Source: Curvularia clavata
Lineage: Eukaryota
Length of the DNA: 64,000 nt
Direction of reading: 5' to 3'
NCBI GenBank assembly: GCA_023920165.1
Contig: CP089277.1
Coordinates: 4,092,001-4,156,000 of the forward strand
The notes under the pieces are model-generated. The model had not been told where the DNA came from, searched no databases, and saw only the letters and a program-made list of their open reading frames with translations. Shown here piece by piece: positions 1-64,000 of this stretch (within the stretch, counting starts at the first letter, position 1; each line of letters begins with the position of its first letter). Both the position numbers and the translations under genes were made by a program.

Positions 1-372
1 AGGTATAACAGAGCGGACATGCTTTTCATGAAGGCCCTTGTCTAGACCAAAGGCCTCATGGCGGTGTTTTCAGGTCATGACCACAACATCGATTGGTGCA
101 TGAAGTGGGCTAAAAATCTTCCCAATATCTATCTGAGCAACGGTAATGGGCTGAAAATATACTTCAATCGACACTCTGGTTACGGCGGATACGCTGATTG
201 GACTCGCGGAGCGCGCCAGATTAGTGTGAGTGAAGATATGTTAGCCAAGAATGTGGTCGAGACCTGGGTTCGTCTGGAAAATGGAAAAGTCTCGGGAAAA
301 GTGACTCTCAACTCCACTTTTGGTACCGATCAGTACCCGGGAGTGGAAAGGTCCAAGTCTTCGGGTCTGTAG
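1..372 (+). CDS. 3' end of DCR2-like calcineurin-type metallophosphoesterase (5' part outside window; in-frame TAG at 43-45, possibly pseudogene)
   Basis: GHDH metal-binding motif, RHSGYGGY and RGAR motifs typical of fungal DCR2-like phosphoesterases. Frame 1 upstream reads RYNRADMLFMKALV*TKGLMAVFSGHDH. Confidence 0.75.
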
Positions 373-1166
373 TCCGAGTCTATGTCTGTAGCGGGCTTGC
401 GCAAATGGTGTACCTGACAGGCCTACAATGAGCTCCAGTGCCGCATTCGAACAGGAAGCAGGTCTTCCTACCATAAGAATGATGGCATCAGCCAACTTCT
501 TAACCACCAGCGCCTCTCAGACTTACAACCACACGCGTTCCTGAAGGATCATATACTTTCTTACACATGGGTATCGGCGATGGATCGTTAAGTGTACACT
601 ATCTTCAGCAGCAATTCAATTGCAATATTTTAGAAGTTACCGGCTGATCCCCTTTGCTTGTCCTTCGCCTGCCAGTAATTGTCACTTTCTTTGAGTGCTG
701 ACCAAGTACAAATTGGCTGCTGTAGTGTTGTCGACATGAATTAGATGCTATGCCTGGGCTCGCACAAAATGAAGCGCTGAATCGTAACACCGATATTAGT
801 AACCATACTGCATGGAATTGTATCAGTTACTAAGAGATGTGGTGGAGGCTGTGTACCCTGCAATTTCATGAACATCAGATTGAGATCGCAGCATGACATC
901 ATACCCTATCAACAGCACTACCCCGATTAGATTTCCGACTGGATCCGCAACATCGGCCGACAGACAATAGCGCGTCTCCAAGCCTTTCAGAATCAGACAA
1001 GCATGGCGCAGGACCCTGCTTGTTTCCTTTTCACGGCCACTGTGCTGCTCATCACGCCCTGAATCCTAGTTCCTGAACCTCAGGCCCCCTGTTTGAACTT
1101 TCCACTGTGCCTATCTATTTCAATGGTGGGCTAGATCTCCACCGAGACTATCTCTCCACATCCACG

Positions 1167-3387
1167 ATGCCTTTTCTCGAGCGCCAGACGACGCGAATCA
1201 CAGGTATCGAGAATGGCGACCGCCGGCAAAGCTTCCTGACCACCTCGTCGAAAGGCAAAGTACCCAACGCGAAGAAGCCTCGGCCCCGACCGCCCGCATC
1301 GCTACGCGACCACCTGCCCTTCCCAAACTCCGCACTATGCCCCTCATCAGGGCCATACTCCATCGGGAGCATGGAAATTGAAGTTCCCGTCGAGACTCCC
1401 CGATCCATATCCAAGATCAAGAGAAACGGCAGACATCTTTTGCAATTGGAGACTGTGTTATTTACACTCTACTACCCAGCCTCGGTGGAGAATGGAGCTG
1501 GGACTGCTCCAGGAGGAGAGAAGAAATGGAGTCGAGAGACATGGCTCCCAAGGCCGAGAGTGGAGACGGCGAAAGGGTACGCAAAGTTTGCAGGGTTGCC
1601 GGACGCTGTAGGCATTGGACTATTTGGTGCCACCACTATGCTCACAAAGCTGCGTGCGTACCGGAATAGTCCTCTCGCGAAACATTGGCCCCCTGAAGGG
1701 AATTCAAAGAAAAATGGATACAAGATTAAAAACCAACAAGGAAAACCACCGGAGGGCATGAGTGGAGAGCCGACCTTTCCTCTACTAATGTTCAGCCACG
1801 GTCTGGGTGGCTCAAGAACTGCCTACAGCAGTTTGTGCTCTGAGTTCGCGAGCTACGGCTTCGTTGTATGTGCTGTGGAACATAGAGATGGCAGTGGACC
1901 TCGTACCTTCATAAACCATAAGAGACGGGGGCAAGAACGGAAAGGCTCGCACAGCGAGAGCGGGCAAGAGCAAACAGCATCTGATGAAGATCAGCAAAGC
2001 AAGATGGACTCTGGAGAATCTCATACCCTAGATCATACCGAGCAGGAACTTGCTCAGGGTTATCATCACGTGGTTTGCACACCTTTGTTTGCTCTTGCAG
2101 TTGGACAAGAGCATTAGTAGTAGACTGACCACTGCAGGATTATATCTTCCCGAAAAATAACCCCAAAGACACTGCGCCAAACAACGAACGAGGGGTCGAC
2201 AGCGAATTGCGCAGCGCGCAAATTGAAATGCGTCTTTGCGAACTTGAGGAGGCATATCGCGTACTCAAGATCATCTGCGCTGGTGACGGCGATCAGATTG
2301 CAGAGCAGAATCTTCGGGGCAAAGGCTATATAGGTGGTTCATCAAGAGGCCTTGATGGAGTCGATTGGTCTCAATGGAAAAATCGTTTCTCTGTAGACAA
2401 GATGACGATGGCTGGTCATAGTTTCGGGGCAGCGACTGTAGTCGAAGTCCTCAGGCACACAAACAGATTCACAAATGTGCAGGCCGGAATTATCTATGAT
2501 ATCTGGGGGTACGTCACCTCTAAGCTCGAGGACCAAACACAATGCTAATGCGATATAGCGCTCCTATAAAGCCGCCGTCAGACGACCCTAAACACCGAAT
2601 ACACCTGCCTTTGCTTGGAATTGCTTCAGAAGCCTTTATGTACTGGGAGAAGAACTGGAACGCATCCATGTCTCTCATGGAAGAAGCAAGTGGGCATGGC
2701 GCGCCAGCATATTTGCTAACCGTCAGAGGCTCCGTACATATCAACCAGAGCGACTTCTCAATTTTGTATAGCCATATAACGTCTTTTTTCATGAAGGCCA
2801 CGGTCAATCCTCAAAGAGCTATTGACCTTAATGTCGGAACAAGTCTGGAATTTCTACGACTCGTGGCGCCCGATAGTGGAGGGGGAAAATCAATCATCAG
2901 CCACTGCATGACTGACGAGCATATTCTCGAAATGCCATTAACAGAAGAGACACCAGACGAACACCGCCCTGATGATGAATGGATAGCTGCTCGTCTACGT
3001 GTGGACAATCAATTCAGGAAACGCCTAGCTTCCGGCGTTCAAAGGAAGTTCAAGCGTAATCTCCATGCAGAGTACACAACTTCGGATGAGATGTGGTGTT
3101 TCTTCAAACCGACGGACGGAGATTTGCAGAAGTGGATCGATAAGGAAGAGAGAGGCGAAAAACGCATTAATGAAGACCATGCCACCTCACCCAATAGAGA
3201 GCCACAGAAAGGCATTAGTCCAAAAGGGCATGAGCCTAACATAGGCGCATCGCTGAGTGATGCCGAGAAGGATGGCAGGCCCTTACGAAATGAAGAGCAT
3301 CGCGGCAGCTCTAAAGATAATTCCAGCCCACAGAGACGACGCAGCTGTTCTCCACAGTCTGTACACAACAAGTACTACAATGACTAG
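1167..3387 (+). CDS. Platelet-activating factor acetylhydrolase (isoform II)-family alpha/beta hydrolase
   Basis: FSHGLGG, ASYGFVV..VEHRDGS, nucleophile elbow GHSFG, GSVHINQSDF. Introns 2073-2137 and 2509-2558 join three ORF-track segments in frame. Confidence 0.9.
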
Positions 3388-4670
3388 CAGGCTAGTCGTG
3401 GGGACAGCCGGGTTAGTAACAGCGAAGCTACTGCAGGACCAGGGTGGAAGCACCCAGCGATACCATAATCAGCGGGACCCTTCCCTTCAAACCTAGGCTG
3501 TGGCGGTCATTGGTGTAGCAAGTATTTCAGTTGTGACTTTTCAGCTCACAAGTTGTTGATTTAGATGTGGATACGTTTGTGGGGCGCACAAGAAACTGAG
3601 TCTTGTTGGACAGGCTTGAGTGTAAAAATACATTCGTGGAAGGAATGCCGTGTCAACCATCGAAACCCTTGTATGACTGCTGGCAGTTTAAGGAAAGAAC
3701 ATAATCGACTACTTACTCATGCAACTTCTCACCTTAGCTGGGATAAGGCTGCGATCATCATGCCACAGCAAGGCTGAAAGTGCCGCCACATTAGGCTTCA
3801 AGCGGGGAGTGGGACAATTACTGGGGGATGAATCGCTGTTGCTTAGCTATGGCTTCTAAATATGGGACAGAGATGGCATTATTAAAATACTTGCCGACCA
3901 TCGGCATTGAGGTCGGCCTCCGTGAACGGGTTTAGTCTCGTCGCGCTATGCCAAGGCGGGGTTACGTACTGTTCAGCAATCACATTTGCATTCTCGATCA
4001 ATCAAACATGTCCACCACGATTCGCATGGACCAGCCTTGCTAGAATAACACCCTTCATCTGAACTCCTCGTAGTCAGCAACGTGTAAGCACATCTTGAGT
4101 GCATCGCTTCACTAGCCAGAACAGGGGACGACGCCACGGCCCCCCTTCTCCCCCCTTAGCGAAAAACACCGCTTCGTATATGCAATCGGCGAGTGCATCC
4201 GGGGCGGACCCTCAGCGGCAGCTTGGTAAGCTTGCAGAAAACAACACATTAGGACAGTGAAGCAATGGGCCGTTGGCTGGTCTTGAATCTTATGTACTGA
4301 TCTGGCGGCATTCGGGATGGTTTTTGCTTTTGGACGCATCCTGGCTGACTGACTGGCGCCACTCACGAACTCTAGGGGCAAAGGATCCTGACAAGCGAAC
4401 ATTTGCTTTATCTACCACAACGTCTCCTGTCCTTGCGGTCACTCTGCATCAAGTTGCGATTACTTTTCAGAAATTATCTGCACACCCACAAACCGGTTCT
4501 TTGTTCATCACGTGTTGGACCCTGGGGCGTGATCACTTATCCGGGCTATCCGCCAGACCCGCTTTCGTATCGACATTCCGCCTGTGCAATTGGCCAACGC
4601 GATCCTACCATAGCCATACCTTTGAAGCACCGTTCAGTTCGCAGTCCTAGGAGAAGAAGAGTAGCATATC

Positions 4671-7043
4671 ATGACAAGCTCCGAGTCAGAAGCCCATGCG
4701 CAAAGGTCGCGGAAACGGTCACGCAAGAGCAACGGCGATGAGGATGGGGCTGCCGGGGCTGCTGGGGGGAAGAAGACAAGGGGACGACCCCGAGTGGATA
4801 CCCAAGATGCCACAGCAGCGGATGTGAGTGGTCACTGCTCCCTTAACCTACAATTCATCTGAACTATATGCAATGAGGATTGGTTCATGAGTCTGTTGGT
4901 GCTTGTAGCTGAAGGTATCGAGTGGTTGGCGGGGCGTTTTGCGTCTCTGTCTTGCAAAATCAAGCCCCATTCGGCTGACTATAGCCCACCTCAAGACGTC
5001 AGCAGCTCCCGACCCGAGGCTTTCTTGTTGCGAACGATTGCTTTTCAGATCAATTTGTTATTTAAGTCCGTACTGACAACAATGCTAGCGGCGGAGAACA
5101 CAAATTCGACTCGCACAACGTGCATACCGCCAGCGGAAAGAGACTACCATTGTCTCGTTAAAAAAGCAAAGCACGCAGCTCCATTCTATCATTGAGCAGA
5201 TGGACAAGACTTTTAATCAGTTAGCTGAATCGACGCTGAAATCGGGCCTGTTGCAGCTGAACCCCAACCTAGCCCAAGAATTCAGACTTGCTAAAGACAC
5301 TTTTTCGACTTTGGCCAAGGCAGCGAGTGAGGCTCAAAGCCTGGTAGACGAGGAGGGCGAACACAGTGGCGAAGGAAGCGCCCCGCAGAAACCGTCTGAG
5401 CGTGAACCTGAGCCAGTTCTCGAACAGATCGGATGGGGATATTCTACTGTGTCACGATTGCCAAGCAAGGTATGTTGGACTTATCAGTTTTTGGGTCGTA
5501 TCGGTCCTTGAATCTTTAAGAGGTTGTCTTCGTGACTTGGCTCATTTTGGTGATCAGGGTCAGTCGCAACAGGATCTTCCTATGCCCGATGGGTACTCTT
5601 CACGCCTGGGTACAACCCGTGACTCGTCAGCTCCCAGCATTACCAGTCGCTGCCAGTATACTTTTGGAGAGCAAATCGATCAACACCATGGCGTCTTGCA
5701 ATTCATATCCGACACGTCAACTCCTCATACGTCCCCGCAGCAAGAACTTCCCTTTGGTCTGGTTGCTCTCCAGGGTCAAGAACAAACACCTTACGAAGCA
5801 TCAGACCCATACATCTATGCAATCAATACGCAAAATCCCAGCGTGGCTCCGTCAGCGAATGGCCTGCCGACACCACCGCTACCGGCACCGAACCTATCAG
5901 TCAAGACGCTTGCTCCTATAAAGACCTACAGTTTTGATGAGGCAACTTTGGGTCGGAGGATAGCGAGAGCAACAGCTGAATTCGCCTTCCAAGTACTCAC
6001 CCAGTTTAACTATCCACTTCCGGTACGTATTCGCTCATATTTTTGCCAGCATATTTATTGTCGTGTCACTTCATGGCGTCTTGCTCCTTGTAATAATTTC
6101 GTGGTTGATTGACGATGTAATATAGCTGATCGACCGCGCTTTCAAGCTCAACTTCCCATACTATAACTACGATCAACTTCGTGAACGGTTCCAGCTCGTT
6201 TTGTCAAAGAACATCCATGAGGACTTGGACTGGATGGAATCACCTTTCGGCCACCTTGGCGGTGCGGGATCCCACTACCCGCGACGAGACTCAACAGGCA
6301 ATGTTGTACCGAAAAAGAACACGCGAACACCAGATTGGATCGGGCCAAGGCAGAAGAAGATGAATGGGCGGGAACATCCAGACGACGGTACAGTTGAGTA
6401 CCTGCATGAAGTAGATGTTCAAGGTTTTGGTGGCGAGTGGTTTGATCCGTATGACGTGCAGGGATATCTTGAGGAGCGGTATGCGTGCAAGATGGATCCC
6501 ATGAGTTCTTTTGCGGAATGTCTGGTTGATATTGAAGGCGACGGCCAAGAAAACCTACGTCCCAATGTCCCGGAACAACTACCAGGAAACGGACTTCTCA
6601 AGCACAATGCTCACAGCCTCGATATGTCCTATGACGACAGCCTAGTGTCTGAGGGTTCTGGCAACTTCACCAAGCTCGTCGATCACGACATTTCGTTCGA
6701 CCAGACTCTGGGGTTAGATCTTGCGCCTGGGTTTGACTACGGTTTTGGGAGCAATGTTGGTTTTGGCACCGAGTTAGGACTAGGTGGCATGGGCGAGACG
6801 ATGGAGGGTTTGCAAGTAACAAAGCAAAGAAAGAAGCGCGTATGGCTGGATGTCCCACGGCTTGTTCAAGGTAAGTTCACATGGATTCTTTTTGGAATTT
6901 GCCTTGCAATTTAGAAAGCAGATCTTTGGCTAACACGTACAACAGAGATTGTTCGAAAGGCCGTTTGTCTTGGGCGTACACCAGGCTTCCGGCGAAAGGA
7001 CATTGACTGGGCGGTACAGGTGGCATTGGTCCAAGAGACATGA
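4671..7043 (+). CDS. bZIP-domain transcription factor (fungal)
   Basis: Splicing intron 4824-5088 gives KKTRGRPRVDTQDATAAD-RRRTQIRLAQRAYRQRKETTI (basic region). Further introns near 5470, 6023 and 6871. Last exon ends AVCLGRTPGFRRKDID...ET* (TGA 7041-7043). Confidence 0.85.
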
Positions 7044-7667
7044 TGATCTATACTGCTACAGGCCAGGGGTTACCACATGAAACATTTTGCAGTATGTTTG
7101 CTTTTTTGGCTGCATTGTTGTCTGCGAGTTGGACGACCACGTTTGACGGCAAGACGGCACAAACAGTAATGCAATAGTCGGGTTACTTGCTTTGACAAAT
7201 GCATCAGTACCAGTGTCAATGTTTAGCTAGACGTGTCTGTCACGACAGTGTAGTCGTGGTGTTGGTGTTACGCTGAGTAATTCATGGCAGAGCAGAAGCT
7301 GAGTCCAGCGGTCACGTGAGACGCTAGAGTAGCTTAGAGCGCTAACGCTCGCGCCCTCAGCGATTGCCGGGGCGCTGTCCACTATCACTCATACACCCCA
7401 CGACCACGAAAGCTGAGGGCACCCGATCACGTCGTACAAAGCCTTCCGTCTGGGCGACCGAAATCCGTAGATCTTCCTTGACTGCGCAGGAGCTTCCTCG
7501 AACGTGCGCACCCATTTGCAGCCTCAAGCGCTGACGTCGCCTGCCTGGATTGCCTGCCTTATCCACCAACCCTTTGCACGCGAGCAACCGTCGCGAGCCT
7601 TTGTCCAGCCTCTGCAAAGCCCAAGTCGTATCCCAGATAGCCGAGACCATACCAAGCAGCCGCCGCC

Positions 7668-9377
7668 ATGTCGAACTCGGTTGTGGTTAGTATTCCCTAG
7701 GTCGCGCAACGCGTGCTTGAGCGCGAGCATACGGTGCAAAGGCCGAGGCAGGCTTGCTAACGGTGACTACCAGGGCGGCGTGTATCAGCAGATCATGGAG
7801 AAAGTGATCCAGGCATCGCAGAACGACTTCGAAGAGTCTGGCGTCGACCACAGCACACTGGAAGAGATGAAGCAGGTACGTAGCGACGCGGCCATTATCT
7901 TGGCTGTCGCGCCTTTCCTTCCTCATCGCAGCGGTGCGCATTTCCCCCCACCCACGCAGTCTATTGTTTTTTTCCCCGGTCTACTTGGTCCATGTTAGCT
8001 TGCGTCGTTTCTCGCTCGCTGCGACAATGGGGCGATGACTGCCTGGCTTGGGGGTGAAGGGCGGCTGAAAGCGGGGCTGAGTTGCCGGTCGGTCTTGCAA
8101 GCTCGGGGGCGACTCAGTATTTGGGTCGCCTTCTTATAGCCCCTGCACAGCTCCCCCACCCGCCAAGCCCCGTACATCCTTGCCCAAACCAGAATAGCCC
8201 GTCATGTGACGGCTCTTTGCTCGTTCTGCTTCTTACACCATAGATGCACAGCAAGCACCAACTAACCATGTTTAGGGCTGGCAAGAGAGGCTGTCGGCGC
8301 TCAAGATTGCTCACCTGCCTTGGGACCCTGCACCGGAACCCGTCCGCCAACCCCCTACGGTACCATCCAATGTGAAGGTCGATAATGACATGCCACCAGC
8401 ATCTGGGCCCCAAGAGGGACTCAGCTATGCCAATGTCCCTGTCAAGACAGAAGGAGGTTACCAGCAGCCGATGCCCAACTACCCACAGGCTCAGACTGCC
8501 AACAATGGTTACAGCGGTGGTTACGATCAGAACTCGCATTTGGCACAGCAGCGGGCAGCTGCTCTAGTCCAACAACGTGTGCAACAGCAGGGTAACGCGC
8601 ACCAGCAGAGCTATCCTAATATGCCCCAACAGGGCCATTTGCCCCAGATGCCTATGCAAGGTCAGCAGCAGCGCATGATGGCTCCGCAGCAACAACAGCA
8701 TCAGCAGCGTCCGCAGCAGCCTCAGCAACAGCAAATGCCGCCGCAGCAGATGCCACAGCAGATGCAACAGCAACAGATGCAACAGCAACGCCCTCCTCAC
8801 CAGAACCAAATGTACACCTCGCAGACGGATGGTCCCGATGATGCTTTGGCGGATTGGGAAGCTTTCAAGGCTGCGCGTGCTGCCTCCGCTGTAGAACGAA
8901 TGGCTGCCGATGACTTTATGCGTGCCCGCGTCGATGCCATGGCGATGCGCCAAGACAGCGGACTCATGGTACCTCTCGACTCCATGCCCAACGGCAAGAA
9001 GCGAAAGGCTGCTGTTCGTGTCTTGCAAGCCCAAGATGCTGCGGTTTCCACGCATGTCCCTGCGCCCGCTCGTTTTGACGGTGACGATGACACCAAGCCG
9101 GAGGAGGATCCAGACGATGCTATCAATTCCGATCTCGATGATTCTGAGGACGAATTGAATGATGGTGATAACAGCGACGACGATATGGTGGACTACATGC
9201 TGTGCACCTACGACAAAGTCCAGCGGGTTAAGAACAAGTGGAAGTGCACGCTTAAGGACGGCATTCTTACCACGAACAAGAAGGAGTAAGTCCAGCATCG
9301 TGCACTCACTGATTACCTGCGTGCTTACAGTTTGCAGGTATCTCTTTCACAAGGCAAATGGTGAATTCGAATGGTAG
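7668..9377 (+). CDS. TOA1: General transcription factor TFIIA large (alpha/beta) subunit
   Basis: N-term MSNSVV-GGVYQQIMEKVI..DFEESGVD..LEEMKQ-GWQERLS, Gln-rich linker, C-term DAINSDLDD..MLCTYDKVQRVKNKWKCTLKDG..YLFHKANGEFEW. Introns 7686-7773, 7877-8275, ~9286-9338. Confidence 0.95.
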
Positions 9378-10306
9378 ATTTACCCGGCAAGCCACACTAA
9401 TGCCCGTGGTAGCTGAACTCGAGTTCTAAGTCGTTTCCGTCCAACGCACGAAACGGCCCACGACATCGCGAGTCTGGCATATAGACAACACGACTGTACA
9501 CTAACAACAAGATATGAATCACTGTGGTTTTTGACCATGATGTTGGTTGCGTCTTCGGCACGGATCCTCCAGTAGCCAACCGCCAAAAGAAGACTCTCAG
9601 ATTGGATACCATTATCGCCTAGCGGGTTTGGTTTGCAACCACATATCCTCACATATCCCCACGAAGAATTCTTAAAAAGTAAGAAAACAATAATTCCCAC
9701 TGATTTATGCCTGGTTTTCAGATGGCTCCCAAATTGGCAATTTTTCTCTTTACTGCACACAATCGATGACTACAAAGAGATGGGACAAGATGAAGACAAG
9801 GATCTGGCTGGCTTTCGTAGTTGCACAGTACAGGCGTCATCGGTTCCCCTTTTTTCACTCGGGTTTCTTTTTTTTTCTCCCTTGGCTTGTAGGATACCTA
9901 TCCCACACGAAAGTTTTACGGATGGAGTTTTACATGTTTGGTGCTGTTCTCAATCAACTGCTGATTCCCTTTTATTTCTTCATCCAAGCAAGAGAAATAG
10001 CGGGAGCAGGAAAGCAATCGGCCGGTATCTTCTGGGCCCCGTTAATTTCTTGACTTCACGGCTATACTTGGGCAGAGAGGGGAGTTGAGATATCAATGAA
10101 AGGTCATGCGTCATGGTTATCTGTGTTTTTCTCTGGACCCAAATCGCTCGTCGTCGTCACAACATGGAGCTCCTCAATTGCATTATCAAACAGACACGAA
10201 GAGCAAACCATAGAGAAATTCATAACCAGGCGTGTATTCTAAAGGGAGTTATATGCAGTGATTGTCCATTGCGTGATGCCATGTCCCCTATTTCGCTTAC
10301 TTTTCT

Positions 10307-11477
10307 TCACTCGCTTTCGTCACCCACAGATGCATTGTGCATTATCGTCTCGTCAATATGTCCCGCCTCAACCTCGTCGTCGTCGTCTTCATCAACAAGC
10401 GGCACGAACCTGAAATCTACAAAACCATTTTTGCCACTTGCTGGTGCTCCTCCAGCACCCAGACCAGCACCAGGACCCTCGACCTCAATCATAAACTGCA
10501 GACTCAACACGCCCTGGATATCTGCTCGAATGCTCACTTTGGTAGCCACGCTCATTGCACGTGCCGCTTTCTGTATCAAGCTGAACTTGTAGCTTGAGCG
10601 AAAGATGGTATCTGGGTCACTGAGCTGGAACCGCTCGAGAAGGTTTGCTTGCGATTGTTGATTTGCCGCGTCGGTGCTCGGGTTGACATTTGTGGATGCT
10701 GGCGTGCGATAGGCAGAGGGCTGGGGCTGATTGTTGAATTCAACGCGCGCGGAGCCGAGGGTACCGGATGAGGAGAGGGCGAAGAAGGGTTCTCCGCGGA
10801 CGGTTTTGGCGTACATGGTTAGCTTTTCTGGGCTTGTGGAGGAGAGCTCCTGGATGGCGTCGTAGAGCCAGCTGCCTCGCATGATGACTTTGAGGACAAG
10901 GGCGTCGCGATCAAAGGGGATTTCGTCGCCGCATTCGGGCTTATAGGTTGTCAGGTCGCATTGAGTACGTATGCTCATTTCCATCAGTGTCACTGCTAGG
11001 GGAAACCCCGGGCCCTGATAGCTAATGCGACACAAGTTGTTCATGCCACCCATAATATTGTTGCCTGTAAAGGCAGTGCTAGTGGGGTAGGGCGCGTCGC
11101 GGGCCCACGGTGGTTTGGACGCAGCGGGATCGGTAAGGCCAAATATTTGGAGTGTTTCGAGGAGAGCAGGCAGGGATATTTGAAAAGCCGATTCAGTCGT
11201 AGATGCATCGTCGTGGTCGTCGAAGGTGTAGGTGGTAAAGAGGGACTTGTCCAGGAAGGCGGATGCTGTCGCGGGGTTAGTCTGGGAGAGGTGCAAACAA
11301 CTGTCAGCAGATCTGCCTACCCTCCATGACACTTGCTTCATCCACTGCGAGCTTGAGGCCTATGTCGCTAATCTGGACGTGCGCTTTGTTGGAGAAGGCG
11401 ATGCAGCGCAGCAGTTGGTACAGCTGGCGCGCCGAACTCGACACAGCCGTGAGAACGGGAGTCTCTTGGTCATCCAT
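10307..11477 (-). CDS. RAD1: 9-1-1 checkpoint clamp subunit, Rad1/Rec1/Rad17 family
   Basis: MDDQETPVLTAVSSSARQLYQLLRCIAF..VMEASAFLDKSLF (intron 11266-11320), FQISLPALLETLQIFG, KVSIRADIQGVLSLQFM, FVDFRFVP. Confidence 0.9.
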
Positions 11478-11653
11478 TTCGCCGTAGCGTGGCAGTCTCT
11501 AGGAGCTGTGGTTACAAGGGGCGGTAGACGTTATGCGAGGTATGGTAGTGTATGACGCAGGCAATTCGCACGTCTTGAACTTTTTATTGGTATTCCATAG
11601 ATTGTACACAGACAAGAGGCCCTTCCCAACGCCGGACGGATAAGACAAAGAAA

Positions 11654-12062
11654 CTAGACGTAAACGCCGACTGCACAAATCATGTAAACGGCACCGAAGC
11701 TGCTCGCGGTCAGTATGGGAGCCGCGTGTGTCCATGTTTGGGGGACACGTACCCAAATGCTAGGGAAGCGGGAACACCAAGGACTGGCAGGTTGACGAGC
11801 GATCGGTCTGTGGGGTCATGCGTGAGCAGTTGTCGATGGGAGAAGGGAGAGTGTGTTGGGCATACTCAAGCCGAAGATGGTGGTCATGACGAGGGCTGCG
11901 CCTTGTTAGCATAGCTCCATGGTGGCAGCAGAAGGGTCCGGAGCAGCACATACACATGGCCAGCAGCACAAAGCCGACAGTGAACTGGGTGTCCTTTCCG
12001 ACGGTAGGATAAAAGGGCTGGGAAGCAGCAGCCTCCCAGACATCTAAGAGTGGGCTCGACAT
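11654..12062 (-). CDS. OST5: Oligosaccharyltransferase small subunit Ost5/TMEM258 (multi-intron, ~79 aa)
   Basis: Exon 1 MSSPLLDVWEAAASQPFYPTVGKDTQFTVGFVLL; internal exon RSLVNLPVLGVPASLAFG; last exon FGAVYMICAVGVYV* (TAG 11654-11656). Not resolved as one ORF in the track. Confidence 0.85.
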
Positions 12063-12302
12063 GTGTGCGGAGTGTGCAATTGGAAGCTGGATCGGGAGTC
12101 TCTTGTGAAGCTGCTGCCGTGGCCTCTGGACAGCGGGCTTCACTGGCCGCCTCGGGCCGTGATTGGCTGGCGGGCCGGCGCGGTCAATGTCAATGCGGGA
12201 GGCGCGACTTGCCTGACGTTCAGTCAACCACCAGACCGAGGGCAGGCGCGACCAGACACGACTAGGCGCCGCAACCACTACGACGGCGCTCAAGACGGCA
12301 CC

Positions 12303-13876
<1,574 letters not shown>

Positions 13877-16125
13877 GATATGGGACTCTCGTTTCAATGA
13901 GCTATTGTTTCTGCTTTTCTTCTCGATCGTTTTTAGGGGTTGAGAAGAAAAGGGGAAGTGTGTTTGGGTTTCCCCAAACGTATGTTGTGTATTTTTTTCT
14001 TTTTTTTGTCAGCGGCATTGGGTATGGTGTATGGCGCATGGTGTTAGAGAACCGACTCGGCTTGTATATACCCTATGTCGTACACTGCTGAATAGCACGT
14101 TTTTGTGTCACAGGTCGTGACCGAGCAACAGCAAATCAGTAAACCGTGTCATGTGCACGTCTAGTGCTCATGCCTGGCACCAATGGCGCAAGCGAAATTG
14201 GTTCGCCTGCAATATATGTTCGAAGTCAACAGAGGGAAAAAAAAAAGAGGCCAGAAGTGCTTGGCAAAGTACAAACCAAAGTCGTCACTAATCAGTCATG
14301 TAGTCTATGCCGTGCACATGGCTAGTCCAATGTAGCCCAGGGGCGGGGCTAGACCATTGGCCGCCTTACCCCGTCCATCAAGTGGATCCCCAGAGATACC
14401 AAGCATGTGTATTTTAGGGGGGGTTGGGGAACACGGGATGCCCAGCACGAGAGAGATTGGTAGGTGTGAGAGGGCGAGAACCCAAACTAGTTTCACGCAT
14501 GCACCGTCTCCTAGCAACCACACATGCACTGCGCCTGTTCAGATGGTTTATCGCCATGCTAGTTTTGTTTATTGTGAACCAGGACATGTTGCGGTTGTTC
14601 TGACATTCTAGTCGTGGACATAGCTGCGCGGAAGAAAACCATCTGAATCTTTTCAACTCTGTTTTTCTGATCGATCTGTATTTCTTTTTCTACACTGCTT
14701 CAAGCCGCGGAACCGTCTGAAGCCGCAGCCGCGGGCCATGCAGGACGAGTGTGGCTATTATGTACTGCAAACTGTAAACCCTGGAAGTCACGAGCCGAAT
14801 TGAGAGTGACAAGCGGCCGAGTTTGCGGGGTTTAGCCGACGATATCCATGACTTGTTGGCAGTGTAGTCTGAGATGGAGAGGGTTGATACTGAAAGTCCG
14901 AAATGTTCCAGTCTACGGTTACAGTGCACTGTTGCTGGCTGAAGAGGCCCTTATGTGTTGATTGAATCCATAGCACAAGCCAGCCCACACGAGGAGCTAC
15001 CGCATGAAGCTGGGTCCGTTGCGGGGAAGGGTTAGGGCTAAGCGACAGGGTCAATACGCCGCGGATCCCTCGTGATCGAGTGGTTGTGCCACGCTTCGGG
15101 GCATTGTATCCCTCGTCCCCCAATATGTTTGCAGCGCGTGTTTCACAGGGCATGCGCAGGCGAGCTCCGCTACAACCACTCGGCGCTTATACCCTAAGGC
15201 GTTGCTGTGATAAGAATCCCAGGCGTTGTTGTCTGCAGGACGCGGTATCAGCGGCCAGTGAGCTTAGTGCCAACCTGGTTATCGGAATGGCTGACGATGG
15301 ACTGTAGCCACCGAGACTGGCCGAAAAGATAGCTTGAGCGAGCACCAGTCGGTCGACACTTTGCTGATTCGAGGTCGCGTTGCGTCACATGGGCCCTCTG
15401 GGTGGTGCGTGGATCCGCGTAGTGGAGGCAAGGCGAAAAAATCGGTGAATATCACTGTGGTAGCGCAGTGGATTGGTGTATGCTGGAATTGCGGGCGCTG
15501 CGAGTGGGCGTTGCTGGCATGCTTTTCTCCCTGGCCCCCTATGGTTGCTTCTTGGCGGCGTGTCCCATTGTCCCGGAATGGCGGTCTTGGACGCTCTCGG
15601 AGAAGACGATGGTGGTTCGTGCAAGCAGGGTAGCGGTGCGGTTGAGGTGCAGAGGCGCTAGGCACGAAGCAGCGCGTCAACCGAGGAGGGGCGCAGATTC
15701 GCCGCCGCTTATCACGGACTAGGCGGGTGGCCCAGCACGTTCATCTCCGTGATTCGTCAGTGCGCCGAGTGACAAGCCTGGGGAAGAGATAAGAACCCGG
15801 CAAGCGTTGCAGAGGCGGCCGGTACTGCGAGCAATCTGGCAACCGACTCAGCACTTCACCATGGCCTTCTGGAAAGCCGAAACGGCGCCAGGCCAATCGG
15901 GCGGCCCCAGAAGACACTGTGCCCATGTCCAAAAAGGCAGTTGCCAAGTGACATGTCGTTGCTCTGTCTGGGCCACCGACGGTGCGAATCCCTCCACTTT
16001 GGCCGTAGCGCGAGCCACGGTGCGAAAATATAATTCCCGTCCTGGCCGGCCCCAAGACGACAGCCAACAGTTCCTCATTGTTCAACTTGTTGCTGGGAAC
16101 TGCACCTTTGTGCCGCTTCGTTGCC

Positions 16126-18129
16126 ATGGCCGACACTACCAACCAGCACAACAGCTCCCCGCAGCAGGGCGTCGCGCGCAACAACGATCCCGCCCTCGAC
16201 ATTGCCCACGAGCACCAGCACCCCCACCTGCACCACAGTGCTCACGGCGCCCACCCTGACAACATTGTCTACACCTCGGGCACCACCGATGAGAAGCCCA
16301 GCGACTTCTTTACCCCCAGCGCCCTCGACGACAAGCACAAACTCGCCGCAAAGGGTGGAGATTACGACTATGAGGTCGAAAAGGCTACCCGCAGCTCCTC
16401 CGATCCCGACGTCATCGAGGGCGACAACAAGACGAAGCCATGGTATTCGCCTTCTTCTCTATACCGCAAATACAGGCTGCTTGTCCACATCTTCATCGGA
16501 TGCCTCTTTACTGGGTAAGGCGCATTCCCGCGTTAATTGTCTTGCGCATAGCGGGCTGACATGAACTTTTTTTTTTCCCTTTGCAGATGGTGGATCGCCA
16601 GTGTAGTCGTCCATCGCAAGGACAAGAATTGGATCATTCCCTTCTTGTTCTGGCTCGCCATCATGATCCGCTTGATTACTCTCCACATTCCCATCACCGT
16701 CGTCACCAAGCCCATGCACTGGGTCTGGAAAAACACTGGCACCCGCATCGCAAACCTCATTCCAGAGAAGATGCGCACCCCGGCAGCCGGCTTTCTTGTC
16801 ATTGCTGTCATGATTGTCGGATCCTTTGCCAGCGACGAAAGTGAAGACAACACCCGTGCAAACCGCGCAGTCTCCCTCTTCGGTCTGCTCGTCTTCATCG
16901 CCGGTTTCTGGGCCACGTCGCGCCACCGCAGCAAGATTGTCTGGCACACGGTCATTGTCGGAATGCTCCTCCAGTTCGTCATCGCCCTCTTCGTCCTCCG
17001 CACCACGGCTGGATACGACATTTTCAACTTCATCTCCGAACTGGCTCGTTTGCTCTTGGGTTTTGCCAAAGATGGTGTTGCTTTCTTGACCACTCCCGAC
17101 ACGGCAAACTTGACTTGGTTCTTGATCACTGTCATTCCGGCCATCATCTTCTTCGTGTCCATTGTCCAGCTCTTGTACTACTGCGGCGTCCTCCAGTGGT
17201 TCATTGGCAAGTTTGCCGTCTTCTTCTTCTGGTCCATGCGAGTGTCTGGCGCCGAGGCCGTTGTCGCTTCCGCGTCTCCTTTCATCGGTCAGGGTGAATC
17301 CGCCATGTTGATCAAGCCTTTTGTTCCCCACCTTACCATGGCTGAGATCCACCAAGTCATGTGCTCTGGATTTGCTACCATCGCCGGTAGTGTCTTGGTT
17401 GCCTATATTGGTATGGGACTCAATCCCCAGGCTCTCATCTCTTCCTGTGTAATGAGCATCCCTGCTTCTCTGGCTTTCAGCAAGCTCCGCTACCCTGAAA
17501 CCGAAGAGACCCTCACAGCCGGTCGCGTCGTCGTTCCCGATGACGATGAACACAAGCCTGCCAACGCACTCCACGCTTTCGCCAATGGCGCTTGGCTCGG
17601 TCTCAAGATTGCCGGCATGATTGTTTCCACACTCCTGTGTATCATTGCCCTTCTCAGCCTGGTCGACGGTCTGCTTACTTGGTGGGGTCGTTATATCAAC
17701 CTCGACGGAGATTATGATCTGACGCTCGAGTTGATTCTCGGCTACCTGTTTTACCCAATCGCTTTCCTGTTGGGTGTATCTCGCGAGGGCAAAGATCTGC
17801 TGCTCGTTGGCCGTCTGATTGGTGTCAAGATCATCACTAACGAATTCGTCGCCTTCTCCTCTCTCGTTGACAAGGACCCAAAGTCTCCATACCATACCCT
17901 GTCCCCTCGATCTCGCGTCATCGCTACCTATGCCCTTTGCGGTTTCGGTAACATCGGATCTCTCGGTACTCAGATTGGTGTGCTCAGCCAAATCAGCCCC
18001 GGTCGCAGTGGTGACGTCTCCCGCGTTGCCGTGTCGGCTCTTGTCACTGGTGTCTTCTCCACCTTGTCCAGTGCATCCGTCGCCGGTCTCGTCATTGTGG
18101 ACCAGGCGAAATTCAGTTCAGGCTCATAG
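16126..18129 (+). CDS. Concentrative nucleoside transporter (CNT/SLC28 family)
   Basis: ASPFIGQGES, VMCSGFATIAGSV, NEFVAF, YALCGFGNIGSLG motifs; many TM segments. Intron 16515-16586. Confidence 0.93.
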
Positions 18130-19773
18130 GCGTCTCTGGCGGGACCGACCATATGTAGCGCAGCAAAGGCGCAATTATTTGATACGAGTTACTGGATTAG
18201 TACTCCTACAAAATGTCCACTTTTCTAGTTAATTAGTTTATTTGGTGTGCAAGGAAGATACCCACTTCAATTGATGATCGAAACACTCCATTACCGTCCT
18301 GTTGAGGAATTGATTTCTTCTCACTTGGACTTTTTGCCATGTGTGCTGTGTGTGAGCTGAAGACGTGCATTCCGGGAATTGACGGCAGACCAATCTGTCA
18401 TATAAAACATCGTTTTCGCACCGCCCTTCAGCTGCTTGGCGCCGCCCTTCAGCTCAATGACATGTTGCCCTGAAGCGGTTAGCGTATCGATTCAGGTTAG
18501 ATAACAAAATTGGCGGCCCCCCCAAAATACCAATCACCTTGAAGAGGACTTACCCCATACTATGAGCTTTTCGAAGCACTGGAGCAAGAATTGGCACAGT
18601 TATAAGAATTCACTAACCTATGGCATACTGTATTCCCTGTTTTTTTTTAATAAGACACGTAATGAGATAGTACGTGACCACACATGAGTTTTATCAGTCA
18701 TGCTTTGATCCCTCATGTCAATGATGAATGGCATTCGACGTCTCCCGCGCCGCATCTACCGCACATCTGCATCACTTCAAAGTAACCGCCTCAATATTGC
18801 CCTTCGCCCCCCTGCAACTCTCTAAATTCCGTTTTACTCAGCCTGGTTTCTCTTTTAAAACCCAGTGTGTGTTCAATATACAGGTACCCACGTATGCACG
18901 ATGACGACGCAACCCTCCTCAGCAAATAGGAGGTGGCTATCTCCAAGCTCACATACCCCAAACCAACAACTATGCGTGCCTGTCAGTGGACTGCTACGGG
19001 GGCTGGTGTTATCCCCTGATGCGCAAGATACAAATATCGCTAGAAAAAGTGTCCTCTTTGCAGTGCACCGCTACCATCTAATTCCTCAGATTAGGGGCGG
19101 AGAGTCATCAGTTGGTGCTTCATTTAATCCTCCTCAACTCGCACTGCCTGTGGGCAAGTTGACATGCGGCAGTGTTCAATTTTTATTTTTTTCAAATGTC
19201 CCAACGAGTTACATAACATTCGAACAGCATAATTATAAGACGCCAAGAGATTCTCGCTCAACTTTCAGCAAAGAGAAGGCTGTTTGAATGTTTTCTCATT
19301 TTATACAAGCCTATAAACGCCTTCCATGCTCCGTAATACTAAAACAACCCAAGCGCATGCCAGCGCAATATTCCAGACCAAAAATTAAACTCCCTCGAAG
19401 GATATATAAGACTGAGCTTGTTCGTTCCTTGTGTCCCAATGGGTATCGTAAATCATCAAACTTGCGCTGTCCATTGGACGCTCGAAAGGCCAGTTATCAA
19501 GTGTTTAAACGCCGTTTTTTGCAAATGCTTCCGAGACGCCTCGCTTGCTGAAATTGGACAAGAAAGCCATGAATTGGGATCCCAGCCATACCATTGACAA
19601 ATATTTCCGAGGGTCAATGTGGAGAACCTTCTCCCAAGAAGAGGAGGAGGAGCGCGTCACATACCCAAAAACCGAGATGTGATACTTACCAACTTACCGT
19701 TGCGCGTAGAGTCGGGTGAAGGATACCAGCTTCGTTGCGCAAACCGGTAGTTATGGTGTCCGAGTCATGTGAT

Positions 19774-21582
19774 TTACCGAATGGTCATCTGCTTAACGGC
19801 ACTGGCCTTTGTTGAAGCAGAGCCAGCTGCGGCAACCGAAGGCTGTCCAGGCTTCTTCTCAAAGATCTTCCAGAACTTGAGCGACTCATCGGCGGCAGCA
19901 GTAGCAAGCATCTGGCCGTCGGGGCTGAGGCAGCTGTGAAGAACGCGAGACTCATGAGCAGGGACTTCCATGTTCTTAACACCGGATGGGTAGCTCCAGA
20001 TGCTTAAGCTGTTATCGGGGAAGCCACCAGTGCTGACAATCTCCTTGTAGTGGGTGCTCCAGCGAAGGCTGGTGACCTGGGAGTCGGTGGGGATGTGGTT
20101 GATACGCGCACCAGTAGTAGTGTTCCAGAAGTAGATCTGACGGTCGTTGGAACCACCGCCAGTGGCAAGGAGGTTGGATTGCCATGGGCACCAGGAAACA
20201 GCCTTGACAGCAGCGCGGTGGTTGGTCTTGGTAAACTTGGGGGCAGCAAGAGCGCGAGCGTCCCAGATGTTGACCATGTTATCGTTGGCGCCAGTGGCGA
20301 GCTGGGCACCGTCGGCGCGCCACTCGAGACCGCAGACCTCACCAGTGTGGGAGACGAGCTCGGCAACCTTGTGCTGGGCAACGCGGACGTCGTGGTTGTA
20401 AACAAGACCGGAGCGAGCACCGGTAGACAGAATATGCTTGTTCCATCCCATGACACCAACGCGGGTCTCGTGGCCGAACATGCTGCGGAGCTTGGTCTGC
20501 TCCTCAACATCCCAGATCTGAACCTCACCCGTACCGAGACCAACGCCGACGTATGCGCCGTCACCAGACCACTTGACGGAAGAGATGTAGGTGTCGGCGG
20601 GGCATTCGAGGAGTGAAGCTACCGAGCCAGTGTCGGCAGACCAAACGTAAACGGAGCGTTCAAGGCCAATGGCAACCTGGTTGCCAGAGGACCAGTCGAG
20701 AAGGTTCAGGTAGTAGTCATCGACAAGACCAGGAGCATCCAGAACACGCTCAGGTGCTGAGGGGATACGGCGGCGGCTCTGTGCGTTGGCGCTGCTGGCG
20801 GGCCTGAGGGGGCGGTTGTACTGTGAGCGGAGGTCGATAGGCTTGGATGACTCTGGCGGCGCGGGCTTGAAAGCGAGAATGCGTGTGTTGTTGTTGATGC
20901 CGCATGCTGATGCGAGTTCAGACTGGTATGCTGCCCGACCAGGGGTTGGCTTGGATCGTGATCGACCCTCTTCCTCTTCATCGTCTAGGGTGAGGCCTTC
21001 GAGAGACAACGCTACATCCTCCTCTGAACCACGGCCACCAAGATCAAAGGCACTGGCGGCGTTGGCAAGTACTGTGGAACCCTCAGACTTGGAGCTGGAC
21101 TTGGGACGCTCATTGTCGAGCTTAGCGGCACCAGTGCTGCGGATAGCCTCGCTAGCTGTCCGGTTGGGGATGAAACGATCGGCAGAGTTGTATGCGATGC
21201 GGGTCTTTGTCGGGCGAGCGCGGACGGTGGTAGTGTCCTTCTTCTCCTTCTTTGTCTTTGTGGTCGTGGCCTTGGTAGCAGCCTTGGTAGTGGCGGCAGT
21301 TCCGGAGAGAGCCCATTCTGATACGCCAAGCTCTAGGCGGCGAGGAGTGTGGTTGCGAGCAATGTTTGACTTTGGTGAGTCACGGGTGGTCTTGGTGACT
21401 GAGCGCTGGAGGCGTGACATGAAGCTGCCGCCATGGATAGATTCGCGTGTGTTGGCATCAGGGGTCTGAGTGCGTGGGGTGCGAGGAGAGGGTGTCAGTG
21501 GCATGCGACCGCCAGCGGTGCGAGTGTTGAAGACGGAAGAGGTCTTTTTGACCGGAGTCAAGCAAACTGTTGGCGTTGCCAT
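19774..21582 (-). CDS. CDC20: APC/C activator Cdc20/Slp1 (WD40)
   Basis: C-box DRFIPNR, ERVLDAPGLVDDYYLNLLDWS, WD40 repeats, C-terminal IR tail (KQMTIR). Intronless; first ATG at 21582. Confidence 0.95.
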   Translation of the reverse strand: MATPTVCLTPVKKTSSVFNTRTAGGRMPLTPSPRTPRTQTPDANTRESIHGGSFMSRLQRSVTKTTRDSPKSNIARNHTPRRLELGVSEWALSGTAATTKAATKATTTKTKKEKKDTTTVRARPTKTRIAYNSADRFIPNRTASEAIRSTGAAKLDNERPKSSSKSEGSTVLANAASAFDLGGRGSEEDVALSLEGLTLDDEEEEGRSRSKPTPGRAAYQSELASACGINNNTRILAFKPAPPESSKPIDLRSQYNRPLRPASSANAQSRRRIPSAPERVLDAPGLVDDYYLNLLDWSSGNQVAIGLERSVYVWSADTGSVASLLECPADTYISSVKWSGDGAYVGVGLGTGEVQIWDVEEQTKLRSMFGHETRVGVMGWNKHILSTGARSGLVYNHDVRVAQHKVAELVSHTGEVCGLEWRADGAQLATGANDNMVNIWDARALAAPKFTKTNHRAAVKAVSWCPWQSNLLATGGGSNDRQIYFWNTTTGARINHIPTDSQVTSLRWSTHYKEIVSTGGFPDNSLSIWSYPSGVKNMEVPAHESRVLHSCLSPDGQMLATAAADESLKFWKIFEKKPGQPSVAAAGSASTKASAVKQMTIR

Positions 21583-21868
21583 GACTGCTAGCCTCAAGCT
21601 GGACTAGTGTGAGTTAGCTGCTTCGATGCCGTGTCTGGCGTGGTGTTCATACAGTGTAGGCTTTTGGATGTGGTGTATGGCGTAAGGATTAGTATTAGGC
21701 AATGGTTGTAATGGATGCTCTCAAGTATGGATTGAAAAGGAATTGATTGATTGAAATGCGGGCTCAAGACAGCAGCACAGGGGCGAGTTGAGTGGGCAGA
21801 GTGTGTGTGTGGTGTGGTGTGGTAGTGGATATGGGACGAGGCAGGTATGGGGGCGTTTAAGTATCCTT

Positions 21869-21875
21869 TGTTTAC
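21869..21875 (-). promoter_or_regulatory. Candidate forkhead (Fkh/Sep1) site GTAAACA upstream of CDC20
   Basis: Exact GTAAACA ~290 bp upstream of the CDC20 ATG. CDC20/slp1 are known forkhead targets in yeasts, but a single 7-mer can occur by chance. Confidence 0.35.
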
Positions 21876-22391
21876 GCTTGCCGTCGACGGGGCAACGGCC
21901 GCCGGGTCCTTGTCACGTGCCAGTGTGTGAGCGGCTGGGCGCCGGAGGACCGATGACATCACATGACTGGCGCTCAATAATGTCGAGGCGGTCTGCAATA
22001 GAGTGCGACTGACGTGAGGCGATGCATGCACCCATGTCGTGATGTCGCCTGCTTTGCTGCTGGCCTGTGGCGCATGCCTCCAATCTCGAGCTGAAATTGA
22101 ACCGCCTGCCTACATACTTCATCTGTGCGCACTGCTTGCTCTGCAGCCTGTCGCTGTCCTGCGCTTCTCACTCGACTGCTTGAGCTGTGGCCAAAGACAC
22201 CCTTCCCCTTGGGTAGCAGGGCTGAGTCGTGCGTCGGCGCTTCCGCTTTCAGGTCGGGCGGTGTCGGGCGGCAGTATGCACGACCAGCCAACTCAACTCC
22301 GTCAAACATTCTAGCACTCTAGATACAAAGACCGCCTCTGCCCACCCGGGCCTGCACCACACACGCACCGCTCGCTGCCACCGACTCATCT

Positions 22392-24709
22392 ATGGCTCAC
22401 ACAGTGTCTCGCTCCACTTTTCTACCTACAACCCCCACCCCCGCCACCACGTCCGCTCCTTCACCCGCCCTCTCGCACTCGCACACGCCTGCGCAAGGCT
22501 CGGCCGGATCCACCAACAACAACACTTTCCTCATGTCTGCGAGCCCCGTGCGGAACCGCAGGTCCGCCGCAGAAGGCTACAAACCCAAGATGATCTCCAC
22601 CATTGGAGCCAAGCCTGCCTGCCTCGTCAATGCCTCGGTCACGTACGTTGGCGACGATCAAATTTACGCTTTTGGAGGATTCGATCAATATACAGATGAA
22701 GGCACGTTGTACATGTAGCGCCAATGGGGACACTCAGAGGCTCTTGTTTGCAAGCACCAGGTGCTAACTTTTTCTAGTATACAACCATGTCCTCCGCCTC
22801 AACCTCGTTACCCGGCAATGGAATTTGGTCGACAACTATGGCGACATTCCAGGCGTACGAATGGGTACGTTTCCCTTCCTTTGCATTCACCCTTCCCCTT
22901 GTCTCATATTCTGATTTAGGGCATACCGCATGTCTTTGGCAAGGCAATAAGCTTCTCGTATTCGGCGGTGAGAACGAACATCGCCAACACCTGGCCGACG
23001 TCATTGTCTTTGATCTCAAAACCGCACACTGGACACAACCAGAATTACATGGCCCAATCCCGCGTGGCCGTGCTCGGCATTCTGCAGTAATCTACGACGA
23101 CAAGCTATACATCAGTGGAGGCCAGACTGGCCATGACAGTGTCCTGGACGATATTTGCTATCTCGATTTGAAGACATGGACCTGGTCGCGCACATGGAGA
23201 TTCGTGCCTCGATACGACCACGCCAGCTGGATCTGGAACGGCCGAATCTGGATCTTTGGCGGAATCAACGATGAAATGGAGAAAAACAATGAGATTTGGT
23301 GGCTTGATCTCCGCGGGAGCCCAGAATTTGAGCACGCAATGAAGTACGGAACCGGCGACCGACAGCTCATGTCCTCACGCCATCGCTATCCTATGCCAGC
23401 TTCAGGCCAGCTTGCTACGGGCAGCTCAGGTTATACTGCCAACTCCAGTGTCCAGTCGTATCACGCAATGGGCTCTAGCCGCTCGCCCTACGTTGCACCT
23501 GGATCCATATCTTCACTCAAATTCCACTCCAGCCCAAACCTACCTTCGCAAGCCGCCGGAACGCACTTTCACATCTTTTCTTCTGGGTGCATGCTGGATT
23601 TTGTCACGCCTGCTGAGCTCAGCTGCGAAACCAGTCTCTCCAGCTTAGAACTCGACACACTGCGATGGCAAAAGCTAGCAGAAGGAAGGGATCTGTACAG
23701 CCCTAACTACCGCTGGCATTACTGTACCATGAACCCCGAAGGTACACACGCCTGGTTGTTAGGTAGTCCAGTCGAGTCGGCAAACGATGGAAATCACAAT
23801 GGCGAGTACCTCAGTGATGTGCTGGCCATTGACCTTCGCAAATACGGCATTTTAGGTAATGAGCTGGCCTCAGACACACGCTCTAAGATGATGCCTTCTT
23901 CAGACGCCAACGTTTCGTCTCATCTCAGCGGCATTGGAGCGGACCTGTCTTTGACTTTCGACCAGCCACCTGAGAGCGGTAGTGGCGCAGACTTCATCAT
24001 CACTGCAGATCCTGATGACGATGACTACAGCGATGTCGCCGCACATGATTCCAACGCTTCGTCGACAGCCGTCGCACCGGCCTCGCGTCCGATCCACGTC
24101 CACAAGCTCATTCTGCACGCCCGCTGGCCGCATTTTGCTCGTCTGTGGAACGCACAGATGGCCGAGTTCCATTCGAAAAAGATGCATATTCCCGAGCCAT
24201 ATTCTGCGGTGCGCGCCTTTCTGTTCTACCTCTATACTGACAGCATTGCACCCAATCCCCAGAATGGCCCAACGTTGAGTGACGTGGCTGGTATGCTCGT
24301 CATGTCCAACATCTACGATATGCCTCGTCTTCGACTTCTGTGCGTCAATCGCCTCGGCCGCGAGCTAGACGTTGAGCATGCAGCCATAATATGGGAGCGT
24401 GCTGCCACAGCTGGCGAAGAGTGGCTCAAGCAGCGCGCAGCTACCTTTTGCATGCAGAACTTTGGACGAGTCGTACGCACTGCAGGCTACCGAAACCTCA
24501 GCCCTGCGAGTCTAATTGAGTTGAGCTGCGAAGCTGCGCCAGAAGCGCGTATAATTGGTGGAGAGGACCTAGACCTCCTGAGCCAGATCACCGGTCGCTC
24601 CTTCAACGGGAGTAACCGCAAACGCAGCTTGGGTAGCGCGGGCGTCCTGACTGGCGGTGAAGACGACGACATTGAGGAAGTGGAAGACGATGGTATGGAC
24701 GTTAATTAA
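22392..24709 (+). CDS. Kelch-repeat + BTB/POZ protein (LZTR1/Ral2-like architecture)
   Basis: Kelch repeats (IYAFGG, LLVFGG, LYISGG, IWIFGG) and BTB (ADFII..IHVHKLILHARWPHF..AFLFYLYTD). Introns 22702-22777 (GC-AG) and 22865-22919. Start could also be 22533. Confidence 0.88.
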
Positions 24710-25550
24710 AACAAAATTGCTAAAGAGGGGCGATGGTTTTCTGACTTTTGTTCGTAGTAGGCTTTTGATACTTTTCCGCCTGTTTTTGTTTGTCATACAG
24801 CATCATGGCGTGGCGCTCGGAGAATGTTTCTCTTTCTTTCTTCGGTTTTTGGGAAAATATAGCCAAAGGAAAGCGGGCGTTTTTCTTTTTTGCTGTGTCG
24901 GATACATCGCATTCTCTGGAGAAACACATCCCCAATGACTTTCATGATTATGGGCGTTCTTGTGGCTCGATTCGGGTAACTTTTTTTTTCCCTTCCCTCC
25001 CTTCAGTAAGCATGACCCACTCACGATAATATGAATGCAAGTTACGACGAAGTATTTGATTTACGAAGATGTAGAATTTCCTTACTTTCAGCTTGAGTTG
25101 CTGGCGTGATATGTCTATCCGTGTCTAAGAACCTGGATGTCTACATAGTAAAACTGAGCTACCTCCGATAGAATCTCTTCTTTTGTCCACTCTCTGCAAG
25201 ACACCATCAACAACCAAAGTGTGAAGGAGATTTCACGCAGTGCAGGTGAAAGAGCGGATGGGAGAAGGAAGACAATCTATTTGAGGGTCGGAAATAGCAA
25301 AATACTGAACTAACTTCATGGAAGTGGAATGACCAGTAATCATATTGCTGATCGATTAGCTTGTCAAGTTTGTTTCTTCTTTGCTTCCCGCTAGCTGCTT
25401 AACAAGCTACAAAAAGTACAGAGTAAACAAAGAAACTGCATAAGAGAGCGAACAGAAAAGCAGAGGTGAGGAAACGGGGGCAGAAGGAGACCAAGGCAAC
25501 AGTCGAATATGCCTTTTCGGGCCTGGGTCCTTGCACAAAGAACCCTTCCT

Positions 25551-27351
25551 CTACGCATACCTAACCTTCCTCCCACCCGTCTGCCTCGGCATTTTGTAAC
25601 TCACAAACACGCCCTTCCTCATCGCATAATCAATCGCATCGCGGCCACTAATCCGCGTGCAATTATCTACCTTCAGATGCCTCAACTTGGGTAACTTATC
25701 CACCAGCATCTTGACCGACGCGCCCGTGATACGTGTATCTGAGAGATCAATACCCGTAAGCCCCGTGTCAAACGTAAGAAGCTGCTCGACATCATCATCG
25801 GTACATGGCATGGTGCTCAAGTCGAGGCTCTCGAGGGCTGGGGTAAAAATGCGGGGAGATTGACACAGGATGTTTTCGGGGCCATGGCAAAGTGTGGCGT
25901 CGGAGTCGAGTGTGCAGCGGAGAGAGAGGTGCTGGAGTGGTTTTCCGTTTACTAGCCGCTCGGTGTCACCATTATCCAGGTAGGAATCCAGCAGCCATTT
26001 GATCTTCTTTGCATTTATAGTATATCCAGATACAGAGAGGTTTGTGAGGTCTGGAAGCTGGCTGGAGACGAAGCGAGGATCGTTGGGGAAATCATTCAGT
26101 ACGCCACCAAGCGCATTGTCCATGACAAGATGTTGTACTGTAGTGGGAATGAAGAGGTGCACAAAGGATCCGACGAATTCTAGATTAAGCGTTTTGAGCG
26201 GAGGCAGCTCAGATTCGTCGCCCAGCCAGTCCTGACGTACAGACTGAAAGTTGACATCGGAGATGTTGAGCTCTCGAAGCGAAGGTGTTAGCCTCATGAG
26301 CTTGTGGAGTTCGATCTTCGATGCATCTCTGGTTTCACGCCAACCCAAACTAAGCGTGTGGAGGTGCGAAAGCATTTTTGGCCATGATATTGGATGCTTG
26401 CTTTCTACGATTGAGTGGAAACCGACGTGCTCCAATTCAGGTCGGGCATTCAAGATCTTCACCATAGTATCTTCCTTTAAGGCTGCACGAACAACGAGTT
26501 TCTTCAGGTTAGGACTCTCTTTGGCAATGTCGACTAGTGATTCTGACGTCACTTTTTTTGGCAGAGACCTAATCTCTATGTCGACTAGTCCTTTGCCGGC
26601 TTTGGCTAGATTCTTGATGACATCCATGTGCTCAAATTCGAGGAGGGTGAGTTTTGACATGCGGAAGCCCGAACGCTCGAAAGCGAAGTTGACAAAGGAG
26701 CGGGGCGGAGGCTTCAATCCGTATCTTAGGTCGAGATGCATCCAGAGTCGGGGTAATCCTGCAATGTAACTGTGCCAGCCTTTGCTGACGCGCATGCAGT
26801 TGACCATCTGGCGGAAAGTGAGATACTCCAGTATGGTTTCTGCGAGCTCTTTTGGTAAGACAGAGAAGGGGTCAACGCATGCGGCTGGTGAAAGATCGCG
26901 GATGAGGTTGTCATGCAAGTCTTGTAGAATCTGGCTGAACGTTAGCAATAGCCCATAACCTCACATCTACAAATCGGATGGAGAACAGAGTATACGCAAA
27001 AGCACATGCCTTGAATTGCGGATCTTTGGGGCCGAATCTCTTCATTCCGTACTTGTATATCTCCAGCGCTTTCTCCCCTTTCCCCATCTTCTCCAATGCC
27101 TGCCCCACCCTATAGTATCCTCTGACATTCGTCGCATCCAGTCGAATCATTTCCTTCCCATCCTTGACTGCCTCACCGAATCTTTCGAGCTTGATATAAG
27201 CGGCAGCCCGATCATCGTACAAATCGACAGTAGGTTCCGAACAAATCGAAATGCCCTTGGTAAACGTCATTACCGCCTGTGTGTATTCTTTGCGTTTGTA
27301 GAAAGTACGACCCAATTGCTGATATTCTTTTGCTGACATGTGGCGGGACAT
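25551..27351 (-). CDS. TPR + F-box + LRR protein (Dia2/Pof3-like)
   Basis: N-terminal TPRs (GRTFYKRKEYTQA..DDRAAAYIKL..GYYRVGQAL), F-box DPFSVLPKELAETILEYL..RVSKGW, C-terminal LRRs. Intron 26931-27009 (GC-AG). Confidence 0.85.
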
Positions 27352-28440
27352 TGTGGCCTCAGAAACGGGTAAAGGAAACACGTATGGGATGTCTAGTTGG
27401 TGGTCAGATTCACACTGAGGGTGATTGCGATGGATGCGGAGGGGACGACGCGACGTGACGCGACGCGACACCCGAACGAGTAATTGGTCCCTGCATACAT
27501 ACACTTGAGACGTGTCTCTCGGTTTGTCTCTCGGTAGGGCCAGAAAACAAAAAAAAAAGAGCTCACGTACGCAGGTGAGCTATAGATACAACAAATTATC
27601 AATGTCAACATTTGTAGAATTCTCGATATTGTTCAGGGGTTGTTCCCTTCAGCTCCAAGTTCCATTTCCATTTGCCCCACCTACGTTATCGAGTTTAGTA
27701 CAACTGAAAATGGAGCCGAGCTGAACCGCCCCTCACCCCCTCGGGCTTTTTAGGATGTTTAGCGATATCTAAAGATCGCGGGTTTCCTTTAATGATAGAG
27801 GAATTTGTATAGCTGTGTAGACCGCGATTTTCTGGCTTTACTGGTCGACTAAGAGAACGTCGGTAGCCTGTGAGCAACGCAACTATTACCCGCGTTTCGA
27901 GTCGTATGGCAAGAAAAATGTCAAAACCAAGTACATTGAGCATGATATTTACTATGTAGGTAACATTGCTAATAATCATTATGCATCTTCCTTCCATCCC
28001 CAAGCTCCAGACGCCTGTTTACTGAATCTCAGCTCAAGCGCTTCCGCAACCGGTAACATTGCGCAGCAAGTCATGAACATGAAAGCATCATGGATCGCAA
28101 GCCGTTTGATACTTCTCCATGTATCGACGGTACCACACATCCCCTCTTTTTTCCAAGTATGTGTGGGGTATTCAAACACCTGTCAGGACGCTGCTTTCAT
28201 ATGAATATGTATCGAAACGTCGTATTTCCCAATATCCCTCATCGCTGCCTGCAGTAGCGCTCAGGATTGAGAAGAAGGCATGTCGGGAACGTGGGAAGCG
28301 CGTATTTGTTGGAGATACCAAGGTTTTTGGAATCAAACCCTGGGTCAGAGACCTAGATAGTCCAACAGACAACAGCGTCGTCCCTGTCCATGGTCGCAGC
28401 CCTCCGCCTCCTTGTAGATATCAATGCCGATGTCCAGTAT

Positions 28441-31429
28441 TCAAGGCACCAAAGCAGTCGAGCGATTCTCTACTCCTGGTGTTGGCGGATCAATGGATGA
28501 AGGCGCGAGCTGCGGTATCAAGGATTTCATCATGAAGACCAAATCGACTGCCTTGAATGGCTTCTGCATCACACGATCCGCTCCTGCAGCCATGGCTGTG
28601 TCGATTTGTTCTTTTCGCACATTGGCCGTTACCGCAATTATGGGAAGTCTTATGGTCCGTCCTTGATCTAGCTCCCTCTTACGAAATTGGCGCATTGCTT
28701 CGAGGCCGTCTAGTACTGGCATTTCCAAATCCATCAACACAATGTCAAAAGTCTGTCGGTCCAAGGAATCGAGCGCTTCGAGACCATGATTCGCTACAGT
28801 GACATGGCAGCCAGCTTTCTTGAGCTGTTTGCCCAGAACTCGCTGGTTAATAATGTTGTCCTCCACTAGCAATACGCGCAATTGCCGGGATGCGAATTCC
28901 TGATTCCCGGTTTGGTGGAACACTTCCTTCAGCGTCTTGGGCTGTCGTTCTACTCTTCGCGTCTTGACATAAAATCCAAATGTGGAGCCCTCGCCCAAAA
29001 CAGAAGCGACACCGATTTCGCCTCCCTGCTTTTCGGTGAGCTCTTTCGAGATGAAGAGACCTAAACCACTGCCTCCGTAGTTTACGTGCGTCTTCACGTT
29101 TGCTTGTCGGAAGCGCTCAAATATCTTCTCAATGTCCTTCTCCTGCAACCCGATACCTGAATCTTCCACACTGAAACCCAGATATATCTCCTCGCCGTCG
29201 CCCCAATCTGGGTTGCATGTCATGTCGCTACGTTGTTCACCGTCGGTCGCCCAGAACATATCGTTAGGAAATAGAGTGCGTGGTTCAGACCTGCTTGCGC
29301 CATAGCGAATTGAGATGACCGGATTTTTGGATGGCTTGACAAATTTAATCGCATTCGTGAGCAAATTAATGAAGATCTGCGTGACCCTAGAAGGGTCGAA
29401 ACAAAGCTGGTCGATGCTTAGATCAACGAGAGATGGGTCTGGTGTTATGCTGTAAGCGATCTTGTTCGTCTTTAGCTCGGCTTCAAAAATATCGACAATG
29501 GAGTCTACGAGCTTCGCAGGTTTAACTGGGACGGGGGTAATTGACAGCAGCATGGAATCGAGTTTGCTCAGAGTAAGAATGTCGTCAATGATCCGTTTCT
29601 GGTGATTTGCACATTGCATAATAATATTAGCGCTGTGCAGATTATCCTTGAGAACATCTACACAAGGTCTGGGTATGCCAGCAATCTGTGCTTGGCATTC
29701 TTCAACGGCATTTGCAATAGCATCTGCACAATGCACAATGGCACTGAGCGGGTTCCGCATCTCGTGAGACACGACGTCAATGAAGGCCTCTTGCTGCCGT
29801 TTCGCCTCTCTGGCTTCAGCAGCCAATCGAGCCTGGAATGTCTTTGCCCAGCATAGCCGGCTGATGTCGGTAGTGCACGCCATGACACTAACCACGCTTC
29901 CGTGTTCATTACGATATGGAAACGCAAGGACTTGAATCTGGGCTGGCTCTGGATCGCCCGTCGGAGGCGTATACAACCTTTTCAAGCGCAGTTCGACGGT
30001 GACTTGGTCGACGCCCTGAAGTAGACGTTCCCAAACCTCCTCCGCTTTTGCACGGTCGTCGTCGTGATATACGTCGAAGAAGGCAAGGCTACCTGCGTGA
30101 TCCTCGGGAGGTTTGCCGGCCAATTCGTAGTAATGGTCATTTGCCCAAAGCATGTATCCATCAAGAGAGACATGACACATGCCCACAGATGCATGATCGA
30201 TGAGGTGCCGGAGCTTGAGGTCACTGAAAGCAAGATCTGCTTCAAGCTGGTCCTGGCGTTTCTTGTTTGACTCATAATCTGCTGCAGCAGTGATGATAGA
30301 CGAAACCATGCGGCTGAGGTCAAGGATGAATTGTTCACATGCTTCGTCGTGTGGACGATACGGATTCGTGCCAAAAATGAGGTAGCCAAAGAGACGCACA
30401 CCGCACATGATGGGCATGAAAACAATTTTCTTGGACGGCACGCCCCAGCCTTTCCAGTCGACAGAGGAGAAGCGGTCGTCGTAGTCAATGATATTTTGGT
30501 CTGTACCCGCTCGCCGCATATCCGGTATGAGTCCTTCTTCGCTGTCGATTGTGGCTGTTTCAACTAGGAGATGGTGTCGCTCAGGGAATCCCATATGCCC
30601 ATACAGTTTGAGCAGATTCGAGCCTGCTGATTCATCCATCTTGTACAACATAGCCATGGGCACATCGTAGCTGTTGGTTTCGAGCGTTGCGAGGATGTGA
30701 GAGCAGACGGTGTCGACAGACCGGGGAGGTACAGCTGAGAGTTTGTTGAGACATTTGGTGCGGCGCTCAGAGAGTTTCTGGGCTGTAACTTCATAACTGC
30801 AAAGCACATCAGCTCTGCGTGCATAAATCTATATATATGCGCTAAGAGTACCAAGGTAGCAGCTGCAGTGTGTCCGAAGCGACCAAAAATACTCACACAG
30901 TATTGGTGTAGCCTTGTACTGCGCCCGGCATGCCTACGGGGATGAAGCCTCCAGAAAAGAAGGCCTCTTCTCGGTAGCCATGGCGCTCGACGAGAGTGGA
31001 ATAATCAGCACTATAGTTGATACCAAAGCCAGTTGTTTTGGCCCGTTCAAAGTAGGGACTGATGGATGGCCACAGCTCCGGATAACCGTCCTGAAAGATG
31101 GATCCCATGAGACGCGGATGGGCGCCGGCAGCAAGAGGCGCGTAGCTATCATTGTAAATGGCAGTCAAATTGTTGATGTCGTCTCCCCACCAGAGGCATC
31201 CTGCACGGGAATCCACAAGCACATAAGTTGCGAACAGCCGCAGCGTCGGGCTCCAGCTGTGGAGCGGGCCCAGGCGTGTACGTGACCAGTCGGTATTGCG
31301 AAAGAAGCGGATGTAATCAGTCTGGGGCAAGGCGGCCGTCCAGTCGCATTGTTTGTCGATAGCGGTCGCAGCTGTGGTTGTGGTCGGGGAAGCGTCGATG
31401 CCCCCGTCGTCGGGCGGTGGTGTTAGCAT
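28441..31429 (-). CDS. Hybrid histidine kinase (PAS-HisKA-HATPase-receiver; group XI-like)
   Basis: DWSRTRLGPLHSWS N-terminus, PAS, H-box SHEMRNPL, N-box QIFINLLTNAIKF, G-boxes DSGIG / GGSGLGLFI, receiver LLVEDN..DIVLMDLEMP..KPF. Intron 30797-30896. Confidence 0.93.
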
Positions 31430-32188
31430 CTGCACAAGACCGGAGCAGATGAGGATATCGCAGGACAAGCGAGTTGTTGTGGCATCCTCGTGCAAGAGGT
31501 AGAGGGCTGAAGGATACTGGTCCTGCACCCATGTGATGGCTGGCCCTGACAGTCGGCGTTTCTTTCGGGCCCAAGTCGCAGCCTCTGCCGCGCATCTGCG
31601 AGGTGGGGACAGATGCGATCGAAGATGGACATGCAGCCACGCGTGCCAAGCCGGTTCCGATCGGCCGTCTCCCGTCATTCCGATATTCCGACGTTCCGAT
31701 GCAGCTCGAGTCGTCCGCGCGCCATGTATCTGCTGATGCCATGACCTTGGACGACGCCCATACACATGTAAAGTATGCTGTGCTCTGCATCTCCAGCAAC
31801 CACTGGGTTGCCATCTTCACCAACGCGCAACGAAACGCCCCCGTGTAGTGTGGCGCCATGCCCGGTGCTTAGCTTGGCCGGCTTTCCAATGACCATAAGC
31901 GATTGGTGGACCGCTGAACATCGACCGATCTTCAGCATGTCGGGCATGCAAAACAGGGGCCTCACTGGCAATCAACTTCCTGTTTTATGCCCGACAGCTC
32001 GTCTGTAGACTAAACACTGACACGGTGTCGTTGCATTTCGTACGAGTGTTGTGGATATGCACTACTGTACAAATTCGCCGCTGCCGCCTGACTCAACCTG
32101 CTCTTCAAATGGCAACCCAATATGCCCCTCTCTCCAAATCCCAATATCAGTACCCGGCCGCCAGCCTCTCTGCCTTTGTGCTTTTGTC

Positions 32189-33309
32189 TCAACCAGCAAC
32201 AACCCTGCGGTCCCGGATTGTGAGGCCATGGGGATACAGCTCCTCAAAGTCTTGGCTCGTTTCTTCACCGCTCGCTGCTTTTGCGCAGAAACAATACGGC
32301 CGCCCATTGCGATACAGGAGACGGTACTTGGTCTCATCCACCTTGCACCGCTGCACAGTGCGCATTGTCCCATCGGCTTCAATAACAAGAACCGAGTGCC
32401 ACGGTGTTGCTCCGAGTGCGCCCTTCTCTTGTTGTGGGATAACCGCCATGGACAGCTTATCCTTTCCGCCAGAGTCGTGGATGGACAGACGGACATATTG
32501 CGTAGGCACAGCAGCCATGGCAGCCGAGAAGGCCTTCCAGCGACCCATCATCTCCTTTGCTGTGTTGGCAATGTCCACCGTCTGATCCTCCGGGGAAAGC
32601 CCAATATGTTTCTCATTCAACGCCAGATCCTGTTTCAAAAACTCAAGATATTTGGCATGCGTCATCTGCATATCGCTGGTACTAGTATTGGCCATATCGG
32701 CTTCGAATTTGGGATCCCCATATTGTCTCTTGAGCTCTTTGCGAATCTCCAATGCATGGTCGAGATAATACTGCTTCGATTGGAAATCTCCAGGATACCC
32801 GAGAATATCCCACAGTCGCAGGAAGCTGAGATTGTTGAGATTGTTGTCTGCCGCTATCTTTCGAACGCCCTGTCCAAAATTCCATACGGTTTCGTCGCTC
32901 ACACCAAGCAGATCTATTCGCCATTAGCCAGGCACATACTTTGAGCCTAGTATACCAACATACCGTTGTAAACAAGACCATCCGAGGTGATGTGGCACTC
33001 GGCACCGTACTCGTACACTGCTTTGATCTTCTCACACAGCCCGTCGACATGCTTCAACGCAAGCTCCTCACCTAGGTCGGGCAAAACACCCAAGACCTTG
33101 TCCTTTGTATTCGGGGACTTGAACGGGAAACCTGGGAGCAGCATGCGCACAGGCTCTTTACGTTCAACCTGCTCTTTGACAATGGGTAGGAACGTCTCAA
33201 AGCCATCCCATTTGCCTGTCCGTTCGTAATTCAGACCATACCGCTCAATAATCCGGAGTATTTCGTTGGCTTTTGCGTCCACGCTGGGTTCGGTCGGTGT
33301 AGAAGCCAT
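32189..33309 (-). CDS. Isocyanide synthase (DIT1/PvcA family), stand-alone
   Basis: LPGFPFKSPN..KVLGVLPDLGEELAL, ITSDGLVYNDLLGVSD (intron 32914-32963), YVRLSIHDSGGKDKLS, TPWHSV. Confidence 0.9.
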
Positions 33310-34049
33310 GGTTAGTACTTGCTTTTTGCAATGTTGCATTTGGGTTGGAGTGTGGTTTCAACGAGTACTTAAGTCACGCTACAATTCAGCTCCTATGGGG
33401 GCTATGCCCAGCATAAGGCGTCCGCTGGGCACAGCTGGAAGTATGCACGACCCTGCGCATCGCATGATTTCAATAACAATATTCGTAATACAACATTTCC
33501 TGAGATGGGTCACATTCAACGACAAAATCTCTGTTTTAATTAGATCTGGTCAAAATACATGTAGAGCAGTGCTATGCTTTAATCAAACCAGACCTCATAC
33601 AACACAAACATAGGCAGGTTCCCCGCCATAACCGTCCAGGCCCTTGAGGCGTTCGGCTACTGTGCGCCATCGCCTAACTGCTGCGATGCAGGGTCGCTCT
33701 ATTTTGAGACTGCTCAGCCGCATAATAGAGATGCTTTCGGTAGCTTCTCAGCCGCAGTGGGTCTGTCGTCCAATGCCGTTAGTACGCACCTTCCCCGCCC
33801 GAGCAACATTGGTACGTACAAAATCGTGTACATAGCTGTAACAAACCTTACATTAGGGTCCCTGATATGTACACTGCAGCTGTCACTAGGGATCTGGCTG
33901 CGAAATTGTTTCTCCTTGTCCTCGACTCTTTGAAGCACTACCGCATATGAAAAGTCAGATCTCACATGCCATGCATCGTAATGTATTAGACCTCTATACC
34001 AAAAGTAAATATCGGTGCTGTTTTGCTAGAAGGAAACCGAAAACACATA

Positions 34050-35887
34050 ACGTGTTTTACAAGCGAGCGGGCCACCTCACCAACTTTGCGCACCTCTATA
34101 AGCATATAGCTCCACCACCATATAACTGTCTTGATATATATTGATATGGGAAATCAAGTTATATCTAGAGTATCTTTCTTACATGTACGCGCATTATGGC
34201 CAGTCTCTCTACACCTGCTACAGCGCGCTAAAGCCTGGCGGCTAACACCTGATCGCTCTCCTCCCTGGCGTTCTTCACAAGCAATCTGCTCATCAGCCTC
34301 ACGTTGAGCAATTATATCCTCGCCAGCTCCCTTTGTAAGCACTCCTTGCTTCTGTATACGCTTTTTTTTACGTTGTTTACGCTTTGTAGCTGCCTCATTA
34401 GCCTGTTCAAGACTGGCGATTCGATCGCGCATTAGCTCAGCCGAAAGCATCATTATCTCTGCCCCCTTCTTAAGCTGGCTAATTGCCGCAATAATTGACG
34501 CTGGTGATGAGCTTTTATGCCGTCGAACGCGTTCACTTATTAGCGTTGATTGAGCTTCAAGCTCGCGTACGTTGCTTGGCGTACAGGCCTGCCAGAGAGC
34601 TTCTGCGAGAACAGCTGGAGGAGTAGGCGTACGCAGCTGTACGTCAAGCTTTGACAGAACAGCTTCTGGCTGGAGAGGAACAAGGCCTGCGCCTCGGAAA
34701 GCTGAGCAGATATTGGCTGGCGTGAAGGATCGATCGAACGCTGCTTTAAACGCTGGCAGAAACTCGAGCTTGGTGATGTGGTTGATATGGTTGCGTATCA
34801 GGCTCTCCACCTCACGGCTATACGCGCGCTTTAATGGCGAGAAGCAGCCAACGTCAAGAGGCTGAAGCAGGTGAGACGAGTGGGGTGGCATACAGAGCGT
34901 GTAGATATTGTTCTCTTTGCAGAGCTCTTGAAACGCAAGAGAGTTATGGCTCTCATGGCCGTCAAGGATAAGCAGACGGCGCGCGCCTACAACGCGAGTC
35001 TTTGTATAGGCGTCAAAGTGCTTTAGCCACTCAACTCCTAGCTCGTTAGTCGTCCAGCCGTTATCGCTAACTGCGATCGCCCAGTCGCGTGGGATCTCTG
35101 CCTCCTCGTACCAGGCAGATAGGTGATGCTTGCCAGTAAAGATTAGAAACGGTGGGATAGACCAGCCAGCTGCGTTAATCCCAGCGATAAACGTCACCCA
35201 CTCGCGACCACCTGGCTGGATAGCCTTTGGTCGAGCTCTTCTTTCTGACGCTGTAATAACAAGCTGAGTAGTAATCTTGCCCATCATAAAGCCAGCTTCG
35301 TCGAAGTTGTAGACGTCCTCGTCACAGATGCCGTACTTGGCTTTTGTCTGCTCCACAAGCTCAAACCAGCTCTTGATTAAGACTGGATCTTCACATAGAG
35401 CTCTCTGCCTATCGTACGCTCGATTGAAACGCGTCGTAAGACTGTCTGTACGCTTGACAAAGTTGCGCGACCAGTGGACACCAACCGTGCCAGCTCCGCG
35501 CGCAGCTAGTAGTCTATCAGCCATATCGCGCACAGCTACATAGGTAGGCGAAAATCCACGTAGATCTAGATCAAGTATATGATCAACTATCACCTCCTCT
35601 TCTAGCTTGGTAAGCTTCTTTGAGTTGGGCTGGCAATCGCGTCGCGCAGGTATACCAGCGCGCCGGCGCTCAAGTGTAGTTCGGGGGACTTTATACATCA
35701 GCGCGGCATCTCTATAAGACTGAATTTGGTTTTGGCTAATAGCTGAGATTGCCAGCTGTATATCAGCTTCACGAGAAACGTTTTGGGCTTGATTTGATGG
35801 AGCCATAAATGATTGAAGTGTAAGAGGTGCGCAAAGTTGGTGAGGTGGCCCGCTCGCTTGTATGGCCCGCTCGCTTGTAAAACACGT
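34050..35887 (-). mobile_element. Complete Fot1/pogo-family (Tc1-mariner superfamily) DNA transposon, 1,838 bp
   Basis: TIRs beginning ACGTGTTTTACAAGCGAGCGGGCCA..CCTCACCAACTTTGCGCACCTCT at both ends. TA target-site duplication at 34048-34049 and 35888-35889. Encloses the transposase ORF. Confidence 0.97.
34154..35806 (-). CDS. Fot1/pogo transposase (HTH-psq, CENP-B HTH, DDE_1, CCHC knuckle), 550 aa uninterrupted
   Basis: [25 protein letters not shown] catalytic motifs; C-terminal [14 protein letters not shown]. Confidence 0.95.
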
Positions 35888-36568
35888 TACCTACAATAAA
35901 CCTCCACATTTTGATACGGCACCTGCAATTAACTACAACCTATGCAAACACCTTTGCGCTCCTCCTCAGACACGAACATGCGTTTGCTTAGCTGTACCTG
36001 GCTTTTCTGACGGAAGGGAGTGACAAGGAGTACGCAGTATCAGACGCTGCTGAATAGTGGCAATCGCGTTGAAATGGGGTGTTTTCCAAACTCTAGCAAA
36101 GCCCGATAGCAATTGGACCGTCGAAATTCCTGGTGTCCTGTCGACAGAGCATGAGATATGGCGTCAAATACGCTGCATCAGTTCCACGACGCAGTTTAGT
36201 AGCGAAAGCCAGCGCTTGGATATGCGAGACTTTGTCGAGTCCCGCACTACCTGAATCCCATGATCATGCTTCGAAAGATTGTCTCACCAGGCACTAGCCC
36301 TAGGTCGCAACGCGTTATCGTAGTGCAGGAGTTGGAAGATACACACCTGACATAACTTTGGGCTCTGGCCGAACCCCGGACGAGTAGACTGTACGTACTA
36401 CGTTGCCTCCTGAGTCGGCAGCCTAAGTACCCTGACTTTGAATTCCTGGAAGATAGCGAATTGTTGAACAATCTGACGAATTAGAATAATCAAGGGACGG
36501 CATTTTACATAGTACCTAGCTCTCGTGTCTCGTATACTATTGGGGAGCTGCATAATCAATTTGAGTGG

Positions 36569-38338
36569 CTAATCTCTACTTTGCGTACTCTCTATGTACT
36601 CCTTGTTAAGTATAGCTTTGTCGGACGAGGAATCCTCTAGAACGGGACTCGACACCACGATGGTAATGGGTTGATCTCCGCCGCGATGATCTTGCGATTC
36701 TCCTGCCTGACTTGCGTTGTACTTGGTGACGAAAGTCTCCACTGGTCGCAGCTCCATAAAACGATCGTCACCCACGTCATCGCCATCACATTCGAATCTC
36801 GTGAAGTTCTGTGTCGACAGTCTGTATGGGTCCTTGCCGCCGTCCTTGGTTCGTTGCTTTGATACCTTGAGCGTGTCGCCTGAGTAGTTTGAGCCAGCGC
36901 TCTTCTTATCTTCTAACGACTTGTAGCTCTTCTTTTTGCTTGATTCGTATGAACGACCACTCTGGCCATAGCTTGAGGAAGTCTGGGTCTTGTTCTTGAA
37001 ACCGTTCACAACGAATCGCATCAGCGGCTGTACTGTAGGGACTGCAGCACAGAAGTGGCCAAGGCCGCTGGCAATAAAGGTGCTTAAAGATGAGGCGACG
37101 ATTGTGTAGGTCTGATCGCTTTTATCGACAACACCCTTCAAGAAGGGGACGCGTGCAATCGAGACCCCAATGATACTGGGCAAGTCAGTAAACGCCGTGT
37201 AAGCATAAAGTGGATGGTGGAAGACTCACAGCAGACCGAGACCAAAGAAAATGAGGATCTCAATCTTCTTTGCTGTCGCCATTTGCAGCTTCAGGACGAT
37301 TGGGACGGGAAGGGCGAACAGGACGATCTCTGCAATAACCTCGTAAACGACTGACAACTTCAGGATGATTAGCCAGTCGAGGCACTTTGCCGTCTTTGCG
37401 GCTTCGAGATCCCATTGAGCTCGAACCGGAATACATCGAATAGCCGCTGTGAAAATGAGAGGAACCGTGAAGCAAGCTGAGAAGACCATGAAGGCGAAGA
37501 CAGCCCGCTTCAACCATACGTTCGGGAAGATGCGGAGATACAAGCACAATATGCTGTACTTAAGTAGCAGCATCTCGGTTGCCCAAAGGATGGTGATGAC
37601 GTAGGCTACACGATTGTCAGTGCGATATGCACGTTGTATGTGTTTGGGTGCGTACTCCACCGCCCAATGTCGAAGACACGTTGATATGTCAAGTCCCAGA
37701 GATGCTTTCCAACTCCTGCGTCGATATTGAGTACTAATGCAACCATGAGCGGAACACATAAAATCTCGAACGATCGTCAGTACAGAAGAGAGCGGCTACT
37801 GCATGCGGACTTACAGCTGACACGAGATGGACCCAATCGTCCCACCAGAAAGGGTTGCCACCAAGCCAACGCGACGCGAAACGCATAGCAACAGCGACGA
37901 CAGGTATTATACCTGTCACATATGCTGTGATCCTCATGACCTCTGTATATGAATCGTGTGGCCGATTGCAGAGATCGGCTTGTACTCGAAGGATTTCTGC
38001 GTAGAGGTCAGCGATATTCAAAATTGATACTGCAATAGACGAACCAAAAGTTTGATCGAGCGTGCATTTCTCCAGCAAGCACGGTTGCAGAATCGCGGTC
38101 GAGTTTCTAGAGTTGCACTGGCACTCAACGTCTAGAAGACCGCAGCCGATAAAAGGCAAGCCCTCTGCGATACATTCAAGCTACCCTAGTCAGCTAGATT
38201 CACGTACTTCTTTGAAAGGGCTTTTACTCCGCATTGTGGAATTTTGGCTATGGCGTCCATGGCGTCGTCTGGTGCTGCAGCCGCCATGCTGAAAGCACTT
38301 GCGCACAGCGTAATCGCGACTCCACGGTACCAAAACAT
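36569..38338 (-). CDS. CFEM-domain Pth11-like integral membrane receptor
   Basis: Signal peptide, 8-Cys CFEM (IPQCG-LECI..GCGLLDVECQC..PCLLEKC..DLC), RFASR..WWDDW, LKYSILCLYLRIFP, C-x-P..W..C, LPVPIVLKLQM..KK. Five introns. Confidence 0.9.
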
Positions 38339-41300
38339 CACAAGATATGGAGGTAGTTTGGGAACCTGAGGCAAGCAGCAAAGGTTGTTTGTCCACTTCG
38401 TGGACAGCGGCTGATTAATATGAAGTCTCCAGAGATATTGCTCCGACTAAGAAGGACTGCATTCTAGTCGTCCTTGCTAAGTGCTCTAGGTACCCGTGGT
38501 ACTGACACAAGTCCATGCCAAAATTGGAGCGACTTGGCGCACAAGCAGAGAATCGTCCGGGCATCATCCTGACTTGTGGTTCCATGCACGCGTCAAACCT
38601 CCAACAGGCGACCAGCCTTGATCGAGCTACCATTGATAGCTCCATGATGGAATACTCCGATTGGGCAGGCAGTGAGCAGAATTGTTCAGATTGCCCATCG
38701 ACGAGGATATGTGGGGTGCAGGGGTGTTGTAGATCCGGTTTTGCCGGTATAGGATCGGCATTTGTCTAGTGCGAAAAGGGCAACGGAGAAGACGTGGAAG
38801 CAGCACCTGGATGTGTGGGTGGCACCTTCTGACAGATATTATTTGCTGTAAAGCCTGAACTATATGTTAATTGGCGACGGTAAGCGCGTCCTAAAGTGTC
38901 AAACTTTGCTGCGGCGCTGACAGAGGTAAGTTAACCGTGATTCTTCGGGCGTAGACTTCCGTTGCTACCCATCGCGCCACTATCGGGATTAACATGACAC
39001 GCGCCCCTGGACCCATCGCCAAACTTTAAGAGCCTCCTTGGGTCAGTCGGATAATTACCTACTTAGTGCATTCTCAATTTCAAAACACCGGCTCAGATAA
39101 CCGGGAGTCAACACGCCGATTTTTACACTCGTGATAGGACGACGGACCCAGGAACCCTTTCACAAAAGAAGTTGCTGCTGCATGACTTGGGCAGGCTGAC
39201 AGTAGCTTGTTCCAAAATGATGACAACATACAGGCCTGATATATTCTATAAGCATACCCCGCGCCAAAGCGTTGGCGATAGTTATTTGCAGAAGCAGTAG
39301 CAGCGACTGAATAGGGAGCTAGAGTTGTGGAAACGGATGCAACAACCGTAGTAACAGAGCCGATTTCAACAAATTTGATAGCACCTCAGGTTCTTCACCA
39401 TGCAAGAGGACATCTGGGCAAGTAGAAATGCATCACCAGATGACCACGCAACTGACGTCAATTGCTCGCTGCAGGTGCCAATGCCACCCTTGTCTACATA
39501 AGAATCCTTCAGGCCCTGTACCAGGTGCCTGGGTCTACATAGTCGAGATTGTTCAACCCAATCTCATTATACTTGCTCACGAATTGTGAGATATATTCGA
39601 TAGAAGAATGTTGCAGGACGTACGATTCTCGCAGATCGGACAGGAAGGAATGAAGGTGCACGTCCTAGAGATCTACAACACCCTCCACCAGTAGCAGCTT
39701 TTCGCCTGCAGATCTTTGATAGGTCTTATGAGATTCCATTATAACGCAAACTTTCTACAGGAAAGCTAGTTAGTCTATTACTAAAGACGTAATACTTTCT
39801 TTGGCTTCAAACTTGAAGTCGATGGGATCAGCACCTGGCAGCTCACGCAGCTCATGTGCGAGGCGTGCAGTTCTATCCGTTCATAACTACTCTTCGTGCC
39901 TGTATCTGAAAGACCCTTTTGGAATTATCGAAGAAGCATTAGATATTCAATGGCATGAGCACACTAGCTACTTCGTGGTGGACCGAATCTGCTAGTCGCA
40001 CACATCAGCCGAAGCTCGTCCATAACTTCACGAGACTATCCCTGTGGAAATTCATAAACAGGAACCAACGAAGTGATGAGATGTGGAGATAGCTTCATGG
40101 ATGCCATGTTGCAAAAGCTCACCCATGCGAGATAACGCAGAATTTGAGAAAAATGACTTTCGCTATGGTCTTTGAGTGTTGGATTGAAAAGATTGCAAGG
40201 CTACATCTTGTGGCTCACGCTCTTGACAGTGTATCAGGGGAGCCGCTGCCAGGATTCGTGCATCGAGTTGATTACGACGGGTTCTTGCAGGCTTTTCAAA
40301 AGTTGGCGTGGGAGTAGATAGGTACAATAGTTGAAGCCAGAAGATTAGTCGAGCGTCTGAAGATGAAGGATTCGCGGCGCACGATTTCAGCAAAAACTAG
40401 GTAGCCGCACTATATCAAATACTTCTGCTTAGATTGCGTAAATGAGCTTGTAGCATGCTCCGCGTGCATTGGCCACATTCGGAGCTTCTGGTGCTAGCTT
40501 CGTTACAAGCTGCAAGGAAAAGTCGCGCCTGTTCGAATGCGCGTACGTACGACGTAAAGTCGCTCACAGAAGTGCCAACACTGGCGCTTTAGAGTACTCG
40601 CTTTCCAGAGCTACAACGAGTGATGCAATCTCGCGACACAGCTGCCTGCAGTCTGACGATACCTCTATAATATGCCTTGGGTACTTCACGAAGCTGGATT
40701 GGTGATACAGTCCAGATTACGGAGACATGACGCTTAACAGCCCTTCTTGGGACCGAAAGTGCACGCGAGGCGCACGGACAATGCGGACAGAAATTGCTGT
40801 GCCCGCGGTAACGTACATGCGTGCGTCTCCACAGTACAAACACCAGATGTCGCGCAATGTATTCGGCCTACACAGTATATCCAAGTCTTAACGCAGGCAA
40901 ACCAGCGCGCTCGTACGCTACTCTGAGCCACTAGTCAAGTTGTCAGATGGTCGGCTCGCCTGTCAAGTCCACAACAGCCAAATGTCAAAACCGTTTCTGT
41001 TCCAGCCAAGCCATTTACTTTTTCATCAAGTGCTTCCCCGCCATGGCGAAGCGTTTCGCTCTGGCGAAAACACGTCAGCTCAGCTAGGTATGGCGCTCTA
41101 CAGACTAGTAACGTGAGTCAATGTTACTGGACGCGTACTTTACCACATGTTCTCTGAAGTAGATTAGGTACAGCAGCTGTATCCTCAAGTATAATACAAG
41201 CACTGCTTAATGGTGCTATTGACTTTGTCACCCGGTCTTTTAAATTCCTTCTCACTCCACTAACGGGCAGGTATCCCGGCAACCCTTCTTCTAATTATCG

Positions 41301-44300
41301 ATGTCTTCAAAGTCGGAACAATGTCCAGTCTCAAGTATGGCTGGTGATCATTGCCCAGCGGGGTCTGCTGCTAGCATAGGCAGAAGTCGGATGGGTCCTC
41401 GAGGTTGCACATTCTCTGGATTTGCTGCGCCTGGAGATGTGAATGCTGCGTTTGGAGTAATTGCAAATTCCACACACTTGGAAATGCTGTTGCTGATTAC
41501 AATAGATACCACAACATGCCAACATTGAAGACTTCCTTCGACAAAGGTAGGTATGCCATCAATTCGAGCTAGGACGATTCTGTTAACCAATTAAGGGAAC
41601 GTAAGGCACTCAACGAGCTGATCTATTCGCACGTGCCTTCGATGGACGAGATCAAAAGAATTCAAAATGCTAAAGGCGTGAAGGGTCTTGACACCCTGAA
41701 TATGAATGAACGAGATCTACTGGCAGTTGCGCTTGGTGCACCCGCTCGACAAGTTATACTACGTGCGGAAGAAGTCGGCCCTGCGACGGGCTGGCGAGAT
41801 GGATACTTGAGCACTGAGTACGGCTTTCAACCTCCAGACACAAGCGAGGCTCCAGGTGCTCTACGCAACTCTCCAGGACGAGTGTGGATGGATCTGTGTA
41901 CAAGAATGCCTGGCTGCGTTGCTCGTGGCCGAGTGCGGGAATCAATTGCAGCACTACCCATTATCCAAGGGACGGCCGATACCATCCCAGATAGAGCTCT
42001 ATGGGCAGCTCTGGTTGCCCTTGGTATGCTTTGCTCTATATACCGGTATGAAGAGCGACATGATGGCAATGAGGGCATCAACGTAGCTACAAAGCCTTTC
42101 AAATTGAAAGGCATTTCTGTATGCGACGATCTTGGTGACGAGGTCCAAGGCATCCCTCGTAGCATCGGCCTTCCGTATGTTCAGATTTGCATTCGAATGG
42201 GTCGGTCCATTCCCCACCTCACATTTTTTGACCAGTCGTCTTTCAATGTCGACTACGTTGACCCACTTTCGAAATATCCCTATGTCGGTCGCTTCGACAA
42301 CACCAGGTTACGATGGGGCATGTTCGGTGACGCCGCTGAGAATGCTTTCCTCAAAGGTTGTGCGGATACGGCGGCGAGCTTTCAGCATGGTCCTGATGCC
42401 ATTGCGGCGTGTCAAGAACACGTCATGAACCGTAACAACGAGGGGCTCCTCCGTGAACTCATTCGATTGAAGGAGATCCTGGAACGAATGCCCACAGCCT
42501 TCAACACCATATCGCCTAACGATAGGTCTGGCGAGAACTATGTGTCTCCTACCGAGTGGGTACGCTGGGCCAAGTTCTCAGCGCCTCTGTCTAAACGATG
42601 TCCAGCTACTTCCGGCCTACAATTTCCTCCGTAAGTCAATCCATGTATCTTGAAACTTATTACTAACATGTTTAGGTACCTGGTCATGGATGCCTTCCTC
42701 GGTCGTAAACAGTATAACTCATTCCTTGGCGCTGAAGGTGTACATCTTCGAGCCTGGCTGCCATCGAACCTCCGTGCTTTCATTGCTTCCATCGAGTATC
42801 ATTACCAGGTCCCAGAATATGTGAAGGCATCTGGAGACTCCAGATTGATGGGCGTGCTCGATGGCGTGGTGGAAGCATATACTGGCGAACGAGGCTTTAT
42901 GGGTGCTCATCGGTACAAAGTGTTTGGTGTAAGTCTGTTCTCACTAATATGTTGATCCGACTGACGTTGAAAAGCTACTGGAGTGCGCCGGCAAGTCTGG
43001 CCGGACTGAAACCAATGGGGCTTCTGGAGCTGCTGACGCTCTGAGACCCTGGGAGAAAACGCATGCAGAGTTTTCTGAGGCTATGAAGGAACGTCTGGAG
43101 CCTTTCCGTGGACAGCGCGATGTCGAACCACACGAGATGCGTGGTACATTCGAAGAATGCCGATACCGAGGCAGAATCCTGAGCAGGAACTTCGTCGACT
43201 CAGACTCCAATCGCTCCATCGCGATGGTCACTTTAGACATCCAGGATACCGGCATTACTTTTCAGCCTGGCGACCGCCTTGCTATCATGCCAATGAATAG
43301 CTGGACGGAGTGTGCCAAGGTTGCAGCTGCGCTAGGCCTTGATACTATGCTTGAACAACCTGTCAGCCTGGACCGTACATGGACACGATACGCAGCTCAT
43401 GTTGGCGCCATCTCGCATACAGAGAAGCCTCGGCTCAATGTCATTGATATCCTGCGCAAAGGTCATCTTGCACCGATAACTAAAGAGCTTGCCACAAAGC
43501 TGCATACCCTATTGCGAGCGTCATCGCATGTCGTGTTGCAGGTCCTAGCCACAGACGAATGGCCCGTACGAGCCTCGCTCGGTGACTTACTTCAAGAAGC
43601 TGTGAAAGACACTTCACCACGCATCTGGGATCAAGCATTCGACCTCTCTGGCAATCTGGTCTGGCTGGCAGATCTCATTGCTCTCGAGGTACCACGAACC
43701 TACAGTATCTCCAACTACTCCGACGAACTTCTCCCTAGCACTGTAGACTTGGTATGTTATTTTCTTTGGGCTGACACTCGAGACTGACTTATGTAGACGA
43801 TATCCCGTTCAGAGTACGACCTGTGCCCCACGTTCGCAGGTACTGCCAAACATGTGCGGAACGGCGTTAGCAGTGGCTTCCTAAACCCGCCAGTAGCCGA
43901 AGAGATGGACGTACTTGACGACGAGGATATATTGATCGGCGTGTCAAGGCCTTTCTCATTTCAATTGCCACATGACGATACCTCGCCAGTTGCGCTCTTT
44001 GCAGGTGGAAGTGGCGTGGCACCTTTCCGCAGCTTCTGGCAAGCTCGTTGCAGCAGAGCATGGGGGAAAACTGTCTTATACCTCGGTGTGCAGTCTCGGC
44101 AAAAGTTCTGTTACGAATCTGAGCTTCGTCAGTATGTTAATGAGGGAATGATGGAAGTGCATACGGCATTCTCGCGCGACACGAATGGTCTAGTGTACGA
44201 TCCTGTTTCCAGGGATCTTGTGGAAAAGGAAATGCCTTCACGGTATATTGATGGGCTTATCGTGGAGCAAGGGCAGTTTATATGTGATCTGGTTATGTCA

Positions 44301-46411
44301 AAGGTAAGTTGTATGCTCCCAATCCGGGGAATCTTCGCTAATGTGCTTGAACCACAGAAGCAAGGCGGCATTGGTGGCTACCTTTACGTATGCGGTTCAG
44401 CCGGAGTGTTTGATTCAGTGATGTCCGGCATTCGCCAAGCGCTCTATAATCATCGATCACCCACTATGGAAACTGTGGAGACCATATTGAATACTGCATT
44501 TGCCGAGCGACGCTTTATGCTCGACGTCTTTATGACCCCAAGACCGCTACCTTGCAACCAACCTACGATATCGCTTTCGCAGTTGGCTGTCCATACCGGC
44601 CATATCAAAGGTTCGCGCGTATGGATAGGAGTGCATGGTAAAGTCTATGATGTGTAAGTGTACAGTCCACTCACTCAATGGCTCATATGTGCTAAGATCG
44701 CCGCAGCACCGACTTCTGCGCAATGCACCCAGGTGGTACCAACATCATCAAATCCAACGGCGGTGTAGACTGCACCAAGTCTTTCGATCTGTTGGCCCAT
44801 ACCAACAATCCCGAGGTTTCATCTCTCTTGACCAAGTACTGCATTGGAGAATTGACCCCGAAGCCCGCTTTTCAATCCGAGGACATTAGCATGCTTTACG
44901 ATCTATGGCAGGGCTATCTTCGTGTCGCAACTGAACAAGTGGTCGCGTCGAACTTCGAGGTTGGTATGATCACAGAGTCGCCGCTCGTATGGTTCCAAGG
45001 TGACCTCTTCAACATGGGAGGTGTACGCAGGTTCTATCACTATCAGTCCCGCCTGTTGGAGGGTGGGTTTTCGACTCTCTTTGGAGCGAAACTGCAAGAA
45101 CTGTACCTGAAGATCTCATTCACTCTCGCTAATGTCTCTTCAGCCAACACGCAGTTGTCCGACGTCCTTGGTGTAATCGCTCGTGCTAAAGGCTCCCATG
45201 ATGCTGTCACGGCGTGCCATGAGATTTCTCAAATCGGACAATTCACCTGCGACAGTGAATCTGCTCGTCACCATGAGAAAGGTATAATCGCATATGCGCA
45301 GCGGTCTGTTCAATACGACATGGAGTTTCTCGAGGCTATTAGGGAAGAAGCGTGTACGGGTATGGATGCCTTTGACAGTATCATGGAGCTCGATCTTCCA
45401 TCCAATTCCGAACGAGTCACTGCACTATCCACGTTTCTCATGCAAGTACTCGAAAGGATGGCGAATCGCCTCGAAGGTTTTTACGCCAAGCTCGCTCGTC
45501 ACTCCGTATTCCAACCCAAGATAGAGAGAAACCCGGCTCGTGCTCGATGGAACATTCTCAAGCGGAAGGTTTGGGACAAGTCCTTCTTTATTCTAGCTCG
45601 CGACACATCTATTCAGCCAGCTGCTAGATATCCCACCAACGGTGTCGATTTCGACCGTGTCATATCCCAGATTGAGATGAATCTGAGCAAATCTTCGCCA
45701 ATGAAGGCACGGACCATGGGGCTCAACGAACAGCATGCCGCTCGTGCGATGAGCACTGCAAGCGGTAGCCCTGCGTACGAACAGCACACGCAAAGTAACG
45801 CTCTCAAGGCGATGTCGACTTTTATTGATACTAACAAAAAGGCTATTCGGCGTTTGAGTAAATTACCCCAGGCTATCGATCTGAAGCAATTGATGCAAGC
45901 CTATGGATCGCTACCCCAGGGTAGTCATGGGCTGCAAACACCGCCGTCGAGTCGATCGCCATCGACATCGTCCTCGACAAGATATCCAATGGAACGCCAA
46001 CGATCCAGGACACTCAATGATATGCCACAGCCGTTACAACATCGTAGTACTGCTATGTCTGACTCGGCACGCTCAAACTCAGGTACATCGGCTTATGCGT
46101 CACCAACTGCCGCCATGTCCGCATTGATGACCCAGATGAATACCCGCAAGAAATCCATAACCTCACCAGTCGAGCGAAGCTCTGAATATGGCGATCAGAA
46201 TCGAGCGCGGTCAATGCAAGCATTTTCTGTGCAGAGGCTGGACAGCATGGGTGCGCTAGGAAATACAGGGTCTGATAATGGAGCTGGTAGTCGTATGGAT
46301 AGCATGCATGTGCGTTCTCAGAGTACCACTGGTAATTTGAGGGCGTTTCGACTGCAAGCGAGTACTATAGCTGGTGGCATGAACCGGAGACGCGATATAG
46401 AGCGGACTTAG
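41301..46411 (+). CDS. Multidomain oxidoreductase: IDO/PrnB-like heme domain + FAD/NAD(P)H reductase + cytochrome b5 (~1,590 aa)
   Basis: Seven introns (41457-41505, 41547-41595, 42631-42675, 42929-42974, 43752-43796, 44304-44357, 44654-44706) give one frame. Reductase motifs PRTYSIS, GVSSGFL, FAGGSGVAPFRSF, AFSRD, YVCGS, RFMLDVF. Cyt b5 WIGVHGKVYDVTDF..HPGG..DCTKSF..AH. The N-terminal IDO-like call is inferred from weaker motifs. Confidence 0.85.
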
Positions 46412-47910
46412 AAGAGTGGTGGGGCCTTAGGGGCTTTGGGGATCCTCGTCATATCGGGGCCCACCCACTAGCCCTCCTCACGCTACCACATGTCTTACCT
46501 AACAACAACTTCTGCCCCGGATCAAGGCTCCAAGCTATTATGTGTACCTTGCGCATTTTACGTAACGATAATATTCATCCCCAGACAGAAACTCCACATG
46601 GTCTGACTCTTTGCATAATAGCAAATCTGCCCCAGGTTGTGTCCGCAGTACTGGGTCAGCCCAGGTGTTGGTCACGCCTCCGCCATACTCGATCATGCTT
46701 CCAGAAGCCGAGCTTGCTGTAGCTGACTGCATAATTGCCTATCGTTTAACTCAGGAAGGCAATTGAGTGTGGAGAAGGTCTGTTCTCACCTGCATCCTTC
46801 CGGAGTCTTCGTCCCTCCAATGCCCTCGCGTCGAAAGTATACGCTTGGACGCGTATTTCCATGTTTCGCAACTTTCTCCGCGTCTTCTGCGCCTATCGCA
46901 ATTAATTCCTAGCGCTTTATACTGCCATGAAACGACTTACGTCATTGCAGCATACTACATCATGTTCTGTACCAGCACACGGCTATGTTGGAATTGTTGA
47001 TAGCATCATGTGGCGATGCTGCGTCGCATGAAAGCGCTTGTGAAATCCAAACTACATGTTTCTGAAGCGTACTTTTATACCACTGCAACGTTTCGTAGTA
47101 GAGAAACAAACAACATGACCATGATTTCCAAAATGCAACTCCAACCTAGTATGTAAGCGCATCCCATTTCTGCCAGCTCTACGCGGACCCACGTATATCA
47201 TCAATCTTGACACCATTCATCTAAAAACACAAGAACAATGAGGTATTTCTATTATTTCACTATCTCAGAGGTACTGTTGAATGGATCTGAACGGACCCTT
47301 GTCCCACAACGTCAGCCCAGAAATCCACAAAAGATAAGCGTCTATTTCCCTTGGTCCACACTGCTTGGTCCCTGTTCCGGTCCTGGCTCTCGTGCTTATC
47401 GTTGGACGCAGCTGTCGTGGGCGACTTTGTGGTGAAGCTTGCCAACGCCACTCGGGCAAGCCAGCACCTCAAACGCTCCCCCAGAGTGCTCTCGAACGCG
47501 CTCAACATGCAATCCGCGGGCGCTTGACGGTGGCGACATTGGACCATGCAAAAAATGGAGTTGATTTACCGTCTTGGGCCTAGTCTCGGCAGAACCTCGC
47601 TAAACCTGCACCAGAATTTTGCGGCTGCATGCGGCTCCAGACCCACTCGTCTCGGTCTTTTGCGGCTCCAGGCTCATTCGCCAGTGCGAGAATCACCAGT
47701 CCAGTACCAGTGTCCACAACTCACCTACTCCGTACCTGGGGAAACAATGGGCGCGTCATGGGCGACCTCCACTTCGTTCCTAGGTCTGTGCCAGCCGATG
47801 TCGGTCGGCCCGACGATTTCTGCATAAAGTGCGTCCCACCGTCCTTCGAAGCAGTACTCATCCTCGCGTGCCATCTCTTATTGATACCCCGGATCAGAAA
47901 TTAGAGCAAC

Positions 47911-49554
47911 ATGGCCTTCTCCAACGACAAGGCGGGCGATGACATCGAGTACGGCAGCCAGCTCAAGGCTGAGGACACCAACGCTCAGGGCCAGACGGAT
48001 GCCGTTTTCGGTGAGGTCGTCGAAGGAGGACCCAACTACCGCAGCGTATGTTTCCATGGCATGATTCTTACCTAAACGCATATTGACGCCTGGCAGGTCA
48101 GCTGGTGGGGGTCGTCCATTATCATGATGAAGACACAGATCGGTCTCGGTGTGCTGTCTATCCCCGCTGCGTTTGATGCCCTGGGCCTCATTCCGGGCAT
48201 CATCTCTCTGCTTGCCATCGGCTTGATCACGCTGTGGTCTGGCTACATGGTCGGCACATTCAAAATGCGTCACCCCGAGACGTACGGCATCGAAGATGTG
48301 GGGCAGAAGCTGTTTGGGCGCGCAGGCCGAGAGGTGCTCGGTCTTTCGTTCGCTTTGTGTGGGTCCTTACCTTATGGAAACATGGTTCTCCATTACCCCA
48401 AAGTTGAGCATGTGGACTGACGAGAATACTAGTGTGGACGTGCGTCGCTGGCTCTGGCATGCTGGGCATCTCCATCGGATTGAACTCGTTGTCTGAACAT
48501 GGCACGTGTACTGCTGTCTTCGTGGCTGTAGCCTGCTTTGTGGGTTTTGCAATTGCTTCAATCAAGACCTTGGGCAAGCTCTCTTGGATTGCATGGGTTG
48601 GTCTTGCTGGAATCATGTCAGCTAGTGAGTGTTCCCAAAGTTCTGCATCAAAGAATGTGCCCTGACCACTACAGTCATTACCCTCACCGTCTCAGTGAGC
48701 ATCCAGGATCGCCCCTCTGCGGCGCCTCAATTCGGCCCCTGGCAATCGGATTTTGAGCTCTTCAAGTCACCCACCTTTGCTGAGGCTACAGCTGCCCTAT
48801 CCAGCATCGTCTTCGCCTTCTGCGGTATTCCGGCGTACTTCAACGTCGTGTCCGAGATGAAGGACCATAAGGACTACTTCAAGGCTCTATCGCTGTGTCA
48901 ATTCGTCATGACCTCGATTTACATTGCCATTGGCGTCGTCGTGTACTACTACTGCGGATCGTACGTTGCATCGCCTGCCCTGGGATCCGCAGGTGTCTTG
49001 ATGAAGAAGGTCTGTTACGGGCTTGCGCTTCCGGGTCTGCTTGCCTCTGTCGTCCTGGTTACTCATGTAAGTTGCATCATCTCTTTACTCTTTGCTCTTT
49101 GCAGACAGTGTACTGACCTGACACACAGCTCGTTGCCAAGTACTTCTTCATCCGCACTCTGCGTGGAACAAAGCACCTCAGCCATCCCACCGCTAGGCAC
49201 TGGATCACTTGGTTCAGCTTCACTGCCGCCGTCTCCCTGACTGCATACATCATTGCATCCGCGATTCCTGTCTTTGGTGGTCTCGTCTCGCTCGTGGGCG
49301 CACTTCTGGGCACTCTCATGAGCTTCCAGCCCATGGGCTGCATGTGGCTGTACGACAACTGGCACCGGTCCAACCGCGACTGGAGGTGGAAGGGCATGGT
49401 CGCCTGGTCCATCTTCGTCATTGTGTCTGGCACATTCCTACTCATTGGTGGTACGTATGGGTCAATTGTCGGCATCATCGACTCGTACAACAAGAATGGC
49501 GGTACCAAGCCTTGGTCGTGCGCAGACAACTCCAACTCGAGCGGTGGTCACTAG
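47911..49554 (+). CDS. Amino acid permease, AAAP/Aa_trans family (Neurospora Mtr-like neutral/aromatic amino acid transporter)
   Basis: DAVFGEVVEGGPNYRS-VSW..MMKTQIGLGVLSIP, RHPETYGIED, GIPAYFNVVSEMKD, VASPALGSAG, WSCADNS. Four introns. Confidence 0.92.
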
Positions 49555-50186
49555 GAATGCCTGTTAGAGGGAGAGTCATGATTTGATGGTCCTCTAGTCC
49601 TGTTCTTTTAGCGTTGCATATGCATGATCTGAATACGAATACCTTACATTGGTCTACTATGTGCCGTACCATGAATGTTTAAAGTTTCAAATAAAAGGTG
49701 GCTGCTTCTGGAGGAGACTGCCAATCTCCACAACAATAGCCGCACGAGCCATGCTCAATAGACAACATACCGCGACCTGGACGGCCTTGACATATGCGTG
49801 GCATCTGCTCTCGCGGTACAGGCGGCATCTGTGTTAACCAATCAGCGTTGGGGTAGCAATAAACCAAGGTAAGCGAGAAAAAATATTACTATAATTTAAT
49901 GCATCTGCTTCGCTATTGCACCACAGTTGAGCCGATGCTTGAGTCTAACTTGGCCGACATGATATACCACAGCGACAGCGCAAAACGCGCCCGTCGCAGC
50001 CCCGCCTGACACATTCTTAATGCCCGCGTGCAGTATTGGCTCGTTGGGGGCCAAATTGTTATCCAATGGCCACGTACCGCGAACTAGTCAGCTTACACTG
50101 TAAGGCCAGCCGCCACTGCACCCGACAACAATGAGAGCTCCCCCCACCTCTCATGGTCTCTTGGAAGCTTCCAAATCGACACAGTC

Positions 50187-53100
50187 ATGTCAGCGCATCA
50201 AGACACCGATCACATACCTGTGCCGTTCATGGCCGAGTCAATGACTAATAGCAACATCTCGAATGGTTATGACAATGGGGTTAACAGCCACACAACTGAC
50301 GATGCCATCGGCGGCAGCAATGAAATCGATATCCCCTTTAATGCTAGAAATGGCCATGACAGAGGCTATCCTCGTGTAAACGGCACGGCTAATCAGTCTC
50401 CAGGAAAATTCACTTCCAAGAGCGAATCCAACCGGGAATCATATGAACCAATCGCCATTATTGGCTGTGGGATGCGACTTCCCGGTTCTATCGACACCGA
50501 CGAAGCCCTCTGGCAGCTTTTGAGTGGGAAGCAGGACGGTCGCTGCCGGGTCCCTCTGGACCGATACAATGTTAATGCCTTTTACGGCCCTGGGAAGGCC
50601 GGCCATGTTTGCACAGAATTCGGGTAAGATAGTCGCGGCTTGATGGCACCACCATATGAACGCGCATTTACAAATCATTTAGGCACTTCCTTGAGCATGT
50701 AAACCTCACTGAAATCGATTCTTCGTTTTGGTCCATGACACGCAAGGAGATCGAAGTGATGGATCCGCAACAGCGCCTTGCTCTGGAGGTTGTTTACGAG
50801 TGTCTACAAAGCTCAGGCACCACTGACTGGAAAGGGAAGGATATTGGTGTCTTCTTTGGAATCTTCGGCGAGGTAAACCTCACAGATTTTCTCTCAGGCT
50901 TTTGGAAGATGATGGTGAATGTTTCTAACTAATCCACTAGGATTGGGCCGACATGCAAGCAAAAGAACCCCAGCAATCTGGCATGTACCGCATCAGTGGA
51001 TCTGGAGACTTTGTGGTAGCAAACAGAGTTTCGTACGAGTTCGATTTCAAGGGACCTTCGTAAGTGATTGAAACTCAACAGGCTTACCGATTGTGTGTAA
51101 TCCTATTTTTCTGACAATCATAGTGTCGTAACTCGAACTGCTTGCTCGTCCTCATTAACTGCGCTGCACGACGCCTGTCTCGCAATACAGCGAGGCGAGT
51201 GTGAGTCTGCAATTGCAGGCGGCACCAATTTGATTATGAATCCGCACATGACAATCGCCATGGCTGAGCAGGTAAGGCCGCTGAATGTTCCGTTCCCTTA
51301 GTCATTCTGCTTTGTAGGCTGCCGCGACATAGAGCTCACATGACCGCTGTGTTTCCCAGGGCGTCCTCTCAAAAGATGGGCAATGTAAAACTTTTGACAG
51401 TGCTGCCAATGGATACGTCAGAGGCGAAGGAGTCGTGGCAATCCACGTCAAGACTCTATCTGCTGCAATCAGAGACAATGACCCGATCCGAGCTGTCATT
51501 AGGTCCTCGTGCACAAATTCAGATGGCCGAACAGCTGGTATGGCTCTACCTAACTCCGAGAGCCACGAAGCACTTATGAGGCACAGCCACATATTGGCAG
51601 GCCTTGACTTAAGACAAACTGCCATGATAGAATGCCACGGAACAGGAACGCAAGCAGGTGATCCACTGGAAGCCTCTGCGGTTGCACGCGTTTTTGGCGA
51701 TTACGGTATATACATTGGCTCCATCAAACCAAACCTTGGACATTCTGAGGGGGCTTCAGGAATCACGAGCGTTATCAAGGCCATGTTATCGCTCGAAAAA
51801 AGGCTCATTCTCCCAAACATCAACTTTCACAGTCCCAACAAGAAGATACCTTTCGATAAATACGACATATCTGTACCCACTGAAGTCCTATCATGGCCAA
51901 AAGGTAAGGCAGAGAGAATCGGTGTGAACAGCTTCGGAATTGGTGGTGCAAACGCTCATGTCTTGCTCGAGTCCCCGACTCAACATGGCATCACGCGATC
52001 CCAACCATCAGAATCGAACGTGCAATCGCATTACCTGCTTACCTTTTCTGCTGCAAGTTCTGAAGCTCTCAAAAGTACTATCAAAGCACATGGGATATAT
52101 TACCAAAACCATTCCGATCGTCTTGCGGACCTCAGCTATACTCTTACAGTCAGACGGCAACCTTTGGAGCAACGAGCATTCTGTATCGTAGCAAGCGGTG
52201 CGGACCCCAATGAACCGCTCCAAATATCTCCATTCGAATCTTCACGCGAGACACGCTTAGCGACGTTTTTTTTTACTGGCCAAGGTGCTCAGTATGCGCA
52301 AATGGCAGCAGACTTGCTCTGTACCAATGTCGTTTTTCAAACCAGTGTGGCGTCAATGGAAAAGGTTTTATCCGAATGTGATCCCCCACCCACGTGGTCT
52401 TTACGAGAGGAACTTCTTAAAAACTCAGAGGAAACAAACTTGGCTCGGGCAGAGTTTTCTCAATCGTGCTGCACCGCCTTGCAAGTCGCCCTTGTTGATG
52501 TTTTGAAGTCTTGGGGCGTGAAGCCAACTGCTGTAGTTGGTCATTCGAGTGGTGAGATTGCAGCAGCTGTAAGTCAACTTGCTGACCTTTATATACGTAG
52601 GTGCTTTTGATGCTGACAGATCACGCCAGTATGCTAGTGATGTACTATCTGCTGCAGATGCAATCAAGGTCGCCTACTATCGAGGAATTGTCTCAAAAAA
52701 TGTTACGACTAATGGAGGAATGATCGCAGTCGGCCTCTCATGCAGTCAAGTCAAACCGCATCTGAGGCTAGGAGTCATTATTGGATGCGAGAATGGCCCG
52801 TCGTCTACCACTCTAAGTGGCGACTCGAACATGCTCCAAAAGGTCGTGGACAGTATCCGTGTTGAATATCCAGGGGCTCTGGTGCGACATTTACGTGTCG
52901 ATTGTGCTTATCATTCTCATCATATGAAGCCTGTGTCGTCCTCCTACGCAGCTTTCTTGTCAAGGATCCAGGCTAAGCGCCCAACTATTCCATTTTACTC
53001 CTCTGTCACAGGCGAGAAGGTACTTTCCGCTACGCTGGATGCATCATACTGGGTTTCAAACTTGACTTCTCCGGTTTTGTTTTATCAAGCAGCGTCTCAG

Positions 53101-56100
53101 CTGTTGAGCGACTTCCCGGAAGCTGTGCTCTTGGAGGTTGGCCCTCATTCAGCATTAGCTGGTCCTCTTCGACAGATAATAAAGGCCACGAATTCGGAGA
53201 AATCAAAGTATGTTAGCACGCTTATCCGAAACGAGAATGCTTCTGCCGCGATTTTGAGTAGTGTCGGCACCCTATTCCAAAATGGCGTTCCTGTACGTTT
53301 TGATCACGTAGTGCCAAAGGGCAATGTCTTGACGGACTTGCCAAAGTATGCGTGGCATAGACAAGGTCCTTACTGGAATGAGAGTCGTCTATCGCAAGGC
53401 TGGAGGCAGCGAGAATTTCCCAAGCATGATGTTCTCGGCGCGCGTGTGGTGGAAGCCTCGGAATACAACCCTACCTGGCGCTGTTTATTGAACCTCGACG
53501 ACGTACCGTGGATCCGCGATCATGACATTTCGCAAGATATTGTCTTCCCTGGGGCTGGATATGTGGCCATGGCAGGTGAGGCCATACGCCAACTGACCGG
53601 CGAAATCGATTTCACTGTGCGCGAAGTCACAATTAGCAACGCTTTAGTGCTAGTGGAAGGTGCTACAACCGAGGTAATTACTCATTTCAAACCAGTACGC
53701 TTGACGACCGCTCTGGACTCGACTTGGTACGACTTCGAAATTACATCTTACAACAGTAGCAACGGTCGTTGGATCAAGCATGCTGTCGGCCAGGCGCGAG
53801 GTGGGTGTAGCTACAAGATCAACCCACCCAAAATTGGTTCCGAGAAGCGGATGGTGGAATCGCCAAAGTGGTACTCAGTCATGAAGAGGTTCGGTCTAAA
53901 TTATGGCCCACGCTTTATGGGCATGAGAAAGATCACAGCCGGAGTTTCAGAGCGACGGGCGGTGGCTTATATCGATAATATCGCCGAGGATTGGGAAAGC
54001 TTCTATGCGATGCATCCGTGCACAATTGACTTCGCCTTTCAACTCTTCAGCGTCGCAGCTTTTAAGGGCTTATCTCGTCTGTTCACCCAATTATCCGTAC
54101 CAACCTATATCGGAGAACTTTATCTCCGGCCAACAGTCTCGGAGATGCTTGTCGCAGTAGATGCCGAACTCACCCCAAGAGGTGCATTTTTCGGAGACGC
54201 CGTCGGAATATCGCCGGATATTGGTACTGTTTTCAGGTTGAAATCCCTCAAGATGTCACCATTGACAGACTCGACCGACGTACGCGGTAACGACCCCCAC
54301 GCTGCCGCAGAGTTGGTGTGGAAACCGGACGTCAATCTGCTGGACCTTAAGGATTTAATGCATGTAACCAAACATTTTGGTGGTCTCATACTTATGGTCG
54401 AGAGAATGGCATTGGCATGCATAATCGAATCAAGCCTTCTTCTGGCGAAACGAGATATCGACGACGAGTTCTTATCAAGGTTCCGCATCTGGCTTGACAA
54501 GGTGTACCATGCTGCACTGAAGGGCGATTATGAGCCAGTCAAGGATGACAGCCACATTGCAGAAATGACCTCGACTGAACGCCTCTCAATGATTGAAACC
54601 CTACACCGAGGGGCTTTGCAGACTGACGCTTGGCCTATTTCGACAGCTGTGTATAGAATATTTCATGCCATCGAAGGCATCGCTGCTGGTACCACTGAGG
54701 CACTACAAGTGCTGCTAGAAGGCGACCTTCTAGCCCGAGTATACGATTTTCAAAGACTTTCAAACTTCGACGAGTTCTTTCAGTTGGTATCACATCAGAA
54801 GCCTGACCTCAGGATCCTTGAAGTTGGTGCAGGAACGGGTAATGCCACAGCCGAGATCCTTCCAGCCTTATCCAGCCTCAAGCCCTATAACGATCGCAAT
54901 TATCTGTCATATACATTCACGGACGTGTCACCTGGCTTTTTCGAGAATGCAAAGCAAAGGTTCAAGGACTATGACGCTATAGAGTATCGGGTGTTGGACA
55001 TCACAAAAGACCCAGTGAACCAAGGCTTTGAGGAGGGCATCTTTGATATTATCGTAGCGTCAAATGTAAGGCGACTTTTGAAAATTGCATATACAGCAAC
55101 ACCGGCTAATCATGGCACAGGTCCTGCACGCGACGCCTAATCTTGTGCAAACTCTGACCCACTGCCGAAAGCTCCTCACGACCGAAGGATGGCTCTTCCT
55201 TCAAGAGCTTTCTCCACCAGGGAAGTGGATCAATTATGTTATGGGAGTCTTGCCTGGATGGTGGCTCGGTGAGAGTGACGGCCGGATAGAGGTGAGTATC
55301 CCATTATCGAGTGAAGCCGAACGGCTTGTTTATCTAATTATTCGTTGATAGGAACCGTATCTATCCCCTCAACAGTGGGAACCATATCTTAATGCCGCTG
55401 GGTTCAATGGTATTCAATCAGTTCACCACGACGAGCAGTTGAACGCTACCATGGTGTCCCGGCCTACAAAGCAACTGAGTGCGAAGAGAGTAACCATACT
55501 CGCTAAGGACCTATCACTGAGTTACGTGGCTGAGATATCATCCGAACTGCAACTGGAATATCAGATTGATTGTTGTGCATGGGGCGATAAGTGTCCAGAA
55601 GGGCAAGACATTGTTGCAATACTCGATCTGGAAGCTCCATTTATGCACAACATTGACGACGCGCTTTTTTCTCAGTTCAAATGTTTTTTGTTGAAATTGA
55701 AGCAAGATGGTGATGGAATTCTATGGGTGACCGGTAATGCGCAAAACAATTGCTCAGATCCGCGATACGGCTTGTTTCTGGGGTTTGCAAGAACATTGCG
55801 GACGGAGCTCGAACTCCATCTAGGGATATTGGAGTTGGACAGCTTTGGAAAATCTGCTTGGAAATCGATCCCAAAGGTCTTCTCCAGATTTCAAGACCGC
55901 GCTTTCACCGAAATATCTTCGAAGAAACCTGATATGGAATGGGCTTTCGTAAAAGGCGAAATAATCATTCCACGATTCCACTGGACATCGGTAAACCAAG
56001 CACTGGCCGCGCCTCGATTAAAAGAACAAGCGCAAAAGCTCGAAATACAGAAGCGGGGAATTCTGAGCTCACTCTACTGGAAACAATACACGCCGGCTGA

Positions 56101-58645
56101 ACCTCAAGGTGCGTCTGAACCGAACGGTATGTATTGCAAAAGTGATGAACACTGATACTACATTTTGGATGTCACAGGCGATTACATCCGCATACGAAAT
56201 CACGCAGTAGGGCTGAACTTTAAAGATGTCCTCATTTCGATGGGAGTTGTCGAAGGTACCGTCATAGAGGGAGACGGCTTAGGGTCTGAGAGCGCGGGAA
56301 TTGTGGAAAAGGTGGGGCCAGAGGTAAAGAATTTGGCGGTAGGAGATCGGTGCATAGTTTTTGCAAGCGGTGCATTCGCAACATCTGTAACAGCTAGCGA
56401 GAAGGTTTGTGTAAAGATACCAGACTCTCTATCTTTCACAGATGCAGCGTCCATGGCTACAGTCTACTGCACGGCCATATACTCTGTTGTCGATAAAGCG
56501 AGACTCGAGAAAGGACAGGTCAGCAAACCCTTTCCTTTTTGGTGACTGCTCTACTAATTCATGGTCAGACGATTCTTATCCATAGCGCATGTGGAGGTGT
56601 TGGTATTGCAGCTATTCAAGTGTGGTATGTGCATTCTCTAATACTGACGCGCAAGTACGCTAACAGAACGCGCAAGTCGGGCCTTTGGTGCAGAGGTGAG
56701 TAGCATCCTTTTCAAAAAGTGAGAATTCATTTAATCAAATCTATCAGATTTACTGTACGGTTGGAAGCGAAGAAAAGGTCAAGTGGTTGATGGAAAACTA
56801 CCATATTGCAAGGGACCACATATTCAACTCGCGCGACCAAACCTTTCAACGGGATGTACTAGAAGCTACGGCAGGCAGGGGCGTCGACGTCGTGCTGAAT
56901 TCAGTGCGTCACCTCTTACCTTTCTATTATTGTTTTTCCCACTTACCAACAAACCATAGCTATCTGGAGAGCTTCTGCATGCTAGTTGGCAGTGCGTGGC
57001 TGAATTCGGGTGCATGGTTGAGATTGGCAAACGTGATCTTATTAATAAAGGCAGCCTTGCTCTCGACCTTTTTGAGCGTAACAGGTCTTTTTTTGGAGTC
57101 GATTTTGCACAAATATGTGGTCAAAAACCAGAAATTGCTTCAAGGAAAGTGTAATTCCATACCATGGTTATGGATGTAGATTTGACTGAATTTTAGGCTG
57201 CTCAAGAAGATGATGGAAATGTTCAAACGGGGTGATATTGGGCCTATTCATCCAATCACTGAATTTCCAGCCAGTCAGATTGAAGATTCGATGCGTTTCA
57301 TGCAAAAGGGAAGTCACATCGGCAAAGTGGTCGTCTCACTTCCAGAGACTGCCGAGTTACCCAGTAAAACGGGCAAGGAAGTCCTCCAGCTACGTAAGAA
57401 CGCTTCATATCTCCTCGCTGGTGGATTAGGAGGTCTTGGTCAGGCTGTTGCAGTTTGGATGGCGGAAGCCGGAGCGACCGAGCGTGAGTTTTCCGTGAAT
57501 AAACAATGAGAGGATATTGTGTTAACATATTTGATAGTCATATTTCTCTCCCGATCCGCTAGAGCCGAGGAGACTTGCAGCAACTTCGTTGCGGAACTAG
57601 AAGGGCTGGGTTGCAAAGCAATCATAATCCAAGGAAGCGTTATCAACAAAAACGATGTTGAAAAGTCGATGCGCGCTGCAACAAAACCTCTTGCTGGAAT
57701 CTTACAAGCATCAATGGTACTACATGTAAGTTGGCCATAGCTCCAAAAGATAGCCCAATTACTGATACTGGATGACAGGATGTTGCTTTCCCATCAATGT
57801 CATTCAAAGACTGGAAAAGGGTTATCGAGCCCAAAGTAAAAGGAACTTGGAATCTTCACAACGTCTCCGTAAACTTTGGTCTCAACCTGGACTTCTTTCT
57901 ACTCTTCAGCAGCTGGAGTGGCCTTTTTGGACAATGGGGTCAGGCAAATTATGCCGCAGGCAATTCATTTCTTGACTCTTTTGCCCAGTACCGACGAAAC
58001 ATGGGTTTAGCAGCTTCCACAGTAGACATTGGCATTATGGAAGATATCGGATATGTCAGCCGTAACGCTCACGTACTCGAGCATTTCCGCACCACCTCAA
58101 CCCACGTCCTACATGAACAAGACCTGCTGGACTCACTTCATTTGATGATCAATCGAGGTGCACCAAAATCGACTGAGAAATGCCAGCTCGCCATTGGACT
58201 ACGTTCCACTCAGCCTCTATCTGCACCAAACAACCGCACTATATGGAGAAAAGATCCGCGCATGTCTCTGTACTTTAACACAGAGAGACACGTTGGTGCG
58301 ACTGTGGCAACAAACAGCGACGAACTTCGACAATTTCTCGTAGACGCGGCTGAAGATATTGCAATCTTTGACAACGAAGAGTCAACCAAATACATCGCAA
58401 CAGAAATTGGAAAAACGTTGTTTGCCTTTTTGATGAGAGATGTCAAATCTCTTGACATTACTGATTCTTTGAGCGCATTGGGAGTCGATTCGCTTGTTTC
58501 GATCGAGTTGAGGAATTGGTTTAAGCAGCGGTTGGGCTGTGAGATAACTGTTCTTGACATCTTGGGCTCGTCGAGTATTTTAGAGCTTGGACAGCATACT
58601 GCGACGCTGCTGAAAACAAAGATGACAAGCTTAAAGTCTTGTTAG
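50187..58645 (+). CDS. Highly reducing iterative type I polyketide synthase (KS-AT-DH-cMT-ER-KR-ACP)
   Basis: KS TACSSS / ECHGTGT / [16 protein letters not shown] / [30 protein letters not shown] / [26 protein letters not shown] / YAAGN; ACP GVDSL. About 15 introns including a 19-nt exon (56677-56695). Confidence 0.95.
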
Positions 58646-59871
58646 TGTCTTTTTAGCACATAGATGGCGTAGATAGTTGTACGCTTGGCTTGGTGAGCCC
58701 GCCCATTACAACTCGCTTATCCAACACGTTAGCCTAGGAATACTATAAGAAAATAACAATGTATTCCCTTCTATACACGTAACACAATTAGAGGATGATA
58801 GTGTTTAATTGACCCTGCGCACGAACCAATTTTCACGCACTAATAGTGTAGTAACTCAGTTTCTGATATTTATAGGGCGCGCCGCTCGTTTATACGCGCT
58901 ACTCACTTGTAAACGACATTATATTGTAATGTTTAAAGAAGAGCTTCTAACTCTCTTATCTAAATAACTCATTTACCTATCACATTATTGACTATGACAA
59001 AAGTGTGTGATATTGTCTCGACATTAGCCTGCTGGTGGTTCGTGACTAACTCACTTGTAAGACGGGTTGTCACTAAATTTCATCCTATTGTATTACTTTC
59101 TTGTAGATTAACTGAGCAGAAAGTCGCGTCGGTTCGGGTGGGGTGGCTAACTTACTGGTGTGCACATTAGTTTGCTGGCATCTTCTTGGCATGCACGAGC
59201 TATGCGCTTGCTAATGCGTATTGGTCTTGGTGATTTTTTGAACCTAACCCGCAACTCCCCATAGCGAGAAGGATTGCGGCACAGTGGCCTAGGCTGAATC
59301 TTTGAAACTGCGTACGGTCGAGTCGCGTGTTAGCAGTTTATAGGTATCTTTGAGAGTGTATTACAATTGCCTTTCCTAACTAAGTTTACCTCTTAGACCC
59401 AGGTCCTGAACCCTAGTTAAGACTCCTAGGGCTAGAAATGTGAGTCTGGATACCCCAACTATAGATAATATGGCAAACATTTCGTTATCTATCTTTTCTT
59501 ACGAGCAGAAATTAGGTCGTGACTGACTTTGATTCAACCTTTTTAGGTTGCAGACTTTAATCCCGCAGTTTAATATAGTCTAGCGAACCCTAGTTATTAG
59601 TCTGCCAACTATGGGGCTATGCTAGGTAAATCACACGAATAGCAGGTGATTCTAGGCCATAAAGTCATAAGACCGTGATAGTGGCTTGCAGTATATTTGT
59701 TATGCCAAGAGCATCGATTGTAGCTTTTATACATGGTTTAGCGCACACACAGTTGAGGTATTTACATCTTCTTTTTTGCCTAGCTCTAGCACTTAGTTTC
59801 ATATCAACCCTAGGACGTTTAAGCATCATGTCGAAAACTCAATTCAATATTAAGGGTAATATATATAGAAT

Positions 59872-60162
59872 ATGAGTGACAACAAGCTGACACAATCAGG
59901 CGATAAGATCATCACAAGTGATGAAAAGTCTGAACATTCTATGGCAGCACTCCTCAGTGGCTCTAAAGAAACTGTTGGCAGCAAGGCAAGGACTTTATGG
60001 AAGCAACTCAAAGAAGAAAACAAAGCAAGAAAAACGAATATTCAACACGTTACTAGCAAAGAGGCAACAGCAATTACAGGTTACGGGGACAATAGCTCAA
60101 AGTCTGACAATAAAGATGGGAAAGGTGATAAGCGAATTGCAGCAGCATTTTCTCTATTTTAA
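59872..60162 (+). CDS. Small hypothetical hydrophilic protein (96 aa)
   Basis: Open 96-codon frame in AT-rich DNA with protein-like charged helix (LWKQLKEENKARK) and a TATA-like AT run just upstream. No recognisable family. Confidence 0.45.
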   Translation: MSDNKLTQSGDKIITSDEKSEHSMAALLSGSKETVGSKARTLWKQLKEENKARKTNIQHVTSKEATAITGYGDNSSKSDNKDGKGDKRIAAAFSLF

Positions 60163-60565
60163 AGTTTAATCGCTTTGCTCTAGCTCTGTCGTATAGGTAT
60201 ACTCTATTATAAAAACTGTATGGAATGTATATACAAGTTGATTTCAATACACAGTCTATCATACATTTCTACAAGTTTCTAACGAACACTGTTGTTACCT
60301 ACATCAGGTAAATGCTATTTATCCAATTTTCAGGAGTGCAATTTGCGGCTTCCTAACGACTGCCAATAGGTCATTACTACTTCTACAGAAAGGGCTGAGC
60401 AAGATTGCTGTAGGTGACGTTTAGACTAGATAGTACGTATTAACTATCCTCTAATATAATAAGACAAGTACATATCAAGGTTTTTGTTATCTGGTAGATA
60501 TTGTTTATATCTTGTGTTCATATATCTATAGTCTAATACTGACTTTAAGTATTTATACTAAACAG

Positions 60566-60774
60566 TGTTAGGACCTGGCTTAATTTGGGCCAGTCCAGAC
60601 CAAGTTTCTCCAACTCTGGCCCGATTAATCATCTAGGGCCTGCTTAGGGCTATAAAGTTCTAGTAATCGCTAGAAACACTCGATAGTGATTTTTCTCGTG
60701 AATATATGGCTGTTAAGGTATAGCACCCTCTCATCTGTGTCGTGCTGTACCACTATCCTACTAACAGTCTAACA
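60566..60774. mobile_element. Solo LTR (209 bp) with perfect 5-bp TSD
   Basis: TGTTAG...CTAACA termini; AACAG at 60561-60565 and 60775-60779; homologous to 62153-62342. Confidence 0.85.
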
Positions 60775-61176
60775 AACAGCAGGAATGACCTCTCAGGCTT
60801 GACGGAATTGAGATGGCGATAGGTACTGTGTTAGCTGAGGACTCCCTATTGAGCGAACTCATTATCAAGACTTAGATCCAACCCATTGATCTAAACAAGT
60901 TAGAAGATACCACGACCCCTGAGTCTGCCAGAATCCCAGAATCCTTCACTTGGCAGCACCTTCAACGTAACAAGTAGTATGCGGTGATGTGGCGTAGTAC
61001 CTACCTTTGATCGTGTCACATGTCTTGGCTGACTATACTTATTTCAAGCTTTTAGATTAGTGCTATATTAACAACTACGCTCATGTATATAAAGGTCGGC
61101 TCTTCAAACACGAATCTACTACTCACACCTCACACTCTCAACAATCACACTACAATCGAATCCCCAACCCTTCTGA

Positions 61177-61458
61177 ATGCTTTTTTTTGCAAAGAAAACG
61201 CGTTTCACCGCCGCCATTCTAGTAGCCTTGATCACTTCATTCCTTTCCACTGTTGTAGCAGTCTGTTGCAACGAATGTGGGGATATCACAAATGCATGCA
61301 TTGGTCGATGCGTAGCTGGAGGCAAGAGCAAGCGCATCTGTGGGAAGATTTGTTATGGAAAGTTTGTAAGCATCGAATATCCTTACTAGATTATCATATA
61401 GCATTTGAATCTGACAACCAAGTAGCAAGGCTGTGCTTATGGATGTAGTAAACGCTAG
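61177..61458 (+). CDS. Small secreted cysteine-rich protein (effector/antimicrobial-peptide candidate)
   Basis: TATATAAA at ~61086; signal-like RFTAAILVALITSFLSTVVA; CCxxC..C..C..C..C. Intron 61366-61425 (GTAAGC..CTGAC..TAG) adds QGCAYGCSKR*. Confidence 0.7.
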
Positions 61459-61848
61459 GTAGGACTGACTGAGTCCAGAAGGCAAGGAGCAGGGTAGCAA
61501 GTTGGTTTTGATATTGAGCGCAGAGTTAAACGATATCAAGGTGCATTCACTGAATCAATATGTGCATGAGCCAAGCCCAGACCCTACTAGCTACTCCTTG
61601 TCAGAATTTGATACAGGCTGGACGACTCGGGACTTGATTGGGACATCTTCGACTGGTCTGACTTCTTGTTGATTAGTAACAATTCAACCCAGTATATCAA
61701 TAGTACGCAATGGCTAGAGTAGCTGGCTAGTAGTCTGCTTCATGTCAATATAGCTATGTATTTGCGAACCACTCCTTTTGAGTTATTGAATATAGTTACC
61801 TACTTTAGAAGATCAGCTTACTATTTTATAGTGAATTCCTAACTAATA

Positions 61849-62035
61849 TGAGGTGCAGGTTATCCCATAACCCGCGCCGAATTAGGCTTAAAATTGGGCT
61901 TTCCGTCTGCATCGGGCTATCGTGACCCTCTAAATCCGCGCTGTTTTGACACCCATAAGTCGTACTATTTAGACTTAGCGTTAGAGTTCACTTGACTCTA
62001 GGTATGCCCCAATATAGGCTCTAGATATCGTTACA
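61849..62035. mobile_element. Possible additional degenerate solo LTR
   Basis: TG...TCGTTACA ends, 187 bp, flanks TAATA/GAATA (4/5 match). No second copy in the window. Confidence 0.3.
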
Positions 62036-62152
62036 GAATATACAGTGACTAACAAAAACCTTTTTAGTCTCTCTAATAGTAACGCAAAACTCGCAGCTTT
62101 ATATATGTATATAAGTATACAGAGTAGTTACCATATATAAGATTAGAGCTAG

Positions 62153-62342
62153 TGTCAGGATCTGGCCCAAATTAGACCAATCTAGCCCAATCTTAGTTAG
62201 CAAGAGACTACCTAAGACTATAAATTTGTAGTAATTAATAGAACATTTTGATAGTGATTCGACTCGTAAATATATAGCTGTTAACGGATAGTTCTCTTCT
62301 ATCTATCTCATGCTGTATTATTAACCTACTCATAGTCTAACA
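62153..62342. mobile_element. Second, more degenerate LTR copy of the same family as 60566-60774
   Basis: TGTCAGGA...AGTCTAACA; alignable with the first copy, with many C>T and G>A differences. No TSD seen. Confidence 0.8.
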
Positions 62343-62937
62343 CCTGTTTATTTCAAACGATTGTCTTATCAACATATTTTCTTTTGTATTGATAAAATAG
62401 AGCTGTTGAGTTGTTATAAAAGAAACTTCAATATCAACATATTTACTTTTTTAGAAGCGGTGTAGTATTTCTTCTTATACAGTGGAAAGTCGGTGAATAG
62501 TATATGATTTAGATTTGAGACTTACTGTAAGAGATGTAGCAGGTATTAGATTTTCAGCTGTATTAAAACACAGCAGCAGTATGAAAATACTTGACCCAGC
62601 TCCATCTAGGCCACCACGCGCTCAAGAGAGACAGTGTGCTGGAGCTGATTAGAAATGTACATGTGATATAGTAACAAGAATGTTATAATAGTTATTATAC
62701 AAGTTCTTAGGTTTTTTCTTTCCAACAATGAGACAGGGGCTTTGTGTTGTACAGATACTCAGTCCTAGTAGCCTAAAAGGTATCCAACGGAACCCAAGAG
62801 CTGTACTTTGGACCTTATATTATGATCACGTGAAAATGAGTTACCTATATCTACTGATTAGTAAAAAGATAGTTAAAACTATTTCGAGAAACTGTATAGA
62901 ACTATACAGTTAACTTAAAAGATATGAAAACTAAATC

Positions 62938-63107
62938 TCAAGTGGTAAGTATTAGTTAAGTGCAATATATCAAGTGTTGAATGTTGAGAGCTGAATATCA
63001 AGTGCCAAGTATTAAATGTTGAGTGCAGAGTGTTGAGAGCCGAGTATCCAGTGCCGAGTACTGAATGTTGAGTGTGGACTGTTGAGTCTTGATTGTTGAG
63101 TATTAAG
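62938..63107. repeat. Degenerate 7-bp minisatellite (YGAGTRY-like, >20 units)
   Basis: ..CAAGTGT TGAATGT TGAGAGC TGAATAT CAAGTGC CAAGTAT TAAATGT TGAGTGC AGAGTGT TGAGAGC CGAGTAT.. Confidence 0.85.
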
Positions 63108-63257
63108 AAAATAGAATTATTCCATACTATGTACCCGGTAGTTGCAAAAACGTTATATATCCTTCCTCTCATGAATTCCCCAATTAACATAACACATACA
63201 ATAATAAAGATAGCTACCACTACTACTACTGCCTATAAAACAGCAACTACAGCAACA

Positions 63258-63842
63258 ATGCGCGTTGCTCTTTTTACTATTGTTACCCTCCTAGGCCTGA
63301 CTACCACCGCCACTATCCTACCAAAACGCGGCGAAACTACTAAACGGAACACTAATGTTTGTCCTGGCATTGAATATCCACGGTGCTGTGAAACAAATGA
63401 CAATGGGGTTGTTGTATCTTGTGTATACCGTACGTAATACCCTTTTTCATTAATGACGTTATTTTCATATTTGCTCAATTCTTCGTTATGACATTCCTTA
63501 GTATAATGCACATCTATGTAATGTATCATACCTTCGCTAACTTAGACATTTTTAGCTGGAAAAATTGACTCAATGGAAGATTTTAAGAGGGCTTGTGAAC
63601 AAATGAACGAAAAAGACCGCGAAGAACGCGAAGGACACCGAGGACGTGGAGGACGCGAAGGACGCGAAAAGCGAGCAGACGAAGAGGAAGAAGAAGAAGA
63701 AAAAAAAGAAGGTGGCAAAGTATACCGCGAAGGGAAACAGCCTATGTGCTGTCGCTCTGATGATGCATCGGTTGTACCAGATGTTGGGAACCTGCTACCT
63801 CGCGCTGTGACTGATAATATGTGCACAGATCTAGAGGGTTAG
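63258..63842 (+). CDS. Secreted class II hydrophobin-like protein with 50-residue charged C5-C6 loop (152 aa)
   Basis: Signal peptide MRVALFTIVTLLGLTTTA. Intron 63430-63555 (GTACGT..GCTAAC..TTTAG) joins two ORFs to give C-X7-CC-X10-C-X15-C-X50-CC-X23-C. Confidence 0.8.
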
Positions 63843-64000
63843 TTAATTGTTATGCTTGAGTGGGAGAGGGGAGGAATGTAGATAATGCGGGCATAGATAA
63901 AATCTAGCATATTGTCTTTCCGTTCGCGGATGTTTTGTATCCTATGTTTTAAGCAGCAGTATCCAGTTGACTTTTGACCTAATACTAGATTCACATAGGT

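What the first reader, a model, noticed from the sequence alone, without database searches (positions are those of the whole stretch)
41301..46411. Self-reducing heme enzyme: IDO/PrnB-like domain fused to an FMN-less diflavin-type reductase and cytochrome b5
Seen: a ~1,590-aa single gene. The middle (~43150-44530) has CPR/NOS-type FAD and NADPH motifs with a connecting domain but no flavodoxin (FMN) domain. A complete cyt b5 with both His ligands follows directly (~44570-44850), then ~250 aa of unassigned helical sequence and a Ser-rich tail. The N-terminal ~480 aa has features I associate with the IDO/TDO/PrnB fold: GFQPP..W..L..RMP; SGLQFPPYLVMDAFLG, compare IDO SAxQS..DxxLG; AHRYKV as proximal His; GRTETNG in place of the GTGG loop. 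Established: IDO needs ferrous heme and can be reduced by cyt b5/b5 reductase. Inference: an NAD(P)H > FAD > b5 > catalytic heme chain in one polypeptide. The altered GTGG loop suggests chemistry other than canonical Trp dioxygenation. Such proteins would probably be auto-annotated as NOS or P450 reductase; I know of no biochemical characterisation.
Basis: partly seen in the sequence, partly recalled or inferred. Interest (0 to 1): 0.8.

Follow-up and report, generated by a model that had tools for sequence, protein, structure and literature searches.

The report
Self-powered IDO-type heme enzyme family
This fungal gene joins a tryptophan-dioxygenase-type heme enzyme to its own NADPH-driven electron supply in one protein, a design shared with many bacteria and some algae-like protists whose reaction appears not to have been worked out.

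Summary
Confirmed. Eight exons (41301-46411) give a 1,589-aa protein: IDO-fold heme domain, CPR/sulfite-reductase-type FAD/NADPH module without flavodoxin, cytochrome b5 with both His ligands, helical bundle, disordered tail. Introns 5-7 are spliced in public contigs; every domain junction lies inside an exon. The gene is conserved across Pezizomycotina (55-89% identity). New here: the same four-domain protein occurs in Chloroflexota, Actinomycetota, Myxococcota, Bacteroidota and others, and in Rhodelphis. A model of a bacterial member (pTM 0.93) matches IDO2/IDO1 (Z 41/40) better than PrnB (Z 26). Shorter forms drop the reductase but keep b5, pointing to b5 as the direct donor. In 75 of 121 reductase-bearing bacterial loci a CBS-pair gene is adjacent; others carry PAS kinases, FHA or EF-hands, and no biosynthetic cluster recurs. 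The pocket keeps the proximal His and loop Thr but lacks IDO1's Arg231. Best reading: a regulated, self-sufficient NADPH/O2 heme oxygenase, probably a monooxygenase of an indole compound; substrate untested. A gas- or ROS-signalling role is not excluded. Databases mislabel it sulfite reductase or P450 reductase; ten literature searches found no characterisation.

The parts
41301..46411 (+). Whole gene, 8 exons, 1,589 aa
   Evidence: model; collinear with annotated homologues; introns 5-7 spliced in contigs
41301..41740 (+). N-terminal extension (aa 1-114; exons 1-2 and start of exon 3), fungal
   Evidence: introns 1-2 not shown spliced
41741..43100 (+). IDO-fold heme domain (aa 115-537), interrupted by introns 3 and 4
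   Evidence: Pfam IDO; family profile hits IDO1 at E 8e-12; bacterial homologue model Z 41.5 to IDO2, 39.6 to IDO1
42908..42910 (+). H489, inferred proximal heme ligand
   Evidence: His in 45/46 main fungal, 4/4 second fungal clade, 4/4 other eukaryote, 74/74 bacterial-type rows; Tyr in 2/2 long fungal paralogues
42993..43022 (+). K502-x-G-R505-x-x-T508-N-G loop, in place of the IDO GTGG (JK) loop
   Evidence: R505 and T508 each in 45/46 fungal and 73/74 bacterial-type rows; position against the genome's own IDOs
43164..44534 (+). FAD/NADPH reductase module with connecting domain, no FMN domain (aa 559-982); R736-x-Y-S739, GGSG, S880-R881, C935, D979-V-F981
   Evidence: homologue model Z 38.2 to SiR-FP60
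44559..44854 (+). Cytochrome b5 domain (aa 991-1071), ligands H1029 (44726-44728) and H1053 (44798-44800); split by intron 7
44882..45508 (+). Helical bundle (aa 1081-1289), shared with bacterial members, no specific structural match
   Evidence: model pLDDT 89; best Z 8.1; no Foldseek hit at E<=0.001; family HMM
45509..46411 (+). Fungal extension (aa 1290-1410, median 42% identity) and Ser/Arg-rich, poorly conserved tail

Best explanation
A self-sufficient, His-ligated heme oxygenase of the IDO family. Shown: domain content and order, one gene, conserved cofactor-binding residues, one family across fungi, Rhodelphis and bacteria. Inferred: NADPH gives a hydride to FAD; FAD passes single electrons to the b5 heme, which takes the place of the FMN domain of CPR/NOS; the helical bundle holds b5 against the catalytic domain; b5 reduces the catalytic heme, which binds O2. 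Most likely chemistry (less certain): NADPH-consuming monooxygenation of tryptophan or another indole/aromatic compound, as in MarE or the HPIC route of IDO, making a regulated small-molecule product rather than feeding NAD synthesis. Odds: architecture 0.95, internal electron chain 0.85, this chemistry about 0.45.
For: Fold Z 41.5/39.6 to IDO2/IDO1 at 2.0-2.1 A over 354-357 residues, in a full-length model with pTM 0.93. Fungal and bacterial profiles align over 1,090 columns, probability 100%, E 3e-126. R736, S739, C935, D979, F981, S880-R881, H1029 and H1053 are in 89 of 89 fungal rows; both b5 His in 65 of 66 bacterial-type rows. The heme domain is more conserved (median 74%) than the reductase (68%) over 117 homologues. 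15 of 144 proteins examined have heme domain + b5 without reductase; such forms arise in several tree positions. Pocket keeps F317 (IDO1 F163) and an aromatic at F226 (W387); a Gln sits at the C129 position in 46/46 main fungal rows and at the S167 position in 42/74 bacterial-type rows (IDO1 numbering recalled, mapped through). The genome has at least four other IDO-type genes, one beside a kynureninase-like gene (that name read from sequence). Papers: b5 proposed as IDO's physiological reductant (PMC4191572, passages); IDO monooxygenation needs reductant each turnover, dioxygenation does not (PMC12921851, passages); a changed GTGG loop accompanies monooxygenation in MarE (PMC11904535, passages).
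Against: No substrate, heme binding or activity was tested. The fungal heme domain itself was not folded, and cofactor distances could not be measured in the model. The loop Thr that supports dioxygenation is kept. No recurring neighbour points to an indole pathway, in bacteria or fungi. No contig spans the transcript, introns 1, 2 and 4 were seen unspliced, and exon 8 has higher contig depth (36 against 8-11), which contigs cannot explain. 10 of 144 proteins show heme domain + reductase without b5; one looks frameshifted, the rest were not checked and may be cut. PrnB gave no product with b5 or CPR in vitro (PMC11791213, passages), so b5 is not a proven donor for every member of the superfamily.
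Confidence: 0.5

Rival explanations
1. A gas- or redox-signalling enzyme: the IDO-fold heme acts on NO, nitrite or O2 (NO dioxygenase, nitrite-to-NO reductase, or controlled superoxide/H2O2 source), with output gated by nucleotide, calcium or phosphorylation sensors, in the manner of NOS or flavohemoglobin.
For: CBS-pair gene in 75 of 121 reductase-bearing loci after de-duplication, all within 1 kb where measured, sometimes fused to a receiver domain. Histidine-kinase cluster in 16 of 79 loci, 3 of 4 checked being PAS-HisKA-REC hybrids. FHA, EF-hand and DsbA-like fusions. Arg231 position is Ala in 66/74 bacterial-type rows. Fungal NO sources are unresolved (PMC10889981, passages). IDO-fold proteins have become O2 carriers in molluscs (PMC4191572, passages).
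Against: No NOS oxygenase or globin domain. The aromatic pocket and loop Arg/Thr are conserved as if for an organic substrate. Regulatory neighbours fit any regulated enzyme. Knockouts of four Neurospora 'NOS-like' genes, including NCU01086, did not change NO (PMC4948021, passages and Table 1); whether NCU01086 belongs to this family could not be checked (no Neurospora record).
Confidence: 0.22
2. A true but divergent tryptophan/indoleamine 2,3-dioxygenase whose fused reductase and b5 only re-reduce the heme after autoxidation.
For: Closest solved folds are IDO2 and IDO1, well above PrnB (Z 26.2) and SO4414 (Z 24.4). Proximal His, F163, the S263 equivalent and loop Thr are kept; invariant R505 or K392 could replace Arg231. 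Low-efficiency IDOs are widespread (PMC4191572, passages).
Against: Arg231 absent; A264/G265 positions changed (G406-L407); pocket residue C129 is Gln. The family is a long-branch clade apart from the genome's own IDOs (SH-aLRT 98.7). Four other IDO-type genes exist in this genome. No kynurenine-pathway gene among the recurring neighbours that I annotated.
Confidence: 0.2
3. A tailoring enzyme of the neighbouring polyketide or isocyanide cluster in this window.
For: A reducing PKS starts about 3.8 kb downstream and a DIT1/PvcA gene lies about 8 kb upstream. Repurposed IDOs in fungal clusters exist (PMC7448278, search listing only).
Against: None of these neighbours matched in any of 45 fungal-type loci (many loci are short). 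The gene is single-copy here and conserved across four classes of Pezizomycotina.
Confidence: 0.04

Closest known systems
IDO1/IDO2 and fungal IDO alpha/beta/gamma (heme-dependent aromatic oxygenase superfamily)
   Same: Fold (Z 39.6-41.7), proximal His, F163, S263, loop Thr; b5 as proposed reductant.
   Different: Fused reductase, b5 and bundle; no Arg231; W for F226; KxGRxxTxG loop for GTGG; separate clade.
PrnB and MarE
   Same: His-heme superfamily members with altered loops and reductant-dependent, non-dioxygenase chemistry (PMC11791213, PMC11904535, passages).
   Different: Lower structural match (PrnB Z 26.2, 10% identity; MarE not among the 50 rows shown); they stand alone and sit in biosynthetic clusters.
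Diflavin reductases and their fusions (CPR, SiR-FP, NOS, P450 BM3)
   Same: FAD/NADPH module with connecting domain and Ser/Cys/Asp catalytic set (Z 30-38); self-sufficient heme-reductase logic.
   Different: No FMN domain; b5 follows the NADPH domain; His-ligated IDO fold rather than Cys-ligated heme. The module groups with bacterial fusion members, apart from the genome's own diflavin reductases (support 0.88).
Eukaryotic nitrate reductase, Ncb5or, b5-fused desaturases (recalled)
   Same: NAD(P)H > FAD > b5 > catalytic centre within one chain.
   Different: They use b5-reductase-type FAD domains and other catalytic centres; none has an IDO domain.

Membership tests
IDO / HDAO superfamily | IDO all-helical fold | tested here: met
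   Pfam above cut-off; profile to IDO1 E 8e-12; homologue model Z 41.5; fungal-bacterial profile match
IDO / HDAO superfamily | Proximal His at the IDO1 H346 position | tested here: met
   H489 nearly invariant; position inferred from alignment with the genome's IDOs, not from coordinates
IDO / HDAO superfamily | Heme binding and O2 activation | not testable with these tools
   needs purified protein
Canonical Trp 2,3-dioxygenase (IDO1 type) | Arg231 binding the substrate carboxylate | tested here: not met
   A391/K392 in fungi; Ala in 66/74 bacterial-type rows; register uncertain by one residue
Canonical Trp 2,3-dioxygenase (IDO1 type) | GTGG loop | tested here: not met
   GRTETNG in fungi, GRxxTxGG in bacteria; Thr kept; the genome's IDOs have (G)TGG
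Canonical Trp 2,3-dioxygenase (IDO1 type) | Makes N-formylkynurenine | not testable with these tools
   assay needed
Diflavin reductase (CPR/NOS/SiR-FP) | FAD/NADPH module with connecting domain and catalytic Ser/Cys/Asp | tested here: met
Diflavin reductase (CPR/NOS/SiR-FP) | FMN-binding flavodoxin domain | tested here: not met
   no hit in 4 of 4 fungal or 49 of 49 other homologues scanned; no room between domains; NCBIfam cysJ far below cut-off
Nitric oxide synthase | Cys-ligated NOS oxygenase domain | tested here: not met
   N-terminal domain is IDO fold; no NOS oxygenase Pfam hit
Cytochrome b5 | b5 fold with two His ligands | tested here: met
   H1029 and H1053 in 89/89 fungal rows; Z 14.9, rmsd 1.0 A over 80 residues
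PrnB | Position in a prn cluster and PrnB-like sequence | tested here: not met
   no prn neighbours among recurring clusters; 10% identity in the structural match
Hemerythrin-like (for the C-terminal bundle) | Four-helix bundle with conserved His/Glu metal ligands | tested here: inconclusive
   FBXL5 hemerythrin Z 7.1, within background; only one bundle Trp is 90% conserved in alignment A5

The most novel reading that the evidence does not exclude
The family is an unrecognised, sensor-gated signalling enzyme built on the IDO fold, a functional counterpart of NOS: NADPH flow through FAD and b5 is switched by CBS proteins in bacteria, calcium EF-hands in Rhodelphis and a C-terminal extension in fungi, to make or destroy a diffusible messenger (an oxidised indole, NO or ROS). 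It could account for part of the unexplained 'NOS-like' activity of filamentous fungi.
Probability: 0.25. Interest if true: 0.9.

Novelty: new variant of a known kind. Interest (0 to 1): 0.72.

Why it matters
IDO-family enzymes have depended on artificial reductants, their natural donor is debated, and PrnB has resisted reconstitution in vitro. A natural IDO-b5-reductase fusion makes b5-to-IDO-heme electron transfer testable in a single protein that needs only NADPH and O2. It also shows b5 standing in for the FMN domain of a CPR-type module. Hundreds of fungal and bacterial genes now labelled sulfite reductase or P450 reductase would need renaming, and a conserved reaction in most filamentous ascomycetes sampled is unassigned. 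A self-sufficient indole oxygenase could also be a useful biocatalyst.

Tried and rejected
Prediction of a complex between the bacterial enzyme and its CBS neighbour was not available, so binding is untested. The C-terminal bundle found no specific match: VIA best Z 8.1, Foldseek none at E<=0.001, Atlas best 0.87 with low recognition, no Pfam or NCBIfam hit. The 0 of 13 CBS count for reductase-less loci is not taken as evidence that CBS binds the reductase, because those loci lie in clades where reductase-bearing members mostly lack CBS too. Direction of transfer is unresolved: eukaryotic members form a clade (0.999; SH-aLRT 86.7), nested in bacteria with weak support in one tree and sister to them in two; a 204-aa outgroup fragment fell on a long branch inside the family and was disregarded. 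Orthology of NCU01086 could not be established. The Fusarium NO preprint concerns CPR and a P450, with no mention of indoleamine or b5. A single-protein scan with P0269 found nothing. Runs X9, X14 and X15 gave only short pieces and no usable joints. Three look-ups of earlier findings returned nothing. Membership in the local PKS or isocyanide cluster was rejected.
Full report
Observation. The window is fungal DNA with short introns. An 8-exon model from 41301 to 46411, with seven GT-AG introns of 45-54 nt, translates to 1,589 aa without a stop. Pfam on six exons gives IDO, FAD_binding_1, NAD_binding_1 and Cyt-b5, each above its cut-off. Annotated homologues align along the whole model, up to 89% identity. 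In one public run (X1; RNA status is a guess) one contig skips introns 5 and 6 and another skips intron 7. Introns 1, 2 and 4 are unspliced in its contigs, intron 3 is not shown, and no piece spans the gene. The fusion does not depend on splicing: the heme-reductase junction lies in exon 5, reductase-b5 in exon 7 and b5-bundle in exon 8. The genome holds one intact copy and one broken fragment.

Fungal family. A search with exon 3 found 275 longer proteins; 114 of the 120 listed carry all four Pfam domains, and the named ones come from Dothideomycetes, Leotiomycetes, Sordariomycetes and Eurotiomycetes (class assignment is my knowledge). Their labels are mostly 'sulfite reductase flavoprotein alpha', 'NADPH-hemoprotein reductase' or 'cytochrome b5-like'; one reads 'related to nitric-oxide synthase' and one 'putative indoleamine 2,3-dioxygenase'. 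Over 117 long homologues, median identity to the model is 74% in the heme domain, 68% in the reductase, 79% in b5 and 54% in the bundle. In 45 metagenomic loci, those not cut by a contig end hold all four domains, and none matched the window's PKS, DIT1/PvcA, CFEM or transporter genes.

Beyond fungi. A profile of the heme domain hit 597 cluster representatives. Of 144 proteins examined (143 new ids plus the model), 67 have the whole architecture with a complete heme domain, 4 more have it with a cut heme domain, 15 have heme domain + b5 without reductase, and 10 have heme domain + reductase without b5. One of those 10 looks frameshifted; the others were not checked. Named members include Caldilineaceae, Sericytochromatia and Rhodelphis marinus. 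Fungal and bacterial profiles are collinear over 1,090 columns (E 3e-126). In trees the heme domains form one clade apart from the genome's own IDOs, and the reductase modules group apart from its own diflavin reductases (support 0.88). This fits a single origin of the fusion; the direction of any transfer is unresolved.

Structure. A model of bacterial P0283 (1,147 aa, 79 sequences) has mean pLDDT 93 and pTM 0.93. It matches IDO2 (Z 41.5, 2.0 A, 357 residues), IDO1 (39.6), SiR-FP60 (38.2), PrnB (26.2), SO4414 (24.4) and b5 (14.9). The fungal heme domain was not folded; its link to IDO1 rests on a profile hit (E 8e-12) and. The fungal C-terminal domain folds as a helical bundle with no specific match.

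Active sites. IDO1 and CPR residue numbers below are recalled and were mapped through the alignments. Conserved across fungi and bacteria: H489 (proximal), F317 (F163), W387 (F226), S405-G406 (S263-A264), K492, K502, G504, R505, T508. Arg231 has no counterpart: A391/K392 in fungi, Ala in 66 of 74 bacterial-type rows. A Gln lies at the C129 position in 46 of 46 main-clade fungi and at the S167 position in 42 of 74 bacterial-type rows, which may be a swap of one polar contact (inference). The reductase keeps R736-x-Y-S739, C935, D979, the flavin-shielding F981 and the NADPH-type S880-R881 in 89 of 89 fungal rows; both b5 His are equally invariant. No flavodoxin domain was found.

Context. After de-duplication (148 loci; 139 with at least 900 nt upstream), a tandem-CBS gene accompanies 75 of 121 reductase-bearing loci, 0 of 13 reductase-less loci and 1 of 5 cut loci. 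The zero is confounded by clade. Many myxobacterial loci instead have an upstream PAS hybrid kinase, and Bacteroidota loci a DsbA-like gene. FHA, EF-hand and other fusions occur. I annotated representatives of the recurring neighbour clusters, not all neighbours; none was a kynurenine-pathway or biosynthetic gene shared widely. The window's genome already has four other IDO-type genes.

Mechanism. NADPH > FAD > b5 > catalytic heme > O2 is inferred (0.85). It rests on conserved cofactor sites, a confidently predicted full-length model, retention of b5 when the reductase is lost, and the report that b5 reduces IDO (PMC4191572). A dioxygenase needs electrons only to restore ferrous heme, whereas IDO's monooxygenase route needs them every turnover (PMC12921851), and MarE pairs an altered loop with monooxygenation (PMC11904535). 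A permanently fused NADPH module, a remodelled pocket and spare canonical IDOs therefore favour monooxygenation of an indole or aromatic substrate. Rivals are gas or ROS signalling (0.22), a self-repairing Trp dioxygenase (0.2) and a cluster enzyme (0.04). Against my reading: the loop Thr is kept, no neighbour names a substrate, and nothing was assayed.

Literature. Ten searches of the open library found no description of this architecture. Searches returned nothing; the term in 47 probably could not match the printed enzyme name. I read passages, not whole texts, of 10.1101/2020.07.12.191361, PMC11904535, PMC11791213, PMC10889981, PMC10607626, PMC4948021 (with Table 1), PMC4191572, PMC12921851 and PMC10269595; PMC7448278 was seen only as a listing. 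No supplements were read. Subscription papers, including the Yuasa and Ball fungal IDO series and the rice-blast 'NOS-like' gene study, were not seen and might mention the gene. Neurospora NCU01086 was deleted as a 'NOS-like' candidate with no change in NO or growth (PMC4948021); if it is the orthologue, which I could not check, that weakens an NO-synthase role and shows the gene is dispensable in the laboratory.

Verdict. The finding is real and larger than reported: an uncharacterised, mislabelled family of self-sufficient IDO-fold heme enzymes in which b5 replaces the FMN domain, spread over filamentous ascomycetes, Rhodelphis and several bacterial phyla, and linked to signalling modules. 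It belongs to the IDO superfamily by fold, fails the canonical IDO1, diflavin-reductase and NOS membership tests, and works most like a nitrate-reductase-style FAD-b5 chain feeding an IDO heme. New variant of a known kind; interest 0.72.

Noticed in passing
G000:C5:3271742-3272278 (L013): Broken fragment of this gene (76% nucleotide identity over 526 nt, 10 stops) next to a transposase-like ORF near the contig end.
   Followed up: partly
P0248, P0256, P0280, P0286, P0336 (one named Cyphellophora europaea): Fungal paralogues of 2,360-2,600 aa with all four domains but Tyr for the proximal His (2 of 2 aligned) and a 1,200-aa tail with repeated GxVGMWMxP motifs; probable pseudoenzymes or Tyr-ligated variants.
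   Followed up: partly
P0402, P0133-P0135, P0239: A second fungal clade with a different pocket (CMAEVH for GCADTS); Periconia digitata has both (50% identity); a partial Serendipita record suggests Basidiomycota.
   Followed up: partly
L016-L095, e.g. L021:5531-5971: A distinct family of about 147-aa tandem-CBS proteins lies next to the bacterial gene in 69 of 80 loci of the first scan, sometimes fused to a receiver domain; no NCBIfam family fits.
   Followed up: partly
P0277, P0307, P0312, P0315, P0320, P0348; P0266, P0303; P0243, P0249; P0291; P0322: Extra fused domains: gamma-glutamyl cyclotransferase-like, FHA, EF-hands, DsbA-like, reductive-aminase-like.
   Followed up: no
window 40439-41320: Upstream non-coding DNA is 73% identical over 893 columns to fungal locus L176, suggesting conserved regulatory sequence.
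   Followed up: no
window 32192-32923, 34157-35890, 36569-38180, 28444-30828: DIT1/PvcA-family gene, DDE transposase, CFEM-rhodopsin receptor and PAS hybrid histidine kinase.
   Followed up: no
window 50187-58645: Reducing PKS (KS-AT-DH-MT-KR-ACP); two internal ORFs had no Pfam hit and GC falls to 37% toward the window end.
   Followed up: no
G000:C5:1858579-1858995 (L009): A further, weakly scoring stand-alone IDO-like gene (E 2e-5) with no match to this family.
   Followed up: no
L118:8501-9667, L016:9573-10745: An unassigned 390-aa protein recurs downstream in several Chloroflexota loci, in L016 followed by PIG-L deacetylase genes.
   Followed up: no
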